The notes under the pieces are model-generated. The model searched no databases. It was given only the letters and a program-made list of their open reading frames with translations, and was not told where the DNA came from. The position numbers were made by a program, and so were the translations under genes. From positions 1-54,841 of the forward strand of contig CAZYLP010000001.1 in NCBI GenBank assembly GCA_964648345.1: DNA of 54,841 nucleotides. Direction: 5' to 3'. Shown here in pieces: positions 1-54,841 of the stretch. Numbering within the stretch: the stretch's first letter is position 1; each line of letters starts with the position of its first letter. The DNA comes from an uncultured Planctomycetota bacterium. GTDB lineage: Bacteria; Planctomycetota; J058; JACQDU01.

Positions 1-1748
<1,748 letters not shown>

Positions 1749-1998
1749 GCGCGAAGAAGACGGAGATCGCCTCGAGGTCGTCGGTCGACCGATCCCTGTA
1801 GCGCGCGTCGAAGCTCGCACGGAGCACGGCGTCGACGCTCGTCCGCGCGTTCACCTCGATCGGCGAGACGACGAAGCCCGCCGCGGCGAAGGCGCGCTCG
1901 AAGTCACTCTTCCGCCAGCGGTTCGTGAAGGAGGGCTTCCCGGCGGCGAGGCGCTGCCACTCCTCCTCGCTCGCCTTCAAGAACTCGAGCGGCTTCGC

Positions 1999-2034
1999 GA
2001 AGTCGCGGTGGTCGCGGAGGTCGATCTGGTGGAG
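1999..2034. repeat. 36-nt perfect direct repeat, copy 1 (paralogy between tandem methyltransferase genes)
   Basis: gaagtcgcggtggtcgcggaggtcgatctggtggag is identical at 3051..3086. On the minus strand both copies encode LHQIDLRDHRDF. Confidence 0.85.
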
Positions 2035-2783
2035 GTTCACGCCGTCCGACGCCGTGACGCGCGCACACTCTCGGATCGCGGCCTCCGGATCGGAGAAGTG
2101 CTCGAAAGCGGCGAGCGAGAGGACGACGTCGAAGCTCGCGTCGGGGGAGGGCAGGGCGCCGGCGTCGACGGGGTGCCGGTAGCGGATCTTCTCCGGGTCG
2201 ATGCGGACGCTCGGGCCCTCGAAGCGGACGACCTCGTCGAAGCGGACGAGGAGCTCGGGCCGCGAGGAGAGGTGAGCCCGGAGGCGAGCGTAGATCGCCG
2301 GGTCCTGCTCGGGGACGGGCCAGAGGTCGACCGCCTCGTAGCTCCTGGCGCCGTGGACGTAGAGGAGGACGCCCGTCACGAGCGTCTGCCCCGGGCCGAG
2401 CTCGAGGACCCGCGCGCCCTCGAGCGCCCCCCGAGCGCGGAGGATCGCGGCCTTGTGGCCCTCGAAGGTGCGCTCCGCGTAGGCGAGGCCGGCCGGGTCC
2501 TGCGAGGAGCGCTCCTCGGCCCAGAGGAAGAAGCGCCGGCGCGCGGCGGGCGTCGCCTTCGAGAGGGCGTGCTCGACGACCGAGAGGAGCATCTCCTCCG
2601 AGCGCGCGTCGACGAGGCGCGCGAAGCGGCGGTCGGTCTCGCCGTGGAGCTCCTCGTCGAGGACGACCTTCTTGGCGCCATAGAAGTGACTGATCGCGCG
2701 CTCGACGAGCGGGGCCACGAAGAGAAACAGCGCGCGGATGGCCTGGAGGCGCAGGAGGCCGAGGATCAGGCGCGTGAGGACGC

Positions 2784-4001
2784 TCACCGACCGTTCCTCG
2801 CGACGAAGAACGCCGAGAGCGCTTCGAGGTCCTCGTCCGGGCGGTCGCGGAAGCGCGGGTGGAGCTGCGAGCGGAGCGCCGGGTCGATCGTCGCCTTCAT
2901 GTTCACGGCGACCGAGGAGACGGCGAGGCCGGACTCGGCGAAGGCGCGCTCGAAGTCGCTCTTCCGGAAGCGGTTCGTGAAGCAGAAGAGGTCCGTGTGG
3001 AGCTTCTTCCACTCCTCGTCGTCGTAGCGGAGGAAGTCGAGCGGCTTCAAGAAGTCGCGGTGGTCGCGGAGGTCGATCTGGTGGAGCGCGAGGCCGCCCG
3101 GCGCCATGACGCGCGTGCACTCGCGGATGGCGGCCACGGGGTCGGAGAAGTGCTCGAAGGAGGCGATCGAGAAGACGACGTCGAAGCTCGCGTCGGGGAA
3201 GGGGAGCCTGGCGGCGTCCACGGGGTAGCGGCACGTGACCTTGGTCTCGTCGAGGACGGCCTCGGGCCCGTCGAGCTTTACGACCTCGTCGAAGCGGCGG
3301 AGCGCCTCGGCCCGCGCGTCGGCGAGGCCGCCCATGGGGATGAGTGGCGGCCACTCGGCGAGGTGGTGGCGGAGGCGCGCGTAGAGCTCGCTCGAGCGCC
3401 CGGCGATCGGGAAGAGGTCGACGCCCGTGTAACTCCGGGCGCCGTGGACGTAGAAGAGGACCCCGGGAACGAGCATGTGCCCGGGGCCGAGCTCGAGGAT
3501 TCGGAGCCCGCGGATGGGGCCCCGGTGGGCCTCGATCTCCCGGCGCATCCACTCGAAGGCCCGCTCGGCGTAGTGGACGGTGTGCTGGTCGAGGGCGGAG
3601 CGGTCCTCGACCCAGCCGTAGAGGCGCTGCTTCCGCGCCGGCGCGGACTTCTCGAGCGCCTGCTCGAGGACGCGCTCGAGGGCCGCGGGGTCGGCGTCCT
3701 CCGCGAGGCGGCGGCCGGCCCAGCGGGCGAGGCGGTCCTTCTCGGCGCGGTCGGCGAGCCGCATGACCTCGTCGAGCATGGCCTCGCGCTCGGCGGGCGT
3801 CGCCCTCTGGAGCCCGTCCTCGATCACGGCCTGGTAGACGCCGCGGCCGCCGACCCCCGCGCCCGGCGGCAGCAGCTCCTGGCGGACGAAGAAGTACGAC
3901 CGGATCGCGGACTCGAACCTGACCCCGAGCCACAGGAACACGGCGCGAAAGGGTGCGAAGCCGAGGACGCGGAGGAGGAGGGAGGAGAGCCGCGAAGCCA
4001 T
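2784..4001 (-). CDS. Class I SAM-dependent methyltransferase, family A copy 1, with an N-terminal hydrophobic helix
   Basis: 405-aa ORF with motifs ILELGPGHMLVPG and FDVVFSIASFEHFSDP. Its stop overlaps the GTG start of the downstream paralog (GTGA). Confidence 0.85.
   Translation of the reverse strand: MASRLSSLLLRVLGFAPFRAVFLWLGVRFESAIRSYFFVRQELLPPGAGVGGRGVYQAVIEDGLQRATPAEREAMLDEVMRLADRAEKDRLARWAGRRLAEDADPAALERVLEQALEKSAPARKQRLYGWVEDRSALDQHTVHYAERAFEWMRREIEAHRGPIRGLRILELGPGHMLVPGVLFYVHGARSYTGVDLFPIAGRSSELYARLRHHLAEWPPLIPMGGLADARAEALRRFDEVVKLDGPEAVLDETKVTCRYPVDAARLPFPDASFDVVFSIASFEHFSDPVAAIRECTRVMAPGGLALHQIDLRDHRDFLKPLDFLRYDDEEWKKLHTDLFCFTNRFRKSDFERAFAESGLAVSSVAVNMKATIDPALRSQLHPRFRDRPDEDLEALSAFFVARNGR
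3051..3086. repeat. 36-nt perfect direct repeat, copy 2
   Basis: Identical to 1999..2034. Confidence 0.85.
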
Positions 4002-4055
4002 GGACGGGTAGCCTACCCGGTCCTCGGGGCCGCGGGGATGCGGCGCCCGGCGAGC

Positions 4056-4083
4056 TTGACGCCCTCCGGTGCTCCGGTACAGT
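4056..4083 (+). promoter_or_regulatory. Candidate sigma70-type promoter giving a leaderless mRNA
   Basis: TTGACG (4056-4061), 16-nt spacer, TACAGT (4078-4083), then 7 nt to ATG 4091. No Shine-Dalgarno sequence in between. Confidence 0.3.
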
Positions 4084-4090
4084 TGCGCGC

Positions 4091-5350
4091 ATGACGGTTG
4101 CCGTCGAGTCCGGGGTCGCCCGAGTCGACTTCGCGCGGATCGGTGCGTGCCCCGCCTGCCGCGGCGACCTCGACGCGGAGCGAGCCGGGTTCGCGTGCCG
4201 CGGGTGCGGGCGCGTCTGGCCGATCGTGGACGGCATCCCGCGCTTCGTCGACTCCGAGCACTACGTCCAGAACTTCGGGTACGAGTGGCGCCGCCACCGG
4301 AAGACGCAGTTCGACTCGGCCCGCAGCCGGATCTCGGAGCGCGAGTTCCGTGAGAAGACCGGCCTCGGGCCCGAGGACGTCCGCGGGAAGCTCGTCCTCG
4401 ACGTGGGCGTCGGGACCGGGCGCTACGCCGACGTCGTGGCGCGCTGGGGCGGCTCCGTGGTCGGCGTCGACCTCTCGCAGGCCGTGCTCACGGCGCGCGA
4501 GAACCTGGCACGCCAGGGCGAGCGCGCGTTCATCGCCCAGGCCGATCTCTTCAAGCTCCCCTTCAAGGAGAAGACGTTCGACATCGTCTACTCGATCGGC
4601 GTCCTCCACCACACGCCGTCCACGCGCGACGCCTTCCGGACGATCGCCCGCTACCTGAAGCCGGGCGGCGTCGCGGCGATCGCGGTCTATCGGTACTCGG
4701 ACTTCCTCGACTACGCGTCGCGATACCGGCGGTACACGACGGCCATGTCGCACGGCTGGCTCCACTTCCTCTCGCACGGCGGGATCCCGCTCTACCAGTG
4801 CCTCCAGGCCTCGCGGGCCCTCGTCAGCCCGCCCACGCAGGTCCAGCTCGAGAAGCTCTGCTTCGTCGCCATGCACGAGGATCCCGCCTGGCGCGTGCTC
4901 AACACGTTCGACTGGTACTCGCCGCACTACCAGTGGCTCCACACGGAGCCCGAGGTCGTGCACTGGTTCGAGGAGCTCGGCTTCGAGGACGCGCGCGCCC
5001 TGCCGGAGCCCTCCATGCACAGCGTGCGCGGCGTCCTGCCGGAGGGCTCCGGGCTGCGGACGCCGCCCGAGAGCCGGGAGGAGCGCCGGAACGAGCTCGT
5101 CCCGCCGCCCTCGTGGGTGCCCGAGGGGCCGGTCTGGCTCCGCGACGCGGTCCTCACGGTCCTTCTCGCGGGGGCCGTGCTCCGCGCCGCGAACGAGGTG
5201 AGGCGGTGGCGGCTCGCGGTCTTCGCCGCGACGCTCCGCGCGATCGTCACGGCGGTCGTCGTCGCCGGGAAGCGGCTCCTCGGTGTCGAGGGCGACATCC
5301 TCGGCCGGCCCCGCGGCGGGAGCGCGGGCCCCGACGGGCGCGCCGCTTGA
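4091..5350 (+). CDS. Zn-ribbon (Trm112-like) plus class I SAM-dependent methyltransferase, family B copy 1, with an extra hydrophobic C-terminal tail
   Basis: Internal ATG (codon 47) of track ORF 3953..5350. Motifs CPACRG..CRGCG, IPRF, LDVGVGTGRY and YSIGVLHHTP. Paralog of 49450..50385. Confidence 0.8.
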   Translation: MTVAVESGVARVDFARIGACPACRGDLDAERAGFACRGCGRVWPIVDGIPRFVDSEHYVQNFGYEWRRHRKTQFDSARSRISEREFREKTGLGPEDVRGKLVLDVGVGTGRYADVVARWGGSVVGVDLSQAVLTARENLARQGERAFIAQADLFKLPFKEKTFDIVYSIGVLHHTPSTRDAFRTIARYLKPGGVAAIAVYRYSDFLDYASRYRRYTTAMSHGWLHFLSHGGIPLYQCLQASRALVSPPTQVQLEKLCFVAMHEDPAWRVLNTFDWYSPHYQWLHTEPEVVHWFEELGFEDARALPEPSMHSVRGVLPEGSGLRTPPESREERRNELVPPPSWVPEGPVWLRDAVLTVLLAGAVLRAANEVRRWRLAVFAATLRAIVTAVVVAGKRLLGVEGDILGRPRGGSAGPDGRAA

Positions 5351-6735
5351 CCAGGCGCCGGGGGCTCCGCGGCGTCGCGATCGTCGTGCACAACATAGAC
5401 GCGGTCGGGGGCATGGAGCGGCAGGCCCTGCGGCTCGCCGAGCGGCTCGCGGCGCGGGAGATCCCCGTCACGATCGTGACGACGTGGCGCGAACCCAGGT
5501 TCCGGCTGCCGCCCCGGACGACGAAGCCCTGGTACGAGAAGCGGGGCACGATCGAGATCGTCCGCGTCCCGTCGTTCCCGAACTGGACGCTCTACGCGGT
5601 CCGCGACCTGATCGACGTCGTCGGGACCTACGCCCTCATGCGGCGCCGTCGGAAGGTCGGCGTGATCTACGGCGTCCAGTACACGGGCGCCTTCCACGCC
5701 GCGCGCATGGCCAAGGCGACGGGGAAGCCGACCGTCGTCAAGTTCGCCTGCGGGGGCGAGTTCGGGGACTTCCGCACCCTCGAGCGCCTCGAGGACGCCG
5801 GCGCGGTCCTCGACGCGCTCCGCCGCATGGACCGCTGCGTGTTGATCTCCGAGGAGATCCGCGCGGAGGCCGAGGAGGCGGGCCTGGACCCGAGGCGGTT
5901 CGTGAGGATCCGCAACGGCGTCGATACCGAGCGCTTCTCGCGCGCGGGGTCGGCGGCGGCGCTCCCCGAGCTCGGCGACGCGAAGGACCGCCAGGTGATC
6001 CTCTTCGTCGGACGTCACGACTCGCAGAAGAAGGTCGACGTCCTCCTCCGCGCCTTCAAGCAGGTCCTCGAGAAGGTTCCCGGGGCGCGCCTCGCCTCGG
6101 CGGGGCAGGGCGCGCGCTTCGACGAATACCGGCGGCTCGCGGTCGAGCTCGGGGTCGCGGACAAGGTCGCCTTCCTCGGCGCGCGGGCGGACGTCCCGGC
6201 CCTCCACCGCGCCGCGAGCGTCTTCGTGCTCCCCTCGGGCGCGGAGGGCTTGCCGAACGCCCTCCTCGAGGCGCTCGCGTGCGAGACGCCGTCGGTCGCG
6301 ACCGCGATCCCGGGCACGACGGAGGTCGCCACCCACGAGAAGGAGGCGCTCCTCGTCCCGGTGGACGACCCGGGCGCGCTCGCCGCCGCGATCGTCCGCC
6401 TGCTCCAGGACCGCGAGCTCGCGGCGCGCCTCGCGCGCGCGGGCCGCGAGCGGATCATGGCGGAGTTCGACATGGGCGCGGTCACCGACCGCTACGTCGA
6501 CCTCTTCCTCGAGCTCGCGCAGGCCTCGCCCGCTGGCGGCGACGGCGGCGGCTACGTGGTCCAGCTCGGGTTCGCCGGGACCATGGCGATCCTCGCGTGG
6601 CGGATCTGTCGGATCTTCGCCGCGATCGCGCACATGCACGGGCGCGACGCGATCACGGCCGCGGTTGTCCGCACGAAGGGCCTGCTCGGGATCGAGGGCG
6701 ACATCCTCCCGAAGCGACGCACGTCTCCGGGCTGA
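5347..6735 (+). CDS. GT4-family (GT-B fold) glycosyltransferase with a C-terminal tail
   Basis: The C-terminal 463 codons of track ORF 4798..6735. Begins VAIVVHNIDAVGGMERQ and carries the E-x7-E motif EGLPNALLE. Start proposed at TTG 5347, overlapping the upstream TGA (TTGA); the exact start is uncertain. Confidence 0.75.
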   Translation: MTRRRGLRGVAIVVHNIDAVGGMERQALRLAERLAAREIPVTIVTTWREPRFRLPPRTTKPWYEKRGTIEIVRVPSFPNWTLYAVRDLIDVVGTYALMRRRRKVGVIYGVQYTGAFHAARMAKATGKPTVVKFACGGEFGDFRTLERLEDAGAVLDALRRMDRCVLISEEIRAEAEEAGLDPRRFVRIRNGVDTERFSRAGSAAALPELGDAKDRQVILFVGRHDSQKKVDVLLRAFKQVLEKVPGARLASAGQGARFDEYRRLAVELGVADKVAFLGARADVPALHRAASVFVLPSGAEGLPNALLEALACETPSVATAIPGTTEVATHEKEALLVPVDDPGALAAAIVRLLQDRELAARLARAGRERIMAEFDMGAVTDRYVDLFLELAQASPAGGDGGGYVVQLGFAGTMAILAWRICRIFAAIAHMHGRDAITAAVVRTKGLLGIEGDILPKRRTSPG

Positions 6736-6751
6736 GGCGGCGGCCCCTCAG
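6732..6751. terminator. Short GC-rich hairpin between convergent genes (possible bidirectional terminator)
   Basis: In ctgaggcggcggcccctcag, ctgagg pairs with cctcag and an inner gg pairs with cc. Both stop codons lie in the stem. Only a TTT follows on the plus strand. Confidence 0.25.
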
Positions 6752-7761
6752 GGTTTGTGCACGTAGTCCGCGGGCTCGCGGAGGATCGCGTCGAGCGAGC
6801 CGTGCATCCAGCGGATCGTCTCGGCGACGCCCTCCTCGAAGGTCCGCCGCGGCCGCCAGCCCAGCGCGCGCGCCTTCGCGCTGTCGAGGAGGTACGCCTG
6901 GTCCTTCCCCGGACGGTCGTCCACGACCTCGACGATCTCGTCGAACGAGGCGCCGGTCTGGCGGCACACCTCTTCGACGACCTGGCGGATCGTGTGGTGG
7001 CGGTCGGTCGAGAGGTGGTACGCCTCGCCCGGGACGCCCCCGAGGGCGAGCTGGAGCGTGGCCTCGGCCACGTCGCGGACGTGGATGAAGGAGCGGACCG
7101 AGCGCCCCCCTCCGTCGAGCTTGAGCTTCTTCTTCGCGAGCGCGCAGAGGATCGCGCGCGGGACGATCCGGTAGAGCTGCTGGCCCGGCCCGAAGACGTT
7201 CGCGGCGCGCGTCGTTACGACGGGGAAGCCCCAGCGCGCGTGGAAGGTCCTCAAGCTCATGTCCGCCGCGGCGCGGGAGACGGCGTAGGGCGTGCTCGGG
7301 TTGAGCGGCGCGTCCTCGCGGACGAGGCCCTGGCAGCTCCCGTAGACCTCGGGCGTCGAGACGTGGACGTAACGGCGGAGGAACGAGCAGCGCCGGAGCC
7401 CTTCGTGGAGCGCGACCGTCGCGAGGGTGTTCGTGCGGAACCAGTCCTCGGGGCTGTCCCAGCTCTGGGCGACCATGCTCTGGGCGGCGAAGTTGACGAC
7501 GTACTCGGGGCGCCTCTCCTGGACGAGGGAGAGGATCGCGGCGCGGTCCTCGTTCAGGTCGAGGCGGCGGACCTCGAGCCGGCCTTTCCGGGTCTCCGCG
7601 CCTTCGGGCCAGCGGTAGGGGAGGAAGACCGCGCCCGGCTCGGCGGAGCGGCTCGTCGCGAGGACGTCATGGCCCGCCTCGAGGAGGACCTCGACGAAGT
7701 GGGACCCGGTGAACGAGTTGCTGCCGAGGACGAGGAACGTGTGCGTCGCCGCGGGGCTCAT
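6748..7761 (-). CDS. Extended-SDR NAD(P)-dependent sugar-nucleotide epimerase/dehydratase-family protein with an atypical active-site motif
   Basis: 337-aa ORF. Motifs VLGSNSFTGSHF (Rossmann), VSTPEVYG and PYAVSR in place of the canonical PYxxSK. Confidence 0.85.
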   Translation of the reverse strand: MSPAATHTFLVLGSNSFTGSHFVEVLLEAGHDVLATSRSAEPGAVFLPYRWPEGAETRKGRLEVRRLDLNEDRAAILSLVQERRPEYVVNFAAQSMVAQSWDSPEDWFRTNTLATVALHEGLRRCSFLRRYVHVSTPEVYGSCQGLVREDAPLNPSTPYAVSRAAADMSLRTFHARWGFPVVTTRAANVFGPGQQLYRIVPRAILCALAKKKLKLDGGGRSVRSFIHVRDVAEATLQLALGGVPGEAYHLSTDRHHTIRQVVEEVCRQTGASFDEIVEVVDDRPGKDQAYLLDSAKARALGWRPRRTFEEGVAETIRWMHGSLDAILREPADYVHKP

Positions 7762-7769
7762 GGGCCACG

Positions 7770-7775
7770 AGTATA
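7770..7775 (-). promoter_or_regulatory. -10-like hexamer TATACT, 8 nt upstream of ATG 7761
   Basis: The plus strand reads agtata. I saw no convincing -35 and no Shine-Dalgarno sequence. Confidence 0.2.
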
Positions 7776-7793
7776 GGCGGGCGACCTGATAGC

Positions 7794-8711
7794 ATGCCGA
7801 TCGCGAGGTTTCGTATCCCGACTCTGCGTCACGCCGTCACGCGTGCGGTCGTCCGCGCGAAGGCGATCTTCGGGATCGAGCGTCCGATCTTCGCGCGGCC
7901 GAGCGTCGCGCCACCGGACGGCGGACCCGGGGCCCAGGAGCCGCCGAAGAAGACGCTCGCGAGCGTTCCCGAGCTCTCGGGGCGCATCTCGCCCGCCGCT
8001 GAGAGCCTCTACGGGCCCGAGGCGCTCTCGAACCAGGCGGTCGCGGACGCGCTCTTCTTCGCCGTCCAGTACGTCGCGGGCGCCGCCGTCCAGGGCGACG
8101 TCGTCGAGTTCGGCTCGATGACGGGCCGGACGGCGCGCGTCCTCGCCGCGGCCATGGCGGCGTTCGCGCACTACGCGCCCGACAAGACCCTTCATCTCTT
8201 CGACAGCTTCGAGGGCCTCCCCAGGTCGACGAGCGAGGTCGACCAGCGCTCGGCGCACGTCGCGGCGGGCGTCTGGGGTCCCGGCACTTGCCGGGGGATC
8301 ACGCCCGAGGAGCTCCGCGCGCGCTGCGCCGAGTACCTGAGCGCCTCGCGGTTCAAGATCTACGAGGGCTGGTTCGCGAAGACCGTGTCCGAGATCGCGC
8401 CCGGGACGCGGTTCGCCCTCCTCCACGTCGACTGCGACCTCTACCAGTCGACGCTCGACTGCCTCGACCCGCTCTTCGCGGGGGCGAGGATCGCGCCCGG
8501 CGCCGCGGTCCTCTTCGACGACTGGAACTGCAACCGCGCCGCGAACGACTTCGGCGAGCGGCGCGCGTGGGCCGAGCTCACCCGAAAGTACGCGATCGCG
8601 CAGAGCGACTGGGGCTCCTACGGCTGGTCCGGGCACAAGTTCATCGTCCACGGCTACGTGGGCGCGCCGGGCCTTGAATCGCGTGGCTCCGCCGCCATCA
8701 AGATCTTATGA
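7794..8711 (+). CDS. TylF/MycF-family (macrocin-O-methyltransferase-like) sugar O-methyltransferase
   Basis: Motifs GDVVEFGSMTGRTA, LFDSFEGLP, HVDCDLYQST and FDDW. The start may lie downstream, because the divergent gap is only 32 nt. Confidence 0.8.
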   Translation: MPIARFRIPTLRHAVTRAVVRAKAIFGIERPIFARPSVAPPDGGPGAQEPPKKTLASVPELSGRISPAAESLYGPEALSNQAVADALFFAVQYVAGAAVQGDVVEFGSMTGRTARVLAAAMAAFAHYAPDKTLHLFDSFEGLPRSTSEVDQRSAHVAAGVWGPGTCRGITPEELRARCAEYLSASRFKIYEGWFAKTVSEIAPGTRFALLHVDCDLYQSTLDCLDPLFAGARIAPGAAVLFDDWNCNRAANDFGERRAWAELTRKYAIAQSDWGSYGWSGHKFIVHGYVGAPGLESRGSAAIKIL

Positions 8712-8721
8712 TCCGCCGAGA

Positions 8722-10281
8722 ATGCACGAGAAGATCCTCCCGTTCACGACCTGCGGCGAGACCCTCGAGGAGGCCCGACGCGCCGGTCGGAAGATCGTCC
8801 ACTGCCACGGGACCTTCGATCTCCTGCACCCGGGGCACCTGAAGCACCTCGAGGCGGCCAAGAAGCACGGCGACGTCCTCGTCGTCTCCGTCACCTCGGC
8901 GCCCTTCGTGAACAAGGGGCCCGGGAGGCCCGTCTTCGGCGACGAGCAGCGCGCCTATCAGCTCGCTCACCTCTCGATCGTCGACTACGTCGTCGTCGTC
9001 CCCCACCCGCATGCGATCGAGGTGATCGAGAAGGTCCGCCCGCACGTCTACTGCAAGGGAACCGAGTACGCGTCGCCCCAGAACGAGACCGACCGTCGGA
9101 TCGACGAGGACGCCGCTACGGTCGAGCGCGTGGGCGGCCGGGTCGTTTTCGTGGGCGAGCCCCTCCACAGCTCGACCCAGCTCATAGCGAGCCATCTCGA
9201 TGCGCTCGACCCCGAGGTCCGCGAGTACCTCGAATCGATCGAGCCCAAGGATGCGACGGACCAGCTCGACCCGGTGCTCGCGCGGATCGCGAGCCTGCGT
9301 GTGCTCGTCCTGGGCGACCTCATCATCGACCGCTACACCTACGGCCACGTCCAGGGTCTCACGGCCAAGGCGCGCGTCCTCTCCATGCGGCGTGAGCACG
9401 AGGAGGACTACCTGGGCGGCGCGCTCGCGATCGCGCGGCACATAGCCTCCTTCCACTGCAAGCGGGTGAAGTACCTCGCGCTCGCCGGGACCGAGCCCTG
9501 GCTCGACACGGCCCTCCAGCAGATGAAAGGCGAGGGCGTGGACCTCGAGCTCCTGAGGAGCCCCGACTACCAGACGATCCTGAAGCAGCGCTACGTCGAG
9601 CGCCCCGGCAAGAGGAAGGATCTCGTCAAGCTCTTCGCCGTGAACCAGATCACGGACGACCCGCCGCGCGTCCTCCGCGAGCAGCTCCTCGCGCGGATCG
9701 CCGCCGAGGTGGAGCAGAGCGACCTCGTCGTCCTCTGCGACTACGGTCACGGCTACGTGGACCCAGCCGTCCAGAAGCTCGTCGAGGACCGCGCGAGCTG
9801 GCTCGCGCTCAACGTCCAGTCGAACAGCTACAACTACGGCTTCAACCTGATCACCCGCTACCGCCGCTGCAACCTCTTCACCATGGACGAGACCGAGCTC
9901 CGCCTCGCGGCGGGGAAGCGCCACGTGAGCGAGTTCGAGCTCATGACCGACCTCACGCGCCGCCTCGGGGCGCGTCACGGCTGGTTGACCCTCGGTTCCT
10001 CGGGGTCGCTCGTCTGCACGGCGACGGGCACGACTCACAGCTGTCCCGCCATGATCAAGAGCACGGTCGATACGGTCGGCGCCGGCGACGCGTTCTTCTC
10101 GACGGCGGCGCTCTGCGGCCGCGTCGAGGCCCCCGTCGAGTTGACGGCGATCCTTTCGAACCTCTCTGGGGCCGTGGCCGCCAACATCGTCGGCAACAAG
10201 GAGCCGATCCGCAGTGACGCGATCGTCAAGAACGCGCGCTACCTGCTCAAATCGGCCCGCTCGGCGAAGACTTCCGGATAG
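8722..10281 (+). CDS. Bifunctional cytidylyltransferase-family nucleotidyltransferase (N-terminal) / PfkB sugar kinase (C-terminal)
   Basis: HCHGTFDLLHPGH (HxGH motif) near the N-terminus. The PfkB motif DTVGAGDAF lies near the C-terminus. Start placed at ATG 8722, just after the upstream stop. Confidence 0.85.
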   Translation: MHEKILPFTTCGETLEEARRAGRKIVHCHGTFDLLHPGHLKHLEAAKKHGDVLVVSVTSAPFVNKGPGRPVFGDEQRAYQLAHLSIVDYVVVVPHPHAIEVIEKVRPHVYCKGTEYASPQNETDRRIDEDAATVERVGGRVVFVGEPLHSSTQLIASHLDALDPEVREYLESIEPKDATDQLDPVLARIASLRVLVLGDLIIDRYTYGHVQGLTAKARVLSMRREHEEDYLGGALAIARHIASFHCKRVKYLALAGTEPWLDTALQQMKGEGVDLELLRSPDYQTILKQRYVERPGKRKDLVKLFAVNQITDDPPRVLREQLLARIAAEVEQSDLVVLCDYGHGYVDPAVQKLVEDRASWLALNVQSNSYNYGFNLITRYRRCNLFTMDETELRLAAGKRHVSEFELMTDLTRRLGARHGWLTLGSSGSLVCTATGTTHSCPAMIKSTVDTVGAGDAFFSTAALCGRVEAPVELTAILSNLSGAVAANIVGNKEPIRSDAIVKNARYLLKSARSAKTSG

Positions 10282-10302
10282 AGTGGCGGGGCGGAGAAGA
10301 TC

Positions 10303-10866
10303 ATGAGCTGGAGCGACAAGGTCGGAGCGCTCGCCGGGATCCTGGCCCGGGTCCAGGTCACGGATCGGACGGGGCAGTCGCTCGAGCCCGATCGTGGATT
10401 TCAGGTCTGGTACGACGAGGCCCTCCGCGTCCGCAAGGAGCGCCGTTACTGCTACATGGTCGGCAACGGCGCGAGCGCCTCCATGGCGAGCCACTTCGCC
10501 GCCGACGTGGCGAAGAACGGCCGGATCTTCACGCAGGTCTTCACCGACCCCGCGCTCGTGACCGCGCTCGGGAACGACCTGGGCTACGAGCACGTCTTCG
10601 CGGAGCCGATCCGGCACCGCGGACAGCCGGGCGACATGCTCGTCGCGATCTCGAGCTCGGGGAAGTCGCCCAATATCCTCGCCGGGGTCGCCGCCGCGCG
10701 AGAGAAGGGCGTCTTCATCGTCTCGCTCTCCGCCATGGGCGCCGAGAACCCACTCCGCCGCGCGGGCGACCTCAACTTCTGGGTCGAGGCCAAGACCTAC
10801 GGCAACGCCGAGACGAGCCACGCGACGATCCTGCACCACTGGATGGACGCCCTCATCGGTGAGTAG
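10303..10866 (+). CDS. SIS-domain sugar-phosphate isomerase (phosphoheptose isomerase GmhA-like)
   Basis: Motifs VGNGASASMASHFAADV and AISSSGKSPNIL. A GGAG Shine-Dalgarno sequence sits 7 nt upstream of the ATG. Confidence 0.8.
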   Translation: MSWSDKVGALAGILARVQVTDRTGQSLEPDRGFQVWYDEALRVRKERRYCYMVGNGASASMASHFAADVAKNGRIFTQVFTDPALVTALGNDLGYEHVFAEPIRHRGQPGDMLVAISSSGKSPNILAGVAAAREKGVFIVSLSAMGAENPLRRAGDLNFWVEAKTYGNAETSHATILHHWMDALIGE

Positions 10867-11491
10867 CGCGGCGCGGCCCCTCTCGATCGGGCTCGACTTC
10901 GACAACACGGTCGTGATCTACGACCGGCTCCTCCACACCTGCGCGGTCGAACTCTACGGTATGCCGCGCGAGGTCCCCGCGGGCAAGAAGGCGATCCGCG
11001 GCTGGTTCTGGAGCCAGCCCGACGGCAACACGCCGTGGACCGAGCTCCAGGGGATCATGTACGGGACGCGGATCAGCGAGGCCGAGGTCGCGCCGGGCCT
11101 CGAGGACCTCCTCCTCGAGTGCGCGCGGCGCGGGGTCCGCGTCGGGATCGTGAGCCACAAGACGGAGTTCCCGGCGCTCGGACCGCGCGTGAGCCTCCGC
11201 GACGCGGCGCGCGGCTTCCTCGAGGCGCGAGGCTTCTTCACGCGACTCGGAGTCAAGCCGAAGGACGTCTTCTTCGAGGGCACGCTCCAGGCGAAGGTCG
11301 AGCGAGTCCAGACCGAGGGGCACGGAGCCTTCGTGGACGACCTCCCCGACGTCTTCCAGCACGCGAGCTTCCCCGCGGGCGTGACGAGGATCCTCTACGA
11401 CCCCGCGGGCGCGCACGAGGCGCTCCCCGGGGTTCAGGCGGGCCGGAGTTTCCGCGCGATCCAGGACCTCCTCCTCGGCCCCGCTCCGTGA
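10859..11491 (+). CDS. HAD-superfamily phosphatase
   Basis: DxDxT motif GLDFDNTVV at the N-terminus. The GTG start overlaps the upstream stop by 8 nt. Confidence 0.7.
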   Translation: MSSAARPLSIGLDFDNTVVIYDRLLHTCAVELYGMPREVPAGKKAIRGWFWSQPDGNTPWTELQGIMYGTRISEAEVAPGLEDLLLECARRGVRVGIVSHKTEFPALGPRVSLRDAARGFLEARGFFTRLGVKPKDVFFEGTLQAKVERVQTEGHGAFVDDLPDVFQHASFPAGVTRILYDPAGAHEALPGVQAGRSFRAIQDLLLGPAP

Positions 11492-12480
11492 TCGAGAAGG
11501 GCGCCGTCGAGGAGCTCCTCCACACGCGCCTCGACGCGCTCGAGCGCGTCGCGGGCGGCGGGAACAACCTCGCGCTCCGCGCGCGGGCGGGGGAGCGCTC
11601 CTGGCTCGTGAAGGGCTACGCGCACCACCCGGGCCGCGACGGCCGCGACCGCCTCGAGCGCGAATTCGGGCTCCTCTCGTTCCTCTGGCGCGAGGGCGTG
11701 CGCTGCGTGCCCGAGCCCGTCGCCGCATCCCTCGAGCGCTCGCTCGCCGTCTACTCCTGGATCGAGGGCGCGCGCCCCGCGCCGGGCGAGATCGGCGCCG
11801 CGGACGTGAGCGCGCTCGCACGCTTCCTGGGTTCGCTCTGGTCGCTCCGCGAGCGGACGGGCACGGCCGCGCTCCCCCTCGCCGCCGAGGCGACCTTCTC
11901 GCCGCGCGAGCTCGTGCAGGTCCTCGAGCGCCGCTTCGAGCGTCTCCGCGCCGACACCGAGAAGGACGAGCTCGGCCGCGAAGCGCTCTCCTTCGTGGAG
12001 GGCGACCTTTCTCGCGCCTTCGGCGAGGTGCGCGACCGCGTGCTCGGAGCAGCCGACGCCGACCTCCTCCTCCCGGTCACGGAGCGCACCCTGAGCCCGT
12101 CCGATCACGGCTTCCACAACGCGCTGAGGACGCCCTCGGGCTGGGTCTTCATCGACTTCGAGTACGGTGGCTGGGACGACCCCGCGAAGATGCTCGCGGA
12201 CGCCCTCCTCCAGCCCGCCGTGCCGATCCCGGCCGCGCTCGCGCGCGGCTTCCTCGACGAGACGATCGGTCTCATCGGGCGCGAGAGCGCGCTTTACGCG
12301 CGCTTGCGGCGTCTTTATCCTCTCTGGTCCATCAAATGGTGCCTCATCCTGCTGAACGAATTCTTGCCTCAAGGCCGCGAACGGCGGCGCCTCGCGGGCG
12401 GCGACCCGGCGCTCGACGCGCGGCCGGCCCAGCTCCGCAAGGCCCGTGTCGCGCTCGAACGGCGGCACGATGAGCTCTAG
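11488..12480 (+). CDS. Aminoglycoside/choline-kinase-like (APH fold) phosphotransferase
   Basis: Internal GTG of track ORF 11035..12480, overlapping the HAD stop (GTGA). Motifs SPSDHGFHNAL and FIDFEYGGWDDP. Confidence 0.75.
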   Translation: MIEKGAVEELLHTRLDALERVAGGGNNLALRARAGERSWLVKGYAHHPGRDGRDRLEREFGLLSFLWREGVRCVPEPVAASLERSLAVYSWIEGARPAPGEIGAADVSALARFLGSLWSLRERTGTAALPLAAEATFSPRELVQVLERRFERLRADTEKDELGREALSFVEGDLSRAFGEVRDRVLGAADADLLLPVTERTLSPSDHGFHNALRTPSGWVFIDFEYGGWDDPAKMLADALLQPAVPIPAALARGFLDETIGLIGRESALYARLRRLYPLWSIKWCLILLNEFLPQGRERRRLAGGDPALDARPAQLRKARVALERRHDEL

Positions 12481-13297
12481 CCGGACCGCCTTCGACGAGC
12501 GCTCGCTCGCGCTCCGCCGGCGCCTCATCGACATGCTCTCCCGCTCGCGGCGCGGTCACCTCGGCTCAGCGTTCTCGGTGACGGAGATCCTCCGCGTCCT
12601 CTACGACCACGTGCTCCGTTACGACGCGAAGAAGCCGCGCTGGGACGGACGGGACCGCTTCATCCTGAGCAAGGGGCACGGCTGCATGGCGCAGTACGTC
12701 CTCCTCGCGGAGAAGGGGTTCTTCCCCGAGGCGGAGCTCGACCGCTTCTGCGAGTTCGGGGCGCTCCTCGGGGGACACGTCGAGTTCGGGATCCCGGGCG
12801 TCGAGGTCTCGACCGGCTCCCTCGGCCACGGCCTCTCGGTCGCGGTCGGCATGGCTCTCGCCGCGCGTATCGACAAGAAGTCGCACCGCGTGATCGCGGT
12901 CCTCGGCGACGGCGAGTGCGAGGAGGGCTCCGTCTGGGAGGCCGCCCTCGGCGGCGCGAAGCACAAGCTCACGAACCTGACGGCGATCGTCGATCGCAAC
13001 GTCTTCCAGTGCTACGGGTCCACGGAAGAAGTGAGCGGCCTCGAGCCCTTCGCCGAGAAGTGGCGGAGCTTCGGCTGGGCCGTGAAGGAGTGCGACGGTC
13101 ACGACCCGGCCGCCCTCCGCGCGGCTCTCGAGCGTCTCCCGTTCGACGAAGGCAAGCCCGGGGTCCTCATCGCACGCACCGTGAAGGGGAAGGGCGTCTC
13201 CTTCATGGAGTGCAACCCCGACTGGCACCACACGAACAAGATCGCGGACGAAGAGCTCGCGCGCCTGCGCCGCGCGCTCGAGGAGGGGCGCGCGTGA
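12470..13297 (+). CDS. Transketolase, N-terminal (TPP-binding) subunit
   Basis: Motifs GHLGSAFS, SKGHG and GDGECEEG. The alternative upstream start at 12446 is in the same frame. Confidence 0.85.
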   Translation: MSSSRTAFDERSLALRRRLIDMLSRSRRGHLGSAFSVTEILRVLYDHVLRYDAKKPRWDGRDRFILSKGHGCMAQYVLLAEKGFFPEAELDRFCEFGALLGGHVEFGIPGVEVSTGSLGHGLSVAVGMALAARIDKKSHRVIAVLGDGECEEGSVWEAALGGAKHKLTNLTAIVDRNVFQCYGSTEEVSGLEPFAEKWRSFGWAVKECDGHDPAALRAALERLPFDEGKPGVLIARTVKGKGVSFMECNPDWHHTNKIADEELARLRRALEEGRA

Positions 13298-14223
13298 GAC
13301 GCACGATCCTCCGCGGCGTCCACGAGCTCGCGAAGCGCGACCCGCGGGTCGTCTTCCTCGGCTCCGACATCTCGAAGCGCGACCTCGAGGGCATGGCCTC
13401 CGAGTTCCCCGACCGCTTCATCATGGAGGGCGTCTCCGAGGGCCACCTCGTCGGCTTCGCGGCCGGCCTCGCCTTCGAGGGGAAGGTCGTCTACTTCAAC
13501 ACGATCGCGACCTTCCTCACGCGGCGCTGCTTCGACCAGATCGTGATCGACCTCTGCCTCCACAAGCTCCCGGTCCGCCTCATCGCGAGCGGCGGCGGCA
13601 CGGTCTACGCGCCGCTCGGCCCGACGCACCTCGCCGTCGAGGACATGGCGATCCTCCGCGCGCTCCCGAACATGACGATCGTCGTCCCCTCGGACGCCGA
13701 GGAGATGAAGCGCTTCATCCCGGAGAGCCTCGACTGGCCCGGGCCGATCTACATCCGCCTCGCCAAGGGCGGCGACAAGGTGATCCCGCACGACGGGAAG
13801 CCCTTCAAGATCGGCCAGGCGGTCGCACTCCGCGAAGGCAAGGACGCGCTCCTCGTCTCGACGGGGGCGGCGACGGCGATCACGCTCGACGCCGCCCAGC
13901 GCCTCGAGGCGCGCGGCGTGCGCACGGCCGTCCTCCACGCGCACACGATCAAGCCGCTCGACAGGAAGGCGATCGTCGAGCGCGCGGCCGAGGCGCGCGC
14001 TGTCGTCGTCGTCGAGGAGGGCACCATGCTCGGCGGCCTCGGCGGCGCCGTCGCCGAGGTCCTCGCCGAAGCCCGGCTCGCGCGGCCGCTCCGCTTCGCG
14101 CGCGTGGGCCTCCCCGACCACTTCCTCGAGCACTACGGCTCGCAGGCCCAGATCATGGGCCACTACGGGATCACGCCCGAGGGCATCGAGGGCAAGGTCC
14201 TCGAGCTGCTCGAGCCCGCATGA
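13294..14223 (+). CDS. Transketolase, C-terminal (pyrimidine-binding) subunit
   Basis: GTG 13294 overlaps the upstream TGA. Motifs FIMEGVSEGHLVGFAAGLA, GPTHLAVEDMAILRALPNM and HTIKPLD. Confidence 0.85.
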   Translation: MRRTILRGVHELAKRDPRVVFLGSDISKRDLEGMASEFPDRFIMEGVSEGHLVGFAAGLAFEGKVVYFNTIATFLTRRCFDQIVIDLCLHKLPVRLIASGGGTVYAPLGPTHLAVEDMAILRALPNMTIVVPSDAEEMKRFIPESLDWPGPIYIRLAKGGDKVIPHDGKPFKIGQAVALREGKDALLVSTGAATAITLDAAQRLEARGVRTAVLHAHTIKPLDRKAIVERAAEARAVVVVEEGTMLGGLGGAVAEVLAEARLARPLRFARVGLPDHFLEHYGSQAQIMGHYGITPEGIEGKVLELLEPA

Positions 14224-15269
14224 AGACCCTCGCCGCGATCCTCGTCGCGCAGCGCTCGCCGCTCGTCGTGGAAGAGGTCGAGGTCCCCGAGCCCACCTTC
14301 GGGCAGACGCTCGTCCGGATCGAGCGGAGCGGGATCTGCGGCTCGCAGCTCGGCGAGATCGACGGCGTGAAGGGCGAGGACAAGTACCTCCCGCACCTCC
14401 TGGGCCACGAAGGAGTCGGCGTCGTCGAGGCGGTCGGCCCGTGCGTCACGACCGTCAAGCCGGGCGACCGCGTCGTCCTCCACTGGCGTCCCGGCCTGGG
14501 CGCGGAGAGTCCGACGCCCTCCTACCTCTGGAAGGGCAAGAAGCTGAACGCGGGGCGCGTCACGACTTTCCAGGGGCACGCGGTCGTCTCGGAGAACCGC
14601 CTCACCAAGGTCCCCCACGACCTCGACGCGGGGTCGGCCGTCCTCTACGGCTGCGCGCTCCTCACCGCCTACGGCGTCCTCGCGAACGACGCGCGCCTCA
14701 AGCTCGGAGAGTCGCTCGTGATCCTCGGCGCGGGCGGTGTGGGGCAGAGTCTCGTCCTCCTCGCGAAGCTCGCGGGGGCGCACCCGATCGTCGCGGTGGA
14801 CCTCTATCCCTCGAAGCTCGAGCTCGCGCGCAAGCTCGGCGCCACGCACACCGTCTGCAACAAGGACGGCGACCCGCGCTCCGGGATCCTCTCCGTGGTG
14901 GGGCAGGGGGGCGCCGACGTCGTCGTCGAGAACACGGGCGTCCTCCCCGTCATGCAGCTCGCGTGCGACGTGACTACCGCGAAGGGCCGTACGATCCTCG
15001 TCGGCGTCCCGCGCCACGACGTGCGCCTGCCGATCGACACCATGCCACTCCACTTCGGGAAGGTGCTCACCGGCTCGCACGGCGGCGACGCGTCCCCCGA
15101 GGTCGACATCCCGCGTCTCGCGCGGCTCCAGGGGACGGGGCGGCTCGACCCGCGCCCGCTCCTCACGCACGAGGTCGACCTCGCGCGGATCAACGAGGGG
15201 ATCGCCCTCGTCCGCTCGGGCGAGGCCGCGCGCTGCTCCGTGCGGACGGGTAACGTCGCTGGGAGATGA
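14220..15269 (+). CDS. Zn-dependent medium-chain alcohol dehydrogenase family oxidoreductase
   Basis: Motifs GICGSQ, GHEGVGVVEAVG and ILGAGGVG. ATGA overlap with the upstream gene. Confidence 0.85.
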   Translation: MKTLAAILVAQRSPLVVEEVEVPEPTFGQTLVRIERSGICGSQLGEIDGVKGEDKYLPHLLGHEGVGVVEAVGPCVTTVKPGDRVVLHWRPGLGAESPTPSYLWKGKKLNAGRVTTFQGHAVVSENRLTKVPHDLDAGSAVLYGCALLTAYGVLANDARLKLGESLVILGAGGVGQSLVLLAKLAGAHPIVAVDLYPSKLELARKLGATHTVCNKDGDPRSGILSVVGQGGADVVVENTGVLPVMQLACDVTTAKGRTILVGVPRHDVRLPIDTMPLHFGKVLTGSHGGDASPEVDIPRLARLQGTGRLDPRPLLTHEVDLARINEGIALVRSGEAARCSVRTGNVAGR

Positions 15270-15934
15270 CGATGGGCAGACTCCTGAATCTCGTGACTCC
15301 GCTGCACCGCAGGGCCAAACGGAACTACGTCGAGCGCATGGTCGACGACAAGGTCCGTTGCATGCTCAAGGCGAAGGAGTACGAGCTCGACTACTGGGAC
15401 GGTGATCGGCGCTACGGCTACGGCGGCTACAAGTACGACGGAAGGTGGAAGCCCGTCGCGGAGAAGCTGATCGAGACCTACGGCCTCGGGCCCGACGCGA
15501 AGATCCTGGACGTGGGGTGCGGCAAGGCACACCTCCTCCACGAGCTGCACCAGCTCCTGCCGAGAGCCGAGGTCTCGGGGTTCGATGTCTCGCGGCACGG
15601 CCTCGCCGACGCCCCCGAGGGCATCCGCGGCAGCCTCTTCCGGCACCGAGCTCAGGACCCTTATCCCTGGGGGGACCATCACTTCGACCTGGTCCTGTCG
15701 CTCGCCTGCCTCCACAACCTGCGCATCTTCGAGCTCAAGAGCGCCCTCGAGGAGATCGAGCGTGTCGGCAAGCAGAAGTACGTCATGGTCGAGAGCTACC
15801 GGAACGAGCAAGAGCTCTTCAACCTCGAGTGCTGGGCGCTCACCGCCGAGGCCTTCTTCGACACCACGGCGTGGATCTGGCTCTTCAACCACTTCGGCTA
15901 CACCGGCGACTACGAGTTCATCTACTTCGAGTGA
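15266..15934 (+). CDS. Class I SAM-dependent methyltransferase
   Basis: Motifs ILDVGCGKAHLL and FDLVLSLACLHNL. ATGA overlap with the upstream gene. Confidence 0.8.
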   Translation: MTMGRLLNLVTPLHRRAKRNYVERMVDDKVRCMLKAKEYELDYWDGDRRYGYGGYKYDGRWKPVAEKLIETYGLGPDAKILDVGCGKAHLLHELHQLLPRAEVSGFDVSRHGLADAPEGIRGSLFRHRAQDPYPWGDHHFDLVLSLACLHNLRIFELKSALEEIERVGKQKYVMVESYRNEQELFNLECWALTAEAFFDTTAWIWLFNHFGYTGDYEFIYFE

Positions 15935-17063
15935 GGTCCTCGCGCTCCGCGACGAGCCTCCGGTACTCCCCCCTCGCCTGCTCGAGCTCGACCCTGCCGC
16001 GTAGATAGATCGGAAGACCCAGGAGACCGGCCGCGATCAAGAACAAGCGGAAGAGGACGAACGCCTCGGCTCCGCCCGTGACCGGGTCGCCCGCCGAGGT
16101 GCGACAGAGGCGGAGGGTCGTCTCGAAGGCGACCTCGCCCACGCCGAGCCCTCCGCCTGGGACGGGTAGCTGGTTCGCCAGGAGCGCGGCGGGAGCGGCG
16201 AAGAGGACGTCGACGAGGGTCGCCGGGGAGACGGTCCGGGTGAGGAAGTACAGCGTCGAGAGCGTGCCGGCCTGGACGACGAGCGAGAGCGCGAGCGCGA
16301 GGGCCAAGGTCCCGAGCGCTCCCTGGTAGGCGAGCACGGCCTGGACGAGGCCCATGATCTGGCCACCGAGGGGAACCTGGCGACGCACGAAGCCCTCGAG
16401 CGTTCTGCCCGGCTGGCAGCTGGGAACGACCGCGACGGACCCGAGCGAGACCAGGGCGGCGACCCCGAGCGCGAGGGCATCCGGTCTCGAGAAGACGCCC
16501 CCCTGGGCGACGATGCAGACGCTGGCCGAGAGAGAGACGAGCCAGGCGAGGACGCCCGCGGCGCGGCCCCGGGCGAGGGCGATCCCGCTCGCGAGCACCG
16601 AGAGGCTGATCGTGCCGAGCACGCCGAAGGTGACGAGCCTGAGCTCTCTGACCCCGTCCGCGGACCCCGCACCACTCCGGTCGAGGAGGAACGCGCCACA
16701 GCCCAGCAAGAACAGCGCGAGGAGACTCAGGGCACGGTCCATCATGACGCTGGCGGCCGGCCTCGAGAGTTCGTGGGTGCCATGAGCGAGGTACGCCACC
16801 TTGACGACATCTCCCCCCACGCCACCCAGGAGGAACGTGTTGAAGAAGGCCCCGATCAGGCCGAGCTTCAGGACCTCCCGGAGCCTGAGCGAGAGCCCGA
16901 GGGCGCGCAGGAGCAGCCAGTGCCGGATCGACACGAGGCCGATCACAGCGAGGATGCACAGGAAGGCCAGGCCGTAAGAAGGCAGCATCTCCCAGGTCGG
17001 CCTCAGACGGCGCGCGTCGAGTCTCCCCGAGGATACGAGGTGAGTGAGGATGCCGATCACCAC
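15918..17063 (-). CDS. Flippase-like polytopic membrane protein (lysyl-PG-synthase transmembrane region / UPF0104-like)
   Basis: 381-aa hydrophobic ORF with motif GGVGGDVVKVAYL. GTG start. The 3' end overlaps the convergent gene by 17 nt. Confidence 0.65.
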   Translation of the reverse strand: MVIGILTHLVSSGRLDARRLRPTWEMLPSYGLAFLCILAVIGLVSIRHWLLLRALGLSLRLREVLKLGLIGAFFNTFLLGGVGGDVVKVAYLAHGTHELSRPAASVMMDRALSLLALFLLGCGAFLLDRSGAGSADGVRELRLVTFGVLGTISLSVLASGIALARGRAAGVLAWLVSLSASVCIVAQGGVFSRPDALALGVAALVSLGSVAVVPSCQPGRTLEGFVRRQVPLGGQIMGLVQAVLAYQGALGTLALALALSLVVQAGTLSTLYFLTRTVSPATLVDVLFAAPAALLANQLPVPGGGLGVGEVAFETTLRLCRTSAGDPVTGGAEAFVLFRLFLIAAGLLGLPIYLRGRVELEQARGEYRRLVAEREDLTRSR

Positions 17064-17132
17064 CGCCCATTTGACGATCGAAAACAGCGTGGTTCGACGC
17101 GAGGCGCTCGGCAGACGTGACGCTCCACTTTC

Positions 17133-17942
17133 ATGAGAACATCGGGGATCGCGGATTGGAACGCGCGGATCCGAGCGCTAAGATCTCCCCTCCCCGGAGA
17201 GACGCATTTGGTCGAGAAGCCTGAGGAGCACTGGGAGCGGGCGGGTCAGGTTGGTTACGCCGCGGCGATGTACGCCTCCGAGAGCGTCGCCGATCACGTG
17301 ATCCGCCGCGTCGCCGACGAGGCCATGGCCACGTCGACCCGGATCGGCCTCGCCTCGACGCACCGGGTGCTCGAGCTGGGCTGCGGAGACGGCTCCTTCG
17401 CGATCGAGCGGCTCGCCCCCGCCTTCGCCGAGGTCCGAGCGTTCGACCTGTCGCGCGCCGCCATCGAGCGGGCGTCCGCGGCCGCCGCGCACTTGCCCCA
17501 CGTCCGCTTCGAGGCGAACGACATAAGCAACATGGACCTCGACGCGCTCGGCTCGTTCGACGGCGCCTTCCTCATGGGCATCCTCCACCACGTGAAACCT
17601 CACGTGGAGAAGCTCCTCCGCGGTCTCGCGCGTATCGCGCCCCGCGTCGTTGTGCTCGAGCCGAACGGAGACCACCTTCTGAGGAAGCTCCTCGAGCTAA
17701 CGCCGAGCTACCGGCGCGCGGGCGAGGACAGCTTCACCGAGCGCGAGCTGAACGCGCTGTTCGTTCGGACGGGCTACGAGGTGCGCACCCGGCGCCGCAT
17801 GAACCTCTTCCCGAACTTCACGCCGCGTTTCGCCTTCAGGCTGCTCCGGGGGGTCGAGTCGCGCATCGAGAAGAGCCGCGTGCTGAACGCCCTGTGCACG
17901 GCGAACGTCGTGGGCCTCGTGCGATCCGATGCACACCGCTGA
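17133..17942 (+). CDS. Class I SAM-dependent methyltransferase
   Basis: Motifs VLELGCGDGSF and FLMGILHHV. Confidence 0.8.
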   Translation: MRTSGIADWNARIRALRSPLPGETHLVEKPEEHWERAGQVGYAAAMYASESVADHVIRRVADEAMATSTRIGLASTHRVLELGCGDGSFAIERLAPAFAEVRAFDLSRAAIERASAAAAHLPHVRFEANDISNMDLDALGSFDGAFLMGILHHVKPHVEKLLRGLARIAPRVVVLEPNGDHLLRKLLELTPSYRRAGEDSFTERELNALFVRTGYEVRTRRRMNLFPNFTPRFAFRLLRGVESRIEKSRVLNALCTANVVGLVRSDAHR

Positions 17943-19782
17943 GCTCACGTCCGACGCCTTCGTCTCCCAGATCGAGCAGTGCACATCCCCCGAGTCGATC
18001 GAGCACGAGATCCTCCGCCTGACCGACGGGATGGCCGTCACGCGCGGTCACCACGAGAGCGTCGTGCCCGGCCAGGTGAACGACATCGAGTGGAACGCGT
18101 TCGACCTCTGGCACCGGGTGTTCGTGCACAACACCTACCTCGAGAGCATGAACGTCATGCGCGGCAAGCATTTCGCCGTGCAGCTCACCCGGCTCGGCCG
18201 CCTGCCGATCTACACGATGGTCGCGAACGCGAAGATCGCGCCGGGGCTCATCTACCAGTGCATGGAAGTCCTCGGGGTCCTCTACGTCCACCAGATCGTG
18301 CGCCTCGAACAGGAGGAAGCCCGGGTACGGATCGTGATCGACTGGTTCACGGCCTCGCACGGGTTCTTCCGGTTCGCCCACGGCTTCTTCAACAGACGCC
18401 TCCTCAAGCTCCAGCGGCAGCAGGACGCCGAGGACCTCCAGATCCGCGCGCGACGCTGGGAGCTGAGGCGCCGGGGATACCGATTCACGACCGACGACCC
18501 GGACTTCATCAATTCGAACACCCTGACCGACAACGTCGTGCTTCCCTCTCTCGCGGATCCGGTGCGCAAGCGCCTCTCGGAGATCCCCGCGGGACGCGTC
18601 GAGCGCATCGCCGCCGGTCCCGTCGAGCTCCTCGTCGAGAAGGCCCCTGGCGGTGTCAAGGTCTGGCCGGGGGTCTGCCCGCACGAGGGTGCGACGCTTG
18701 AGGGCTGCCACCGTCGCGACAACGTGCTCCACTGCCCCTGGCACGGTCGGCGTTTCAAGGCCGCGACGTTGGCGGCCGATGGTCAGGGCGAATCGACGTG
18801 GACCTTCCTCGGTCTGTCGGTCCGCCTCGAAGGAGAGGACCTCGTCATCTCGGACGCGCGCGAGCCGTCGAACGGAAACGGCGGTCGGGGCGCGACGTCG
18901 CCGGCGCTCCGAGGGACGCGCCCTCCGACGCGCGAGCCGCGTCGCGTCTGGAGTTCGAGACGAGCCGCGGTCGCCCCGAGCGTCGCGCCCACTCCGAGCG
19001 CCCCTCCGCCGGTCGCGACCGGCGCGGTCGACGTGACCCTCTTCGTCGCCTGCTACAACGAGGAAGAGAACATCGTCCGCACTCTCGACACCGTGTTCGC
19101 CGCGCTCGCCGAGGTGACTTGCCGGGCCGAGGTCCTCGTCATCGACGACGCCTCTCAGGACGACTCGGTCGCCCGGGTGCGCGAGTACCAGGCGCGACAC
19201 CCGGACCGCCCCGTCAGGCTGATCGTGAACGAGGTCAACCTCGGCCTCGCCCAGAACTACATCGAGGGAGCCTTCCTCGGCCGCGGCGAGTACTACCGCC
19301 TGATCTGCGGCGACGATGTCGAGCCCAAGGAGACCTTCGTCGCCGTCCTCGAGAACCTGGGCCGGGCGGACATGGTGATCCCGTATCAGGTCGCGTGCCC
19401 GGGCCGGACGCGGTTCCGCCGGCTCCTCTCGAAGACGTTCACCTTCCTCGTGAACACGCTCACCGGAAACAAGATCCGCTACTACAACGGCCTCGCGCTC
19501 CACAAGCGGTACAACGTCATGCGGTGGCACACCGACTACAGGGGGTTCGGCTTCCAGGCCGACCTCGTGACGCGCCTCCTCGAGCGGGGAGCGAGCTACG
19601 TCGAGATCCCCGTCACGGCGCGCGAGCGGCTGACGGGGCAGTCCAAGGCGCTGACCCTCCACAACGTCTTCTCCGTCGCTCACATGCTCCTCGACCTCTT
19701 CATCCGCCGGGTCGGGAGGCTCGTCTACCGCCGCCGGTTGTCGAAGCCGGGCAAGGCCCTCGGGGACCGTCCGAGCGCGTGA
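17929..19782 (+). CDS. Three-part fusion: N-terminal domain with an oxygenase-like iron motif, a Rieske [2Fe-2S] domain, a Pro/Arg-rich linker and a GT2 glycosyltransferase domain
   Basis: A single 617-aa ORF with no internal stop. E-x4-D-x2-H-x4-H at 18088-18129. CPH-x16-CPWH at 18676-18744. GT2 motifs LFVACYNEEENI and VIDDASQDDS from about 19030. Confidence 0.75.
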   Translation: MHTAELTSDAFVSQIEQCTSPESIEHEILRLTDGMAVTRGHHESVVPGQVNDIEWNAFDLWHRVFVHNTYLESMNVMRGKHFAVQLTRLGRLPIYTMVANAKIAPGLIYQCMEVLGVLYVHQIVRLEQEEARVRIVIDWFTASHGFFRFAHGFFNRRLLKLQRQQDAEDLQIRARRWELRRRGYRFTTDDPDFINSNTLTDNVVLPSLADPVRKRLSEIPAGRVERIAAGPVELLVEKAPGGVKVWPGVCPHEGATLEGCHRRDNVLHCPWHGRRFKAATLAADGQGESTWTFLGLSVRLEGEDLVISDAREPSNGNGGRGATSPALRGTRPPTREPRRVWSSRRAAVAPSVAPTPSAPPPVATGAVDVTLFVACYNEEENIVRTLDTVFAALAEVTCRAEVLVIDDASQDDSVARVREYQARHPDRPVRLIVNEVNLGLAQNYIEGAFLGRGEYYRLICGDDVEPKETFVAVLENLGRADMVIPYQVACPGRTRFRRLLSKTFTFLVNTLTGNKIRYYNGLALHKRYNVMRWHTDYRGFGFQADLVTRLLERGASYVEIPVTARERLTGQSKALTLHNVFSVAHMLLDLFIRRVGRLVYRRRLSKPGKALGDRPSA

Positions 19783-22361
19783 GCGCCCCGCCGCTCGGAA
19801 GGGTGCTCTGGATCTTCCTCTCCGTCCTCCTCTGGGCGGTCGTCGGCTTCACCCGGTCGCGATTCGCCCCGCGGGGCTATTTCTTCTTCGTCACGCCCGA
19901 TCTCCTGGCGCACGCCATCTTCTTCCAGGCCGTCCTGTGCGTCGCCGCCTGGACGGCGCTCCCGCGAAGCAAGTGGCGGCTCCTGGTCGCGCTCCTCTTC
20001 CTCCCCGGAGCCTTCATCTGGTCGCGCTCCCCGCCGGAGACGCAGGGTCTCGTCATCCGGAACGTCGCGCTCTACCTCGCCCTCTTCTCGCCCGGCCTCT
20101 TCCTCCTCGCCCTCTCCGCTCCCTGCCGGGCCTTCCTCGCCCGGAAGAGAGCGTCGGACGTGTCCGTCCGCCTCTGCCTGGTCGGAGGGTTCCTGCTCGT
20201 TTGCGGCTGGTTCCGGTGGGCGGAGGCGTGGCGAGAGCACTACTTCGATCCGGGTGGGGGCTGGCTCTATCTCGCGAACAACGCCTTCCGGCTCGCGGCC
20301 TCCGCTTACTTCTTCTGGCTGCACTGCGCCCTCGGCTTCCTCGTCCTCTCCGTCCTCGGGGCCGGCATGCGCCCCCGTTCGCCGGAGCGCTTCATCGTCG
20401 CGTTCTTCGCCGGAGCCGCCGTGGTCCAGGCGGCGATGCTGACGCTCGGGCTCTCCGGCCTCTTCCATCGCGGGCTCGTCTGGGGCGGAGGCGCCCTCGC
20501 GCTCGCGCTCGCACCCACCGAGCCGCTCGGGGCCGTTCGAGTCCTCCTCGCGACAATGGTCCCGCGCCGTCGGGATTGGGCGCGATCCGCCAGCTTCCTC
20601 GCCGGTACGGCCGCGGCGACGCTCCTCCTCGTCTACAAGGGCCTCTTCCCCCATTGCGAGGGAGGGGATCTCGCGACGCATTACTTCCCGTACTACGAAG
20701 CGGTGGTCGCGAGCCATGGAGTCGGCCCGAACGAGGTCTGGTACCACTACTATCACACCAAGGGGGCCGGCGAGATCTTCCTCGCCATCCTCCTGACCGA
20801 CATGCAGGGCGCGTCGGTCGCCTCGTGCGTCTACTTCGCTGTCTCGGCGCTCGTGATCTTCGCTCTCATCCGCGGCGCCACTCGCCAGCGTGGGTGGGCG
20901 CTCCTCGCGGCGACGACTTACGTGGCCGCCATGGCGCTCGGAGCGGGCGAGTTCGAGATGCAGCACGTCGTGACCATGGGCTTCGCGAGCGGGCTCGTCT
21001 TCCTGGCGAACCTTCTCGACGCGCGCCCCGAGCGGCGGACCGCCGTCACCCCCCTGACCGGAGCCCTCGCCGCCGCGTGGGTTCTCCACGTCCCTACGGC
21101 CGCCCCGCTCATCACCGCCGTCTTCTTCCTCCTTTCGGTCCCGGCGGCCGCGCGAAGGGACTGGAGCCTGGTCCGGTCTTACGCAGTCGCGGTGATCTCG
21201 GCCTCGCTCTCGTGGGCGGTCATGGCCGGCGTAAGCTACGTCCAGACGGGGATGCTCGACATCGTGCCCTTTCGGCTCTTCTGGCGCTTCGCGGATCAGC
21301 CGACCCTCAGCCGATGGATCAGCCCTTACCTCATGGTGCTGCTCGAGGAGGGCTCGCGTCCCGAACTCGGCGCGGTCCAGCCGCTCGGGCTGCACCGGAT
21401 CTCCTGGGGCTACTGGAGCGAGGCTTTCCGGCTCGAGCGCGTCCCGGTCCTCTGCCCCCACGCCCTCCTCTTCCTGCCTCTCTCGGCCCTGGCCATGGCG
21501 GCCGCGAGGATCGACATCCGGCGGCGCGCCGCGACCTGGCCGCTCGTGGCGCTTGGCGTCGCCACGCTCGGCTGCGGAGCGGTGAACCAGCCGGTCTCGC
21601 TCCTGCGCTTCTCGATCTTCCTCCTCATCCTCGCCGTCTCGATGCCGACGCTCGCCTGGTCCTTCTTGGCGCGGCGACTCACGTGGCCCCGGGCGCGCAC
21701 GATCGAATGCGCGACGGCGATCCTCGCGCTCCTGAGCGTTGTCTGGACTTTCGGTCGCTTCCCCGCCGAGGAGGGGGCGACGCGCTTCAGGTTCGCGCTC
21801 GGGGGGCTGTCCTATTCCCAGGTCTACGAGAGGCAGGGGAGGTCCTGGAGCGCGTCACGATCCCTCGCTCGCACCCTCCCCGCCGGATCTCGGATCTGGT
21901 CATTCAACGTGATCGCCAGCATGGCGCCGGCCCCACGGTTCGAGACCATGGTCTCCTTCTCGATGGGGCCGCGCTGGCACGAGGTCCTCTTCGAGCCGGC
22001 GGAGCATGCCCGGGCAGTCCTGCGCGAGGAGGGCCTCGACTACTTCCTGATCGACACGCGCGACCGGTTCTTCGACCTCCTGCCCCACTCGCCGCTCTTC
22101 CGTCCGGGCGAGATCGAGCGGTGGATGAGAGTCGTCTGGCACGAGGATGGCCAGTACGTCCTCACGTGGCGAGATCGCCCGGCGCCCCCTCTCCCGGAGG
22201 AGCTCCTGCGCGACTACCGCGCGCAGATCGAGGAATCTCAGCAGGTGGCCGACTGGAAGGCGCTCTACGAGCGTATCGGCTCGATCTACCGGGCCAACCG
22301 GGGCAGGCCCTATCCTCTGAGACGAGAGCCGGGTCTTCCGGCGATCAGGGGCTGGCAGTAG
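19779..22361 (+). CDS. Large polytopic membrane protein (860 aa) with a C-terminal soluble domain; function unknown, possibly GT-C-like
   Basis: Internal GTG of track ORF 18798..22361, overlapping the upstream TGA (GTGA). About 650 aa of hydrophobic helices are followed by about 200 hydrophilic residues. Confidence 0.6.
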   Translation: MSAPPLGRVLWIFLSVLLWAVVGFTRSRFAPRGYFFFVTPDLLAHAIFFQAVLCVAAWTALPRSKWRLLVALLFLPGAFIWSRSPPETQGLVIRNVALYLALFSPGLFLLALSAPCRAFLARKRASDVSVRLCLVGGFLLVCGWFRWAEAWREHYFDPGGGWLYLANNAFRLAASAYFFWLHCALGFLVLSVLGAGMRPRSPERFIVAFFAGAAVVQAAMLTLGLSGLFHRGLVWGGGALALALAPTEPLGAVRVLLATMVPRRRDWARSASFLAGTAAATLLLVYKGLFPHCEGGDLATHYFPYYEAVVASHGVGPNEVWYHYYHTKGAGEIFLAILLTDMQGASVASCVYFAVSALVIFALIRGATRQRGWALLAATTYVAAMALGAGEFEMQHVVTMGFASGLVFLANLLDARPERRTAVTPLTGALAAAWVLHVPTAAPLITAVFFLLSVPAAARRDWSLVRSYAVAVISASLSWAVMAGVSYVQTGMLDIVPFRLFWRFADQPTLSRWISPYLMVLLEEGSRPELGAVQPLGLHRISWGYWSEAFRLERVPVLCPHALLFLPLSALAMAAARIDIRRRAATWPLVALGVATLGCGAVNQPVSLLRFSIFLLILAVSMPTLAWSFLARRLTWPRARTIECATAILALLSVVWTFGRFPAEEGATRFRFALGGLSYSQVYERQGRSWSASRSLARTLPAGSRIWSFNVIASMAPAPRFETMVSFSMGPRWHEVLFEPAEHARAVLREEGLDYFLIDTRDRFFDLLPHSPLFRPGEIERWMRVVWHEDGQYVLTWRDRPAPPLPEELLRDYRAQIEESQQVADWKALYERIGSIYRANRGRPYPLRREPGLPAIRGWQ

Positions 22362-22369
22362 TCGCGAAG

Positions 22370-23461
22370 CTACTTCGAGTTCTTGATGATGATCGCCGCG
22401 ATCCCCCGGGCGATGACCTCGTGGCCCTTGTCGCTCAGGTGACAGTCGTCGACCACGAAGCAACTCTCCTCCGGCTCCGGGAGCGCGTCCGAGGCGTCGT
22501 ACGTCATCGTGTTCGAGTACCGCCCCGGAAGAGCAGCGACCAGCGGACGGAACTTCTCGTATCCCATCTTGTAGACGTTGGGTGAGTACGAACCCTTGAG
22601 GAGCCGCGTCGGTTGCGTTACGAGGAGGACGTGGGAGTCGGCGAAGCGCCGTGAGATGGCCTCGAGCGAATGGATGTAGAAGCGCACCGCGCGATCGACC
22701 TCCTCGGTGGTCGTGACCTCCTCGGGAACCGAGGCGACGCGATCGATGCGGCGCGCGAGCTCGCGGTACCGCAGGAACGAAGGGAGAGAGGCTCCGTCGC
22801 CCGCGTCGCCGAACACCTCGTTCAGGTGTCTCTGCCCGCCGAACATGTAGTAGTTTGGAACCAGCTCGCCGTGGGTGGTGGGCACGAGGATGTCGTTGCG
22901 CCCGTCGAAGGTGACGACCCATTCGGGAGCGAGGTGAGAGCCGTAGAGGTCGAGCGCGATGTATTCCTGATAGGCAATCCAGGATCCCATGGCCAGGTTG
23001 ACGACCATCCAGTTGGATTCCGGGCCGGCTTCGTTCAGCAGCCGCTCCAGCACCGACGCGAACGTCGTCTCGTTGCTCGACGCTCCCCACCCCCACGCCG
23101 CGCTCCCGCCGGTCACCAGCACGACGCGCTTGCGCGGACCGGACACCGGCGGCGGGTCGAACGGGTGAAGGTCGTACCGGGACAGGAACCCGTAGTTGTT
23201 GGTCGTGAATTTGAAGGGCTGCCCCTGGAAGACCCCCTCCTCGGTCACGTTGGACGGGTGGTGGTATCCGGTGTAGGGCATGATCTGGAGGTTCAAGAGG
23301 CGAAGGGGAGTCTGCGCATGCTGCGACATGGTGACGAGGATCCGGTTGCTCCTGAACCACGCGTTGCTCGGGAATAGGTATCGAACGAGACCGATCGTGA
23401 CGGCGATCCACCCGAGGATCAGGACCCCCCGGAAGAGAAGACGTCGCCGATCGAATCCCAT
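22370..23461 (-). CDS. Membrane-anchored SGNH/GDSL-like hydrolase or acyltransferase
   Basis: N-terminal TM helix. Block I-like VLVTGGSAAWG and block V-like VVDDCHLSDKGH. GC is visibly lower than in the neighbours. Confidence 0.65.
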   Translation of the reverse strand: MGFDRRRLLFRGVLILGWIAVTIGLVRYLFPSNAWFRSNRILVTMSQHAQTPLRLLNLQIMPYTGYHHPSNVTEEGVFQGQPFKFTTNNYGFLSRYDLHPFDPPPVSGPRKRVVLVTGGSAAWGWGASSNETTFASVLERLLNEAGPESNWMVVNLAMGSWIAYQEYIALDLYGSHLAPEWVVTFDGRNDILVPTTHGELVPNYYMFGGQRHLNEVFGDAGDGASLPSFLRYRELARRIDRVASVPEEVTTTEEVDRAVRFYIHSLEAISRRFADSHVLLVTQPTRLLKGSYSPNVYKMGYEKFRPLVAALPGRYSNTMTYDASDALPEPEESCFVVDDCHLSDKGHEVIARGIAAIIIKNSK

Positions 23462-23490
23462 GCTCCCTACAGGCTCCGTGCGAGCATCAA

Positions 23491-23496
23491 ACTATA
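23491..23496 (-). promoter_or_regulatory. -10-like hexamer TATAGT upstream of the SGNH gene
   Basis: The plus strand reads actata and overlaps the TAG stop of the upstream gene. It is followed about 25 nt later by GGGAG and ATG 23461. I saw no clear -35. Confidence 0.2.
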
Positions 23497-24655
23497 CGAG
23501 GGCGGGCGGACGGACGAGTCGTAGCTCGCCGCGACGCCCCGAGAGTCGATGGTACACGCCATCGGCCTGGAACGGCGGCAACGCCAGGTAGAGCGGGACA
23601 TCTGTCGGGGCACGCTCCGGCGCGAGGATCGAGATCCCCATGTGGCTCATGCCGTCGCGGCTCGGGTCCTCGTCGACGAGGCAGGCGACGCGCCCCTCGA
23701 GCTGTGCAGCGAGCCAGGTTGCGGCGATCGAGGAGCCGAAGATCGCCAGCGACGCGGGCTCCGAGGCGAGCGCTCGGGCCTGCTCCGCGACCGCCGCCAA
23801 CCACCGGACCGAGGAGAGCGCGCCACGCCGCGTCGCGGTGACGCTCGAGCCGGTGGGGCGCGCGGTCGGCGTCGTGGCGCTCCTGGCGAGGGCGGTGAGC
23901 TCGCGCGGGATCCAATCGTCGACGAGCGCCTCCGAGGAGTACCCTGCGCGCTCGAGCAGGGCCCCGAGGGTTTCGAGCGAGAAGTGAGAGGCGTGGTCCG
24001 CGATCGCGAGGTCGAAGGGCCAGCTCCGGTGGTCGGGGACCTCGATCACGAGCCGCCCGCCGGGACGCAGCTTGGAGCGCAGCCGGTCGAGGAACTCGAC
24101 GGGTCGGGGGACGTGCTCGAGGACATGGAGCATGACGATCCAGTCGAACTCGCCCGGCACCGCCTCGGGGGCCATCTCGTGAAACCCCTCAACCCCTCCG
24201 ATCGCCTCCACGTCCCTCCGGTACCGCCCGTGGACGTCCGTCCCGTTCAAGCGCCAGCCCGGAGCGCGCGCGTGGAACGCACGCAGGAAGGCGCCGTTCC
24301 CACACCCCACGTCGAGCAGCCGTCCGGTGGCCGGGAGGGCGGCGAATGCGCCGATCCGGTCCAGCAGCCGCGCGGATCGCGTCGCGGGCATACCCGAGCC
24401 CGGCTCGTAGACGGCCGCCTCGGCGCCCCCCACGGACTGCGTGTAGAGCTCGTAGCGGGAGTAGATCGCGCGGCAGCCCTCCTCCCAGTCGGGCTCGTGG
24501 GGCTTCTGAAGCACGCCGCAGGCGGTGCACAGGGCGAGGCGGCCGCCCGGGGGCCACGGTCGACAGTCCGAGGTCACGCGCCCGAGAGGGGCGAGCTCCG
24601 GGAGTTCCTCGAGGGCGGCGACCCGACAGACGCGGCAGGCCGTCTCCGGGTTCAT
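23492..24655 (-). CDS. Methyltransferase with an N-terminal Cys4 zinc motif and a C-terminal extension (NDP-hexose C-methyltransferase-like architecture)
   Basis: Internal ATG of track ORF 23492..25387. Motifs CRVC..CTACG, LLDVGCGNG and IVMLHVLEHV. ATGA overlap with the upstream reductase gene. Confidence 0.7.
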   Translation of the reverse strand: MNPETACRVCRVAALEELPELAPLGRVTSDCRPWPPGGRLALCTACGVLQKPHEPDWEEGCRAIYSRYELYTQSVGGAEAAVYEPGSGMPATRSARLLDRIGAFAALPATGRLLDVGCGNGAFLRAFHARAPGWRLNGTDVHGRYRRDVEAIGGVEGFHEMAPEAVPGEFDWIVMLHVLEHVPRPVEFLDRLRSKLRPGGRLVIEVPDHRSWPFDLAIADHASHFSLETLGALLERAGYSSEALVDDWIPRELTALARSATTPTARPTGSSVTATRRGALSSVRWLAAVAEQARALASEPASLAIFGSSIAATWLAAQLEGRVACLVDEDPSRDGMSHMGISILAPERAPTDVPLYLALPPFQADGVYHRLSGRRGELRLVRPPALV

Positions 24656-25518
24656 AGCCCGAGTCCTCCGCACAAGGCGGCCTCGGGCTCGGGTGCTCGA
24701 AAGCCCAGGACCTCCCTCAGTCGACTCGTGTCGAGCGAAGTGTGCCGCGGCAAGAAGATCTCGGAGAGGCCGCGATCCCGGCCCTGGACGACCGTCACCT
24801 GCCGGGCGTCGGCGCCGACCCTTCGCGCCAGGACCGTCGCGGCCTCCGCGTAGCTCATGTCGCGCGTGGCCGACGCCTGGAACAGGCCTCCGAGGCGGTC
24901 GCGGGCGATCACCACGAGGAGCGCGACGGTCTCCCCGAGCGTGACCGGCGCGAAGACCTTGTCCGCGAAGGCCTCGATGGTCTCGCCACCGCGCAGCTTC
25001 TGGACCCACGACGCGAAAGGCCCGGTCGAGGGCCCCACGACCTTGGTCAGCCGAAGTACCGCCGCGGACGCGCCCAGCGGGGCGAGGGCCGCCTCGACGC
25101 GCGCCTTCTGTCGCCCGTACTCCGAGGGCGGCGAGACGGGGTCGTCCGCGCGGCGAACGGGTCGCGCGCCGTCGAAGACGAGGTTCGTCGAGGGGAAGAC
25201 GACGTGCGTCCCCCGCTCCGCGAGCCGGCGTGCGAGCTCGATCGTGCAGTGCTCGTTCACGCGAGCGGTCCCCGCGGGGTCGCGCTCGCAGGCCGCGAGG
25301 TCCGTCACGGCGGCCAGGAGATAGGCCACGTCGGCTGGAGGGAGGGGATCCGCCGAGGGCCGCGAGAGGTCGAGCTCGATCCGGCACGCCGAGAAGGGAG
25401 GTCGGCGGGTCGCCTCGATCACCGGCGCTCCGGTGGCGCGCCAGGAGCTCGACAGGGCCTTGCCGATGGCCCCATCCGCTCCCACGACGAGGACGGCGGG
25501 GTTGCGCTTCGCTGACAC
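24652..25518 (-). CDS. SDR family NDP-4-ketosugar reductase (dTDP-4-dehydrorhamnose reductase RmlD-like)
   Basis: Motifs VVGADGAIG, STNLVFDG and YGRQK. GTG start. Confidence 0.7.
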   Translation of the reverse strand: MSAKRNPAVLVVGADGAIGKALSSSWRATGAPVIEATRRPPFSACRIELDLSRPSADPLPPADVAYLLAAVTDLAACERDPAGTARVNEHCTIELARRLAERGTHVVFPSTNLVFDGARPVRRADDPVSPPSEYGRQKARVEAALAPLGASAAVLRLTKVVGPSTGPFASWVQKLRGGETIEAFADKVFAPVTLGETVALLVVIARDRLGGLFQASATRDMSYAEAATVLARRVGADARQVTVVQGRDRGLSEIFLPRHTSLDTSRLREVLGFRAPEPEAALCGGLGL

Positions 25519-25538
25519 GCTCCCGATACTACTCCCTT

Positions 25539-26219
25539 GTGGACGCGCCGGAGCGAACGCTTGACCCCGTGAACCAGGTCGTCCTCGACGTCCGCGACAC
25601 CGCGGGCATCGCCCGGCTCGGTCTCATGAACAACCAGGTCTGGCGCGACGACCCGAAGCGGCTCGTCTTCACGCTCGCGCGCTACAAGTTCGTCGCCAAG
25701 ATGCTGAGCGGGCGCGCGTCGGTGCTCGAGGTCGGCTGCGGTGACGCGTTCTGCAGCCGGGTCGTGCGGCAGGAGGTCGCCGCCCTCACGGTCACCGACT
25801 TCGATCCGGTCTTCATCCGCGACATCGAGTCGCGCCAGGACGCGCGCTGGCCCATGCGCGCCCTCGTGCACGACATCCTGAAAAGCCCGATGGCAGGCGA
25901 GTTCGACGCGGCGTACTCGCTCGACGTGCTCGAGCACATCCCCCAGGCGGACGAGGAACGCTTCCTCGACAACGTGAAGCGTTCGCTCACGCCGCACGGC
26001 GCCCTCATAATCGGCATGCCGTCCCTCGAGTCGCAAGCCTTCGCCTCGGCCCCGAGCCGCGCCGGACACGTGAACTGCAAGACCGGCGAGGGCCTCCGCG
26101 CGCTCATGCAGAAGCACTTCCACGTCGCCTTCATGTTCTCCATGAACGACGAGGTCGTGCACACGGGCTTCTTCAAGATGGCGCACTATCTCCTCGCCGT
26201 GTGCGCCGTCAAGAAGTGA
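25539..26219 (+). CDS. Class I SAM-dependent methyltransferase
   Basis: The C-terminal part of track ORF 25230..26219. Motifs VLEVGCGDAF and AAYSLDVLEHI. The start is uncertain: GTG 25539, GTG 25569 or a later ATG. Confidence 0.7.
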   Translation: MDAPERTLDPVNQVVLDVRDTAGIARLGLMNNQVWRDDPKRLVFTLARYKFVAKMLSGRASVLEVGCGDAFCSRVVRQEVAALTVTDFDPVFIRDIESRQDARWPMRALVHDILKSPMAGEFDAAYSLDVLEHIPQADEERFLDNVKRSLTPHGALIIGMPSLESQAFASAPSRAGHVNCKTGEGLRALMQKHFHVAFMFSMNDEVVHTGFFKMAHYLLAVCAVKK

Positions 26220-27199
26220 CGCTCGCCGCGATCGTCTGGACGCCGGAGAGCGCGCTCGCGCTCGAACGGACGCTCGAGCCTCTCGTGTTCGGGTCCTTCC
26301 GGCCCGATGAGATCCACGTCGTCGCCGCGGCGTTGACGGACGAGACCACCGAGCTCGTCGGCGCGTTCGCGCGTCGGCACCCGGGTCTCCGCTCGCCGCG
26401 GAGAGACGAGGGGAGCCGGAGCCTCGAAGCGTTCGACACGGCGGTGCCGCTCGCCCTCGAGGCGACTCGTGCGGACTGGCTCCTCGTCCTCGCGGCGGGG
26501 GACGTGGCCCTGCCCGACGCTCTCCGGCGGGCGCTCGCGCTCGCGAGCGAGCACCCCTCGGCCGGAGCCGTCCTCGCCCGCGCGGCGACCTTCGATCCGT
26601 CGGGAGCCCTCGCGTCCACCTGTCGAGGGATCCCGGGTCGAGCGAGCCCCGGCTTCGAGAGCCCGGCGCGCTTCCGGGAGCTCTCGCTCGGAGCGGACGG
26701 CGACCCCCTGGACCACGTCGTCCCCGGCGCCGCGCTCCTCAGGCGTGACGCCCTCGTCGCGCTCGGCGGCATGCGCGAGGCCCTGGGCCCGCTGGCCTCA
26801 CCCGTCGCAGCGTGGACGCTGGCCGCCGTCCACGGGGCGGCGTGTCTGCCCGAGCCGCTCGTGGACGAGCAGGGCCCTCCGCGCGAGCTCGAACGAGCTC
26901 TCGCGGAAGATCCGGGCGCGCTCCTCGAGCCCCTGCGGCACCTGAGCGACCTGGATCGACTCGTCCCCCGCGAAGACGCTCGCCGGTTCCAGGAAGGCGT
27001 CCGCCGGCGGATCTTCGCGAGAGCGCGCGCGACGCTCGCCCGAGCCTGCGACACCTTGGGAGGCGCCGCCCGGATCCTCGGCGCCGGAGGCGACGCCGCG
27101 CCCCTGTCCGACCGGGCGCTCGCGCGTGTCATCGAGCTCACGGTCGAGCTCGAGCGAGGCCTCGTCCGCGGGGCGGGGCAGGGCGAGGCGAACTCTTGA
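26201..27199 (+). CDS. Hypothetical protein with a degenerate GT-A/GT2-like N-terminal half
   Basis: AAIVWTPES..EIHVVAAA..WLLVLAAGDVALPDAL resembles a GT2 core that lacks a clean DxD motif. An alternative GTG start at 26216 would give a GTGA overlap. Confidence 0.45.
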   Translation: MRRQEVTLAAIVWTPESALALERTLEPLVFGSFRPDEIHVVAAALTDETTELVGAFARRHPGLRSPRRDEGSRSLEAFDTAVPLALEATRADWLLVLAAGDVALPDALRRALALASEHPSAGAVLARAATFDPSGALASTCRGIPGRASPGFESPARFRELSLGADGDPLDHVVPGAALLRRDALVALGGMREALGPLASPVAAWTLAAVHGAACLPEPLVDEQGPPRELERALAEDPGALLEPLRHLSDLDRLVPREDARRFQEGVRRRIFARARATLARACDTLGGAARILGAGGDAAPLSDRALARVIELTVELERGLVRGAGQGEANS

Positions 27200-27223
27200 C
27201 CCTCCTCTCCTGCGTGCTCTACT
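27196..27223 (+). promoter_or_regulatory. Candidate internal promoter giving a leaderless mRNA
   Basis: TTGACC (27196-27201, overlapping the upstream TGA), 16-nt spacer, TCTACT (27218-27223), then 7 nt to ATG 27231. Same geometry as the 4056..4083 candidate. Confidence 0.25.
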
Positions 27224-27230
27224 CGTGCCC

Positions 27231-28295
27231 ATGACGACCTCGATCCTGGTCACCGGTGGCCTCGGGTACGTGGGGAGCCGCCTCGTCCCGCACCTCCTAG
27301 GCCTTGGCCACCGCGTCCGCGTGCTCGACCTCGTACTCTACGGCGACCACGGCCTCCGCGCCCTCGAGCGCGACCCCGCCTGGTCCGACTGGAAGAAGCG
27401 CTTCGAGCTCGTCCGCGGAGACATCCGCGACCCCGCCGCCGTGACGGCGGCCATGCGCGGCGTGGGCGTCGTGATCCACCTCGCCGCGATCAGTAACGAC
27501 CCGACCGGGAACATCGACGAGGTCCTCACGCGCCAGGTCAACTTCGACGCCGTGGGCCTGCTCCTCGCCCTCGCTCGCAAGGGCGGAGTGCGGCGCTTCG
27601 TGAACGGGTCGTCGAGCAGCGTCTTCGGGATCAAGCACGAGTCGAACGTCGTCGAGCGGCTCGAGCCCGAGCCGCTCACCGCGTACTCGCGCATGAAGAT
27701 GCTCTCCGAGTGGCTCGTGATCGCCGCGAGCTCGCGCGACTTCTGCACCGTGAACGTCCGCCCGGCCACGATCTGCGGCTGGTCCCCGCGCCAGCGCTTC
27801 GACCTCACGGTCAACAAGCTCACCGCCGACGCCATCCGCAAGCGGGTGATCACGGTCCACGGCGGCGAGCAACGCCGGCCGAACGTCTCCATGCTCGACG
27901 CCGTGAACCTCTACGGGCTCCTCGTCGACATGGACGCCTCGCGGATCAACGGGCGGACCTTCAACTTCGGCTTCGAGAACCACAAGGTGATCGAGATCGC
28001 GCGCCTGATCCAGGAGCAGCTCAAGGACCTCGACGTCCGCCTCGAGGTCCAGGACGTGGTCGACAAGCGCGACTACCACATCGCCTCGACGTCCCTCTCG
28101 GAGACGCTCGGTTACCGGCCGAAGGGGTCGATCGCGCAGGCGGTCGCCGAGCTCCGCGAGCACCTCCTCGAGCGCGGCGAGCTGCCCGACCCCGAGGCCC
28201 CCGAGCACCACAACATGAAGAGCATGAAGCTCGGCCGTTGCGACCTCCCCTACGCCTTCCTCTCCGACCCCCAGGGTTGCGTGCCGCGGGGATGA
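27231..28295 (+). CDS. Extended-SDR NAD-dependent sugar-nucleotide epimerase/dehydratase family protein
   Basis: Internal ATG (codon 36) of track ORF 27126..28295. Motifs VTGGLGYVGS, GSSSSVFG and YSRMK. Confidence 0.85.
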   Translation: MTTSILVTGGLGYVGSRLVPHLLGLGHRVRVLDLVLYGDHGLRALERDPAWSDWKKRFELVRGDIRDPAAVTAAMRGVGVVIHLAAISNDPTGNIDEVLTRQVNFDAVGLLLALARKGGVRRFVNGSSSSVFGIKHESNVVERLEPEPLTAYSRMKMLSEWLVIAASSRDFCTVNVRPATICGWSPRQRFDLTVNKLTADAIRKRVITVHGGEQRRPNVSMLDAVNLYGLLVDMDASRINGRTFNFGFENHKVIEIARLIQEQLKDLDVRLEVQDVVDKRDYHIASTSLSETLGYRPKGSIAQAVAELREHLLERGELPDPEAPEHHNMKSMKLGRCDLPYAFLSDPQGCVPRG

Positions 28296-29269
28296 GCCGG
28301 CCGACTCTCTCCGTCGTCTTGCCCACCCGGAACCACGCGCACCTCGTCGGCCGCGCCATCGACGCGATCGGCACGCAGTCGCGGCCGCCCCTCGAGCTCG
28401 TGGTCGTGGACGACGCGTCGACCGACGACACGCCCGCGGTCCTCGCCGCCCTCGCGAAGAAGTACCCTTTCATGCGGGTCGTGCGGAACGAGCGGAACCT
28501 CGGCGTCGCTGGCGCCGTCAACGCGGCGCTCCAGCTCGCGACGGGCGACTTCGTCTACGGGGCCTCCTCGGACGACTGGATCCTCCCGGGCGCCTTCGAG
28601 AAGGCCATGGCTCTGGCAGAGGAGTACCCCCGAGCCGGGGCGGTGTGCGGGCCCATGTTCATGCTCGGCCGACCACCGCTCCTGCTCGCCGTGCGGTCCT
28701 GGACGCGGCCCTTGTTCGCGCCGCCCGATGTCTTCGTCCGCGAGTACCTCGAGGTCGAGGGGCCGGGCTTCGCCCTCGGCGGATCGACCTACTTCAGGCG
28801 CGAGCCCTTCCTCGAGATCGGGGGCCTCCGCCAAGAGCTCGGCTCCTACTGCGACACGTTCGCCTTCCGAGCGCTCGGCGCGACCTACGGAGCCGGTTAC
28901 GTCGCCGAGCCGCTCATGGTCTGGAACGTCCTCCCCGAGAGCTTCTCCCAGACGACGGCCCGCGACCCCCGGCGATACCTCGAGACCGTCGCCCGGGTGG
29001 CCACGCTCATGCGCGCTCCGCCCTTCAGCCGCGTCTTCCCGAAGGAACACACGGACCGCTGGGAGCGCGAGTACCGCGAGGAGATCGTCGCGGCCAGCCT
29101 CGCCGCCGTGGAGGCGGCGGTCGAGCAGATCGTCTCGAGCCGTGCGCTCCTCGGCGGCGGTCGAGGCCGAGCCATGGCGCTGAGCCTCCTCGAGCCCCTC
29201 CTCGGCAAGCTCAACACTCGTGTCGTCGCACGCCTCGAGGAGCGGCTCCGAGCTCAGCGAGTGGAGTAG
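28292..29269 (+). CDS. GT2-family glycosyltransferase
   Basis: ATG overlaps the upstream TGA (ATGA). Motifs LSVVLPTRNHA and VVVDDASTDDT. Confidence 0.85.
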   Translation: MSRPTLSVVLPTRNHAHLVGRAIDAIGTQSRPPLELVVVDDASTDDTPAVLAALAKKYPFMRVVRNERNLGVAGAVNAALQLATGDFVYGASSDDWILPGAFEKAMALAEEYPRAGAVCGPMFMLGRPPLLLAVRSWTRPLFAPPDVFVREYLEVEGPGFALGGSTYFRREPFLEIGGLRQELGSYCDTFAFRALGATYGAGYVAEPLMVWNVLPESFSQTTARDPRRYLETVARVATLMRAPPFSRVFPKEHTDRWEREYREEIVAASLAAVEAAVEQIVSSRALLGGGRGRAMALSLLEPLLGKLNTRVVARLEERLRAQRVE

Positions 29270-30936
29270 CGCTCGAGGACCGCCTCGACGAACCGCTCGG
29301 GGGCACGACCATCGCTCGCGAGCGCCCGAGAACGCTCCAGAAGCGACCGCCGGAGGTCCGGCTCGCGTGCGAGGCGGAGGAGATGATCGGCGGCGGCCGC
29401 CGTGTCGCCGCGCGGATACGAGAAGCCCTGGAAGCTCTGGAAGCCCTCGTCGCCCGCGGGCACGACGACCGGGGTTCCGCATGCCCGGGAGCGCGCGAAA
29501 GGGTCACCGACGCCGAGGACGGCATCGGCGAGGCGGACGTACTCGTGCTCGTCCGGCGCACAGCCAAGCAGGCGAAGTCGCGGTCCGAAGCCCGCGTCGC
29601 GGACGCGCAGGCGCGCCTCGGTCCCCGATGGGCCCGCGTGGAAGACCCGGACGTCCACCCCCTCGTCGAGGAGACGGCGAACCACTCCGAGCAAGAGCGA
29701 GGCCGCCTCGCCCCCGAGGTTGCCCAGCGCCACGAGGAGGAACGTGCCCTCGGCGACGCCGAGGAGTCGCCTCTGCGCACCGCGCTCGGTCTCCGGGAGG
29801 GGGACCTCGGGGACGACGACGTGTGGGGTCTCGGAGATTCGCCCGGGCGGGAGCCCGGCCCAGGCGACGAGGTCTCTCGCGACCCTGGGGTCGGTGGTCA
29901 GGATCGCCACGTCGGGGTCGCTCTCGGCGAGGCGCCGGAGGCAGAGTGCGGTCAACTCCTCGGGCCCCCTCGCCGGGAGGGCGCCCGCGATGTGGAGGAT
30001 CACGCGCGCTCCGGCGAGCGCTCCGGCGAGGCCCACGACCGAAGCCGAGGACAGGGTCGGCTCGAGCCAGCCATGGACGACCCGGGCGCGGGGTGTCCGC
30101 TCGAGGAGATCCTCGAGGAGAGGCAGGAGGACGTCCGCGTGCACGTGGCGCTCGAGGTCGTGGACGAGGCCAGGAGCGAACCCCGGGAGCCGCGGCCGGT
30201 CGGCCCAGAGACGCCACGGCCGCCGGGGGAGGAAGCGGCACGTTGCGCCGAGCCGCTCGAGGCGACGGGCGCGAACGTCGTACGCATCCCGTGAGCCCGG
30301 GATGAGGATCTCGACCGCGACCCCGAGAGCACGCGTTCGGGGCACGAGGTGCTCCAGGAGTGCGACCGCCTCGTCGGCTCGAGGACCCAGCTCGGGGAGC
30401 CAGTGGACCGCACGCGAAGGAGTCGCCGCGGCGAGCGCGGGCGTCGAGGCACCGCGCGGGCTCGAGTCCAGCGTGCGCAGCGTGGCCGTGGCCGATGGCC
30501 AAGGAACGTCGAGCCGGTGCCCGACGAGGCACTCGACCCATCGACCGATCAGAGGGAGGCCCTGGAGTAGGCGGGCGAACGCACGCTTGAGCGCCCAGGC
30601 GAGAGTACCGCGCGCGTTCGAGCGGAAGGAAGATCCCGGGGCGTCGACGAGATGAAAGGTCCGCACCCCGGCGCGGATGGCCGCGAGCAGAGGGAGGACG
30701 CGGGCGGTCCAGAGCGTGTGGACGACCGCGACCCCATCCGGCCCGAGGCGCGCCTCGGAGAAGGTGACGCCCGGGGCCTGCTGCTCGAGGCGGTCGCGCA
30801 GGTCGCGCGATACGGTACCGTCGGGGGTCACGATGACGACGGACCCCGACACGAGCGAAGGGAGGCCCGCAGCTTCGGGGTCGAACCCGAGGACGAACGC
30901 CCGCCGGCCGCCGAGCTCGATCGGACCAAGGGGCAT
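29254..30936 (-). CDS. Two-domain GT-B-fold (GT4-like) glycosyltransferase with an extra N-terminal domain
   Basis: 560-aa ORF. The C-terminal half shows a Rossmann-like pattern: FLLVALGNLGGEAA..GVDVRVFHAG..ACGTPVVVPAGDEG. Confidence 0.55.
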   Translation of the reverse strand: MPLGPIELGGRRAFVLGFDPEAAGLPSLVSGSVVIVTPDGTVSRDLRDRLEQQAPGVTFSEARLGPDGVAVVHTLWTARVLPLLAAIRAGVRTFHLVDAPGSSFRSNARGTLAWALKRAFARLLQGLPLIGRWVECLVGHRLDVPWPSATATLRTLDSSPRGASTPALAAATPSRAVHWLPELGPRADEAVALLEHLVPRTRALGVAVEILIPGSRDAYDVRARRLERLGATCRFLPRRPWRLWADRPRLPGFAPGLVHDLERHVHADVLLPLLEDLLERTPRARVVHGWLEPTLSSASVVGLAGALAGARVILHIAGALPARGPEELTALCLRRLAESDPDVAILTTDPRVARDLVAWAGLPPGRISETPHVVVPEVPLPETERGAQRRLLGVAEGTFLLVALGNLGGEAASLLLGVVRRLLDEGVDVRVFHAGPSGTEARLRVRDAGFGPRLRLLGCAPDEHEYVRLADAVLGVGDPFARSRACGTPVVVPAGDEGFQSFQGFSYPRGDTAAAADHLLRLAREPDLRRSLLERSRALASDGRAPERFVEAVLERYSTR

Positions 30937-30980
30937 ACGGTGGCCAATGCTACACTACACGTCTCTATGGGGACACACGC

Positions 30981-32255
30981 GTGATGGAGAGCGCCATCTC
31001 GGTCCGCGGCCTCGGTAAATGTTATCGCCTCTATGATCGAACGCTCGACCGTGTGACCGACGCCTTCTCTCGCACACGGCACCGTGGTCGCGAAGTCTGG
31101 GCCCTCCGCGGCTTCGATCTCGAGATGCCTCGCGGAGCCACGTGGGGGATCATAGGGCGCAACGGCTCCGGGAAGAGCACGGCCTTGAAGATGATCGCCG
31201 GCCGTCTCCGGCCGACGGAGGGCGTCGTGCGCGCGGCCGGCCGGATCTCCGCGATCCTCGAGCTCGGCACCGGCCTCCACCCTCACCTCACGGGGCGTCA
31301 GAACGCCCGCGTGAACGGGCTCTTCATGGGCCTGGACCCCTGGACCCTCGAGGACCGCCTCGAACGGATCATCGAGTTCTCCGAACTCGGGAGCTACGCC
31401 GACCAGGCTCTCGACACGTACTCGTCGGGCATGCGCGCGCGCCTCGCCTTCTCCGTCCTCACGGCGCTCGACCCCGACATCATGATCCTCGACGAGGCGC
31501 TCGCCACGGGCGATGCGGGCTTCGCCAGGAAGTGCACGCGGTTCATCCGGACCCTGTGCCGCTCGGGGTGCTCGACGCTGGTCGTCAGCCACGACATGGG
31601 CTTCCTGACGACGACCTGCGAGCACCTCGTGTGGCTCGAGAAGGGGGTCATCCGCGCCCAGGGCGATCCGGCGGTCGTCGGCGCGGACTATCTCGCGTCG
31701 ATGAACGTGGAGAGCGACCTCCGGCACCGGCCCAGGAACATGCTGTTCCGGGTGGAACCGGTCTCCCCCGGCGAGGGGCCCGAGCCTCTCATCCACTGCA
31801 TGCAGTGGCTCGGCCCGTCGGGGGACCTGATAGAGCAGACCTTCCCCGGCACGAGCTCGGGGTTCGCGACCATGCTCGAAGCCGGGGCCGACCTCGGCTT
31901 CCAGCCCGATGCGGTCCGAGCCGTCTGGGGCGAAGCGTCCATCGCGGCGGGGACGACGGTCTGGGTCCGGCCGCTCAAGGTCCGCTCGGCCCCGGGCGGC
32001 GTGGGGTTCTTCCCGGTCCCGGTCCCCGAGGCGCCGCGGCTCCTCCCGAGCGCCGTGAGGATGTGGTGCGTCGTCGATCCGAGGCACGAGCTGACCCTCT
32101 CGGCCCTCGTCGACGGGCGCTTCGAGCGCCTGGGCACGTTCGGCGCGGCGACCCCCCCCGGTAACCCCGGCGGACACGAATGGGCGTCCGAAGCCTTCCC
32201 GATCGGGCTCGCTCGGGGGGCGAACGCCACGGCACCCGTCGAGGCCCGGAAGTGA
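30981..32255 (+). CDS. wzt: Polysaccharide-export ABC transporter ATP-binding protein with a ~185-aa C-terminal extension
   Basis: Walker A GRNGSGKST, signature YSSGM, Walker B IMILDEA. A non-NBD extension starts at about nt 31698. The start is GTG 30981 or ATG 30984. Confidence 0.9.
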   Translation: MMESAISVRGLGKCYRLYDRTLDRVTDAFSRTRHRGREVWALRGFDLEMPRGATWGIIGRNGSGKSTALKMIAGRLRPTEGVVRAAGRISAILELGTGLHPHLTGRQNARVNGLFMGLDPWTLEDRLERIIEFSELGSYADQALDTYSSGMRARLAFSVLTALDPDIMILDEALATGDAGFARKCTRFIRTLCRSGCSTLVVSHDMGFLTTTCEHLVWLEKGVIRAQGDPAVVGADYLASMNVESDLRHRPRNMLFRVEPVSPGEGPEPLIHCMQWLGPSGDLIEQTFPGTSSGFATMLEAGADLGFQPDAVRAVWGEASIAAGTTVWVRPLKVRSAPGGVGFFPVPVPEAPRLLPSAVRMWCVVDPRHELTLSALVDGRFERLGTFGAATPPGNPGGHEWASEAFPIGLARGANATAPVEARK

Positions 32256-33172
32256 CCCTCTCGGCCGAGGCCCCCTCGCCGCTCCAGGGGCACGTTCCCC
32301 CGCCGTCGCATCAGCCACGCGCCGTCCGGTTCGCGGGCCTGGTGGCGAGTCTCCTCGCCCCGATCCTCGGCCGTGCTCGCGCCCGGGAGACCGTAGGATG
32401 GACCTACGCCGTCCTCACGCTCATCGCCTATTCGATCCAGACCCAGTACGCGAGGGCGATCTTCGGAGTGCTGTGGACGCTCATAGCCCCGGCCCTCCTC
32501 ATTGCCGTCTACCTCCCCATCCTGACCGCGAACGGCACCGACCCCGCCTGGGAGGCGCTCCTCGGGGGAGGGCGCCTCGCGTTCCCGATCTACGTGGTCA
32601 TAGGCTTCCTCGTCTACGGTGCCTTCTGCCAGGCCCTGCAGAACGGCGCGGCGAGCCTCGTCCAGAACCCGGACGTCGTCCACCACTCGCCGATCCCGCT
32701 CTCGATCTTGCCCCTGGTCAAGGTCGCGCAAGCCCTGGTCGGGCTCGTCTTCTCGCTCACCATCATCGGCGTGCTCATCGTCGCGACGAGCGGTTGGCCG
32801 GGGGCGCGCCTCCTCTTGCTCGTCCCGGCCATGCTCGCCCTCTTCCTCGTCACGCTCGGGTTCGCGCTCCTTCTCTCTGCCCTCGCGGGGATCTTTAGGG
32901 ACGTGCTCCCCATCCTCTCGGCTCTCCTCCTCGTCGAGTTCTTCGCCGTCCCGCTCGTCTACTTGCCGGGGAAGATCCAGGGGCTCTACGCCATCATGAT
33001 GCAGGCCAACCCGCTCACGCCGCTCCTGAACCTCTTCCGCGCCGGGCTGATCCCGAGTTATCCGTGGCACTGGCTCGATCTCGGGCTCGCCGCGGCCTGG
33101 TCCTTGTCCGTGCTCCTCGCCGGGAAGCTCCTCTTCCGGCGCCTCCTTCCGGCCGTCGTGGAGCACACCTGA
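32252..33172 (+). CDS. wzm: ABC-2 type polysaccharide-export permease
   Basis: Internal GTG of track ORF 32180..33172, overlapping the wzt stop (GTGA). About six hydrophobic helices. Positioned directly after wzt. Confidence 0.8.
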   Translation: MTLSAEAPSPLQGHVPPPSHQPRAVRFAGLVASLLAPILGRARARETVGWTYAVLTLIAYSIQTQYARAIFGVLWTLIAPALLIAVYLPILTANGTDPAWEALLGGGRLAFPIYVVIGFLVYGAFCQALQNGAASLVQNPDVVHHSPIPLSILPLVKVAQALVGLVFSLTIIGVLIVATSGWPGARLLLLVPAMLALFLVTLGFALLLSALAGIFRDVLPILSALLLVEFFAVPLVYLPGKIQGLYAIMMQANPLTPLLNLFRAGLIPSYPWHWLDLGLAAAWSLSVLLAGKLLFRRLLPAVVEHT

Positions 33173-33175
33173 AGC

Positions 33176-34382
33176 TCAGGCCTTCTCGACCGCGAAGAGC
33201 GCCGAGAGGACCTCGAGGTCGTCGGCCGACCGCTCGCGGAAGCGAGGCGCGAGCGCGGCCCGCGCGGTGGCGTCGCAGGGCGCCTTGACGCTCGGTTTCA
33301 CGCTACGGACCGCCAGATCCGATGTCGCGAAGGCACTCTCGAAGTCGCCCTTCCGCAGGCGGTTCGTGTACCAGAACGTGCCCGCGTGGAGCCGCTCCCA
33401 CGCCTCGCCCTCGTAGCGGAGGAGCGGCTTCGAGAAGTCCCGGTGATCGCGAAAGTCGATCCGGTGGAGCCCGAGACCGCCGGGCGCCGTGACGCGCGCG
33501 CACTCGCGCACGGCGGCGAGCGGGGCCTTGAAGTGCTCGAAGGACGCCATGGAGATGACGACGTCGAAGCTCCCGTCGGGGAAGGAGAGAGCGGCCGCAT
33601 CGACGGGGCAGCGGCACGAGACCTTGCTCTCGTCGAACGTGCCTCCGGGCCGTCGAGGCGGACGGCCTCGTCGAAGCGGCGGAGCGCCTCGGCGCGCGCG
33701 GCCGCGACGGACCGTTGGTGAGCGGGAGGATCACGGGTCGCTCGAGGTGCGCGCGCAGGCGCCGGTAGATCGACGAGGCCTTGCCCGCAATCGAGTGGTA
33801 GTCGGCCCCCGTGTAGCTCGCCGCGCCGTGGGCGTGGAAGAGGAGGCCCATCGCGAGCGTGTAACGGGGCCGAGCTCGAGGATCCGGAGCCCCGCGAGCG
33901 GGCCGCGGTGCGCCTCGATCTCGCGCCGCATCCAGGCGAAGGTCACCTCCGCGTAAAGGAGGGCCTGGTCGTCCGTGGCCGTCCGGTCCTCGACCCAGTC
34001 GAAGAAGCGCTGCTTCGTCTCGCGCGTCGCCGCGCCGAGCGTCTCGGCCAGGACGCGCTCGTGGCGGCGCCCCGAGCCGTCGCGCGCGAGGACCCGGGCC
34101 AGGAAGGGCACAAGCTCCTCGGGCCTCGCGGCGAACCACTCCTCGAGCACGGAGGAGAGCTCGGCGCGCGCCGGGGGCGTGCCCTTCTCGACCTCGTCGC
34201 GGACGAGCGGCGCGAGCGCCCCGCCGCCGGGTGCGGGGAGCTCGGGGAGGATGGCGCGCCTCGTGAAGACCCAGTGGCGCGCCGTGCCGTCGAGGAGCGC
34301 CGAGCCCGCGGAGGAGAGCCCTCAGCGGACGGACCTGGAGAAGCCGCACGCGCAGGGGCGGCCTCGTCGCGGCGGGCGCCAT
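33176..34382 (-). pseudogene. Frameshifted third paralog of the family A methyltransferase
   Basis: Homology to 2784..4001 can be followed through frame changes at about 34297, 33864, 33715 and 33642. Segments recovered: MAPAATRPPLRVRLL.. / ALLDG..RILELGP / TLAMGLLFHAHGAASYTG.. / AEALRRFDEAVRLDGPEA / TFDESKVSCRCPVDAA..MASFEHF..FAVEKA. Confidence 0.7.
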
Positions 34383-34411
34383 CGCGGTCAGCCTCCGAAC
34401 CCTCGTCCAAC

Positions 34412-34440
34412 TTGTCTTCTCGAGCCACAGAGGTCCTAAT
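34412..34440 (+). promoter_or_regulatory. Candidate promoter with a very short leader
   Basis: TTGTCT, 17-nt spacer, CCTAAT, then 12 nt to ATG 34453. Confidence 0.2.
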
Positions 34441-34452
34441 GTTGCCGCCTCG

Positions 34453-36210
34453 ATGGAAGTCTCGTCACCGGAGCCGCGCGCGATCGTCCTGGCGAGGCTC
34501 TCGCCCGCGGTGCTCTGCGTCCTGGCTCTCGCGGCCGAGCTCGGCCGGCACATCCCCGCGCTCGTCGAGGCGCTCGGGGTCGTCGCCCTCGCGAGCCTCG
34601 TGCTCATCGCCCGCGCCCGCGTCCGGCGCGACCCGCCCGTCTCCGCCCCGGCGGCGGCGCTCGCGGTCCTCGTCTTCGTCGCGCTCGCCCTCTCGGTCGC
34701 GACCGGGGGGCGCGGCGCGCGCATCGCGCCCGACATCGAGCCCCTCTGCCGGCGGATCTCCGTCGTGCTCGCGCTGCTCGCGGGCACTGGGATGGCGCTT
34801 CCGTTCGCCCTCCCGTGGCTCATGCAGCCGGTCACGAGCCCGCGCCCGCGCCCGATCGCGCCGCTCCCCGGCAACCGCGCCGGTCTCGCGGCGATTGCGG
34901 GGACGTGGCTCGTCTTCCACGGGGTGATCCTCGTCACATTCCCGCCGCTCATCTGGTGCGACTCGTGGGTCAACCTCTGGGAGCCGCGCCTCTTCCAAGT
35001 GACGAACCGGCCCTACCTCCACACCCCCCTCTACGCCGAGCTCGTCCGCGCTCTCGGCGAGGGGCCCCACCTCGTGGCGGGCCTCACGCTCATCACGGTC
35101 CTCCAGCACGTCGCCGTGCTCGCGATCGGGGTCGTGCTCGAGCGCCTCGTCCGACGCGAGATGGAGAGCCGGCTCGCCGGCACCCTCGCCGGGCTCGTGG
35201 TCGTGATCGACGCGTTCTTCGCGTTCTACGCTCAGCGCATCGCGACCGAAGTCCTCGGGACGGCGTTCTTCGTGGGGGCGATCGCCCTCCTCGTCGAGGC
35301 GACCTGGAGGGAGCGCGCCGAGCGCTGGATCCTGAGCGCCGGGGCGCTCGCCGCGGCGGCCACCCTGACGCGGCCCGTCTTCCAGGCCTGGTTCGTCCTC
35401 GGGGGCCTCTGGCTCCTCGCGGTCCGGCCCATGAAGCCGCGATGGCGCGCCGCCGCCATCCTCGTGTTCGGCGCCGCGATGCCGATCGTCCTCCTCAAGG
35501 GACACAACTACGTCTTCCACGGCGACGCGCGCCTCACCGGGCAGACGGGGAAGGCGCTCGTCTACCGGATCATGACGGACATGCCGCCGCTCACCGACCC
35601 GGACGCCGCGCCGGACGACCCCATGGAGCGCGCGCGGCGGATCGCGTGGTCCAAGCGCGACGAGGTGTGGATGGGCCCATGGCTCGCCCTCGAGAGCGAG
35701 CTCGGCTGGTCGGACGCGCAGATCGACCGTGCCATGCAGCAGTTCTACTTCGAGCAGGTGCGTCGCCATCCGCGCGCGTTCATCGAGACCACCCTCACCT
35801 ACGCTGTGTCGACGCTCCTCGCGAACGACTCTTTCGCGTCCGTCGTCGACCGCCACAACGAGGATCGCAAGGTGGCGTTCTTCGGCTGGGATGCGATCCC
35901 GCCGTCGCCCGACGCCCCCGCGATCCTCGAGGCGGTGAACTCCCTCAAGATCACGTCGCGCGTGTCCATCTGCATCCTCGCGGCCCTGGCCCCGTTCGTC
36001 GTGACCGGCGAGCGCCGCCGGACGGCGCTTCTCGTCCTCGCATCCGCGGCCTACGCGATCGTCCTCGCGGCGCTCGTCCTCGGCGCCATGAGCCGGACGC
36101 GGCTCCCCGCCATGCCGCTCCTCGGGGTCGCCCTGGCCATGACGGTGGCGGGCGTCCTCGAGCGACTCGGAGCCCGCGGGGCGGTGGCCCGCCCGGAGCC
36201 GCGCCCATGA
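34453..36210 (+). CDS. Polytopic GT-C-like (PMT/ArnT-type) membrane glycosyltransferase candidate
   Basis: 585-aa hydrophobic ORF. Segments ATEVLGTAFF and LTRPVFQAWF line up with MTEPLGNFLA and LARPLTLLAV in the ~1017-aa proteins downstream. Confidence 0.6.
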   Translation: MEVSSPEPRAIVLARLSPAVLCVLALAAELGRHIPALVEALGVVALASLVLIARARVRRDPPVSAPAAALAVLVFVALALSVATGGRGARIAPDIEPLCRRISVVLALLAGTGMALPFALPWLMQPVTSPRPRPIAPLPGNRAGLAAIAGTWLVFHGVILVTFPPLIWCDSWVNLWEPRLFQVTNRPYLHTPLYAELVRALGEGPHLVAGLTLITVLQHVAVLAIGVVLERLVRREMESRLAGTLAGLVVVIDAFFAFYAQRIATEVLGTAFFVGAIALLVEATWRERAERWILSAGALAAAATLTRPVFQAWFVLGGLWLLAVRPMKPRWRAAAILVFGAAMPIVLLKGHNYVFHGDARLTGQTGKALVYRIMTDMPPLTDPDAAPDDPMERARRIAWSKRDEVWMGPWLALESELGWSDAQIDRAMQQFYFEQVRRHPRAFIETTLTYAVSTLLANDSFASVVDRHNEDRKVAFFGWDAIPPSPDAPAILEAVNSLKITSRVSICILAALAPFVVTGERRRTALLVLASAAYAIVLAALVLGAMSRTRLPAMPLLGVALAMTVAGVLERLGARGAVARPEPRP

Positions 36211-36587
36211 CGCGGACGCCCGCCGGCATCCTCGCGCTCGCCTGTCTCGCCATGGCGCCGGGGGTCTTCGGCGCTCTCGGGACGGACGCGACCGGCGAGG
36301 GGTTCGCCCTGGCGCTCCTCGCGGACCTGCTCGTCGCGGTCCTCGTCGCCCCGGCACTCTCGAAAACGAACCCGCCCGGCACGTGGTCCAGCGAGGCCTG
36401 CGACCTGGCCGCCTGGTTCGGAGGAGCCGCGGCGCTCGCCGGGACGACGCTCCTCTCGAGCCCCATGCCGCGCTGGCTCGGAGGCGACGGCCCCGTCCGG
36501 CACGCGTGCCTCGCCGCGGGCGGCGTCGTTGCGGCGTCGAGCGTCCTCCTGGCGCTCGTCCGTCCGCGTCGAAGCGACGCGACATGA
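36207..36587 (+). CDS. Small hydrophobic protein (126 aa), function unknown
   Basis: ATG 36207 overlaps the upstream TGA, and its own TGA overlaps the next ATG (ATGA on both sides). Three to four hydrophobic segments. Confidence 0.45.
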   Translation: MTRTPAGILALACLAMAPGVFGALGTDATGEGFALALLADLLVAVLVAPALSKTNPPGTWSSEACDLAAWFGGAAALAGTTLLSSPMPRWLGGDGPVRHACLAAGGVVAASSVLLALVRPRRSDAT

Positions 36588-39500
36588 TGCGCCGCGAGAT
36601 CTTCCTCGAGTGCGTCCTCCTCGCCGTCCTCCTCGCGTTCGGCGCGGTCCTCGAGCGGAGGCAGGGCGGCCTCACGCTCGTCTACCTCGGCCTCGCCGCC
36701 CTCTTCGCGGGCCCCGCCTTCAGGCGCCTCCTCGTCTTCCAGGGCCGCGCCCGCCCCGCGCCGCGCTGGACGCTCTCGCTCGAGCTCGCCGCCTTCACCG
36801 GGCTCATCGTGTGGCCGATAGGTCTCTGGTCGCACGCCATGCTCGCGGCGGCGGCGCTCTCCTTCGCGATAACGCCGCCCGAGAGCCTCGACCCCGGGGC
36901 CCGGGCGACGCTCCTCGAGGAGGTCGGCGTCGCCCTCGTCGCGCTGGCCGGCGCCGCGGTCGCGGCCGTCGTCAACGGGGCGAGCGCGGTCCCCGGGCTC
37001 GCGCTCCTGGTACCGCTCGCCCTGGAGGCGTGGAGCCCCGGCGCGTCGCGGACGGTGGCGAGCGCGGCCCGCCGCGCCGCGGCGTTCGGCATCGCCGGCG
37101 CCGCCGCGATCATGCTCGGCGCCGACTGGCGGCCCGGGGCGCGCGCCGACGAGAGCGTCTTCGGGGTCGCGCTCGTGCTCGCCTTCGTGGCGGGACTCGA
37201 CGTCCTCGCGCGCATGCTCTGCGGCAACCCGACGGGGCGGCTGGACGACCTCCTCGGAGCTGCCGTCGCGTTCGGGGGACGGCGCGGCGCGCCGCTCGGA
37301 TACGCGACCGGCCTCGCCCTCCTGGGCGTCGCGCTCCTCGGCACGGGCACGCTCCGGATCCCCGCGATGCACGCGCTCACGGCCGGCGAGGTCCTCCCCG
37401 AGGCGGGGCTCGCCTTCCTGGCGCCCGGAGTCAGCGCGTCCCCCGATGGGAACGGCGAGGAGTCGACGCTCGAGGTCCGCGAGGACGGGCGGCCGCTCGG
37501 GTCGTCCCACGCCTACATCGATGACATCCGCGAACAGGGCCACGGACGGTTCCGCCACGACCCGAGGCGGGTCACGTTCTCGTCGAGCGACGGGACCGAC
37601 CCGCGCGCGAACGGCCGCGCCTACACGCTCGCCTACGACTGGCTGCCCGGGCCCGCGCTCCTCGCCCTCCTCCTCCTCGCCGCGGTCCTCCTCAACGGAG
37701 GGCGGGCCGCGCGCGCGGCGGCGGCGATTGAGCGCGCGCCGCCTCCGATCATTGCGGCGGCGGTGCTCGCGGTCGCGCTCGCCTTCCGCATCCAGCTCGC
37801 GATCCGCGGCTCCGAGCTGACCCTCGGACACCTCGTGAAGGGCGTGCCCTTCTCGGACGCGCGCGACTGGTACGCCGTCGCCGTCGACTTCTCGCGGAAC
37901 GAGCGGAACGCCGCCATGTGGTACTGGTGCGACGCGCGACGGCCCTTCCACTATGCGTCGCTCGGGGCGATCTTCGCCCTCGTGGGGCCATCGATCCTCG
38001 CGGCGCGGGTCTTCAACATCGTGCTGAGCTCGCTCACCTCGGTCGCGATCTTCGACGCCACGAGGCGCATCGCGATCCGGCCCGTGGCGCTCGTCGCCGC
38101 CCTCGCGCACGCGCTCCTCCTCTACGACGCGCGCCAGGACATGTCGGTCATGACGGAGCCGCTCGGGAACTTCCTCGCCGCGCTTGCGGTCTGGGCGTTC
38201 GTCCTCGGGGCCACCCTCCTCGGCCGGGACCACGCGACCGGGCTCCGGCGGGCGATCCCGGTCTTCCTCGGGGGTGGCGTGGCCCTCGGCCTGTCGAACC
38301 TCGCGCGACCGCTCACACTCCTCGCGGTCGGCGGCCTCCCGCTCGCACTCGCTCTCGTCGCGGGCCGCGTCGGCGTGCCGTGGCGCCGCGTCGCGTGGGG
38401 GACGGCCGCCTTCGGCGCGGGCACCGCCCTCTCGGTCGTGCCGTGGCTCGTCCGGCAGAAGCTCGTCTACGGGATCTGGACCCTCTCGGAGAACACGGCC
38501 GAGGCGTGGTTCGGCGCGACGAGCCCCGACTACGGGACCTGGAGCAGCACCGTCGGGGGCCTCGCGGGCTCGAGGAACGTCACGGAGCGCGTCGCGTTCT
38601 ACATGGAGGGCGCCTCGCGGAACCTGCACGAACACCTCGGCTGGTACGTGCGGCACGTGATCGAGCAGCTCGGGATCACGCTCCGCTTCACCGGGCTACC
38701 CGCGTGGGCGATCGTGGTCTCGTGCGCGTGGTACGTGGCCGTCGCCCTGGCGAGCCCGGAGCGCGCTGGGGAGCGGCGCGGCCTCGCCGTCCTCGCAGCG
38801 CTCGTGATGGTCGCGCTCGTCCTCGCGCCGGAACCGCCGCTCTACATCGCGATGCTGGGCGGCCTCGGGCTCTCGATCGCGAGGCGGCGCCCGATCGCGC
38901 TTCTCGCGGGGCTGTTCGTCCCGACGCTCGTCTCGGTCGCCATGATCGCGATGGCCTTCGAGCGACGGCTCACCCACTCGGTCGAGTGGATCTCCGCGGC
39001 ATTCGCCAGCGCCGTGGTCTTCGAGACGCTCGCGTGGGTCGAGGGGGTGGACCCGCGCCGGGAGCCTCGCATCGGAGACGACGGCACGTGGGGTCGGACC
39101 GGGCGCGCGCTCGGAGTCGTGGCCGGGCTCACGGTCGTACTCGCGGTCGTCGGGTTCGCGCGCATCCTCGCGACGCCGCGGCCGCCCCGACGGACGGCGA
39201 TCGTCTCCGCCGAGCCGTGGGTCTCCCGCGCGCTCGATGCCGGGACGCGCGAGCGACTCGGCCCCCTCGCGTCGAGGCTCGTGGCGCGCCGCGCGCGCTT
39301 GCGTCCCGGCTTCGCGATCTCGCTCGCCGCGGGCGAGAGGATCGTGCACTGGTCGCCCATGTTCGAGCCGCGGACGTACGCGTTCACCGTCTTCGAGACC
39401 GAGCCCGAGCTCCCCGAGACCTACGCCGTCTGGCCCGGAGCGCCCCCGGAGGGCACCGCGGGGAGGGAGCTCATCGTCGTCGGCGTCCCGACGCCGCGCC

Positions 39501-39634
39501 CTCTCTGCGGGGGGACGCTCGAGGTTCTCGCGATGGGCGTCCTCGAGGGAGAGGAGCCGCCGCGCGCCTGGCTGTGCCCCGACGGGCCGACGGCGCGCGA
39601 CCACATCGCGACGGTCGCCTCCGCCTCGCGCTGA
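36584..39634 (+). CDS. 1016-aa multidomain membrane protein G1: N-terminal membrane module, conserved soluble loop, GT-C-like core and C-terminal soluble domain
   Basis: Internal ATG of track ORF 36383..39634. The start is supported by alignment with the paralog start MPRLRAVLECAVL. Motif FSDARDWYAVAV resembles the first-loop acidic motif of GT-C enzymes. Confidence 0.75.
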   Translation: MMRREIFLECVLLAVLLAFGAVLERRQGGLTLVYLGLAALFAGPAFRRLLVFQGRARPAPRWTLSLELAAFTGLIVWPIGLWSHAMLAAAALSFAITPPESLDPGARATLLEEVGVALVALAGAAVAAVVNGASAVPGLALLVPLALEAWSPGASRTVASAARRAAAFGIAGAAAIMLGADWRPGARADESVFGVALVLAFVAGLDVLARMLCGNPTGRLDDLLGAAVAFGGRRGAPLGYATGLALLGVALLGTGTLRIPAMHALTAGEVLPEAGLAFLAPGVSASPDGNGEESTLEVREDGRPLGSSHAYIDDIREQGHGRFRHDPRRVTFSSSDGTDPRANGRAYTLAYDWLPGPALLALLLLAAVLLNGGRAARAAAAIERAPPPIIAAAVLAVALAFRIQLAIRGSELTLGHLVKGVPFSDARDWYAVAVDFSRNERNAAMWYWCDARRPFHYASLGAIFALVGPSILAARVFNIVLSSLTSVAIFDATRRIAIRPVALVAALAHALLLYDARQDMSVMTEPLGNFLAALAVWAFVLGATLLGRDHATGLRRAIPVFLGGGVALGLSNLARPLTLLAVGGLPLALALVAGRVGVPWRRVAWGTAAFGAGTALSVVPWLVRQKLVYGIWTLSENTAEAWFGATSPDYGTWSSTVGGLAGSRNVTERVAFYMEGASRNLHEHLGWYVRHVIEQLGITLRFTGLPAWAIVVSCAWYVAVALASPERAGERRGLAVLAALVMVALVLAPEPPLYIAMLGGLGLSIARRRPIALLAGLFVPTLVSVAMIAMAFERRLTHSVEWISAAFASAVVFETLAWVEGVDPRREPRIGDDGTWGRTGRALGVVAGLTVVLAVVGFARILATPRPPRRTAIVSAEPWVSRALDAGTRERLGPLASRLVARRARLRPGFAISLAAGERIVHWSPMFEPRTYAFTVFETEPELPETYAVWPGAPPEGTAGRELIVVGVPTPRPLCGGTLEVLAMGVLEGEEPPRAWLCPDGPTARDHIATVASASR

Positions 39635-39643
39635 CGCGCGGCC

Positions 39644-41407
39644 CTACTGCGCGCGATCCTTGCGCGCGGCCGCGTCGAGCACGTCCTTCCAGATCGTCGT
39701 GTCCTCGGTGAGGAAGCGGACCGTCTCGGCGGCCGCCTTCTCGTGGCCGAGGGCCGACCAGTGCCCGTCGCCGACGACGACGAGCCGCGGCCGCTCGGCC
39801 GCCGGAACGGCCACGAAGCGTGGCGCGAGGTCGAGGCAGGGGACGCCGCGGCGCCCGCAGATTTCGAGCATGCGTCGGGCGGGCCGGCGGAGGTCGACAC
39901 CCTCGCCCATGGACGGCGCGCCGCTCGCCGCCGCCTCGACCTCCGGGCCCTGTGCGAAGATCGCGACGACGAGCCGTCCGCCGCGACCGCGCACGACGCG
40001 GTCGAGCTCGACCACGAGCGCGTCCGTCCGCGCCCAGGCGCGCGCCCAGAGCTCGGGGTGGCGTCGGGGCGCCTCGCGGAACACGTCCGTGTCGAGTGCC
40101 TCGCGGTCGCCACGGAGGTTCCGCGCGGCGACGACGACGCGGTCCACGACGAACGCCGAGAACGCGAGCCCCTCCCGCAGGGCGTGGAGGTAGAGTGGGT
40201 CCTGGCGAGACTGCTCGTTCGCAAGGCGCTCGAGCTCGTCGTCGTTGTTGCGGACGTCGTTGCCGGGCAGGAACTCGACGACGACGAGCGACGGGTCGTA
40301 GGCGAGCCCCTCCTTCTCGAGGGCGGCGAGCTCCTGGGCTTGCCCCCAGCCCGACCACCCGAGCGCGATCGCCTCGACCGGCACGGGGGACCTCGCCGCG
40401 AGCCCGCGCTCGAGCCTCCGGTGGAAGAGGTCGTCGAGCGCAACCTGGACGCCCTCGACGAAGCTGTCGCCGAGGACGACGACGCGGACCGTCCCCCGGG
40501 GCCGCGCGAGCGCGTGCTCGGCGTCGTGGTAGTTGCGCGAGTTCCATCGGACCTGGACCGGCGGCTGCTTCAGGCCGAGCACGGCACCCTCGTAGACGTA
40601 CGTCGCCCCCGGGACGTGCCAGGTCTTCATGCTCGGGACGTTCGTGTCGCGATAACGGTTCGGCGCGAAGCGGAACGCAAGCTCGCCAAGCGCCCAGAGC
40701 GCCAACGAGGCGAGGAAGACGGCGGCGAGCCGGAACGCGGGGCGGCGCCGCGCTCGGGCTCTCTCCTCGACTGGCGCGCCACGCGCGGCGAAACGGACGA
40801 TGGAGTCGAAGGCGAGGCACCCGAGCGAGACGACGTCGCCGGGGAACGCCGCGCGCGAGGAGGACGCCGTGAAGACGGCGCCGATCGCGAGCCAGCGGAG
40901 CGCTCGCTCGGGGGAGGACGGCGTCCGCGCGCGGAGCGGCTCGAGTGTGACGGCTGCGAGGGCCAGGACGATGCCGACGCTCTTGTACTGCCAGAGATCG
41001 GCGCCGGGGTACGGGTGCCCGATCCGGTACCAGACGGCAAACGCGCCCGCGGCGAGCGAGCCGCCGCCGAGGACGTGGAGCCACGCCGGGGCGGCCGTCG
41101 CTCGGTCGTCGCGCGCGAGGGCGTCGACGAGCGCGGCCGCGCCGGCCGCCGTGATCGCAAGGGCGGGGGGCGGCGAGCCGGCGAAGCACCCCGCGACCGC
41201 CGCCCCCTCGAGGAGCCACGCGAGGGGGCGCGGCGGTGCCGCGAGACCCCGGACGGCGAGGAGCCGGCGCACGTGGAGAGGCGCGGTCAGGTAGGCGACG
41301 AGGAGCAGCCCCAGCTGCACGCCCTCGATCCGCCGCTCGTGCATCGCCGCGAGAACGAGCGCGAGGCACATGGCGGCTTCGAGCGCGGCGAGGATCCGGC
41401 CTCTCAT
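39644..41407 (-). CDS. 587-aa membrane protein S1: N-terminal multi-helix module plus C-terminal SGNH-type domain
   Basis: Motifs VVVLGDSFVEG and VVVGDGHWSALGH. The N-terminal ~270 aa are hydrophobic. Confidence 0.75.
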   Translation of the reverse strand: MRGRILAALEAAMCLALVLAAMHERRIEGVQLGLLLVAYLTAPLHVRRLLAVRGLAAPPRPLAWLLEGAAVAGCFAGSPPPALAITAAGAAALVDALARDDRATAAPAWLHVLGGGSLAAGAFAVWYRIGHPYPGADLWQYKSVGIVLALAAVTLEPLRARTPSSPERALRWLAIGAVFTASSSRAAFPGDVVSLGCLAFDSIVRFAARGAPVEERARARRRPAFRLAAVFLASLALWALGELAFRFAPNRYRDTNVPSMKTWHVPGATYVYEGAVLGLKQPPVQVRWNSRNYHDAEHALARPRGTVRVVVLGDSFVEGVQVALDDLFHRRLERGLAARSPVPVEAIALGWSGWGQAQELAALEKEGLAYDPSLVVVEFLPGNDVRNNDDELERLANEQSRQDPLYLHALREGLAFSAFVVDRVVVAARNLRGDREALDTDVFREAPRRHPELWARAWARTDALVVELDRVVRGRGGRLVVAIFAQGPEVEAAASGAPSMGEGVDLRRPARRMLEICGRRGVPCLDLAPRFVAVPAAERPRLVVVGDGHWSALGHEKAAAETVRFLTEDTTIWKDVLDAAARKDRAQ

Positions 41408-41460
41408 CGCGTCAGCCCGCCAGCGACTCTATCGGTGCGCGAAGGCTGAGCGCAAGCCGA

Positions 41461-41469
41461 TGGTAGGTT
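41461..41469 (+). promoter_or_regulatory. Extended -10-like element TGGTAGGTT, 6 nt upstream of ATG 41476
   Basis: TGn plus TAGGTT. No Shine-Dalgarno sequence; implies a leaderless transcript. Confidence 0.25.
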
Positions 41470-41475
41470 CCTGCG

Positions 41476-44400
41476 ATGCCGCGCCTCCGGGCCGTCCTCG
41501 AATGTGCCGTCCTCGCCGCGCTCTTCGCGCTCGTCTTCGCCGTCGACCGCGCGCGGGGCGGAGGGACGTTCGTCTCGGTCGGCCTCGCGGTCCTCTTCGC
41601 GGGCCCAGTCTTCCGCCGCCTCCTCGTCCTCGAGGGCCGCGCGCGGCCGGCGGCCCGGTGGACGCGCGCGCTCGAGCTCGTGGCGTTCACCGGCATCGTC
41701 GCGCGGCCGATCGGGCTCTGGGCGCACGGGTTCCTCGCGGCGGTCGCCGTCCACCTCGTCGCAACGCCGCCCGAGGGACCCGCGGAGCGCGAGTCGCGCG
41801 CGACGCTCCTCGAGGAGCTCTCCGTGGCGCTCATCGCCCTCGGCGGCGTCGCGCTCGCGCTCGTCGCCAACCGGCAGGCGGCGGCGCTCCCCCTCGTCGC
41901 GGCGCTCCCACTCGCGCTCGAGGCCTGGGGGCCGCGCGCGCCACGGACGCTCGAGGCGGCCGCCCGGCGCGCCGCGGCGTTCGGGGTCGCGGGCGCCGCG
42001 GCTGTCATGCGCGGCACGGACTGGCGCGTGGGCGCGCGCGCGGATGACCTCGCCCTGAGCCTCGAGGCCGTCCTCGTGGCCGTCGCGAGCACCCGGGTCC
42101 TCGACCGGACGATCCTGGAGCGGCCCACGGCGCGGCTCGACGCGGCGCTCCAGCGGATCGCGGACTGGGGGGCGCGCGGCTTCGGCGCGTTCGGGCTCGT
42201 CGCGGCGGCCGCCGTCCTCGCGCTCGCGCTCATCGCCGCAGGCGCGCTCCGCGTCACGCGCACGCGGACCCTCGAGCCGGCGTCGTTCCGGCCTCTCGGC
42301 GGCCAGGCGTTCGAGGTGGATGCTCCGAGCACGCGACCGGACGAGGTCCGGAACGAGTCGACGCTCGCGGTCCTGGAGGACGGTCGGGCGCTCGGGCCGG
42401 CCCACGCGCCCCCGGAGACGATCCGGCGCGAGGGCCGTGGCGCCTACCGGCATCCAGGCGCGGTCGAGCTCTCGTCGAGCGACGGCACGGACCCGCGGAC
42501 GAACGGCCGGAGCTACGCGCTCCGCTACGACTGGTCGCCCGGCCTCGGGCTCGTCGCGGTCCTCCTCGTGCCGGCCGTCCTCCTGAACGTGCGGCGCGCC
42601 GCGCGTGCCGCGGCGGCGTTCGAGAGGGCGCCGCCCGCGTGGATTGCGGCCTTCGTCCTCGCGGTCGCCGTGGGCTTCAGGGTCTCGGTCGCCCTCACGG
42701 AGCACGACCGCACCTCCGGCACCCTCGTGAAGGGCATGCTCTTCTCGGACGCGCGCGACTGGTTCACGGTCGCGGTCGATTTCTCGCGGAACGACCGGAG
42801 CGCGCCAGCCTGGGCCTGGTGCTCGGCGCGGCGGCCCTTCCACTACGCACTCCTCGGGGCCGTGTTCGCGCTCGCGGAGCCGTCGCTCCTCGTGGCGCAG
42901 GTCTTCAACGTCGCGCTGAGCGCGCTCACGACCGTCGCGGTCTTCGACGCCGTGCGGCGCGTCGCGTGGCGGCCCGCGGCGCTGCTCGCCGCGCTCGGGC
43001 ACGCGCTCCTCTTCTACGACGCGCAGATCGACCTCTCCGTCATGACGGAGCCCGTCGGGAACTTCTTCGCGGCGCTCGCGGCGTGGGCGTTCGTCCTCGG
43101 GTCGGAGCGCCTCGCGACCCCTCGGCCACGCCGCGCGCTCCTCGCGTTCCTGGGCGGCGGGGTCTGCCTCGGCCTCTCGAACCTCGCGCGGCCGCTCACG
43201 CTCGCCGCGACGCTCGGGCTCCCCCTCGCACTCGCGCTCGTCGTCGGGGGCCGCGGGCGGTGGCGCCAGATCGCGGGGGGGTCGCTCTCCTTCGTCGCGG
43301 GCGTCGCGCTCACGGTCGGGCCGTGGATGCTTCGCCAGCGGCTAGTCCACGGGATCTGGACGATCTCCGAGAACACGGCGGAGGCCTGGTACGGCGCGAC
43401 GAGCCCGCGCTACGGGGGGTGGTCTTACGAGATCTCCCAGCTCCTCCCGGGTCGCTCGATCGCCGAGCGCGTCGCCTACTTCATGGACGGCGCGTCCCTG
43501 AACCTGAGGGAGCACCTCGTCTGGTACGTGACGCACGCGAGCAACCACTTCGGGGTAACGGTCCGCTTCATGGGGCCGCCCGGCTGGGTCGCGATCAGCG
43601 CGTGCGCGTGGTACCTCGCGACGGCGCTCGGGACCCCCGAGCGCGCCGGCGCCCGCCGCGGCGCCGCCGCGGGCGCGGCCCTCGCGGTCATGCTGCTCGC
43701 GCTCCGGCCCGAGACGCCACTCTACGCGATCTCGGCGCTCGGGGTCGTCCTCGCGCTCCTCGGACGGCGACCCGTGTCGCTCCTCGTGGGCCTCCTGCTC
43801 CCGACGCTCGCCTCGGTCGCCATGCTCGGCATGGGCTACGAGCGACGCCTCACCTACTCCGTTGAGTGGGTCGCGACCGCGATCGGCGCTCTCTGCATCT
43901 TCCACGGCCTCGAGAGGGTCGAGGGCGTGCCGCCGGCCGCGGTGGCACTCGGCGGCGGCGGCGCCTGGGGCCGCGCGGGACGGGCCGTCGGGCTCGTCGC
44001 CCTGGCGGCGTGCATCCTCGTCGGGGCCGGCTTCGCGCGCGCGCTCACGGGAACGCCGCCGCCGCGCCGCCCGTCTTCCGGGCTCCCCGCGGAGTCGTGG
44101 CTCCCCCGCGCCCTTGACGCGGAGGAGCGGCGCGCGCTCGGACCCCTCGCGAAGCGGCTGGTCGTACGGCGGGTCCGCCTCCGGCGCGACTTCGCGATCG
44201 GCTTCGCGGCGGGTGAGAGGATCGCTCACTGGTGTCCCCTCTTCGAGGGGCGCCCTTACGCCTACATGGTCTTCGACACGGAGCCCGAGCTCGCGGAGGG
44301 GTACGCCGTCTATCCGGGTCCGCTGCCGCCCGAGGCCGTGGACGCGGACCTCGTCCTCGTGGGCGCGCCGGTCGTGCGCGCGAACGGCGGCTCCTCGCTC

Positions 44401-44532
44401 GAGGTCCTCGTCCTGGGCGTCGCATCCATGGACGGCGAGCCGGTGCGGTGGTTCCGACCGCCGGGGAATGTGGCCCGCGCGCACGCGGATCGGATCGCCG
44501 CGGTCAGCTCGGCTTCGTCGCCGCGACGATGA
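41476..44532 (+). CDS. 1018-aa multidomain membrane protein G2, paralog of G1
   Basis: Alignable with 36584..39634 over the full length. Shared runs include RRAAAFG, SSSDGTDPR, FSDARDW and LGLSNLARPLTL. Confidence 0.75.
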   Translation: MPRLRAVLECAVLAALFALVFAVDRARGGGTFVSVGLAVLFAGPVFRRLLVLEGRARPAARWTRALELVAFTGIVARPIGLWAHGFLAAVAVHLVATPPEGPAERESRATLLEELSVALIALGGVALALVANRQAAALPLVAALPLALEAWGPRAPRTLEAAARRAAAFGVAGAAAVMRGTDWRVGARADDLALSLEAVLVAVASTRVLDRTILERPTARLDAALQRIADWGARGFGAFGLVAAAAVLALALIAAGALRVTRTRTLEPASFRPLGGQAFEVDAPSTRPDEVRNESTLAVLEDGRALGPAHAPPETIRREGRGAYRHPGAVELSSSDGTDPRTNGRSYALRYDWSPGLGLVAVLLVPAVLLNVRRAARAAAAFERAPPAWIAAFVLAVAVGFRVSVALTEHDRTSGTLVKGMLFSDARDWFTVAVDFSRNDRSAPAWAWCSARRPFHYALLGAVFALAEPSLLVAQVFNVALSALTTVAVFDAVRRVAWRPAALLAALGHALLFYDAQIDLSVMTEPVGNFFAALAAWAFVLGSERLATPRPRRALLAFLGGGVCLGLSNLARPLTLAATLGLPLALALVVGGRGRWRQIAGGSLSFVAGVALTVGPWMLRQRLVHGIWTISENTAEAWYGATSPRYGGWSYEISQLLPGRSIAERVAYFMDGASLNLREHLVWYVTHASNHFGVTVRFMGPPGWVAISACAWYLATALGTPERAGARRGAAAGAALAVMLLALRPETPLYAISALGVVLALLGRRPVSLLVGLLLPTLASVAMLGMGYERRLTYSVEWVATAIGALCIFHGLERVEGVPPAAVALGGGGAWGRAGRAVGLVALAACILVGAGFARALTGTPPPRRPSSGLPAESWLPRALDAEERRALGPLAKRLVVRRVRLRRDFAIGFAAGERIAHWCPLFEGRPYAYMVFDTEPELAEGYAVYPGPLPPEAVDADLVLVGAPVVRANGGSSLEVLVLGVASMDGEPVRWFRPPGNVARAHADRIAAVSSASSPRR

Positions 44533-45235
44533 GCGACCCCGCGAACTCGCGGAACACGGGGAGACGCTCGAGGAATCGCCCGAGCCGGTCCACGCCCGGG
44601 ATCAGCCGCGGCGGGATCGCGGGGTGGAGGAAGTCGTAGGGCTTGATGTCGATCGCGTCGAACCCGGCCCGCGCGAGCTGACGGGCGAGCGGCCACCGGA
44701 AGAACGCCGTCTCGCCGGGCGTGTCACCGGCCCAGCGCTTAATGGGCGGGACGTTCTTCTGGATCATGATCTGCGGGTTGAGCATGTTCGGCTCGGCGAC
44801 GACGAAGCGGCCGCCGGGCTTGAGCACGCGGTGCACCTCGTGGAGGGCGACGTCGACCTCGAGGTGGTGGAGGATCGAGCTCCCGATCACGGCGTCGAAC
44901 GTCCCGCTCCGGTGGGGGAGAGCCTCGATCGCGGCCCGCTCGAACCGCGCGGAGGGGCAGCGCGCGTGGGCCTGGCGGAGGAGGTCGTGCGAGATGTCGA
45001 CGCCGAGGATCACGGCTTCGGTCGAACGCGAGAGGATGTCGGAGAAGATCCCGATCCCGCACCCGAGCTCGAGGATCATGGCGCCCTTCTTCGCCCCGCC
45101 GAGGGCGAGGAGCATGTCCGCGCGGCGCCGCGCCCGCAGCTGACCCGCGGGCGAGCTCCAGCCCCAGATCTCGGGGGCACAGGAAGCGATCTTCGCGCCG
45201 TGCTCGATCTCCGCCGCGTGTCGAGTGGTCGCCAT
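44504..45235 (-). CDS. Class I SAM-dependent methyltransferase
   Basis: Motifs ILELGCGIGIF and VIGSSILHHL. ATG 45235 is preferred over the track's TTG at 45274. The 3' end overlaps the convergent gene by 29 nt. Confidence 0.75.
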   Translation of the reverse strand: MATTRHAAEIEHGAKIASCAPEIWGWSSPAGQLRARRRADMLLALGGAKKGAMILELGCGIGIFSDILSRSTEAVILGVDISHDLLRQAHARCPSARFERAAIEALPHRSGTFDAVIGSSILHHLEVDVALHEVHRVLKPGGRFVVAEPNMLNPQIMIQKNVPPIKRWAGDTPGETAFFRWPLARQLARAGFDAIDIKPYDFLHPAIPPRLIPGVDRLGRFLERLPVFREFAGSLIVAATKPS

Positions 45236-45302
45236 GAGGGCGCGACTGTACCGGCGCCCGAAGGCCCGGTGCAAGCCTGTTGTGGCGCTGGCCCGCGTCC
45301 CT

Positions 45303-45308
45303 TAGGCT
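45303..45308 (+). promoter_or_regulatory. -10-like hexamer TAGGCT, 9 nt upstream of ATG 45318
   Basis: The same hexamer occurs 8 nt upstream of the minus-strand ATG 4001 (plus strand 4010-4015, agccta). Confidence 0.2.
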
Positions 45309-45317
45309 TCAGCGGAC

Positions 45318-46790
45318 ATGGCCGAGACCGCCACCGAGCCCTCCGCGTCCGCGGCACCGCCCTCGCCCGGCGCGGTGGCAGAGGCACTCACCCCCGAGTG
45401 GCGCGACTACTTCCTCCGTCTCATTCAGAACCCGCTCCGCTTCTCGGGCCCGCGGAACTACCTCCGCCGCGACATTCGATCGGCCTTGCGCCGGCTCGTC
45501 CCCCAGGATGCGAAGGTCCTCGAGGTGGGGACGGGGAAGGGCGACCTCCTCTCCGACCTCCCGAACGCGAAGCGGCACGGGATCGACGTCCTCCCCGAGG
45601 CGGTCGCCGCCGCGCGTAGCCTCGACGCGAAGATGACCGTCGAGCAGGCGGACGCGCTCACCTTCACGTCGAACGAGCGTTACGACGCGGTCATCTGCGA
45701 CCGCCTCTGCCACTCGATCCCAGACGTGCAGAAGCTCATCACGAACCTCGCCGGCCACCTCTCCGCGGACGGGAGGATCTTCCTCACCTGCTTCAACTTC
45801 GTCTGGGCGATCCCGCTCATCCTCGCGGGGAAGCTCGGCTTCTACGAGAAGTCCCCCGAGGCGAACTGGCTCTCCGAGAGCGACTTCGAGAACCTCTTCG
45901 CGCTCGCGGGCGTCGAGCCCGTCCACTGCGAGAAGCGGATCCTCTTCCCCTACAAGATCCCGCTCCTCGACTTCTTCCTGAACAAGTTCCTCGCGAAGCT
46001 GCCGCCCTGGAGCATCTTCGCGCTCTACCGGATCTACGTGCTCCGCCCGCGCGTCGTCGCGCGTCCCGTCCCCAAGGTGACGGTGCTCGTCCCCGCGCGG
46101 AACGAGTCGGGGAACATCCAGGGCGCGATCGACCGCACGCCCGTCATGGGGAGCGGGACCGAGCTCATCTTCATCGAGGGGAACTCGACCGACGACACCT
46201 ACGCGCGGATCGAGCAGGGGATCAAGGATTACAAGGGCCCGCTCCAACTCTCTCTCCACAAGCAGACGGGGAAGGGGAAGGGCGACGCCTGCCGCCTGGG
46301 CTACGCGAAGGCGACGGGCGACCTCGTCCTGATCCTCGACGCGGACCTCACGGTCCCGCCCGAGGACCTCCCCAAGTTCTACGACGTGATGGTCGGAGGT
46401 CTCGCCGACTACGTCCACGGGACCCGCATGCTCTACCCCATGGAGCAGGGAGCCATGCGCTTCCTCAACAAGCTCGGGAACGCCACCTTCGCACGGATCT
46501 TCTCGTTCGTCCTCGACAAGCCGATCCAGGACACCCTCTGCGGGACGAAGGTCCTCTGGAAGAAGGACTACGACAGGATCGCCGCGAACCGCGCCTACTT
46601 CGGGGACTTCGACCCCTTCGGGGACTTCGACCTGATCTTCGGGGCGTCGAAGCTCAACCTGAAGATCATGGAGATCCCGATCCGCTACAAGAACCGCACG
46701 TACGGAGAGACGAACATCTCGCGGTTCAGGGACGGCTTCCTCCTCCTCCGCATGAGCATTTTCGCGGCGCGCAAGCTCAAGTTCGTTTGA
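45318..46790 (+). CDS. Fusion protein: N-terminal SAM methyltransferase plus C-terminal GT2 (polyprenol-phosphate glycosyltransferase-like)
   Basis: Methyltransferase motif VLEVGTGKGD. GT2 motifs VTVLVPARNESGNI, IEGNSTDDT, LDADL and DTLCGTK. Confidence 0.85.
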   Translation: MAETATEPSASAAPPSPGAVAEALTPEWRDYFLRLIQNPLRFSGPRNYLRRDIRSALRRLVPQDAKVLEVGTGKGDLLSDLPNAKRHGIDVLPEAVAAARSLDAKMTVEQADALTFTSNERYDAVICDRLCHSIPDVQKLITNLAGHLSADGRIFLTCFNFVWAIPLILAGKLGFYEKSPEANWLSESDFENLFALAGVEPVHCEKRILFPYKIPLLDFFLNKFLAKLPPWSIFALYRIYVLRPRVVARPVPKVTVLVPARNESGNIQGAIDRTPVMGSGTELIFIEGNSTDDTYARIEQGIKDYKGPLQLSLHKQTGKGKGDACRLGYAKATGDLVLILDADLTVPPEDLPKFYDVMVGGLADYVHGTRMLYPMEQGAMRFLNKLGNATFARIFSFVLDKPIQDTLCGTKVLWKKDYDRIAANRAYFGDFDPFGDFDLIFGASKLNLKIMEIPIRYKNRTYGETNISRFRDGFLLLRMSIFAARKLKFV

Positions 46791-47611
46791 CCGCGCGCGG
46801 AGACAACTGGTGGCGCGCCTACGCGGTGCTCTCCAAAGGCCTGGCGGTCCTGAACCGCCTCCCGATCGGCGAGCGCTCCGTGAAGATCGGCCCCGACCGG
46901 CTCTACGTCCACTCCGTCGACCGCCTCCTCGCGCTCATGAGCTGGAAGTGGGGCGTGGGGGAGCGCGAGGAGCGCGCCCTCATCGAGCGCGCCGTCCTCC
47001 CCGGCATGATCGCCGTGGACGTGGGGGCGAACGTCGGGCTCCACACGCTCGGGCTCGCGCGTCGCGTGGGCCCGGAAGGACGCGTGCACGCGCTCGAGCC
47101 CGAGCCCGACAACTTCCGGCTCCTCGCGCGCGGCGTGCAGAAGGCGCACCTCAAGAACGTGCGCCTCCACCAGGTGGCCGCCTCGGATGCGCCGGGCACG
47201 CTCACGCTCTACCTCTCGGATGCGAACCGCGGCGATCACCGCACGTCGCCCGCGCCCGAGGCGCGCCGCTCGTTCACGGTGAGCGCGACGCCGATCGATC
47301 TCCTCCTCGCGGGCGAGCCCCGGATCGACTTCGTGAAGATCGACGTCCAGGGGGGCGAGGTCGTCGTCCTCCGCGGCATGAAGGAGACCTTGCGGCGCTG
47401 CGAGAAGATCGGCGTCCTCTGCGAGCTCACGCCCGCGCTCCTCGGACGCGCCGGGAGCAGCGGAGAGGAGCTCGTGGCGCTCCTACGCGAGCAGGGCCTC
47501 GCGCCGCACCGGATCCGCAAGACCGGCGACGTGGCCCCGATCGACGGCCCCGAGGCCATCCGCGAGGCCGAGCGCTCGGGCTACGTGAACCTCTTCTTCC
47601 GGCGGCCCTGA
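46787..47611 (+). CDS. FkbM-family methyltransferase
   Basis: Motifs VDVGANVG and FVKIDVQGGE. The TTG start overlaps the upstream TGA; the start is uncertain. Confidence 0.7.
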   Translation: MTARGDNWWRAYAVLSKGLAVLNRLPIGERSVKIGPDRLYVHSVDRLLALMSWKWGVGEREERALIERAVLPGMIAVDVGANVGLHTLGLARRVGPEGRVHALEPEPDNFRLLARGVQKAHLKNVRLHQVAASDAPGTLTLYLSDANRGDHRTSPAPEARRSFTVSATPIDLLLAGEPRIDFVKIDVQGGEVVVLRGMKETLRRCEKIGVLCELTPALLGRAGSSGEELVALLREQGLAPHRIRKTGDVAPIDGPEAIREAERSGYVNLFFRRP

Positions 47612-49434
47612 TGGTCGAAGCGCCGGTCCGGCGGCGACTCGCGCTCGAGTCCGCGGTCGTCCTCGGCGCGCTCGCGATCGGCGCCTGGCGCGGGCACGCC
47701 GCGGGAGGCATCACGCTCGAGCTCATCGCGTTCGCCGTGCTCCTCGGAGCCCTCGCGGCGCAGAGGCTCCTGGCCCTCGCCGGCCTCGCACCGCCCGGCC
47801 CACGCTTCGTCTTCGCCCTCGAGCTCGCCGCGCTCGCGGCTCTGGTCGAGACACCGGTCGCGACGTGGGGCGCGGTCGTCGCGTCGATCGCGGTCACCCT
47901 CTCCGCGTGCCCCGCGGTCGTCACGACGGCGCTGCCCGCGGGCCGCGCCGAACGACTCGCGCTCCTCGCCTTCGCGCTCGGGACCGTCGCGGTCGTCATC
48001 CGTGGGTGGGACGCCGCCCACCGGGCGGCGCCCTGGGCGGCCCTCCCGCTCGGCGTGCTCCTCCTCGACGCGATCCTGAACGTACCGCGTCCGCTCGCGG
48101 GCGACCCGTCACGCCAGATGAGCGCGCTCGCGCTCGTCGCGGCCTCCGCGCTCGAGCACCTCCACTGGGGCCCTCCGGCGTTCGAGACCGAGGCGGTGAC
48201 CCTCATCTGCTCGTGGGTCGCGGCGTCCTGGGCCGCGATCGACGCGGTCGCGCGGCGCGGCGCCGGGTCCGGCGACGTGCGTCTGATCGCGACCCGACGG
48301 CGCGTCGCCTTCGCCTCGGTCGCGTGCGGGGCCGCGCTCGCGGTCGTCTGGATCGCCGGCGAGGTCGTGATCCGCCGGCTCCCGGCGAGCCAGGCGATCC
48401 ACGGACCGCCCTCCGTGGACGACGGCGCGACCTTCCACGTCCCGAACGCACGCTACGTCTTCCCGGGCGGCGTGACCCGCGACGCTCCTGAACCGCGCGA
48501 TCTCGTGCGGAACGAGTTCACCTGGAACTCGGAAGGGTTCCACGATCGGGACCACGCGCGCGCGAAGCCGGCCGCGACGGTCCGAGTCGTGTTCCTCGGC
48601 GACTCGTTCGTCGACGGCTACCAGCTCCGGCTCGAGGACCTCGTCCACGAGCAGCTCGCGCGCTCGCTCGAGCGCGTGACCCCCGCTCCCCCAGCCGTGG
48701 AAGCGCTCGCGTTCGCGACCGCGGGCTGGTGCCAGCGGCAGGAGCTCGCCGTCCTCCGCGAGCGCGCGCTCGCGTACTCCCCCGACCTCGTCATCCTCGA
48801 GTTCTTGCCGTCTAACGACGTCTACGAGAACGCGGGCGACCTCGCGACGACCGTCCGCGCGAGCCAGGCGACGCTCGCGCGCTTCCTGAGCGCGACCGCG
48901 CGCCGGCGCGGGCTCTTGTTCGCGGGCCTCGTCGTCGAGCGGATCGACCGCGCCGCGCGCGCCGTCACGGGTTCGGGCGATGCACACGGCCGGACGGACG
49001 AGGTCTGGCGCGAGGGCCTGGTCCCCGACCGCGCCGCCCTGTGGGAGAGCGGCTGGGCCACGACCGAAGCGCTCGTGAGGGAGATCGCCGACGCCGTCGA
49101 GTCGAACGGGGCGCGGCTCGTCGTCGTCGTGTTCGCGAACGAGAGCGAGGTCGCGAGCCGGGTCGACTCCGCGCCCACGAGGCCCGGCTTCGACTTCGGC
49201 GCCCCGTCCCGGCGCATGGCGGGGATCTGCGAACGGCGCCGGGTCCCTTGCCTCGAGCTCTCCGGGCGTCTCGCCCGGCGGGACGCGGGGACACGCGCGC
49301 AGATGTTCCTCCTCGGCGACGGCCACTGGAGCTCCGTCGGCCACCGCTGCGCGGCGGAGGAGATCGCTTCGTTCCTCACCGCCGAGACGAACATCTGGAC
49401 CGAGATCGTCCAGCGCGCGCGCGAGCGGCGCTAG
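47611..49434 (+). CDS. 607-aa membrane protein S2, paralog of S1 (N-terminal membrane module plus SGNH-type domain)
   Basis: Internal ATG of track ORF 46810..49434 (TGATG junction). Motifs VVFLGDSFVDG and FLLGDGHWSSVGH. Confidence 0.75.
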   Translation: MVEAPVRRRLALESAVVLGALAIGAWRGHAAGGITLELIAFAVLLGALAAQRLLALAGLAPPGPRFVFALELAALAALVETPVATWGAVVASIAVTLSACPAVVTTALPAGRAERLALLAFALGTVAVVIRGWDAAHRAAPWAALPLGVLLLDAILNVPRPLAGDPSRQMSALALVAASALEHLHWGPPAFETEAVTLICSWVAASWAAIDAVARRGAGSGDVRLIATRRRVAFASVACGAALAVVWIAGEVVIRRLPASQAIHGPPSVDDGATFHVPNARYVFPGGVTRDAPEPRDLVRNEFTWNSEGFHDRDHARAKPAATVRVVFLGDSFVDGYQLRLEDLVHEQLARSLERVTPAPPAVEALAFATAGWCQRQELAVLRERALAYSPDLVILEFLPSNDVYENAGDLATTVRASQATLARFLSATARRRGLLFAGLVVERIDRAARAVTGSGDAHGRTDEVWREGLVPDRAALWESGWATTEALVREIADAVESNGARLVVVVFANESEVASRVDSAPTRPGFDFGAPSRRMAGICERRRVPCLELSGRLARRDAGTRAQMFLLGDGHWSSVGHRCAAEEIASFLTAETNIWTEIVQRARERR

Positions 49435-49449
49435 ACGGCGCGGTGCGCC

Positions 49450-50385
49450 TCAGACCTTCGCGAGGACGGGCGCGGCGACCGGCCGCCGCCCCCTCACCGC
49501 CGTCGGCCACAGCGGCTGCCGCTCGATCGCCTCGAGTCCGAGCTCCTTGAACCAGCCCTCGATCTCCTCCGGCGTGTGCTTCCACTGATAGCGCGGCGAG
49601 TACCAGTCGAACGTGTCGAGCACGCGCCAGAACGGGTCCTTGTGCATGGGCATGAACAGCCACCAGAGGAGCCGGTCGCGCGCGAGCTCACCGATCCCGG
49701 GGATCAGCCTCACGACCTCGAGGAAGTGGTAGTAGGGGATCGACAGGTTCGAGAGGAAGTGGAGGAGGCTCTGCGGCATGTCCGGCGTCCACCGCCGGTA
49801 GATGTCCGCGTAGTAGGTCCAGATGTCCTTCTGGTAGAGCCAGACCGCGAGCGTCCCGCCGGGCTTCACGTAGGGGAGGATCGCCTTCACCGCCGCGAGC
49901 GTGTCGGGCGTGTGGTGGAGGACGCCGATCGAGTAGACGAGGTCGAAGCTCTCCTTCGCGAAGGGGAGCTTGAAGAGGTCCGCCTGCGCGACGAAGCACT
50001 CGCGCGGGAGGTTCTTCCGCGCCGTCTCGACTGCGAGCGAGAGGTCGATCCCGTAGACCTCCGCGCCCCAGCGGCGCGCCACGTCCGCGAAGCGGCCGGT
50101 GCCGACGCCCACGTCGAGGACCGTCTTCCCGCGGAGGTCCTCGGGGCGGAGGCCCGTCTTCTCGATGAAGGTCTTCTCGGACTCGCGGGAGCCGAGCCGG
50201 TCGAGCTGCGTCTTCTTGTAGCGCCGCCACTCGAAGCCGAAGTTCCCGGCGTAGCCCTCGGACGGCACGAAGCGCGGGATCCCTCGCCGGACCGGCCAGG
50301 CATGGCCGCCCTCGCAGCGATAGACGCGGCCGTCGGCCCCGGCCGCGAGCGCCTTCCGGCACTCGGGGCAGAGGAGCTCAACCAC
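49450..50385 (-). CDS. Zn-ribbon plus class I SAM-dependent methyltransferase, family B copy 2
   Basis: Motifs CPECR..RCEGGH, IPRF, LDVGVGTGRF and YSIGVLHHTP. Paralog of 4091..5350 without the extra tail. Confidence 0.85.
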   Translation of the reverse strand: MVELLCPECRKALAAGADGRVYRCEGGHAWPVRRGIPRFVPSEGYAGNFGFEWRRYKKTQLDRLGSRESEKTFIEKTGLRPEDLRGKTVLDVGVGTGRFADVARRWGAEVYGIDLSLAVETARKNLPRECFVAQADLFKLPFAKESFDLVYSIGVLHHTPDTLAAVKAILPYVKPGGTLAVWLYQKDIWTYYADIYRRWTPDMPQSLLHFLSNLSIPYYHFLEVVRLIPGIGELARDRLLWWLFMPMHKDPFWRVLDTFDWYSPRYQWKHTPEEIEGWFKELGLEAIERQPLWPTAVRGRRPVAAPVLAKV

Positions 50386-51694
50386 GCAGGCGGGCCTTCA
50401 TGATCATCTCGCCGCCCATGATCCACTTCGTCTCGAGGACCTCGAAGCCGGTCTTCTCGAGGTGCTCGCGGAGGCTCTTCGCCGTGAAGTGAGTCACGTG
50501 CTCGTCCGAGTAGCCGCCCGGCATGACGCGCTTGTAGCACCACTCGATGAACGGCCAGACCCACGTCCCGTAGTCGGGCGTCCCGATCACGAGCGTCCCG
50601 CCGGGCCGCAGGACCCGCTTCATCTCCTCGAAGGAGATCTCCTCCATGTGGATGTGCTCGATCACCTCCGAGCAGATCACCTGGTCGAACTGGCGGTCCT
50701 TGAAGGGGAGGCGCTTGAGCACGCCCGCCGTGAGCCGCCGCCCGAGCTGGCGGAGGAAGCGGAGCTTCTTGAAGGCGACCTCGAGGCCGACCGCCTCGGG
50801 GAGCGCCATGATCACCATGCTCGTGCCGCAGCCGATGTCGAGGACGGACGAGCTCTCGCCGAGGAAGCCGAGGATGATCTCGTAGCGCTTCCGCTGCCAG
50901 TACTTCTGGAGCGGGATCCGGCTGTAGAAGGCGCGCTGGTCGTAATCCGCGGAGAAGTAGCTGTAGCGGAGCCACCAGAGGCGCCACGCGAGCTTCAAGT
51001 AGCGGATCCCGAACTTGAGGACGCGCGCGTGGGAGACGCCCGCGGCGCGCGGCCGGTAGTGGAACGGCACCTCGTGCACCGAGAAGCCGAGCGCGTACGC
51101 GATCACGAGGATCTCGGGGAGCGCGTCGAAGTCGCGGCCCCACGTCTTCACCTCGTCGAAGATCCGCCGGCGGTAGAGCCGGAAGCCGCTCGTCATGTCC
51201 TGGACGGGCACGCCGAGGACGCCGCGGAGGAAGCCGTTCAGGACTCGCGAGAGCGAGTCGCGGAACCAGCCCGCCTGCGAGTGGCCGAACCGCGCGTAGC
51301 GGGAGCCCACGATCATGTCGGCCTTGTGCCGCGCCTCGAGCATGGAGAGCGCCGCGCTCGGGTCGTGGGAGCAGTCCGCGTCGAGGGTGAGGATGTACTC
51401 GCCCTTCGCCGCCTCGAAGCCCGCGCGGAGCGCGCCGCCGTAGCCCGGGTCCTTCTGGGCGAGCGCGACGATCGAGAGCTCGCGGCACGCCGCGACCGTG
51501 CCGTCCTCGAGGTTCGGGACGACGATCGTGATGTCGTAGGTGAGGCGCGCCTTCTCGAAGACGCGGCGGAGCTGCGGGATGATCCGCCGGACGTTCTCGG
51601 CCTCGTTCCACGCCGGGATCACGACCGAGACGTCGAGCTTCGCGACTGCCGGCGCCGACTCTGCCTTCTGGACCTCGAGCGCTGTCGTCGTCAC
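50378..51694 (-). CDS. Fusion protein: N-terminal GT2 (polyprenol-phosphate glycosyltransferase-like) plus C-terminal SAM methyltransferase
   Basis: Internal GTG of track ORF 50378..52594, overlapping the upstream TGA (GTGA). GT2 motifs VSVVIPAWNEAENV and LDADCSHDP. Methyltransferase motif VLDIGCGTS. Confidence 0.85.
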   Translation of the reverse strand: MTTTALEVQKAESAPAVAKLDVSVVIPAWNEAENVRRIIPQLRRVFEKARLTYDITIVVPNLEDGTVAACRELSIVALAQKDPGYGGALRAGFEAAKGEYILTLDADCSHDPSAALSMLEARHKADMIVGSRYARFGHSQAGWFRDSLSRVLNGFLRGVLGVPVQDMTSGFRLYRRRIFDEVKTWGRDFDALPEILVIAYALGFSVHEVPFHYRPRAAGVSHARVLKFGIRYLKLAWRLWWLRYSYFSADYDQRAFYSRIPLQKYWQRKRYEIILGFLGESSSVLDIGCGTSMVIMALPEAVGLEVAFKKLRFLRQLGRRLTAGVLKRLPFKDRQFDQVICSEVIEHIHMEEISFEEMKRVLRPGGTLVIGTPDYGTWVWPFIEWCYKRVMPGGYSDEHVTHFTAKSLREHLEKTGFEVLETKWIMGGEMIMKARLRG

Positions 51695-53292
51695 TGGGGG
51701 CGCCTCTCGTAGACGTGCACCGGCCGGCCGACTCCCTCGGCGGTCCAGAGATAGTAGCCTCCGAGGAGCCACCGCATCGCGAGCGGTCCTTCGCAATTCT
51801 CGATCACGCGGGCCGGCCGGTAGCCGGCCCGGGCGAGGTGCGCCTCCCACGTCTCGAGGCCCGGGTTCTCGTACCGCAGGCGCGCGCCGTAGTCCTGGGC
51901 GTCCTTCTTCGGCCGGAAGACCCCCCACTGGACGATGATCTTCTCGAAGACGACCCACCGCGGCTTCTTCTCGGCGAAGACACGCGCGATCGCGGCGATG
52001 TACTCGTCGAAGGTCTCGACGTCCTGGTCGGCCATGTCGACGACGAACACGTCGCACCGCGCGTCGAGCTGCCCCGGCGGGAAGGGGCCGCGGAGGGGGT
52101 AGGCGATCACCCCGATCCGCCCCTCGGTCTGTGCGAGCGCGTCGAGCGCGACCACCTTCGCCGCGAGCCGGAAGCAGGCGACGTTCGCCCACGCGTTCGC
52201 CGTGTTGAAGACGAGGAGGACCGCGATCGTCGCGCGGCGGAGGCGCGGCGCGTCCACCGCGTAGAGCGCGATCAGGAACAGCTCGGCGAGGAGGAGCGAG
52301 GCGGGGAGGTAGTAGCGGCTCTGGAGGATGAAGATCTGGAAGTTCATGACGAGGTAGACGACGAACGTCCAGCCGATCACCAGCGCGGCGGCGAAGACGA
52401 CCGGCCGCTCGGAGCGGACCGCGCGCCAGCGGAGGAGCCACGCGCCGTAGACGCCGAGGCCCCAGAGCGCGACGAGCGCGGCCCCGACCGGCGAGAAGAA
52501 GGCGACGTTGAAGCCGAAGTAGAACTTGAAGTAGCTGAGCGTCCCCACGTCCCACTTGAACGCCGGCCCCTCGACCTTCGTCAGGAGCTCCCACTCCTTA
52601 TTGAACGTCGAGTAGTCCAATAAGCAGAAGGGCGTCGTGATCAGGAAGGGCAGGGGGGCGATGAGCAGGCTCACGGCGAGTGCGCGCGCGAAGCGCGCCG
52701 TCCTGATCTCCTCGAACGTCACGAGCCAGAGGACGGGCAGGGTCCCGAACAGGAAGCAGCCGTTGTATTTCGCGCCCGTCGCCAGCGAACACGCGAGCAC
52801 GGAGAGGTAGAAGTCGCTCTCCTTCTTGCTCTTGATCGTGCGCACGAACTGGAGGACGGCGAGGAGGATCGTGAAGAAGAACGTGCTGTTCACGGTCGCT
52901 ATGTGCGCGTGGTGGATGAACGCGCCGATCGTCCCCGAGAAGAAGTAAGCGAAGGGGAGGCGCTTCTCGAGGACGAGCTCGACCGTGCGCCCCATGCAGA
53001 AGACCGCGAGGAGGAACGACGCGGCGCTCACGCTCCGGCAGAGGTGGCCGAGCGCGGTCCAGCTCTCGACGCCGAGGAGCCGGGCGAGCCCGTAGCACAC
53101 GTCCACCATGAGGCTCGGATACATGAAGTGCTTCGGGTTGAACGAGCGCCGCGCGAGCATCTCGTTCACGACCCACGTGATCTCGTCCGCGGGCCACGTG
53201 TCGGGGAGGCCGTAGGTCTGCCACGCGACCGCCCCCACCGCGAGGAGCACGAAGATCGCGACCTTGAGCCCCCGATCGACCCGCTCGCTCAT
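51691..53292 (-). CDS. GT-C fold membrane glycosyltransferase (GT39/ArnT-PMT-like)
   Basis: 533-aa polytopic ORF with the first-loop acidic motif WPADEITWV. GC is lower than the locus average. Confidence 0.75.
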   Translation of the reverse strand: MSERVDRGLKVAIFVLLAVGAVAWQTYGLPDTWPADEITWVVNEMLARRSFNPKHFMYPSLMVDVCYGLARLLGVESWTALGHLCRSVSAASFLLAVFCMGRTVELVLEKRLPFAYFFSGTIGAFIHHAHIATVNSTFFFTILLAVLQFVRTIKSKKESDFYLSVLACSLATGAKYNGCFLFGTLPVLWLVTFEEIRTARFARALAVSLLIAPLPFLITTPFCLLDYSTFNKEWELLTKVEGPAFKWDVGTLSYFKFYFGFNVAFFSPVGAALVALWGLGVYGAWLLRWRAVRSERPVVFAAALVIGWTFVVYLVMNFQIFILQSRYYLPASLLLAELFLIALYAVDAPRLRRATIAVLLVFNTANAWANVACFRLAAKVVALDALAQTEGRIGVIAYPLRGPFPPGQLDARCDVFVVDMADQDVETFDEYIAAIARVFAEKKPRWVVFEKIIVQWGVFRPKKDAQDYGARLRYENPGLETWEAHLARAGYRPARVIENCEGPLAMRWLLGGYYLWTAEGVGRPVHVYERRPQ

Positions 53293-53296
53293 GACC

Positions 53297-54841
53297 CTAG
53301 GCGAGCGCGGCGACCGGCGCGTCCACGAACTTCTTGAACCAGAGCTCCATCATGAGGAGCGCGAAGAGCACGTTCTGCTGCCCGCCACGCCGCTCGTGCT
53401 CCTCGAGGAGAGCCTCGACGCCCTTCGCATCGAAGATCCCGCGCTCTCTCGCGCGCGCGTCGAGCAGCACCTGGCGGAGGAGCTTCGCGAAGCCGCCCTT
53501 GAACCAGTGGTCGATCGGGACGCCGAAGCCCATCTTCCGCCGCTCGAGGATCGGCCGCGGGAGCCGGGCGCGGAGCGCCTTCTTGAGCGCGACCTTACCG
53601 CGGAGGCCCTGCATCTTGAGCGCGAAGGGGAGGCGCGCGACCTTCTCGACGAGGACGTGGTCGAGGAGCGGCGCCCGCGTCTCGAGGCCGTAGGCCATGG
53701 AGGCCACGTCCACCTTCACGCAGATGTCGTCGGGGAGGTAGGTCGTGAAGTCGGCGTGGGCGCACTTCTCCGTCCACGTCTCGCCGTCCGACGCCTTGAT
53801 CCTTGCGCGGAGCCACTCGCGCGCGTCGTGTCCCCCGAGGGCGCGCGCGAAGCCGTCCGACCAGAGCCTCTCCTTCACGCGCGGAGCGGTCACTTCGAGG
53901 GCAGGGAAGTAACGGTCCCAGATCGGCGCGCCGCGTCGCCAGCGCGCGAAGCCGAGGTGGTCTCCGAGCCGCATGGAGCGGCCGACCCCGAGCATGTTCA
54001 AGACGGGCGCCCACGGGCGGAGGTAGAGCACGTCGCGGATCAGGCGCGGAAGGCGCTCGAGGCCCTCCTCGAGGTTCATGCCGGCGTAGCGCTCGTAACC
54101 GAGGAACACCTCGTCGCCCCCGTCCCCCGAGAGGGCGACGGTCACGCGCGAGCGCGCGAGCTTCGAGACGGCGCTCGTCGGGAGGAGCGACGGGTCGGCG
54201 AAGGGCTCGCCGTAGTGCCACGCGAGCCGCTCGATCCCGTCGAGCGAGTCCGGGCGGAGCGTGAGCTCGGTGTGGTCCGTCTGGACGTGCTGCGCGACGA
54301 GGCGCGCGTAGGCGGACTCGTCGTAGGCCTTCTCCTCGAAGCCGATCGAGAAGGTCTTCACCGCCCCCTGGTCGGCCCGCTTCATGGAGGCGACGACCGC
54401 GGAGGAGTCGACGCCGCCCGAGAGGAACGCGCCGAGCGGCACGTCCGAGATCAGACGGAGGCGCGTCGCCTCGTCGAGGGTCTCGAGGATCTCCTCCTCG
54501 ACCTTCGCCGCCTCGGCCGCGCCCTCGACGTGGCGCTTGGGGGACATCTTGAGCTCCCAGTAGCGGCGGACACGCGGCTCGCCGTCGCGGCCGATCGTGA
54601 GCGTGTGAGCCGGCGGGAGCTTCTCGACCCCCTTGAAGGCGGTGAGCGGAGAGGGGACGTACCCGTACGTCATGTAGAGGTCGAGCGCGCGCGGCTCGGC
54701 CTCTCGCGGCACGGAGGGGTCCTCGAGGATCGACTTGATCTCCGAGCCGAAGCGGAGCGTCTCGTCCGTGCGCCAGAAGTAGAGCGGCTTCTTTCCGACG
54801 CGATCGCGGGCGAGGAAGAGCTCGTCTCTCCGCGCGTCCCA
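53297..54841 (-). CDS. Asparagine synthase (glutamine-hydrolysing) family amidotransferase, copy 2; 5' end lies outside the window
   Basis: The frame stays open beyond the track start 54712 to the window edge (WDARRDELFLARDRVGKKPLYFW..). PP-loop LSGGVDSS is present. Confidence 0.9.
   Translation of the reverse strand, partial: WDARRDELFLARDRVGKKPLYFWRTDETLRFGSEIKSILEDPSVPREAEPRALDLYMTYGYVPSPLTAFKGVEKLPPAHTLTIGRDGEPRVRRYWELKMSPKRHVEGAAEAAKVEEEILETLDEATRLRLISDVPLGAFLSGGVDSSAVVASMKRADQGAVKTFSIGFEEKAYDESAYARLVAQHVQTDHTELTLRPDSLDGIERLAWHYGEPFADPSLLPTSAVSKLARSRVTVALSGDGGDEVFLGYERYAGMNLEEGLERLPRLIRDVLYLRPWAPVLNMLGVGRSMRLGDHLGFARWRRGAPIWDRYFPALEVTAPRVKERLWSDGFARALGGHDAREWLRARIKASDGETWTEKCAHADFTTYLPDDICVKVDVASMAYGLETRAPLLDHVLVEKVARLPFALKMQGLRGKVALKKALRARLPRPILERRKMGFGVPIDHWFKGGFAKLLRQVLLDARARERGIFDAKGVEALLEEHERRGGQQNVLFALLMMELWFKKFVDAPVAALA
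53703..53752. repeat. 50-nt perfect inverted repeat, right arm
   Basis: Exact reverse complement of 1281..1330. Confidence 0.8.

Follow-up and report, generated by a model that had tools for sequence, protein, structure and literature searches.

A mobile N-terminal membrane module shared by GT-C-like and SGNH proteins in a Planctomycetota surface-glycan locus

Sequence comparison confirms that four proteins encoded in a surface-glycan locus of an uncultured Planctomycetota bacterium, here termed G1, G2, S1 and S2, each start with one homologous membrane module of about 250 amino acids. It is a mobile homologous domain that is previously undescribed within Pfam, NCBIfam, PDB sequences and PDB folds.

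The locus and the four proteins

The stretch analysed (the window) is 54.8 kb of a contig from this bacterium, in a genome of 72% GC. It holds a large gene cluster for a surface glycan whose export relies on an ABC transporter, and G1, G2, S1 and S2 lie within it. The exporter (30981..33172) comprises a Wzt-like ATPase (30981-32255, plus strand; Pfam ABC_tran, 7e-21) and a Wzm-like ABC-2 permease (approximately 32180-33172, plus strand, start uncertain; Pfam ABC2_membrane, 1e-9). Besides Wzm/Wzt the cluster encodes GT4 and GT2 enzymes, more than 12 SAM methyltransferases and AsnB-like amidotransferases, together with heptose and deoxy-sugar genes. No MBOAT or AT3 gene was recognised among the window genes scanned against Pfam.

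G1 (1016 aa; 36584..39634, plus strand) and G2 (1018 aa; 41476..44532, plus strand) are 55% identical end to end, and are the full-length paralogs that a preliminary description had taken them to be. The latter overlooked a small beta-rich domain between the membrane module and the membrane domain of these proteins. In G1 the module (residues 1-259; 36584..37360, plus strand) is followed by the beta-rich domain (residues ~259-353; 37358..37642, plus strand), a GT-C-like polytopic membrane domain (residues ~355-865) and a C-terminal alpha/beta domain (residues ~870-1016). The module HMM spans residues 1-259 and the Gc HMM residues 271-870. G2 has the same four-part architecture, with the module at residues 1-264 (41476-42267).

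S1 (587 aa; 39644..41407, minus strand) has the module at residues 1-253 (40649-41407) and an SGNH/AlgX-like domain at residues 281-582 (39662-40567). In S2 (607 aa; 47611..49434, plus strand) these occupy residues 7-260 (47629-48390) and 300-606 (48508-49428); the start of the gene overlaps the stop of an FkbM-type methyltransferase gene. The reading frames of all four genes agree with the profile of GC content at the third codon position. S1 and S2 are 41% identical over approximately residues 187-580 (E = 8e-80). S1 scores 42.6 bits on Lipase_GDSL_2 (PF13472), above the Pfam gathering cut-off of 32.9, and S2 scores 35.6 bits on ALGX (PF16822; cut-off 26.5), although it falls below the cut-off on PF13472 (29.5 bits). 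Across 20 homologs G313-D314-S315, D547, H549 and W550 (S1 numbering) never vary, and N383 is retained in at least 90%; D547, H549 and W550 belong to a D-G-H-W motif. With profiles above threshold and the catalytic residues present, S1 and S2 are assigned from their sequences to the SGNH/GDSL hydrolase superfamily, in accord with the earlier view of them as paralogous SGNH proteins. Neither matches PF01757 (AT3) at E ≤ 1.

Homology of the N-terminal module

BLASTP similarity between G1 and the N-termini of S1 or S2 is marginal (E = 0.019 and 0.17). This would suit a reading in which the likeness is merely the Ala/Leu/Arg-rich membrane composition of a 72% GC genome. Profile comparison speaks strongly against that. 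Alignment of G1 plus G2 (residues 1-265) with S-family N-termini using hhalign gave a probability of 99.3% and E = 3e-20, and E = 1.6e-15 when the S proteins were restricted to those from outside the window, minus three that are G-like. By contrast, controls using the reversed alignment, 20 column shuffles or the other membrane domain of G1/G2 all gave E of at least 0.12. A phmmer search with G1 against 5.8 billion proteins retrieved an SGNH protein (P0003) through its N-terminus with E = 7e-13 and 40% identity over G1 residues 29-167. The G and S modules align collinearly from residue 1, with polar signature residues in common. The hhalign results with their controls refute a compositional origin, to which we attach virtually no probability. 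The preliminary description had proposed a common module in all four proteins joined to unrelated catalytic modules, and this holds across the G and S families. It had also allowed that the resemblance might be no better than that between random transmembrane segments of this genome; this is not so, as hhalign of the module against the other membrane proteins of the window gave E of at least 0.19.

The homologous core covers about 180 residues at high confidence, or about 215-255 if the last anchor helix is included. A scan of all six-frame ORFs of the window with the module HMM found only G1, G2, S1 and S2 (next best E = 0.26); this is a specificity control rather than an independent test, because the HMM was partly built from these proteins.

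The module has no above-threshold match in Pfam or NCBIfam, and none among PDB sequences. A stand-alone module (P0040) has a sub-threshold match to DUF5671 (E = 4e-4; 20.7 bits, cut-off 28.4).

Predicted structure and conserved residues

An AlphaFold2 model of the G1 module calculated from a 20-sequence alignment has pLDDT = 81 and pTM = 0.77, with residues 1-180 mostly above 90. It contains helices at residues 2-26, 32-52, 61-75, 81-96, 110-140, 142-150, 158-178 and 188-213, after which come a linker of lower certainty and an anchor helix. Helices 3, 4 and 6 are short, at 9-16 residues. Foldseek comparison of the model with the PDB gave a best E of 0.87 and TM-scores ≤ 0.23, with no resemblance to a transporter fold. 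The PDB fold library presumably includes the HGSNAT fold, which is related to AT3. The module belongs to no described family within Pfam, NCBIfam, PDB sequences and PDB folds, in line with the earlier remark that the architecture could not be placed in one.

From the positive-inside rule, the module is likely to form an eight-helix transmembrane bundle whose two ends are both cytoplasmic. The helix that follows would cross from inside to outside carrying the partner domain, and is probably the counterpart of the lone anchor helix of module-less relatives. Across 64 modules, E9, G29, R48, E67, E148, R156, R163 and R164 show 70-92% conservation, in S, G, AT3 and stand-alone forms alike. Glu9, Glu67 and Glu148 sit inside helices, and the conserved charges should lie in the cytoplasmic half of the bundle. 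Conservation of the same residues across partner types suggests that the module has the same function irrespective of its partner.

Distribution and partner domains

When 1.84 billion protein representatives were searched exhaustively with a profile, 53 module clusters were found, and the module is N-terminal (residues 1 to ~260) in every one. The reference genomes that carry it are four Planctomycetota MAGs and a fifth MAG whose label is simply 'uncultured bacterium'. SGNH (SGNH/AlgX-like) domains are the majority partner among the 72 module-bearing proteins gathered (44/72), and the beta domain plus GT-C-like domain accounts for 11. One carries AT3 (PF01757, E = 3e-30); in this protein (P0054) module and AT3 are two separate domains. 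The remaining 16 are short fragments, stand-alone forms or proteins with unidentified domains. One module protein bears the beta domain, a membrane domain and a SAM methyltransferase. The partner range therefore extends beyond the two classes first described.

Complete stand-alone module genes of ~225-230 aa form their own clade in a neighbour-joining tree, and on two unrelated contigs they overlap the stop of a gene for a large polytopic membrane protein. In the same tree the partner types are interleaved, which suggests repeated shuffling. Every identified partner class is also found without the module, and module-less SGNH and G-type relatives have a single anchor helix instead.

Distances of 0-3.5 kb separate module genes from Wzm/Wzt in the window and in three other loci (L001, L005 and L084), where the Wzm/Wzt are close homologs of those in the window. 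In L084, module-SGNH and module-AT3 genes are divergent neighbours adjoining Wzm/Wzt. L001 and L005 have one module gene only within 10 kb either side. The module-bearing genes P0019, P0020 and P0042, and those of L007, are outside glycan loci with no ABC exporter within 10 kb.

Possible functions of the module

Fusion to a third type of enzyme elsewhere, and the stand-alone form, make the module look like a reusable adaptor. We tentatively propose, at somewhat less than an even chance, that it serves as an autonomous adaptor by which modifying enzymes are brought together at the inner membrane. The module would gather at one place enzymes that modify the polymer after polymerisation. These would be SGNH acyl-transferases or esterases and GT-C-like glycosyltransferases, joined in other genomes by AT3 acyl translocases. 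The module might bind further copies of itself or a shared partner, perhaps the exporter, and glycosylation and acylation of the exported lipid-linked glycan would then be coordinated. The pocket formed by Glu9, Glu67 and Glu148 with Arg48, Arg156, Arg163 and Arg164 is a candidate interaction or ligand site. Chemistry would be left to the partner domains, with a periplasm-facing Ser-Asp-His site in S1 and S2 and a probable lipid-linked-sugar transferase in G1 and G2.

The preliminary description had suggested either a substrate- or lipid-carrier-binding unit or a docking unit. The balance tips towards docking through the AT3 fusion and through the module-AT3 and module-SGNH genes that are neighbours in L084; the closeness of module genes to Wzm/Wzt in four loci is further support. 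The module is not itself the acyl translocase, since the AT3 domain to which it is fused in P0054 already supplies that activity. The module genes with no nearby exporter make a fixed link to Wzm/Wzt unlikely, and the lone module genes of L001 and L005 mean that heteromeric pairing cannot be obligatory. In the window the G, S1 and S2 modules are only 25-27% identical to one another. Such low identity between co-resident modules counts against the adaptor reading.

The buried conserved Glu and Arg residues suit binding of a ligand, ion or lipid headgroup at least as well as docking. In one alternative the module binds the polyprenyl phosphate or pyrophosphate that anchors the acceptor glycan, or that of released carrier lipid, and would thereby keep the fused enzyme at its lipid-linked substrate. 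All partner enzymes identified are of glycan-acting, membrane-located kinds, nothing in the module such as a protein-like repeat or an interface feature demands docking, and the Arg cluster with three Glu resembles phosphate- and metal-binding sites of enzymes. Yet the conserved charges are predicted to be cytoplasmic, whereas the pyrophosphate headgroup of the exported acceptor would be periplasmic, as would the active sites of the SGNH and GT-C domains. Moreover, module-less relatives with the same SGNH or G-type domains are common, so that substrate capture does not need the module. We consider binding of the lipid carrier unlikely on balance.

A transport role seems more improbable still. 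The module would then be an autonomous transporter or ion-coupled unit using its buried glutamates, with a lipid-linked donor, recycled carrier lipid or protons as candidate cargo, and fusion would merely place it beside the enzyme. The three conserved Glu residues within helices and the separate clade of stand-alone genes are consistent with this, as is the finding of no recognisable flippase beside G1/G2, the nearest candidate being an LPG_synthase_TM protein ~20 kb upstream. But a single substrate could hardly suit SGNH, GT-C-like and AT3 partners, the PDB comparison revealed no transporter fold, and three of the helices are short.

Returning to the adaptor, a stronger form of the proposal is that the module is a new membrane-protein fold and a general adaptor, copies of which would bind each other or a common hub and assemble AT3, SGNH and GT-C units into an inner-membrane 'modification complex'. 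We regard this form as rather doubtful. If it is true, a Planctomycetota-associated lineage would use a shared docking domain where other bacteria fuse AT3 to SGNH.

Comparison with known acylation systems

AT3 and SGNH domains form one polypeptide in OafA/OafB (PMC7448272). In S1 and S2, as in these proteins (PMC7448272, PMC9833829), a polytopic membrane domain at the N-terminus is connected by one helix to a periplasmic SGNH domain; a location in a surface-glycan locus and the conserved SGNH Ser-Asp-His are also shared. However, their membrane domain is not AT3; there is no PF01757 match N-terminal to the SGNH domain and no PDB fold match, and we therefore reject an AT3-SGNH protein of the OafA/OafB type. 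The module has eight helices and a different signature, where AT3 of that type has 10, and unlike the OafA/OafB membrane domain it is also fused to GT-C-like proteins and to genuine AT3.

S1 and S2 resemble the MBOAT-SGNH pairs PatA/PatB and AlgI/AlgJ/AlgX (PMC12148441) in matching an AlgX-type SGNH model, and membrane and SGNH components would likewise cooperate on an exported polymer. They differ in that the membrane part is fused to SGNH and has no detectable MBOAT similarity. An MBOAT-dependent acylation system was rejected, given the lack of an MBOAT match among the scanned window genes.

The nature of G1 and G2

The preliminary description called the G proteins GT-C-like. That label is weakly backed by sub-threshold matches to PMT_2 (PF13231), the only family match for the G membrane domain, with 18.6 bits for G1 (residues 454-610 against profile positions 4-148), 21.1 bits for G2 and a range of 18.6-22 bits including P0077; all miss the cut-off of 26.1. 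Just these 3 of 14 relatives match, and G0 (described below) and 10 others do not. No GT-C family profile scores above threshold for G1, G2 or G0, NCBIfam gave for G1 only a chance-level match to RnfD (E = 0.033; 13.5 bits, cut-off 400), and the G membrane domain has no PDB sequence match. The AlphaFold model of full-length G1 is poor (pLDDT 52, pTM 0.42), and Foldseek matches to it carry no weight; nothing was found at E ≤ 0.001, with STT3A (E = 0.026) and EmbA/B (E = 0.23) among transporter matches. The G membrane domain is polytopic, as in PMT_2 (ArnT-like GT-C) proteins, and a conserved D-(S/T)-x-x-Y follows its first helix in G1, G2, P0004, P0042/43 and P0080-82. This would lie in the first predicted external loop, on the periplasmic side, where a conserved acidic residue is a mark of GT-C enzymes. 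The GT-C fold of G1 and G2 is weakly supported.

The beta-rich domain carries the motifs EDGxPL, GxGR(Y/F) and SSSDGTDPxxNGRxY, the columns of which are invariant across G-type proteins and module-less relatives; P0004 aligns to this region. It is modelled mostly as beta strands (pLDDT ~75-90, dipping at ~280-300) and probably faces the periplasm.

Three-component periplasmic glycosylation by GtrA/GtrB/Gtr* and GT136 is known for ABC-transporter-dependent pathways, and some GT-C enzymes have extra extracytoplasmic domains (PMC11127046). G1 and G2 are similarly polytopic, probably GT-C enzymes in a glycan locus that would add side-chain sugars after export. They carry in addition the eight-helix module and the small beta domain, neither of which is described for those systems, their GT-C membership is tentative, and beside them no pairing of a polyprenyl-phosphate sugar synthase with a flippase was identified.

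Genes upstream of G1

G0 (585 aa; 34453..36210, plus strand), a polytopic membrane protein, had been noted as a further GT-C-like protein. It is a distant relative of the G membrane domain (Gc HMM, E = 1.2e-8) with neither module nor beta domain, but has no Pfam match. In the Planctomycetota locus L005 a G0 ortholog (E = 1e-63) is immediately downstream of an S-type gene.

A 126-aa hydrophobic protein (36207..36587, plus strand) is encoded between G0 and G1, and the ATGA overlaps by which it was said to be coupled are read in the sequence at 36207 and 36584. It matches no family in Pfam or NCBIfam. Its ORF has a GC3 of 0.90, compared with 0.69 for G1's own frame upstream of 36584, and in L005 the G0 ortholog is followed by a gene that matches it weakly in synteny (E = 0.004).

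Genes of the four module proteins

The window has a GC content of ~72%, and the genes of the preliminary description are supported by GC profiling at the third codon position. G1 (36584-39634, plus strand) and G2 (41476-44532, plus strand) encode GT-C-like proteins that are 55% identical over their whole length, and S1 (39644-41407, minus strand) and S2 (47611-49434, plus strand) encode SGNH proteins that are 41% identical from about residue 187 on (E 8e-80). Both pairs are thus paralogs, as had been described. In Pfam, S1 scores above the threshold for Lipase_GDSL_2, and S2 above that for ALGX. The GDS serine and the D-G-H-W motif at the C-terminus show no variation among 20 homologs, so the SGNH domains look catalytically competent. 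Two genes lead into G1, encoding G0, a 585-aa polytopic membrane protein (34453-36210, plus strand), and a 126-aa protein (36207-36587, plus strand), and the ATGA overlaps joining the three genes are confirmed. GC3 has a coding-like value of 0.90 in the 126-aa ORF and is 0.69 in the frame of G1 upstream of 36584. The latter value is not coding-like, so the annotated start of G1 is right.

A homologous N-terminal membrane domain

It had been proposed that G1, G2, S1 and S2 open with the same membrane module. Pairwise BLASTP is too weak to decide this, giving marginal matches of G1 to S1 or S2 (E 0.019 and 0.17), and profile methods were used instead. When G1 and G2 (residues 1-265) were compared in hhalign with the N-termini of 20 proteins having the module plus an SGNH domain (S-type), they matched over columns 2-176 with a probability of 99.3% and E = 3e-20. 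Removal of the three most G-like S proteins gave E = 1.6e-14, and E = 1.6e-15 when S1 and S2 were also removed. Controls of the same composition (the reversed alignment, 20 column shuffles and the other membrane domain of G1/G2) gave E ≥ 0.12. The similarity is therefore better than that between random Ala/Leu/Arg-rich membrane segments, and the shared N-terminus is a matter of homology, not composition. A phmmer search of 5.8 billion proteins using G1 as query found P0003, a 623-aa SGNH protein (E 7e-13) that matches through its N-terminus only, with 40% identity over G1 residues 29-167.

The modules of G1 and G2 are 59% identical, and all other pairs in the window 25-27%. A module HMM applied to all six-frame ORFs of the window detected G1, G2, S1 and S2 only (next best E 0.26); since these four contributed to the HMM, the scan tests only its specificity. 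Homology of the module to the exporter permease Wzm, an LPG_synthase_TM protein, G0, the 126-aa protein or two polytopic ORFs of 853 and 533 aa was rejected, with hhalign E ≥ 0.19 for each.

Predicted structure and conserved residues

AlphaFold2 modelling of G1 residues 1-270 from a 20-sequence alignment gave a pLDDT of 81 and a pTM of 0.77, with residues 1-180 mostly >90. The model has helices at residues 2-26, 32-52, 61-75, 81-96, 110-140, 142-150, 158-178 and 188-213. The Arg-rich loops (the N-terminus, residues 47-60, residues 151-164 and the stretch before the last helix) are all on one side. From this and the positive-inside rule we infer that the core has eight helices, that both of its ends are cytoplasmic, and that a single helix after it crosses the membrane from inside to outside. 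This last helix is the counterpart of the lone anchor helix in module-less relatives, and in a fusion with an AT3 acyltransferase domain the first AT3 helix stands in its place.

The most conserved positions are E9, G29, R48, E67, E148, P152, R156, R163 and R164, each present in 70-92% of 64 modules. They are kept alike in S-type, G1/G2-like (G-type), AT3-fused and stand-alone forms, and on this topology they would lie close together in the cytoplasmic half of the helix bundle.

Neither Pfam nor NCBIfam has a model that matches the module, the sole exception being a sub-threshold DUF5671 match in the stand-alone form P0040. A Foldseek search of the confident module model against the PDB, which we presume to hold MBOAT, HGSNAT-type and many transporter structures, gave a best E of 0.87 and a TM-score of 0.23. 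The first reading of the sequence could place this architecture in no described family, and this agrees with the searches of all three resources. The membrane domains form a real family that had not been described before and is promiscuous in its fusions. The module is without known relative; the surrounding glycan locus is otherwise of a familiar type.

Distribution and fusion partners

Word-indexed searches missed most relatives of these Ala-rich proteins (four matches with G1, five with a G-type profile), so that an exhaustive search was needed. HMMER comparison of the module profile with 1.84 billion protein representatives returned only 53 clusters, in every one of which the module is located at residues 1 to ~260. 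In GTDB, taking one genome per species, six loci (L004-L009) contain the module. The label is Planctomycetota for five of them (four MAGs) and only 'uncultured bacterium' for the sixth. The organism of the window probably belongs to Planctomycetota as well. Overall this is a small family of narrow taxonomic range.

We gathered 72 module-bearing proteins and classified their partners. The majority (44/72) have an SGNH domain. A beta domain plus G-type membrane domain is found in 11, including G1, G2 and six proteins of 810-845 aa, and a single protein, P0054, carries an AT3 domain (PF01757, E 3e-30). The other 16 are short fragments, stand-alone forms or proteins with unidentified domains, such as P0052 (1171 aa) and P0058. 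Module-less relatives exist for both types of partner in the window; these are P0004 and P0080-82 for the G-type, and single-anchor SGNH proteins, which are widespread in many phyla. The partner types interleave in a crude neighbour-joining tree, which suggests repeated shuffling.

Complete stand-alone module genes encode P0040 (230 aa, within L085:3329-6144) and P0051 (225 aa, within L086:174-1411), each overlapping the stop codon of the upstream gene. In the tree both group with the short module proteins P0045 and P0055. The products of the upstream genes have homologous C-termini, and the complete one, next to P0040, is a polytopic membrane protein of 708 aa; no significant family match was obtained for either. 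A single ORF at L003:11800-14709 comprises the module, the small beta domain, the G-type membrane domain and a C-terminal SAM methyltransferase, and lies directly after the gene of P0080, a module-less paralog. The start of L003 is not a split module-plus-SGNH gene pair, since the upstream 257-aa product is soluble and unrelated, and the upstream extension of the S-type ORF in L004 is a stop-free antisense frame rather than a domain.

The remainder of G1 and G2

After the module, G1 and G2 have a small beta-rich domain, a polytopic membrane domain and a C-terminal alpha/beta domain of ~150 aa. The beta-rich domain contains the motifs EDGxPL, GxGR(Y/F) and SSSDGTDPxxNGRxY, and is modelled with a pLDDT of ~75-90, dipping at about residues 280-300. 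D-(S/T)-x-x-Y is conserved after the first helix of the membrane domain, and G0 and P0004 are linked to the same family. The GT-C label given to these proteins has weak support. The GT-C family profile PMT_2 (PF13231) matches 3 of 14 relatives, but all at 18.6-22 bits, below the cut-off of 26.1. Comparison of the membrane domain with PDB sequences gave nothing at E ≤ 10 except one chance match to cytochrome c2 (E = 1), and NCBIfam gave one chance-level match only. The full-length G1 model (8-sequence alignment, pLDDT 52) is too poor for a fold test. We describe G1 and G2 as 'GT-C-like, unproven'. By analogy with three-component systems (PMC11127046), their role would be to transfer side-chain sugars from a lipid-linked donor.

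Genomic context and possible function of the module

In L001, Wzm and an S-type gene diverge, and the same GT4, methyltransferase and AsnB neighbours occur. The order in L005 is S-type gene, G0 ortholog and a weak match to the 126-aa protein, with Wzm/Wzt (exporter permease and ATPase) 2.4 kb away. Two adjacent genes at L084:3-3190 diverge from each other beside Wzm/Wzt; the one on the minus strand, truncated at the contig end, encodes the module with SGNH, and the one on the plus strand the module with AT3. Other module genes are in unrelated contexts, two of them overlapping the stop of the upstream gene. An obligatory link to Wzm/Wzt is rejected because the exporter is absent from several contexts. 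S-type genes of a divergent 'GGVTIE' subgroup (L088:8238-11758 and L087:9450-11704) lie outside glycan loci and overlap the upstream stop; the upstream gene in L088 encodes a Ser/Thr protein kinase.

The module is autonomous and reusable, and its polar signature is independent of the partner. The enzymes to which it is fused, or beside which it is encoded, are of glycan-modifying types that act at the membrane. It may be an adaptor that co-localises such enzymes, a reading that we put forward tentatively. The strongest hints are the AT3 fusion, which indicates that the module is not itself the acyl translocase, and the splitting in L084 of OafA-type halves with the module on both. OafA and OafB have AT3 and SGNH domains in one polypeptide (PMC7448272, PMC9833829), whereas in L084 these are two neighbouring proteins, each with the N-terminal module. 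Against an adaptor, some genomes show only one module in the stretch that was surveyed, and proximity to the exporter is not universal. Moreover, the buried Glu and Arg residues would suit binding of a ligand, lipid or ion equally well. We think binding of a lipid carrier rather unlikely to be the role of the module, and that it is a transport unit seems improbable.

Acetylation or side-chain glycosylation of already polymerised bacterial surface glycans determines antigenicity and sensitivity to phages. Such modification is currently explained by a few fixed architectures, i.e. AT3-SGNH fusions, MBOAT-SGNH pairs and three-component Gtr-like systems. The module fusions are a variant of known glycan-modification architectures, and would add a design principle in which one interchangeable membrane domain is placed on each of these enzyme classes. 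An adaptor role would make the module a handle on how modifying enzymes are organised around the export of the glycan, and a role in binding a lipid or ion would make it a new functional membrane fold. Direct tests are practical given the clear sequence signature and the natural fused, split and module-less variants.

The surrounding glycan cluster

The window is one very large glycan cluster. Wzt and Wzm are encoded at 30981-33172, together with GT4 and several GT2 enzymes, at least a dozen SAM methyltransferases, heptose-pathway genes and deoxy-sugar enzymes elsewhere in the window. No AT3 or MBOAT gene was recognised in the window. A third SGNH/GDSL protein (22370-23461, minus strand, 363 aa) is without the N-terminal module. 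The large polytopic ORFs of ~853 aa (19800-22361, plus strand) and ~533 aa (51691-53292, minus strand) have >10 hydrophobic segments each, no Pfam family and no homolog in the other loci examined, and are unrelated to the module.

In the region 15918-19782 a membrane protein of the LPG_synthase_TM family (15918-17063, minus strand) has as neighbours a methyltransferase and a 617-aa fusion of a Rieske [2Fe-2S] domain with a GT2 (17929-19782), unusual in itself. This neighbourhood could provide a flippase and a lipid-sugar synthase for the GT-C-like enzymes. A sugar-precursor block at 8674-15269 encodes an HldE-like kinase/cytidylyltransferase, a GmhA-like SIS protein, a zinc alcohol dehydrogenase and a split transketolase-like pair (12446-14223), a set suggesting that the polymer may contain a heptose or a branched-chain sugar. 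Across positions 1-54841 several SAM methyltransferase domains are fused to GT2. Two AsnB-like amidotransferases are encoded at the two ends of the window (153-1748 and 53297-54712), and the set of AsnB, methyltransferase and GT4 recurs in L001 and L003.
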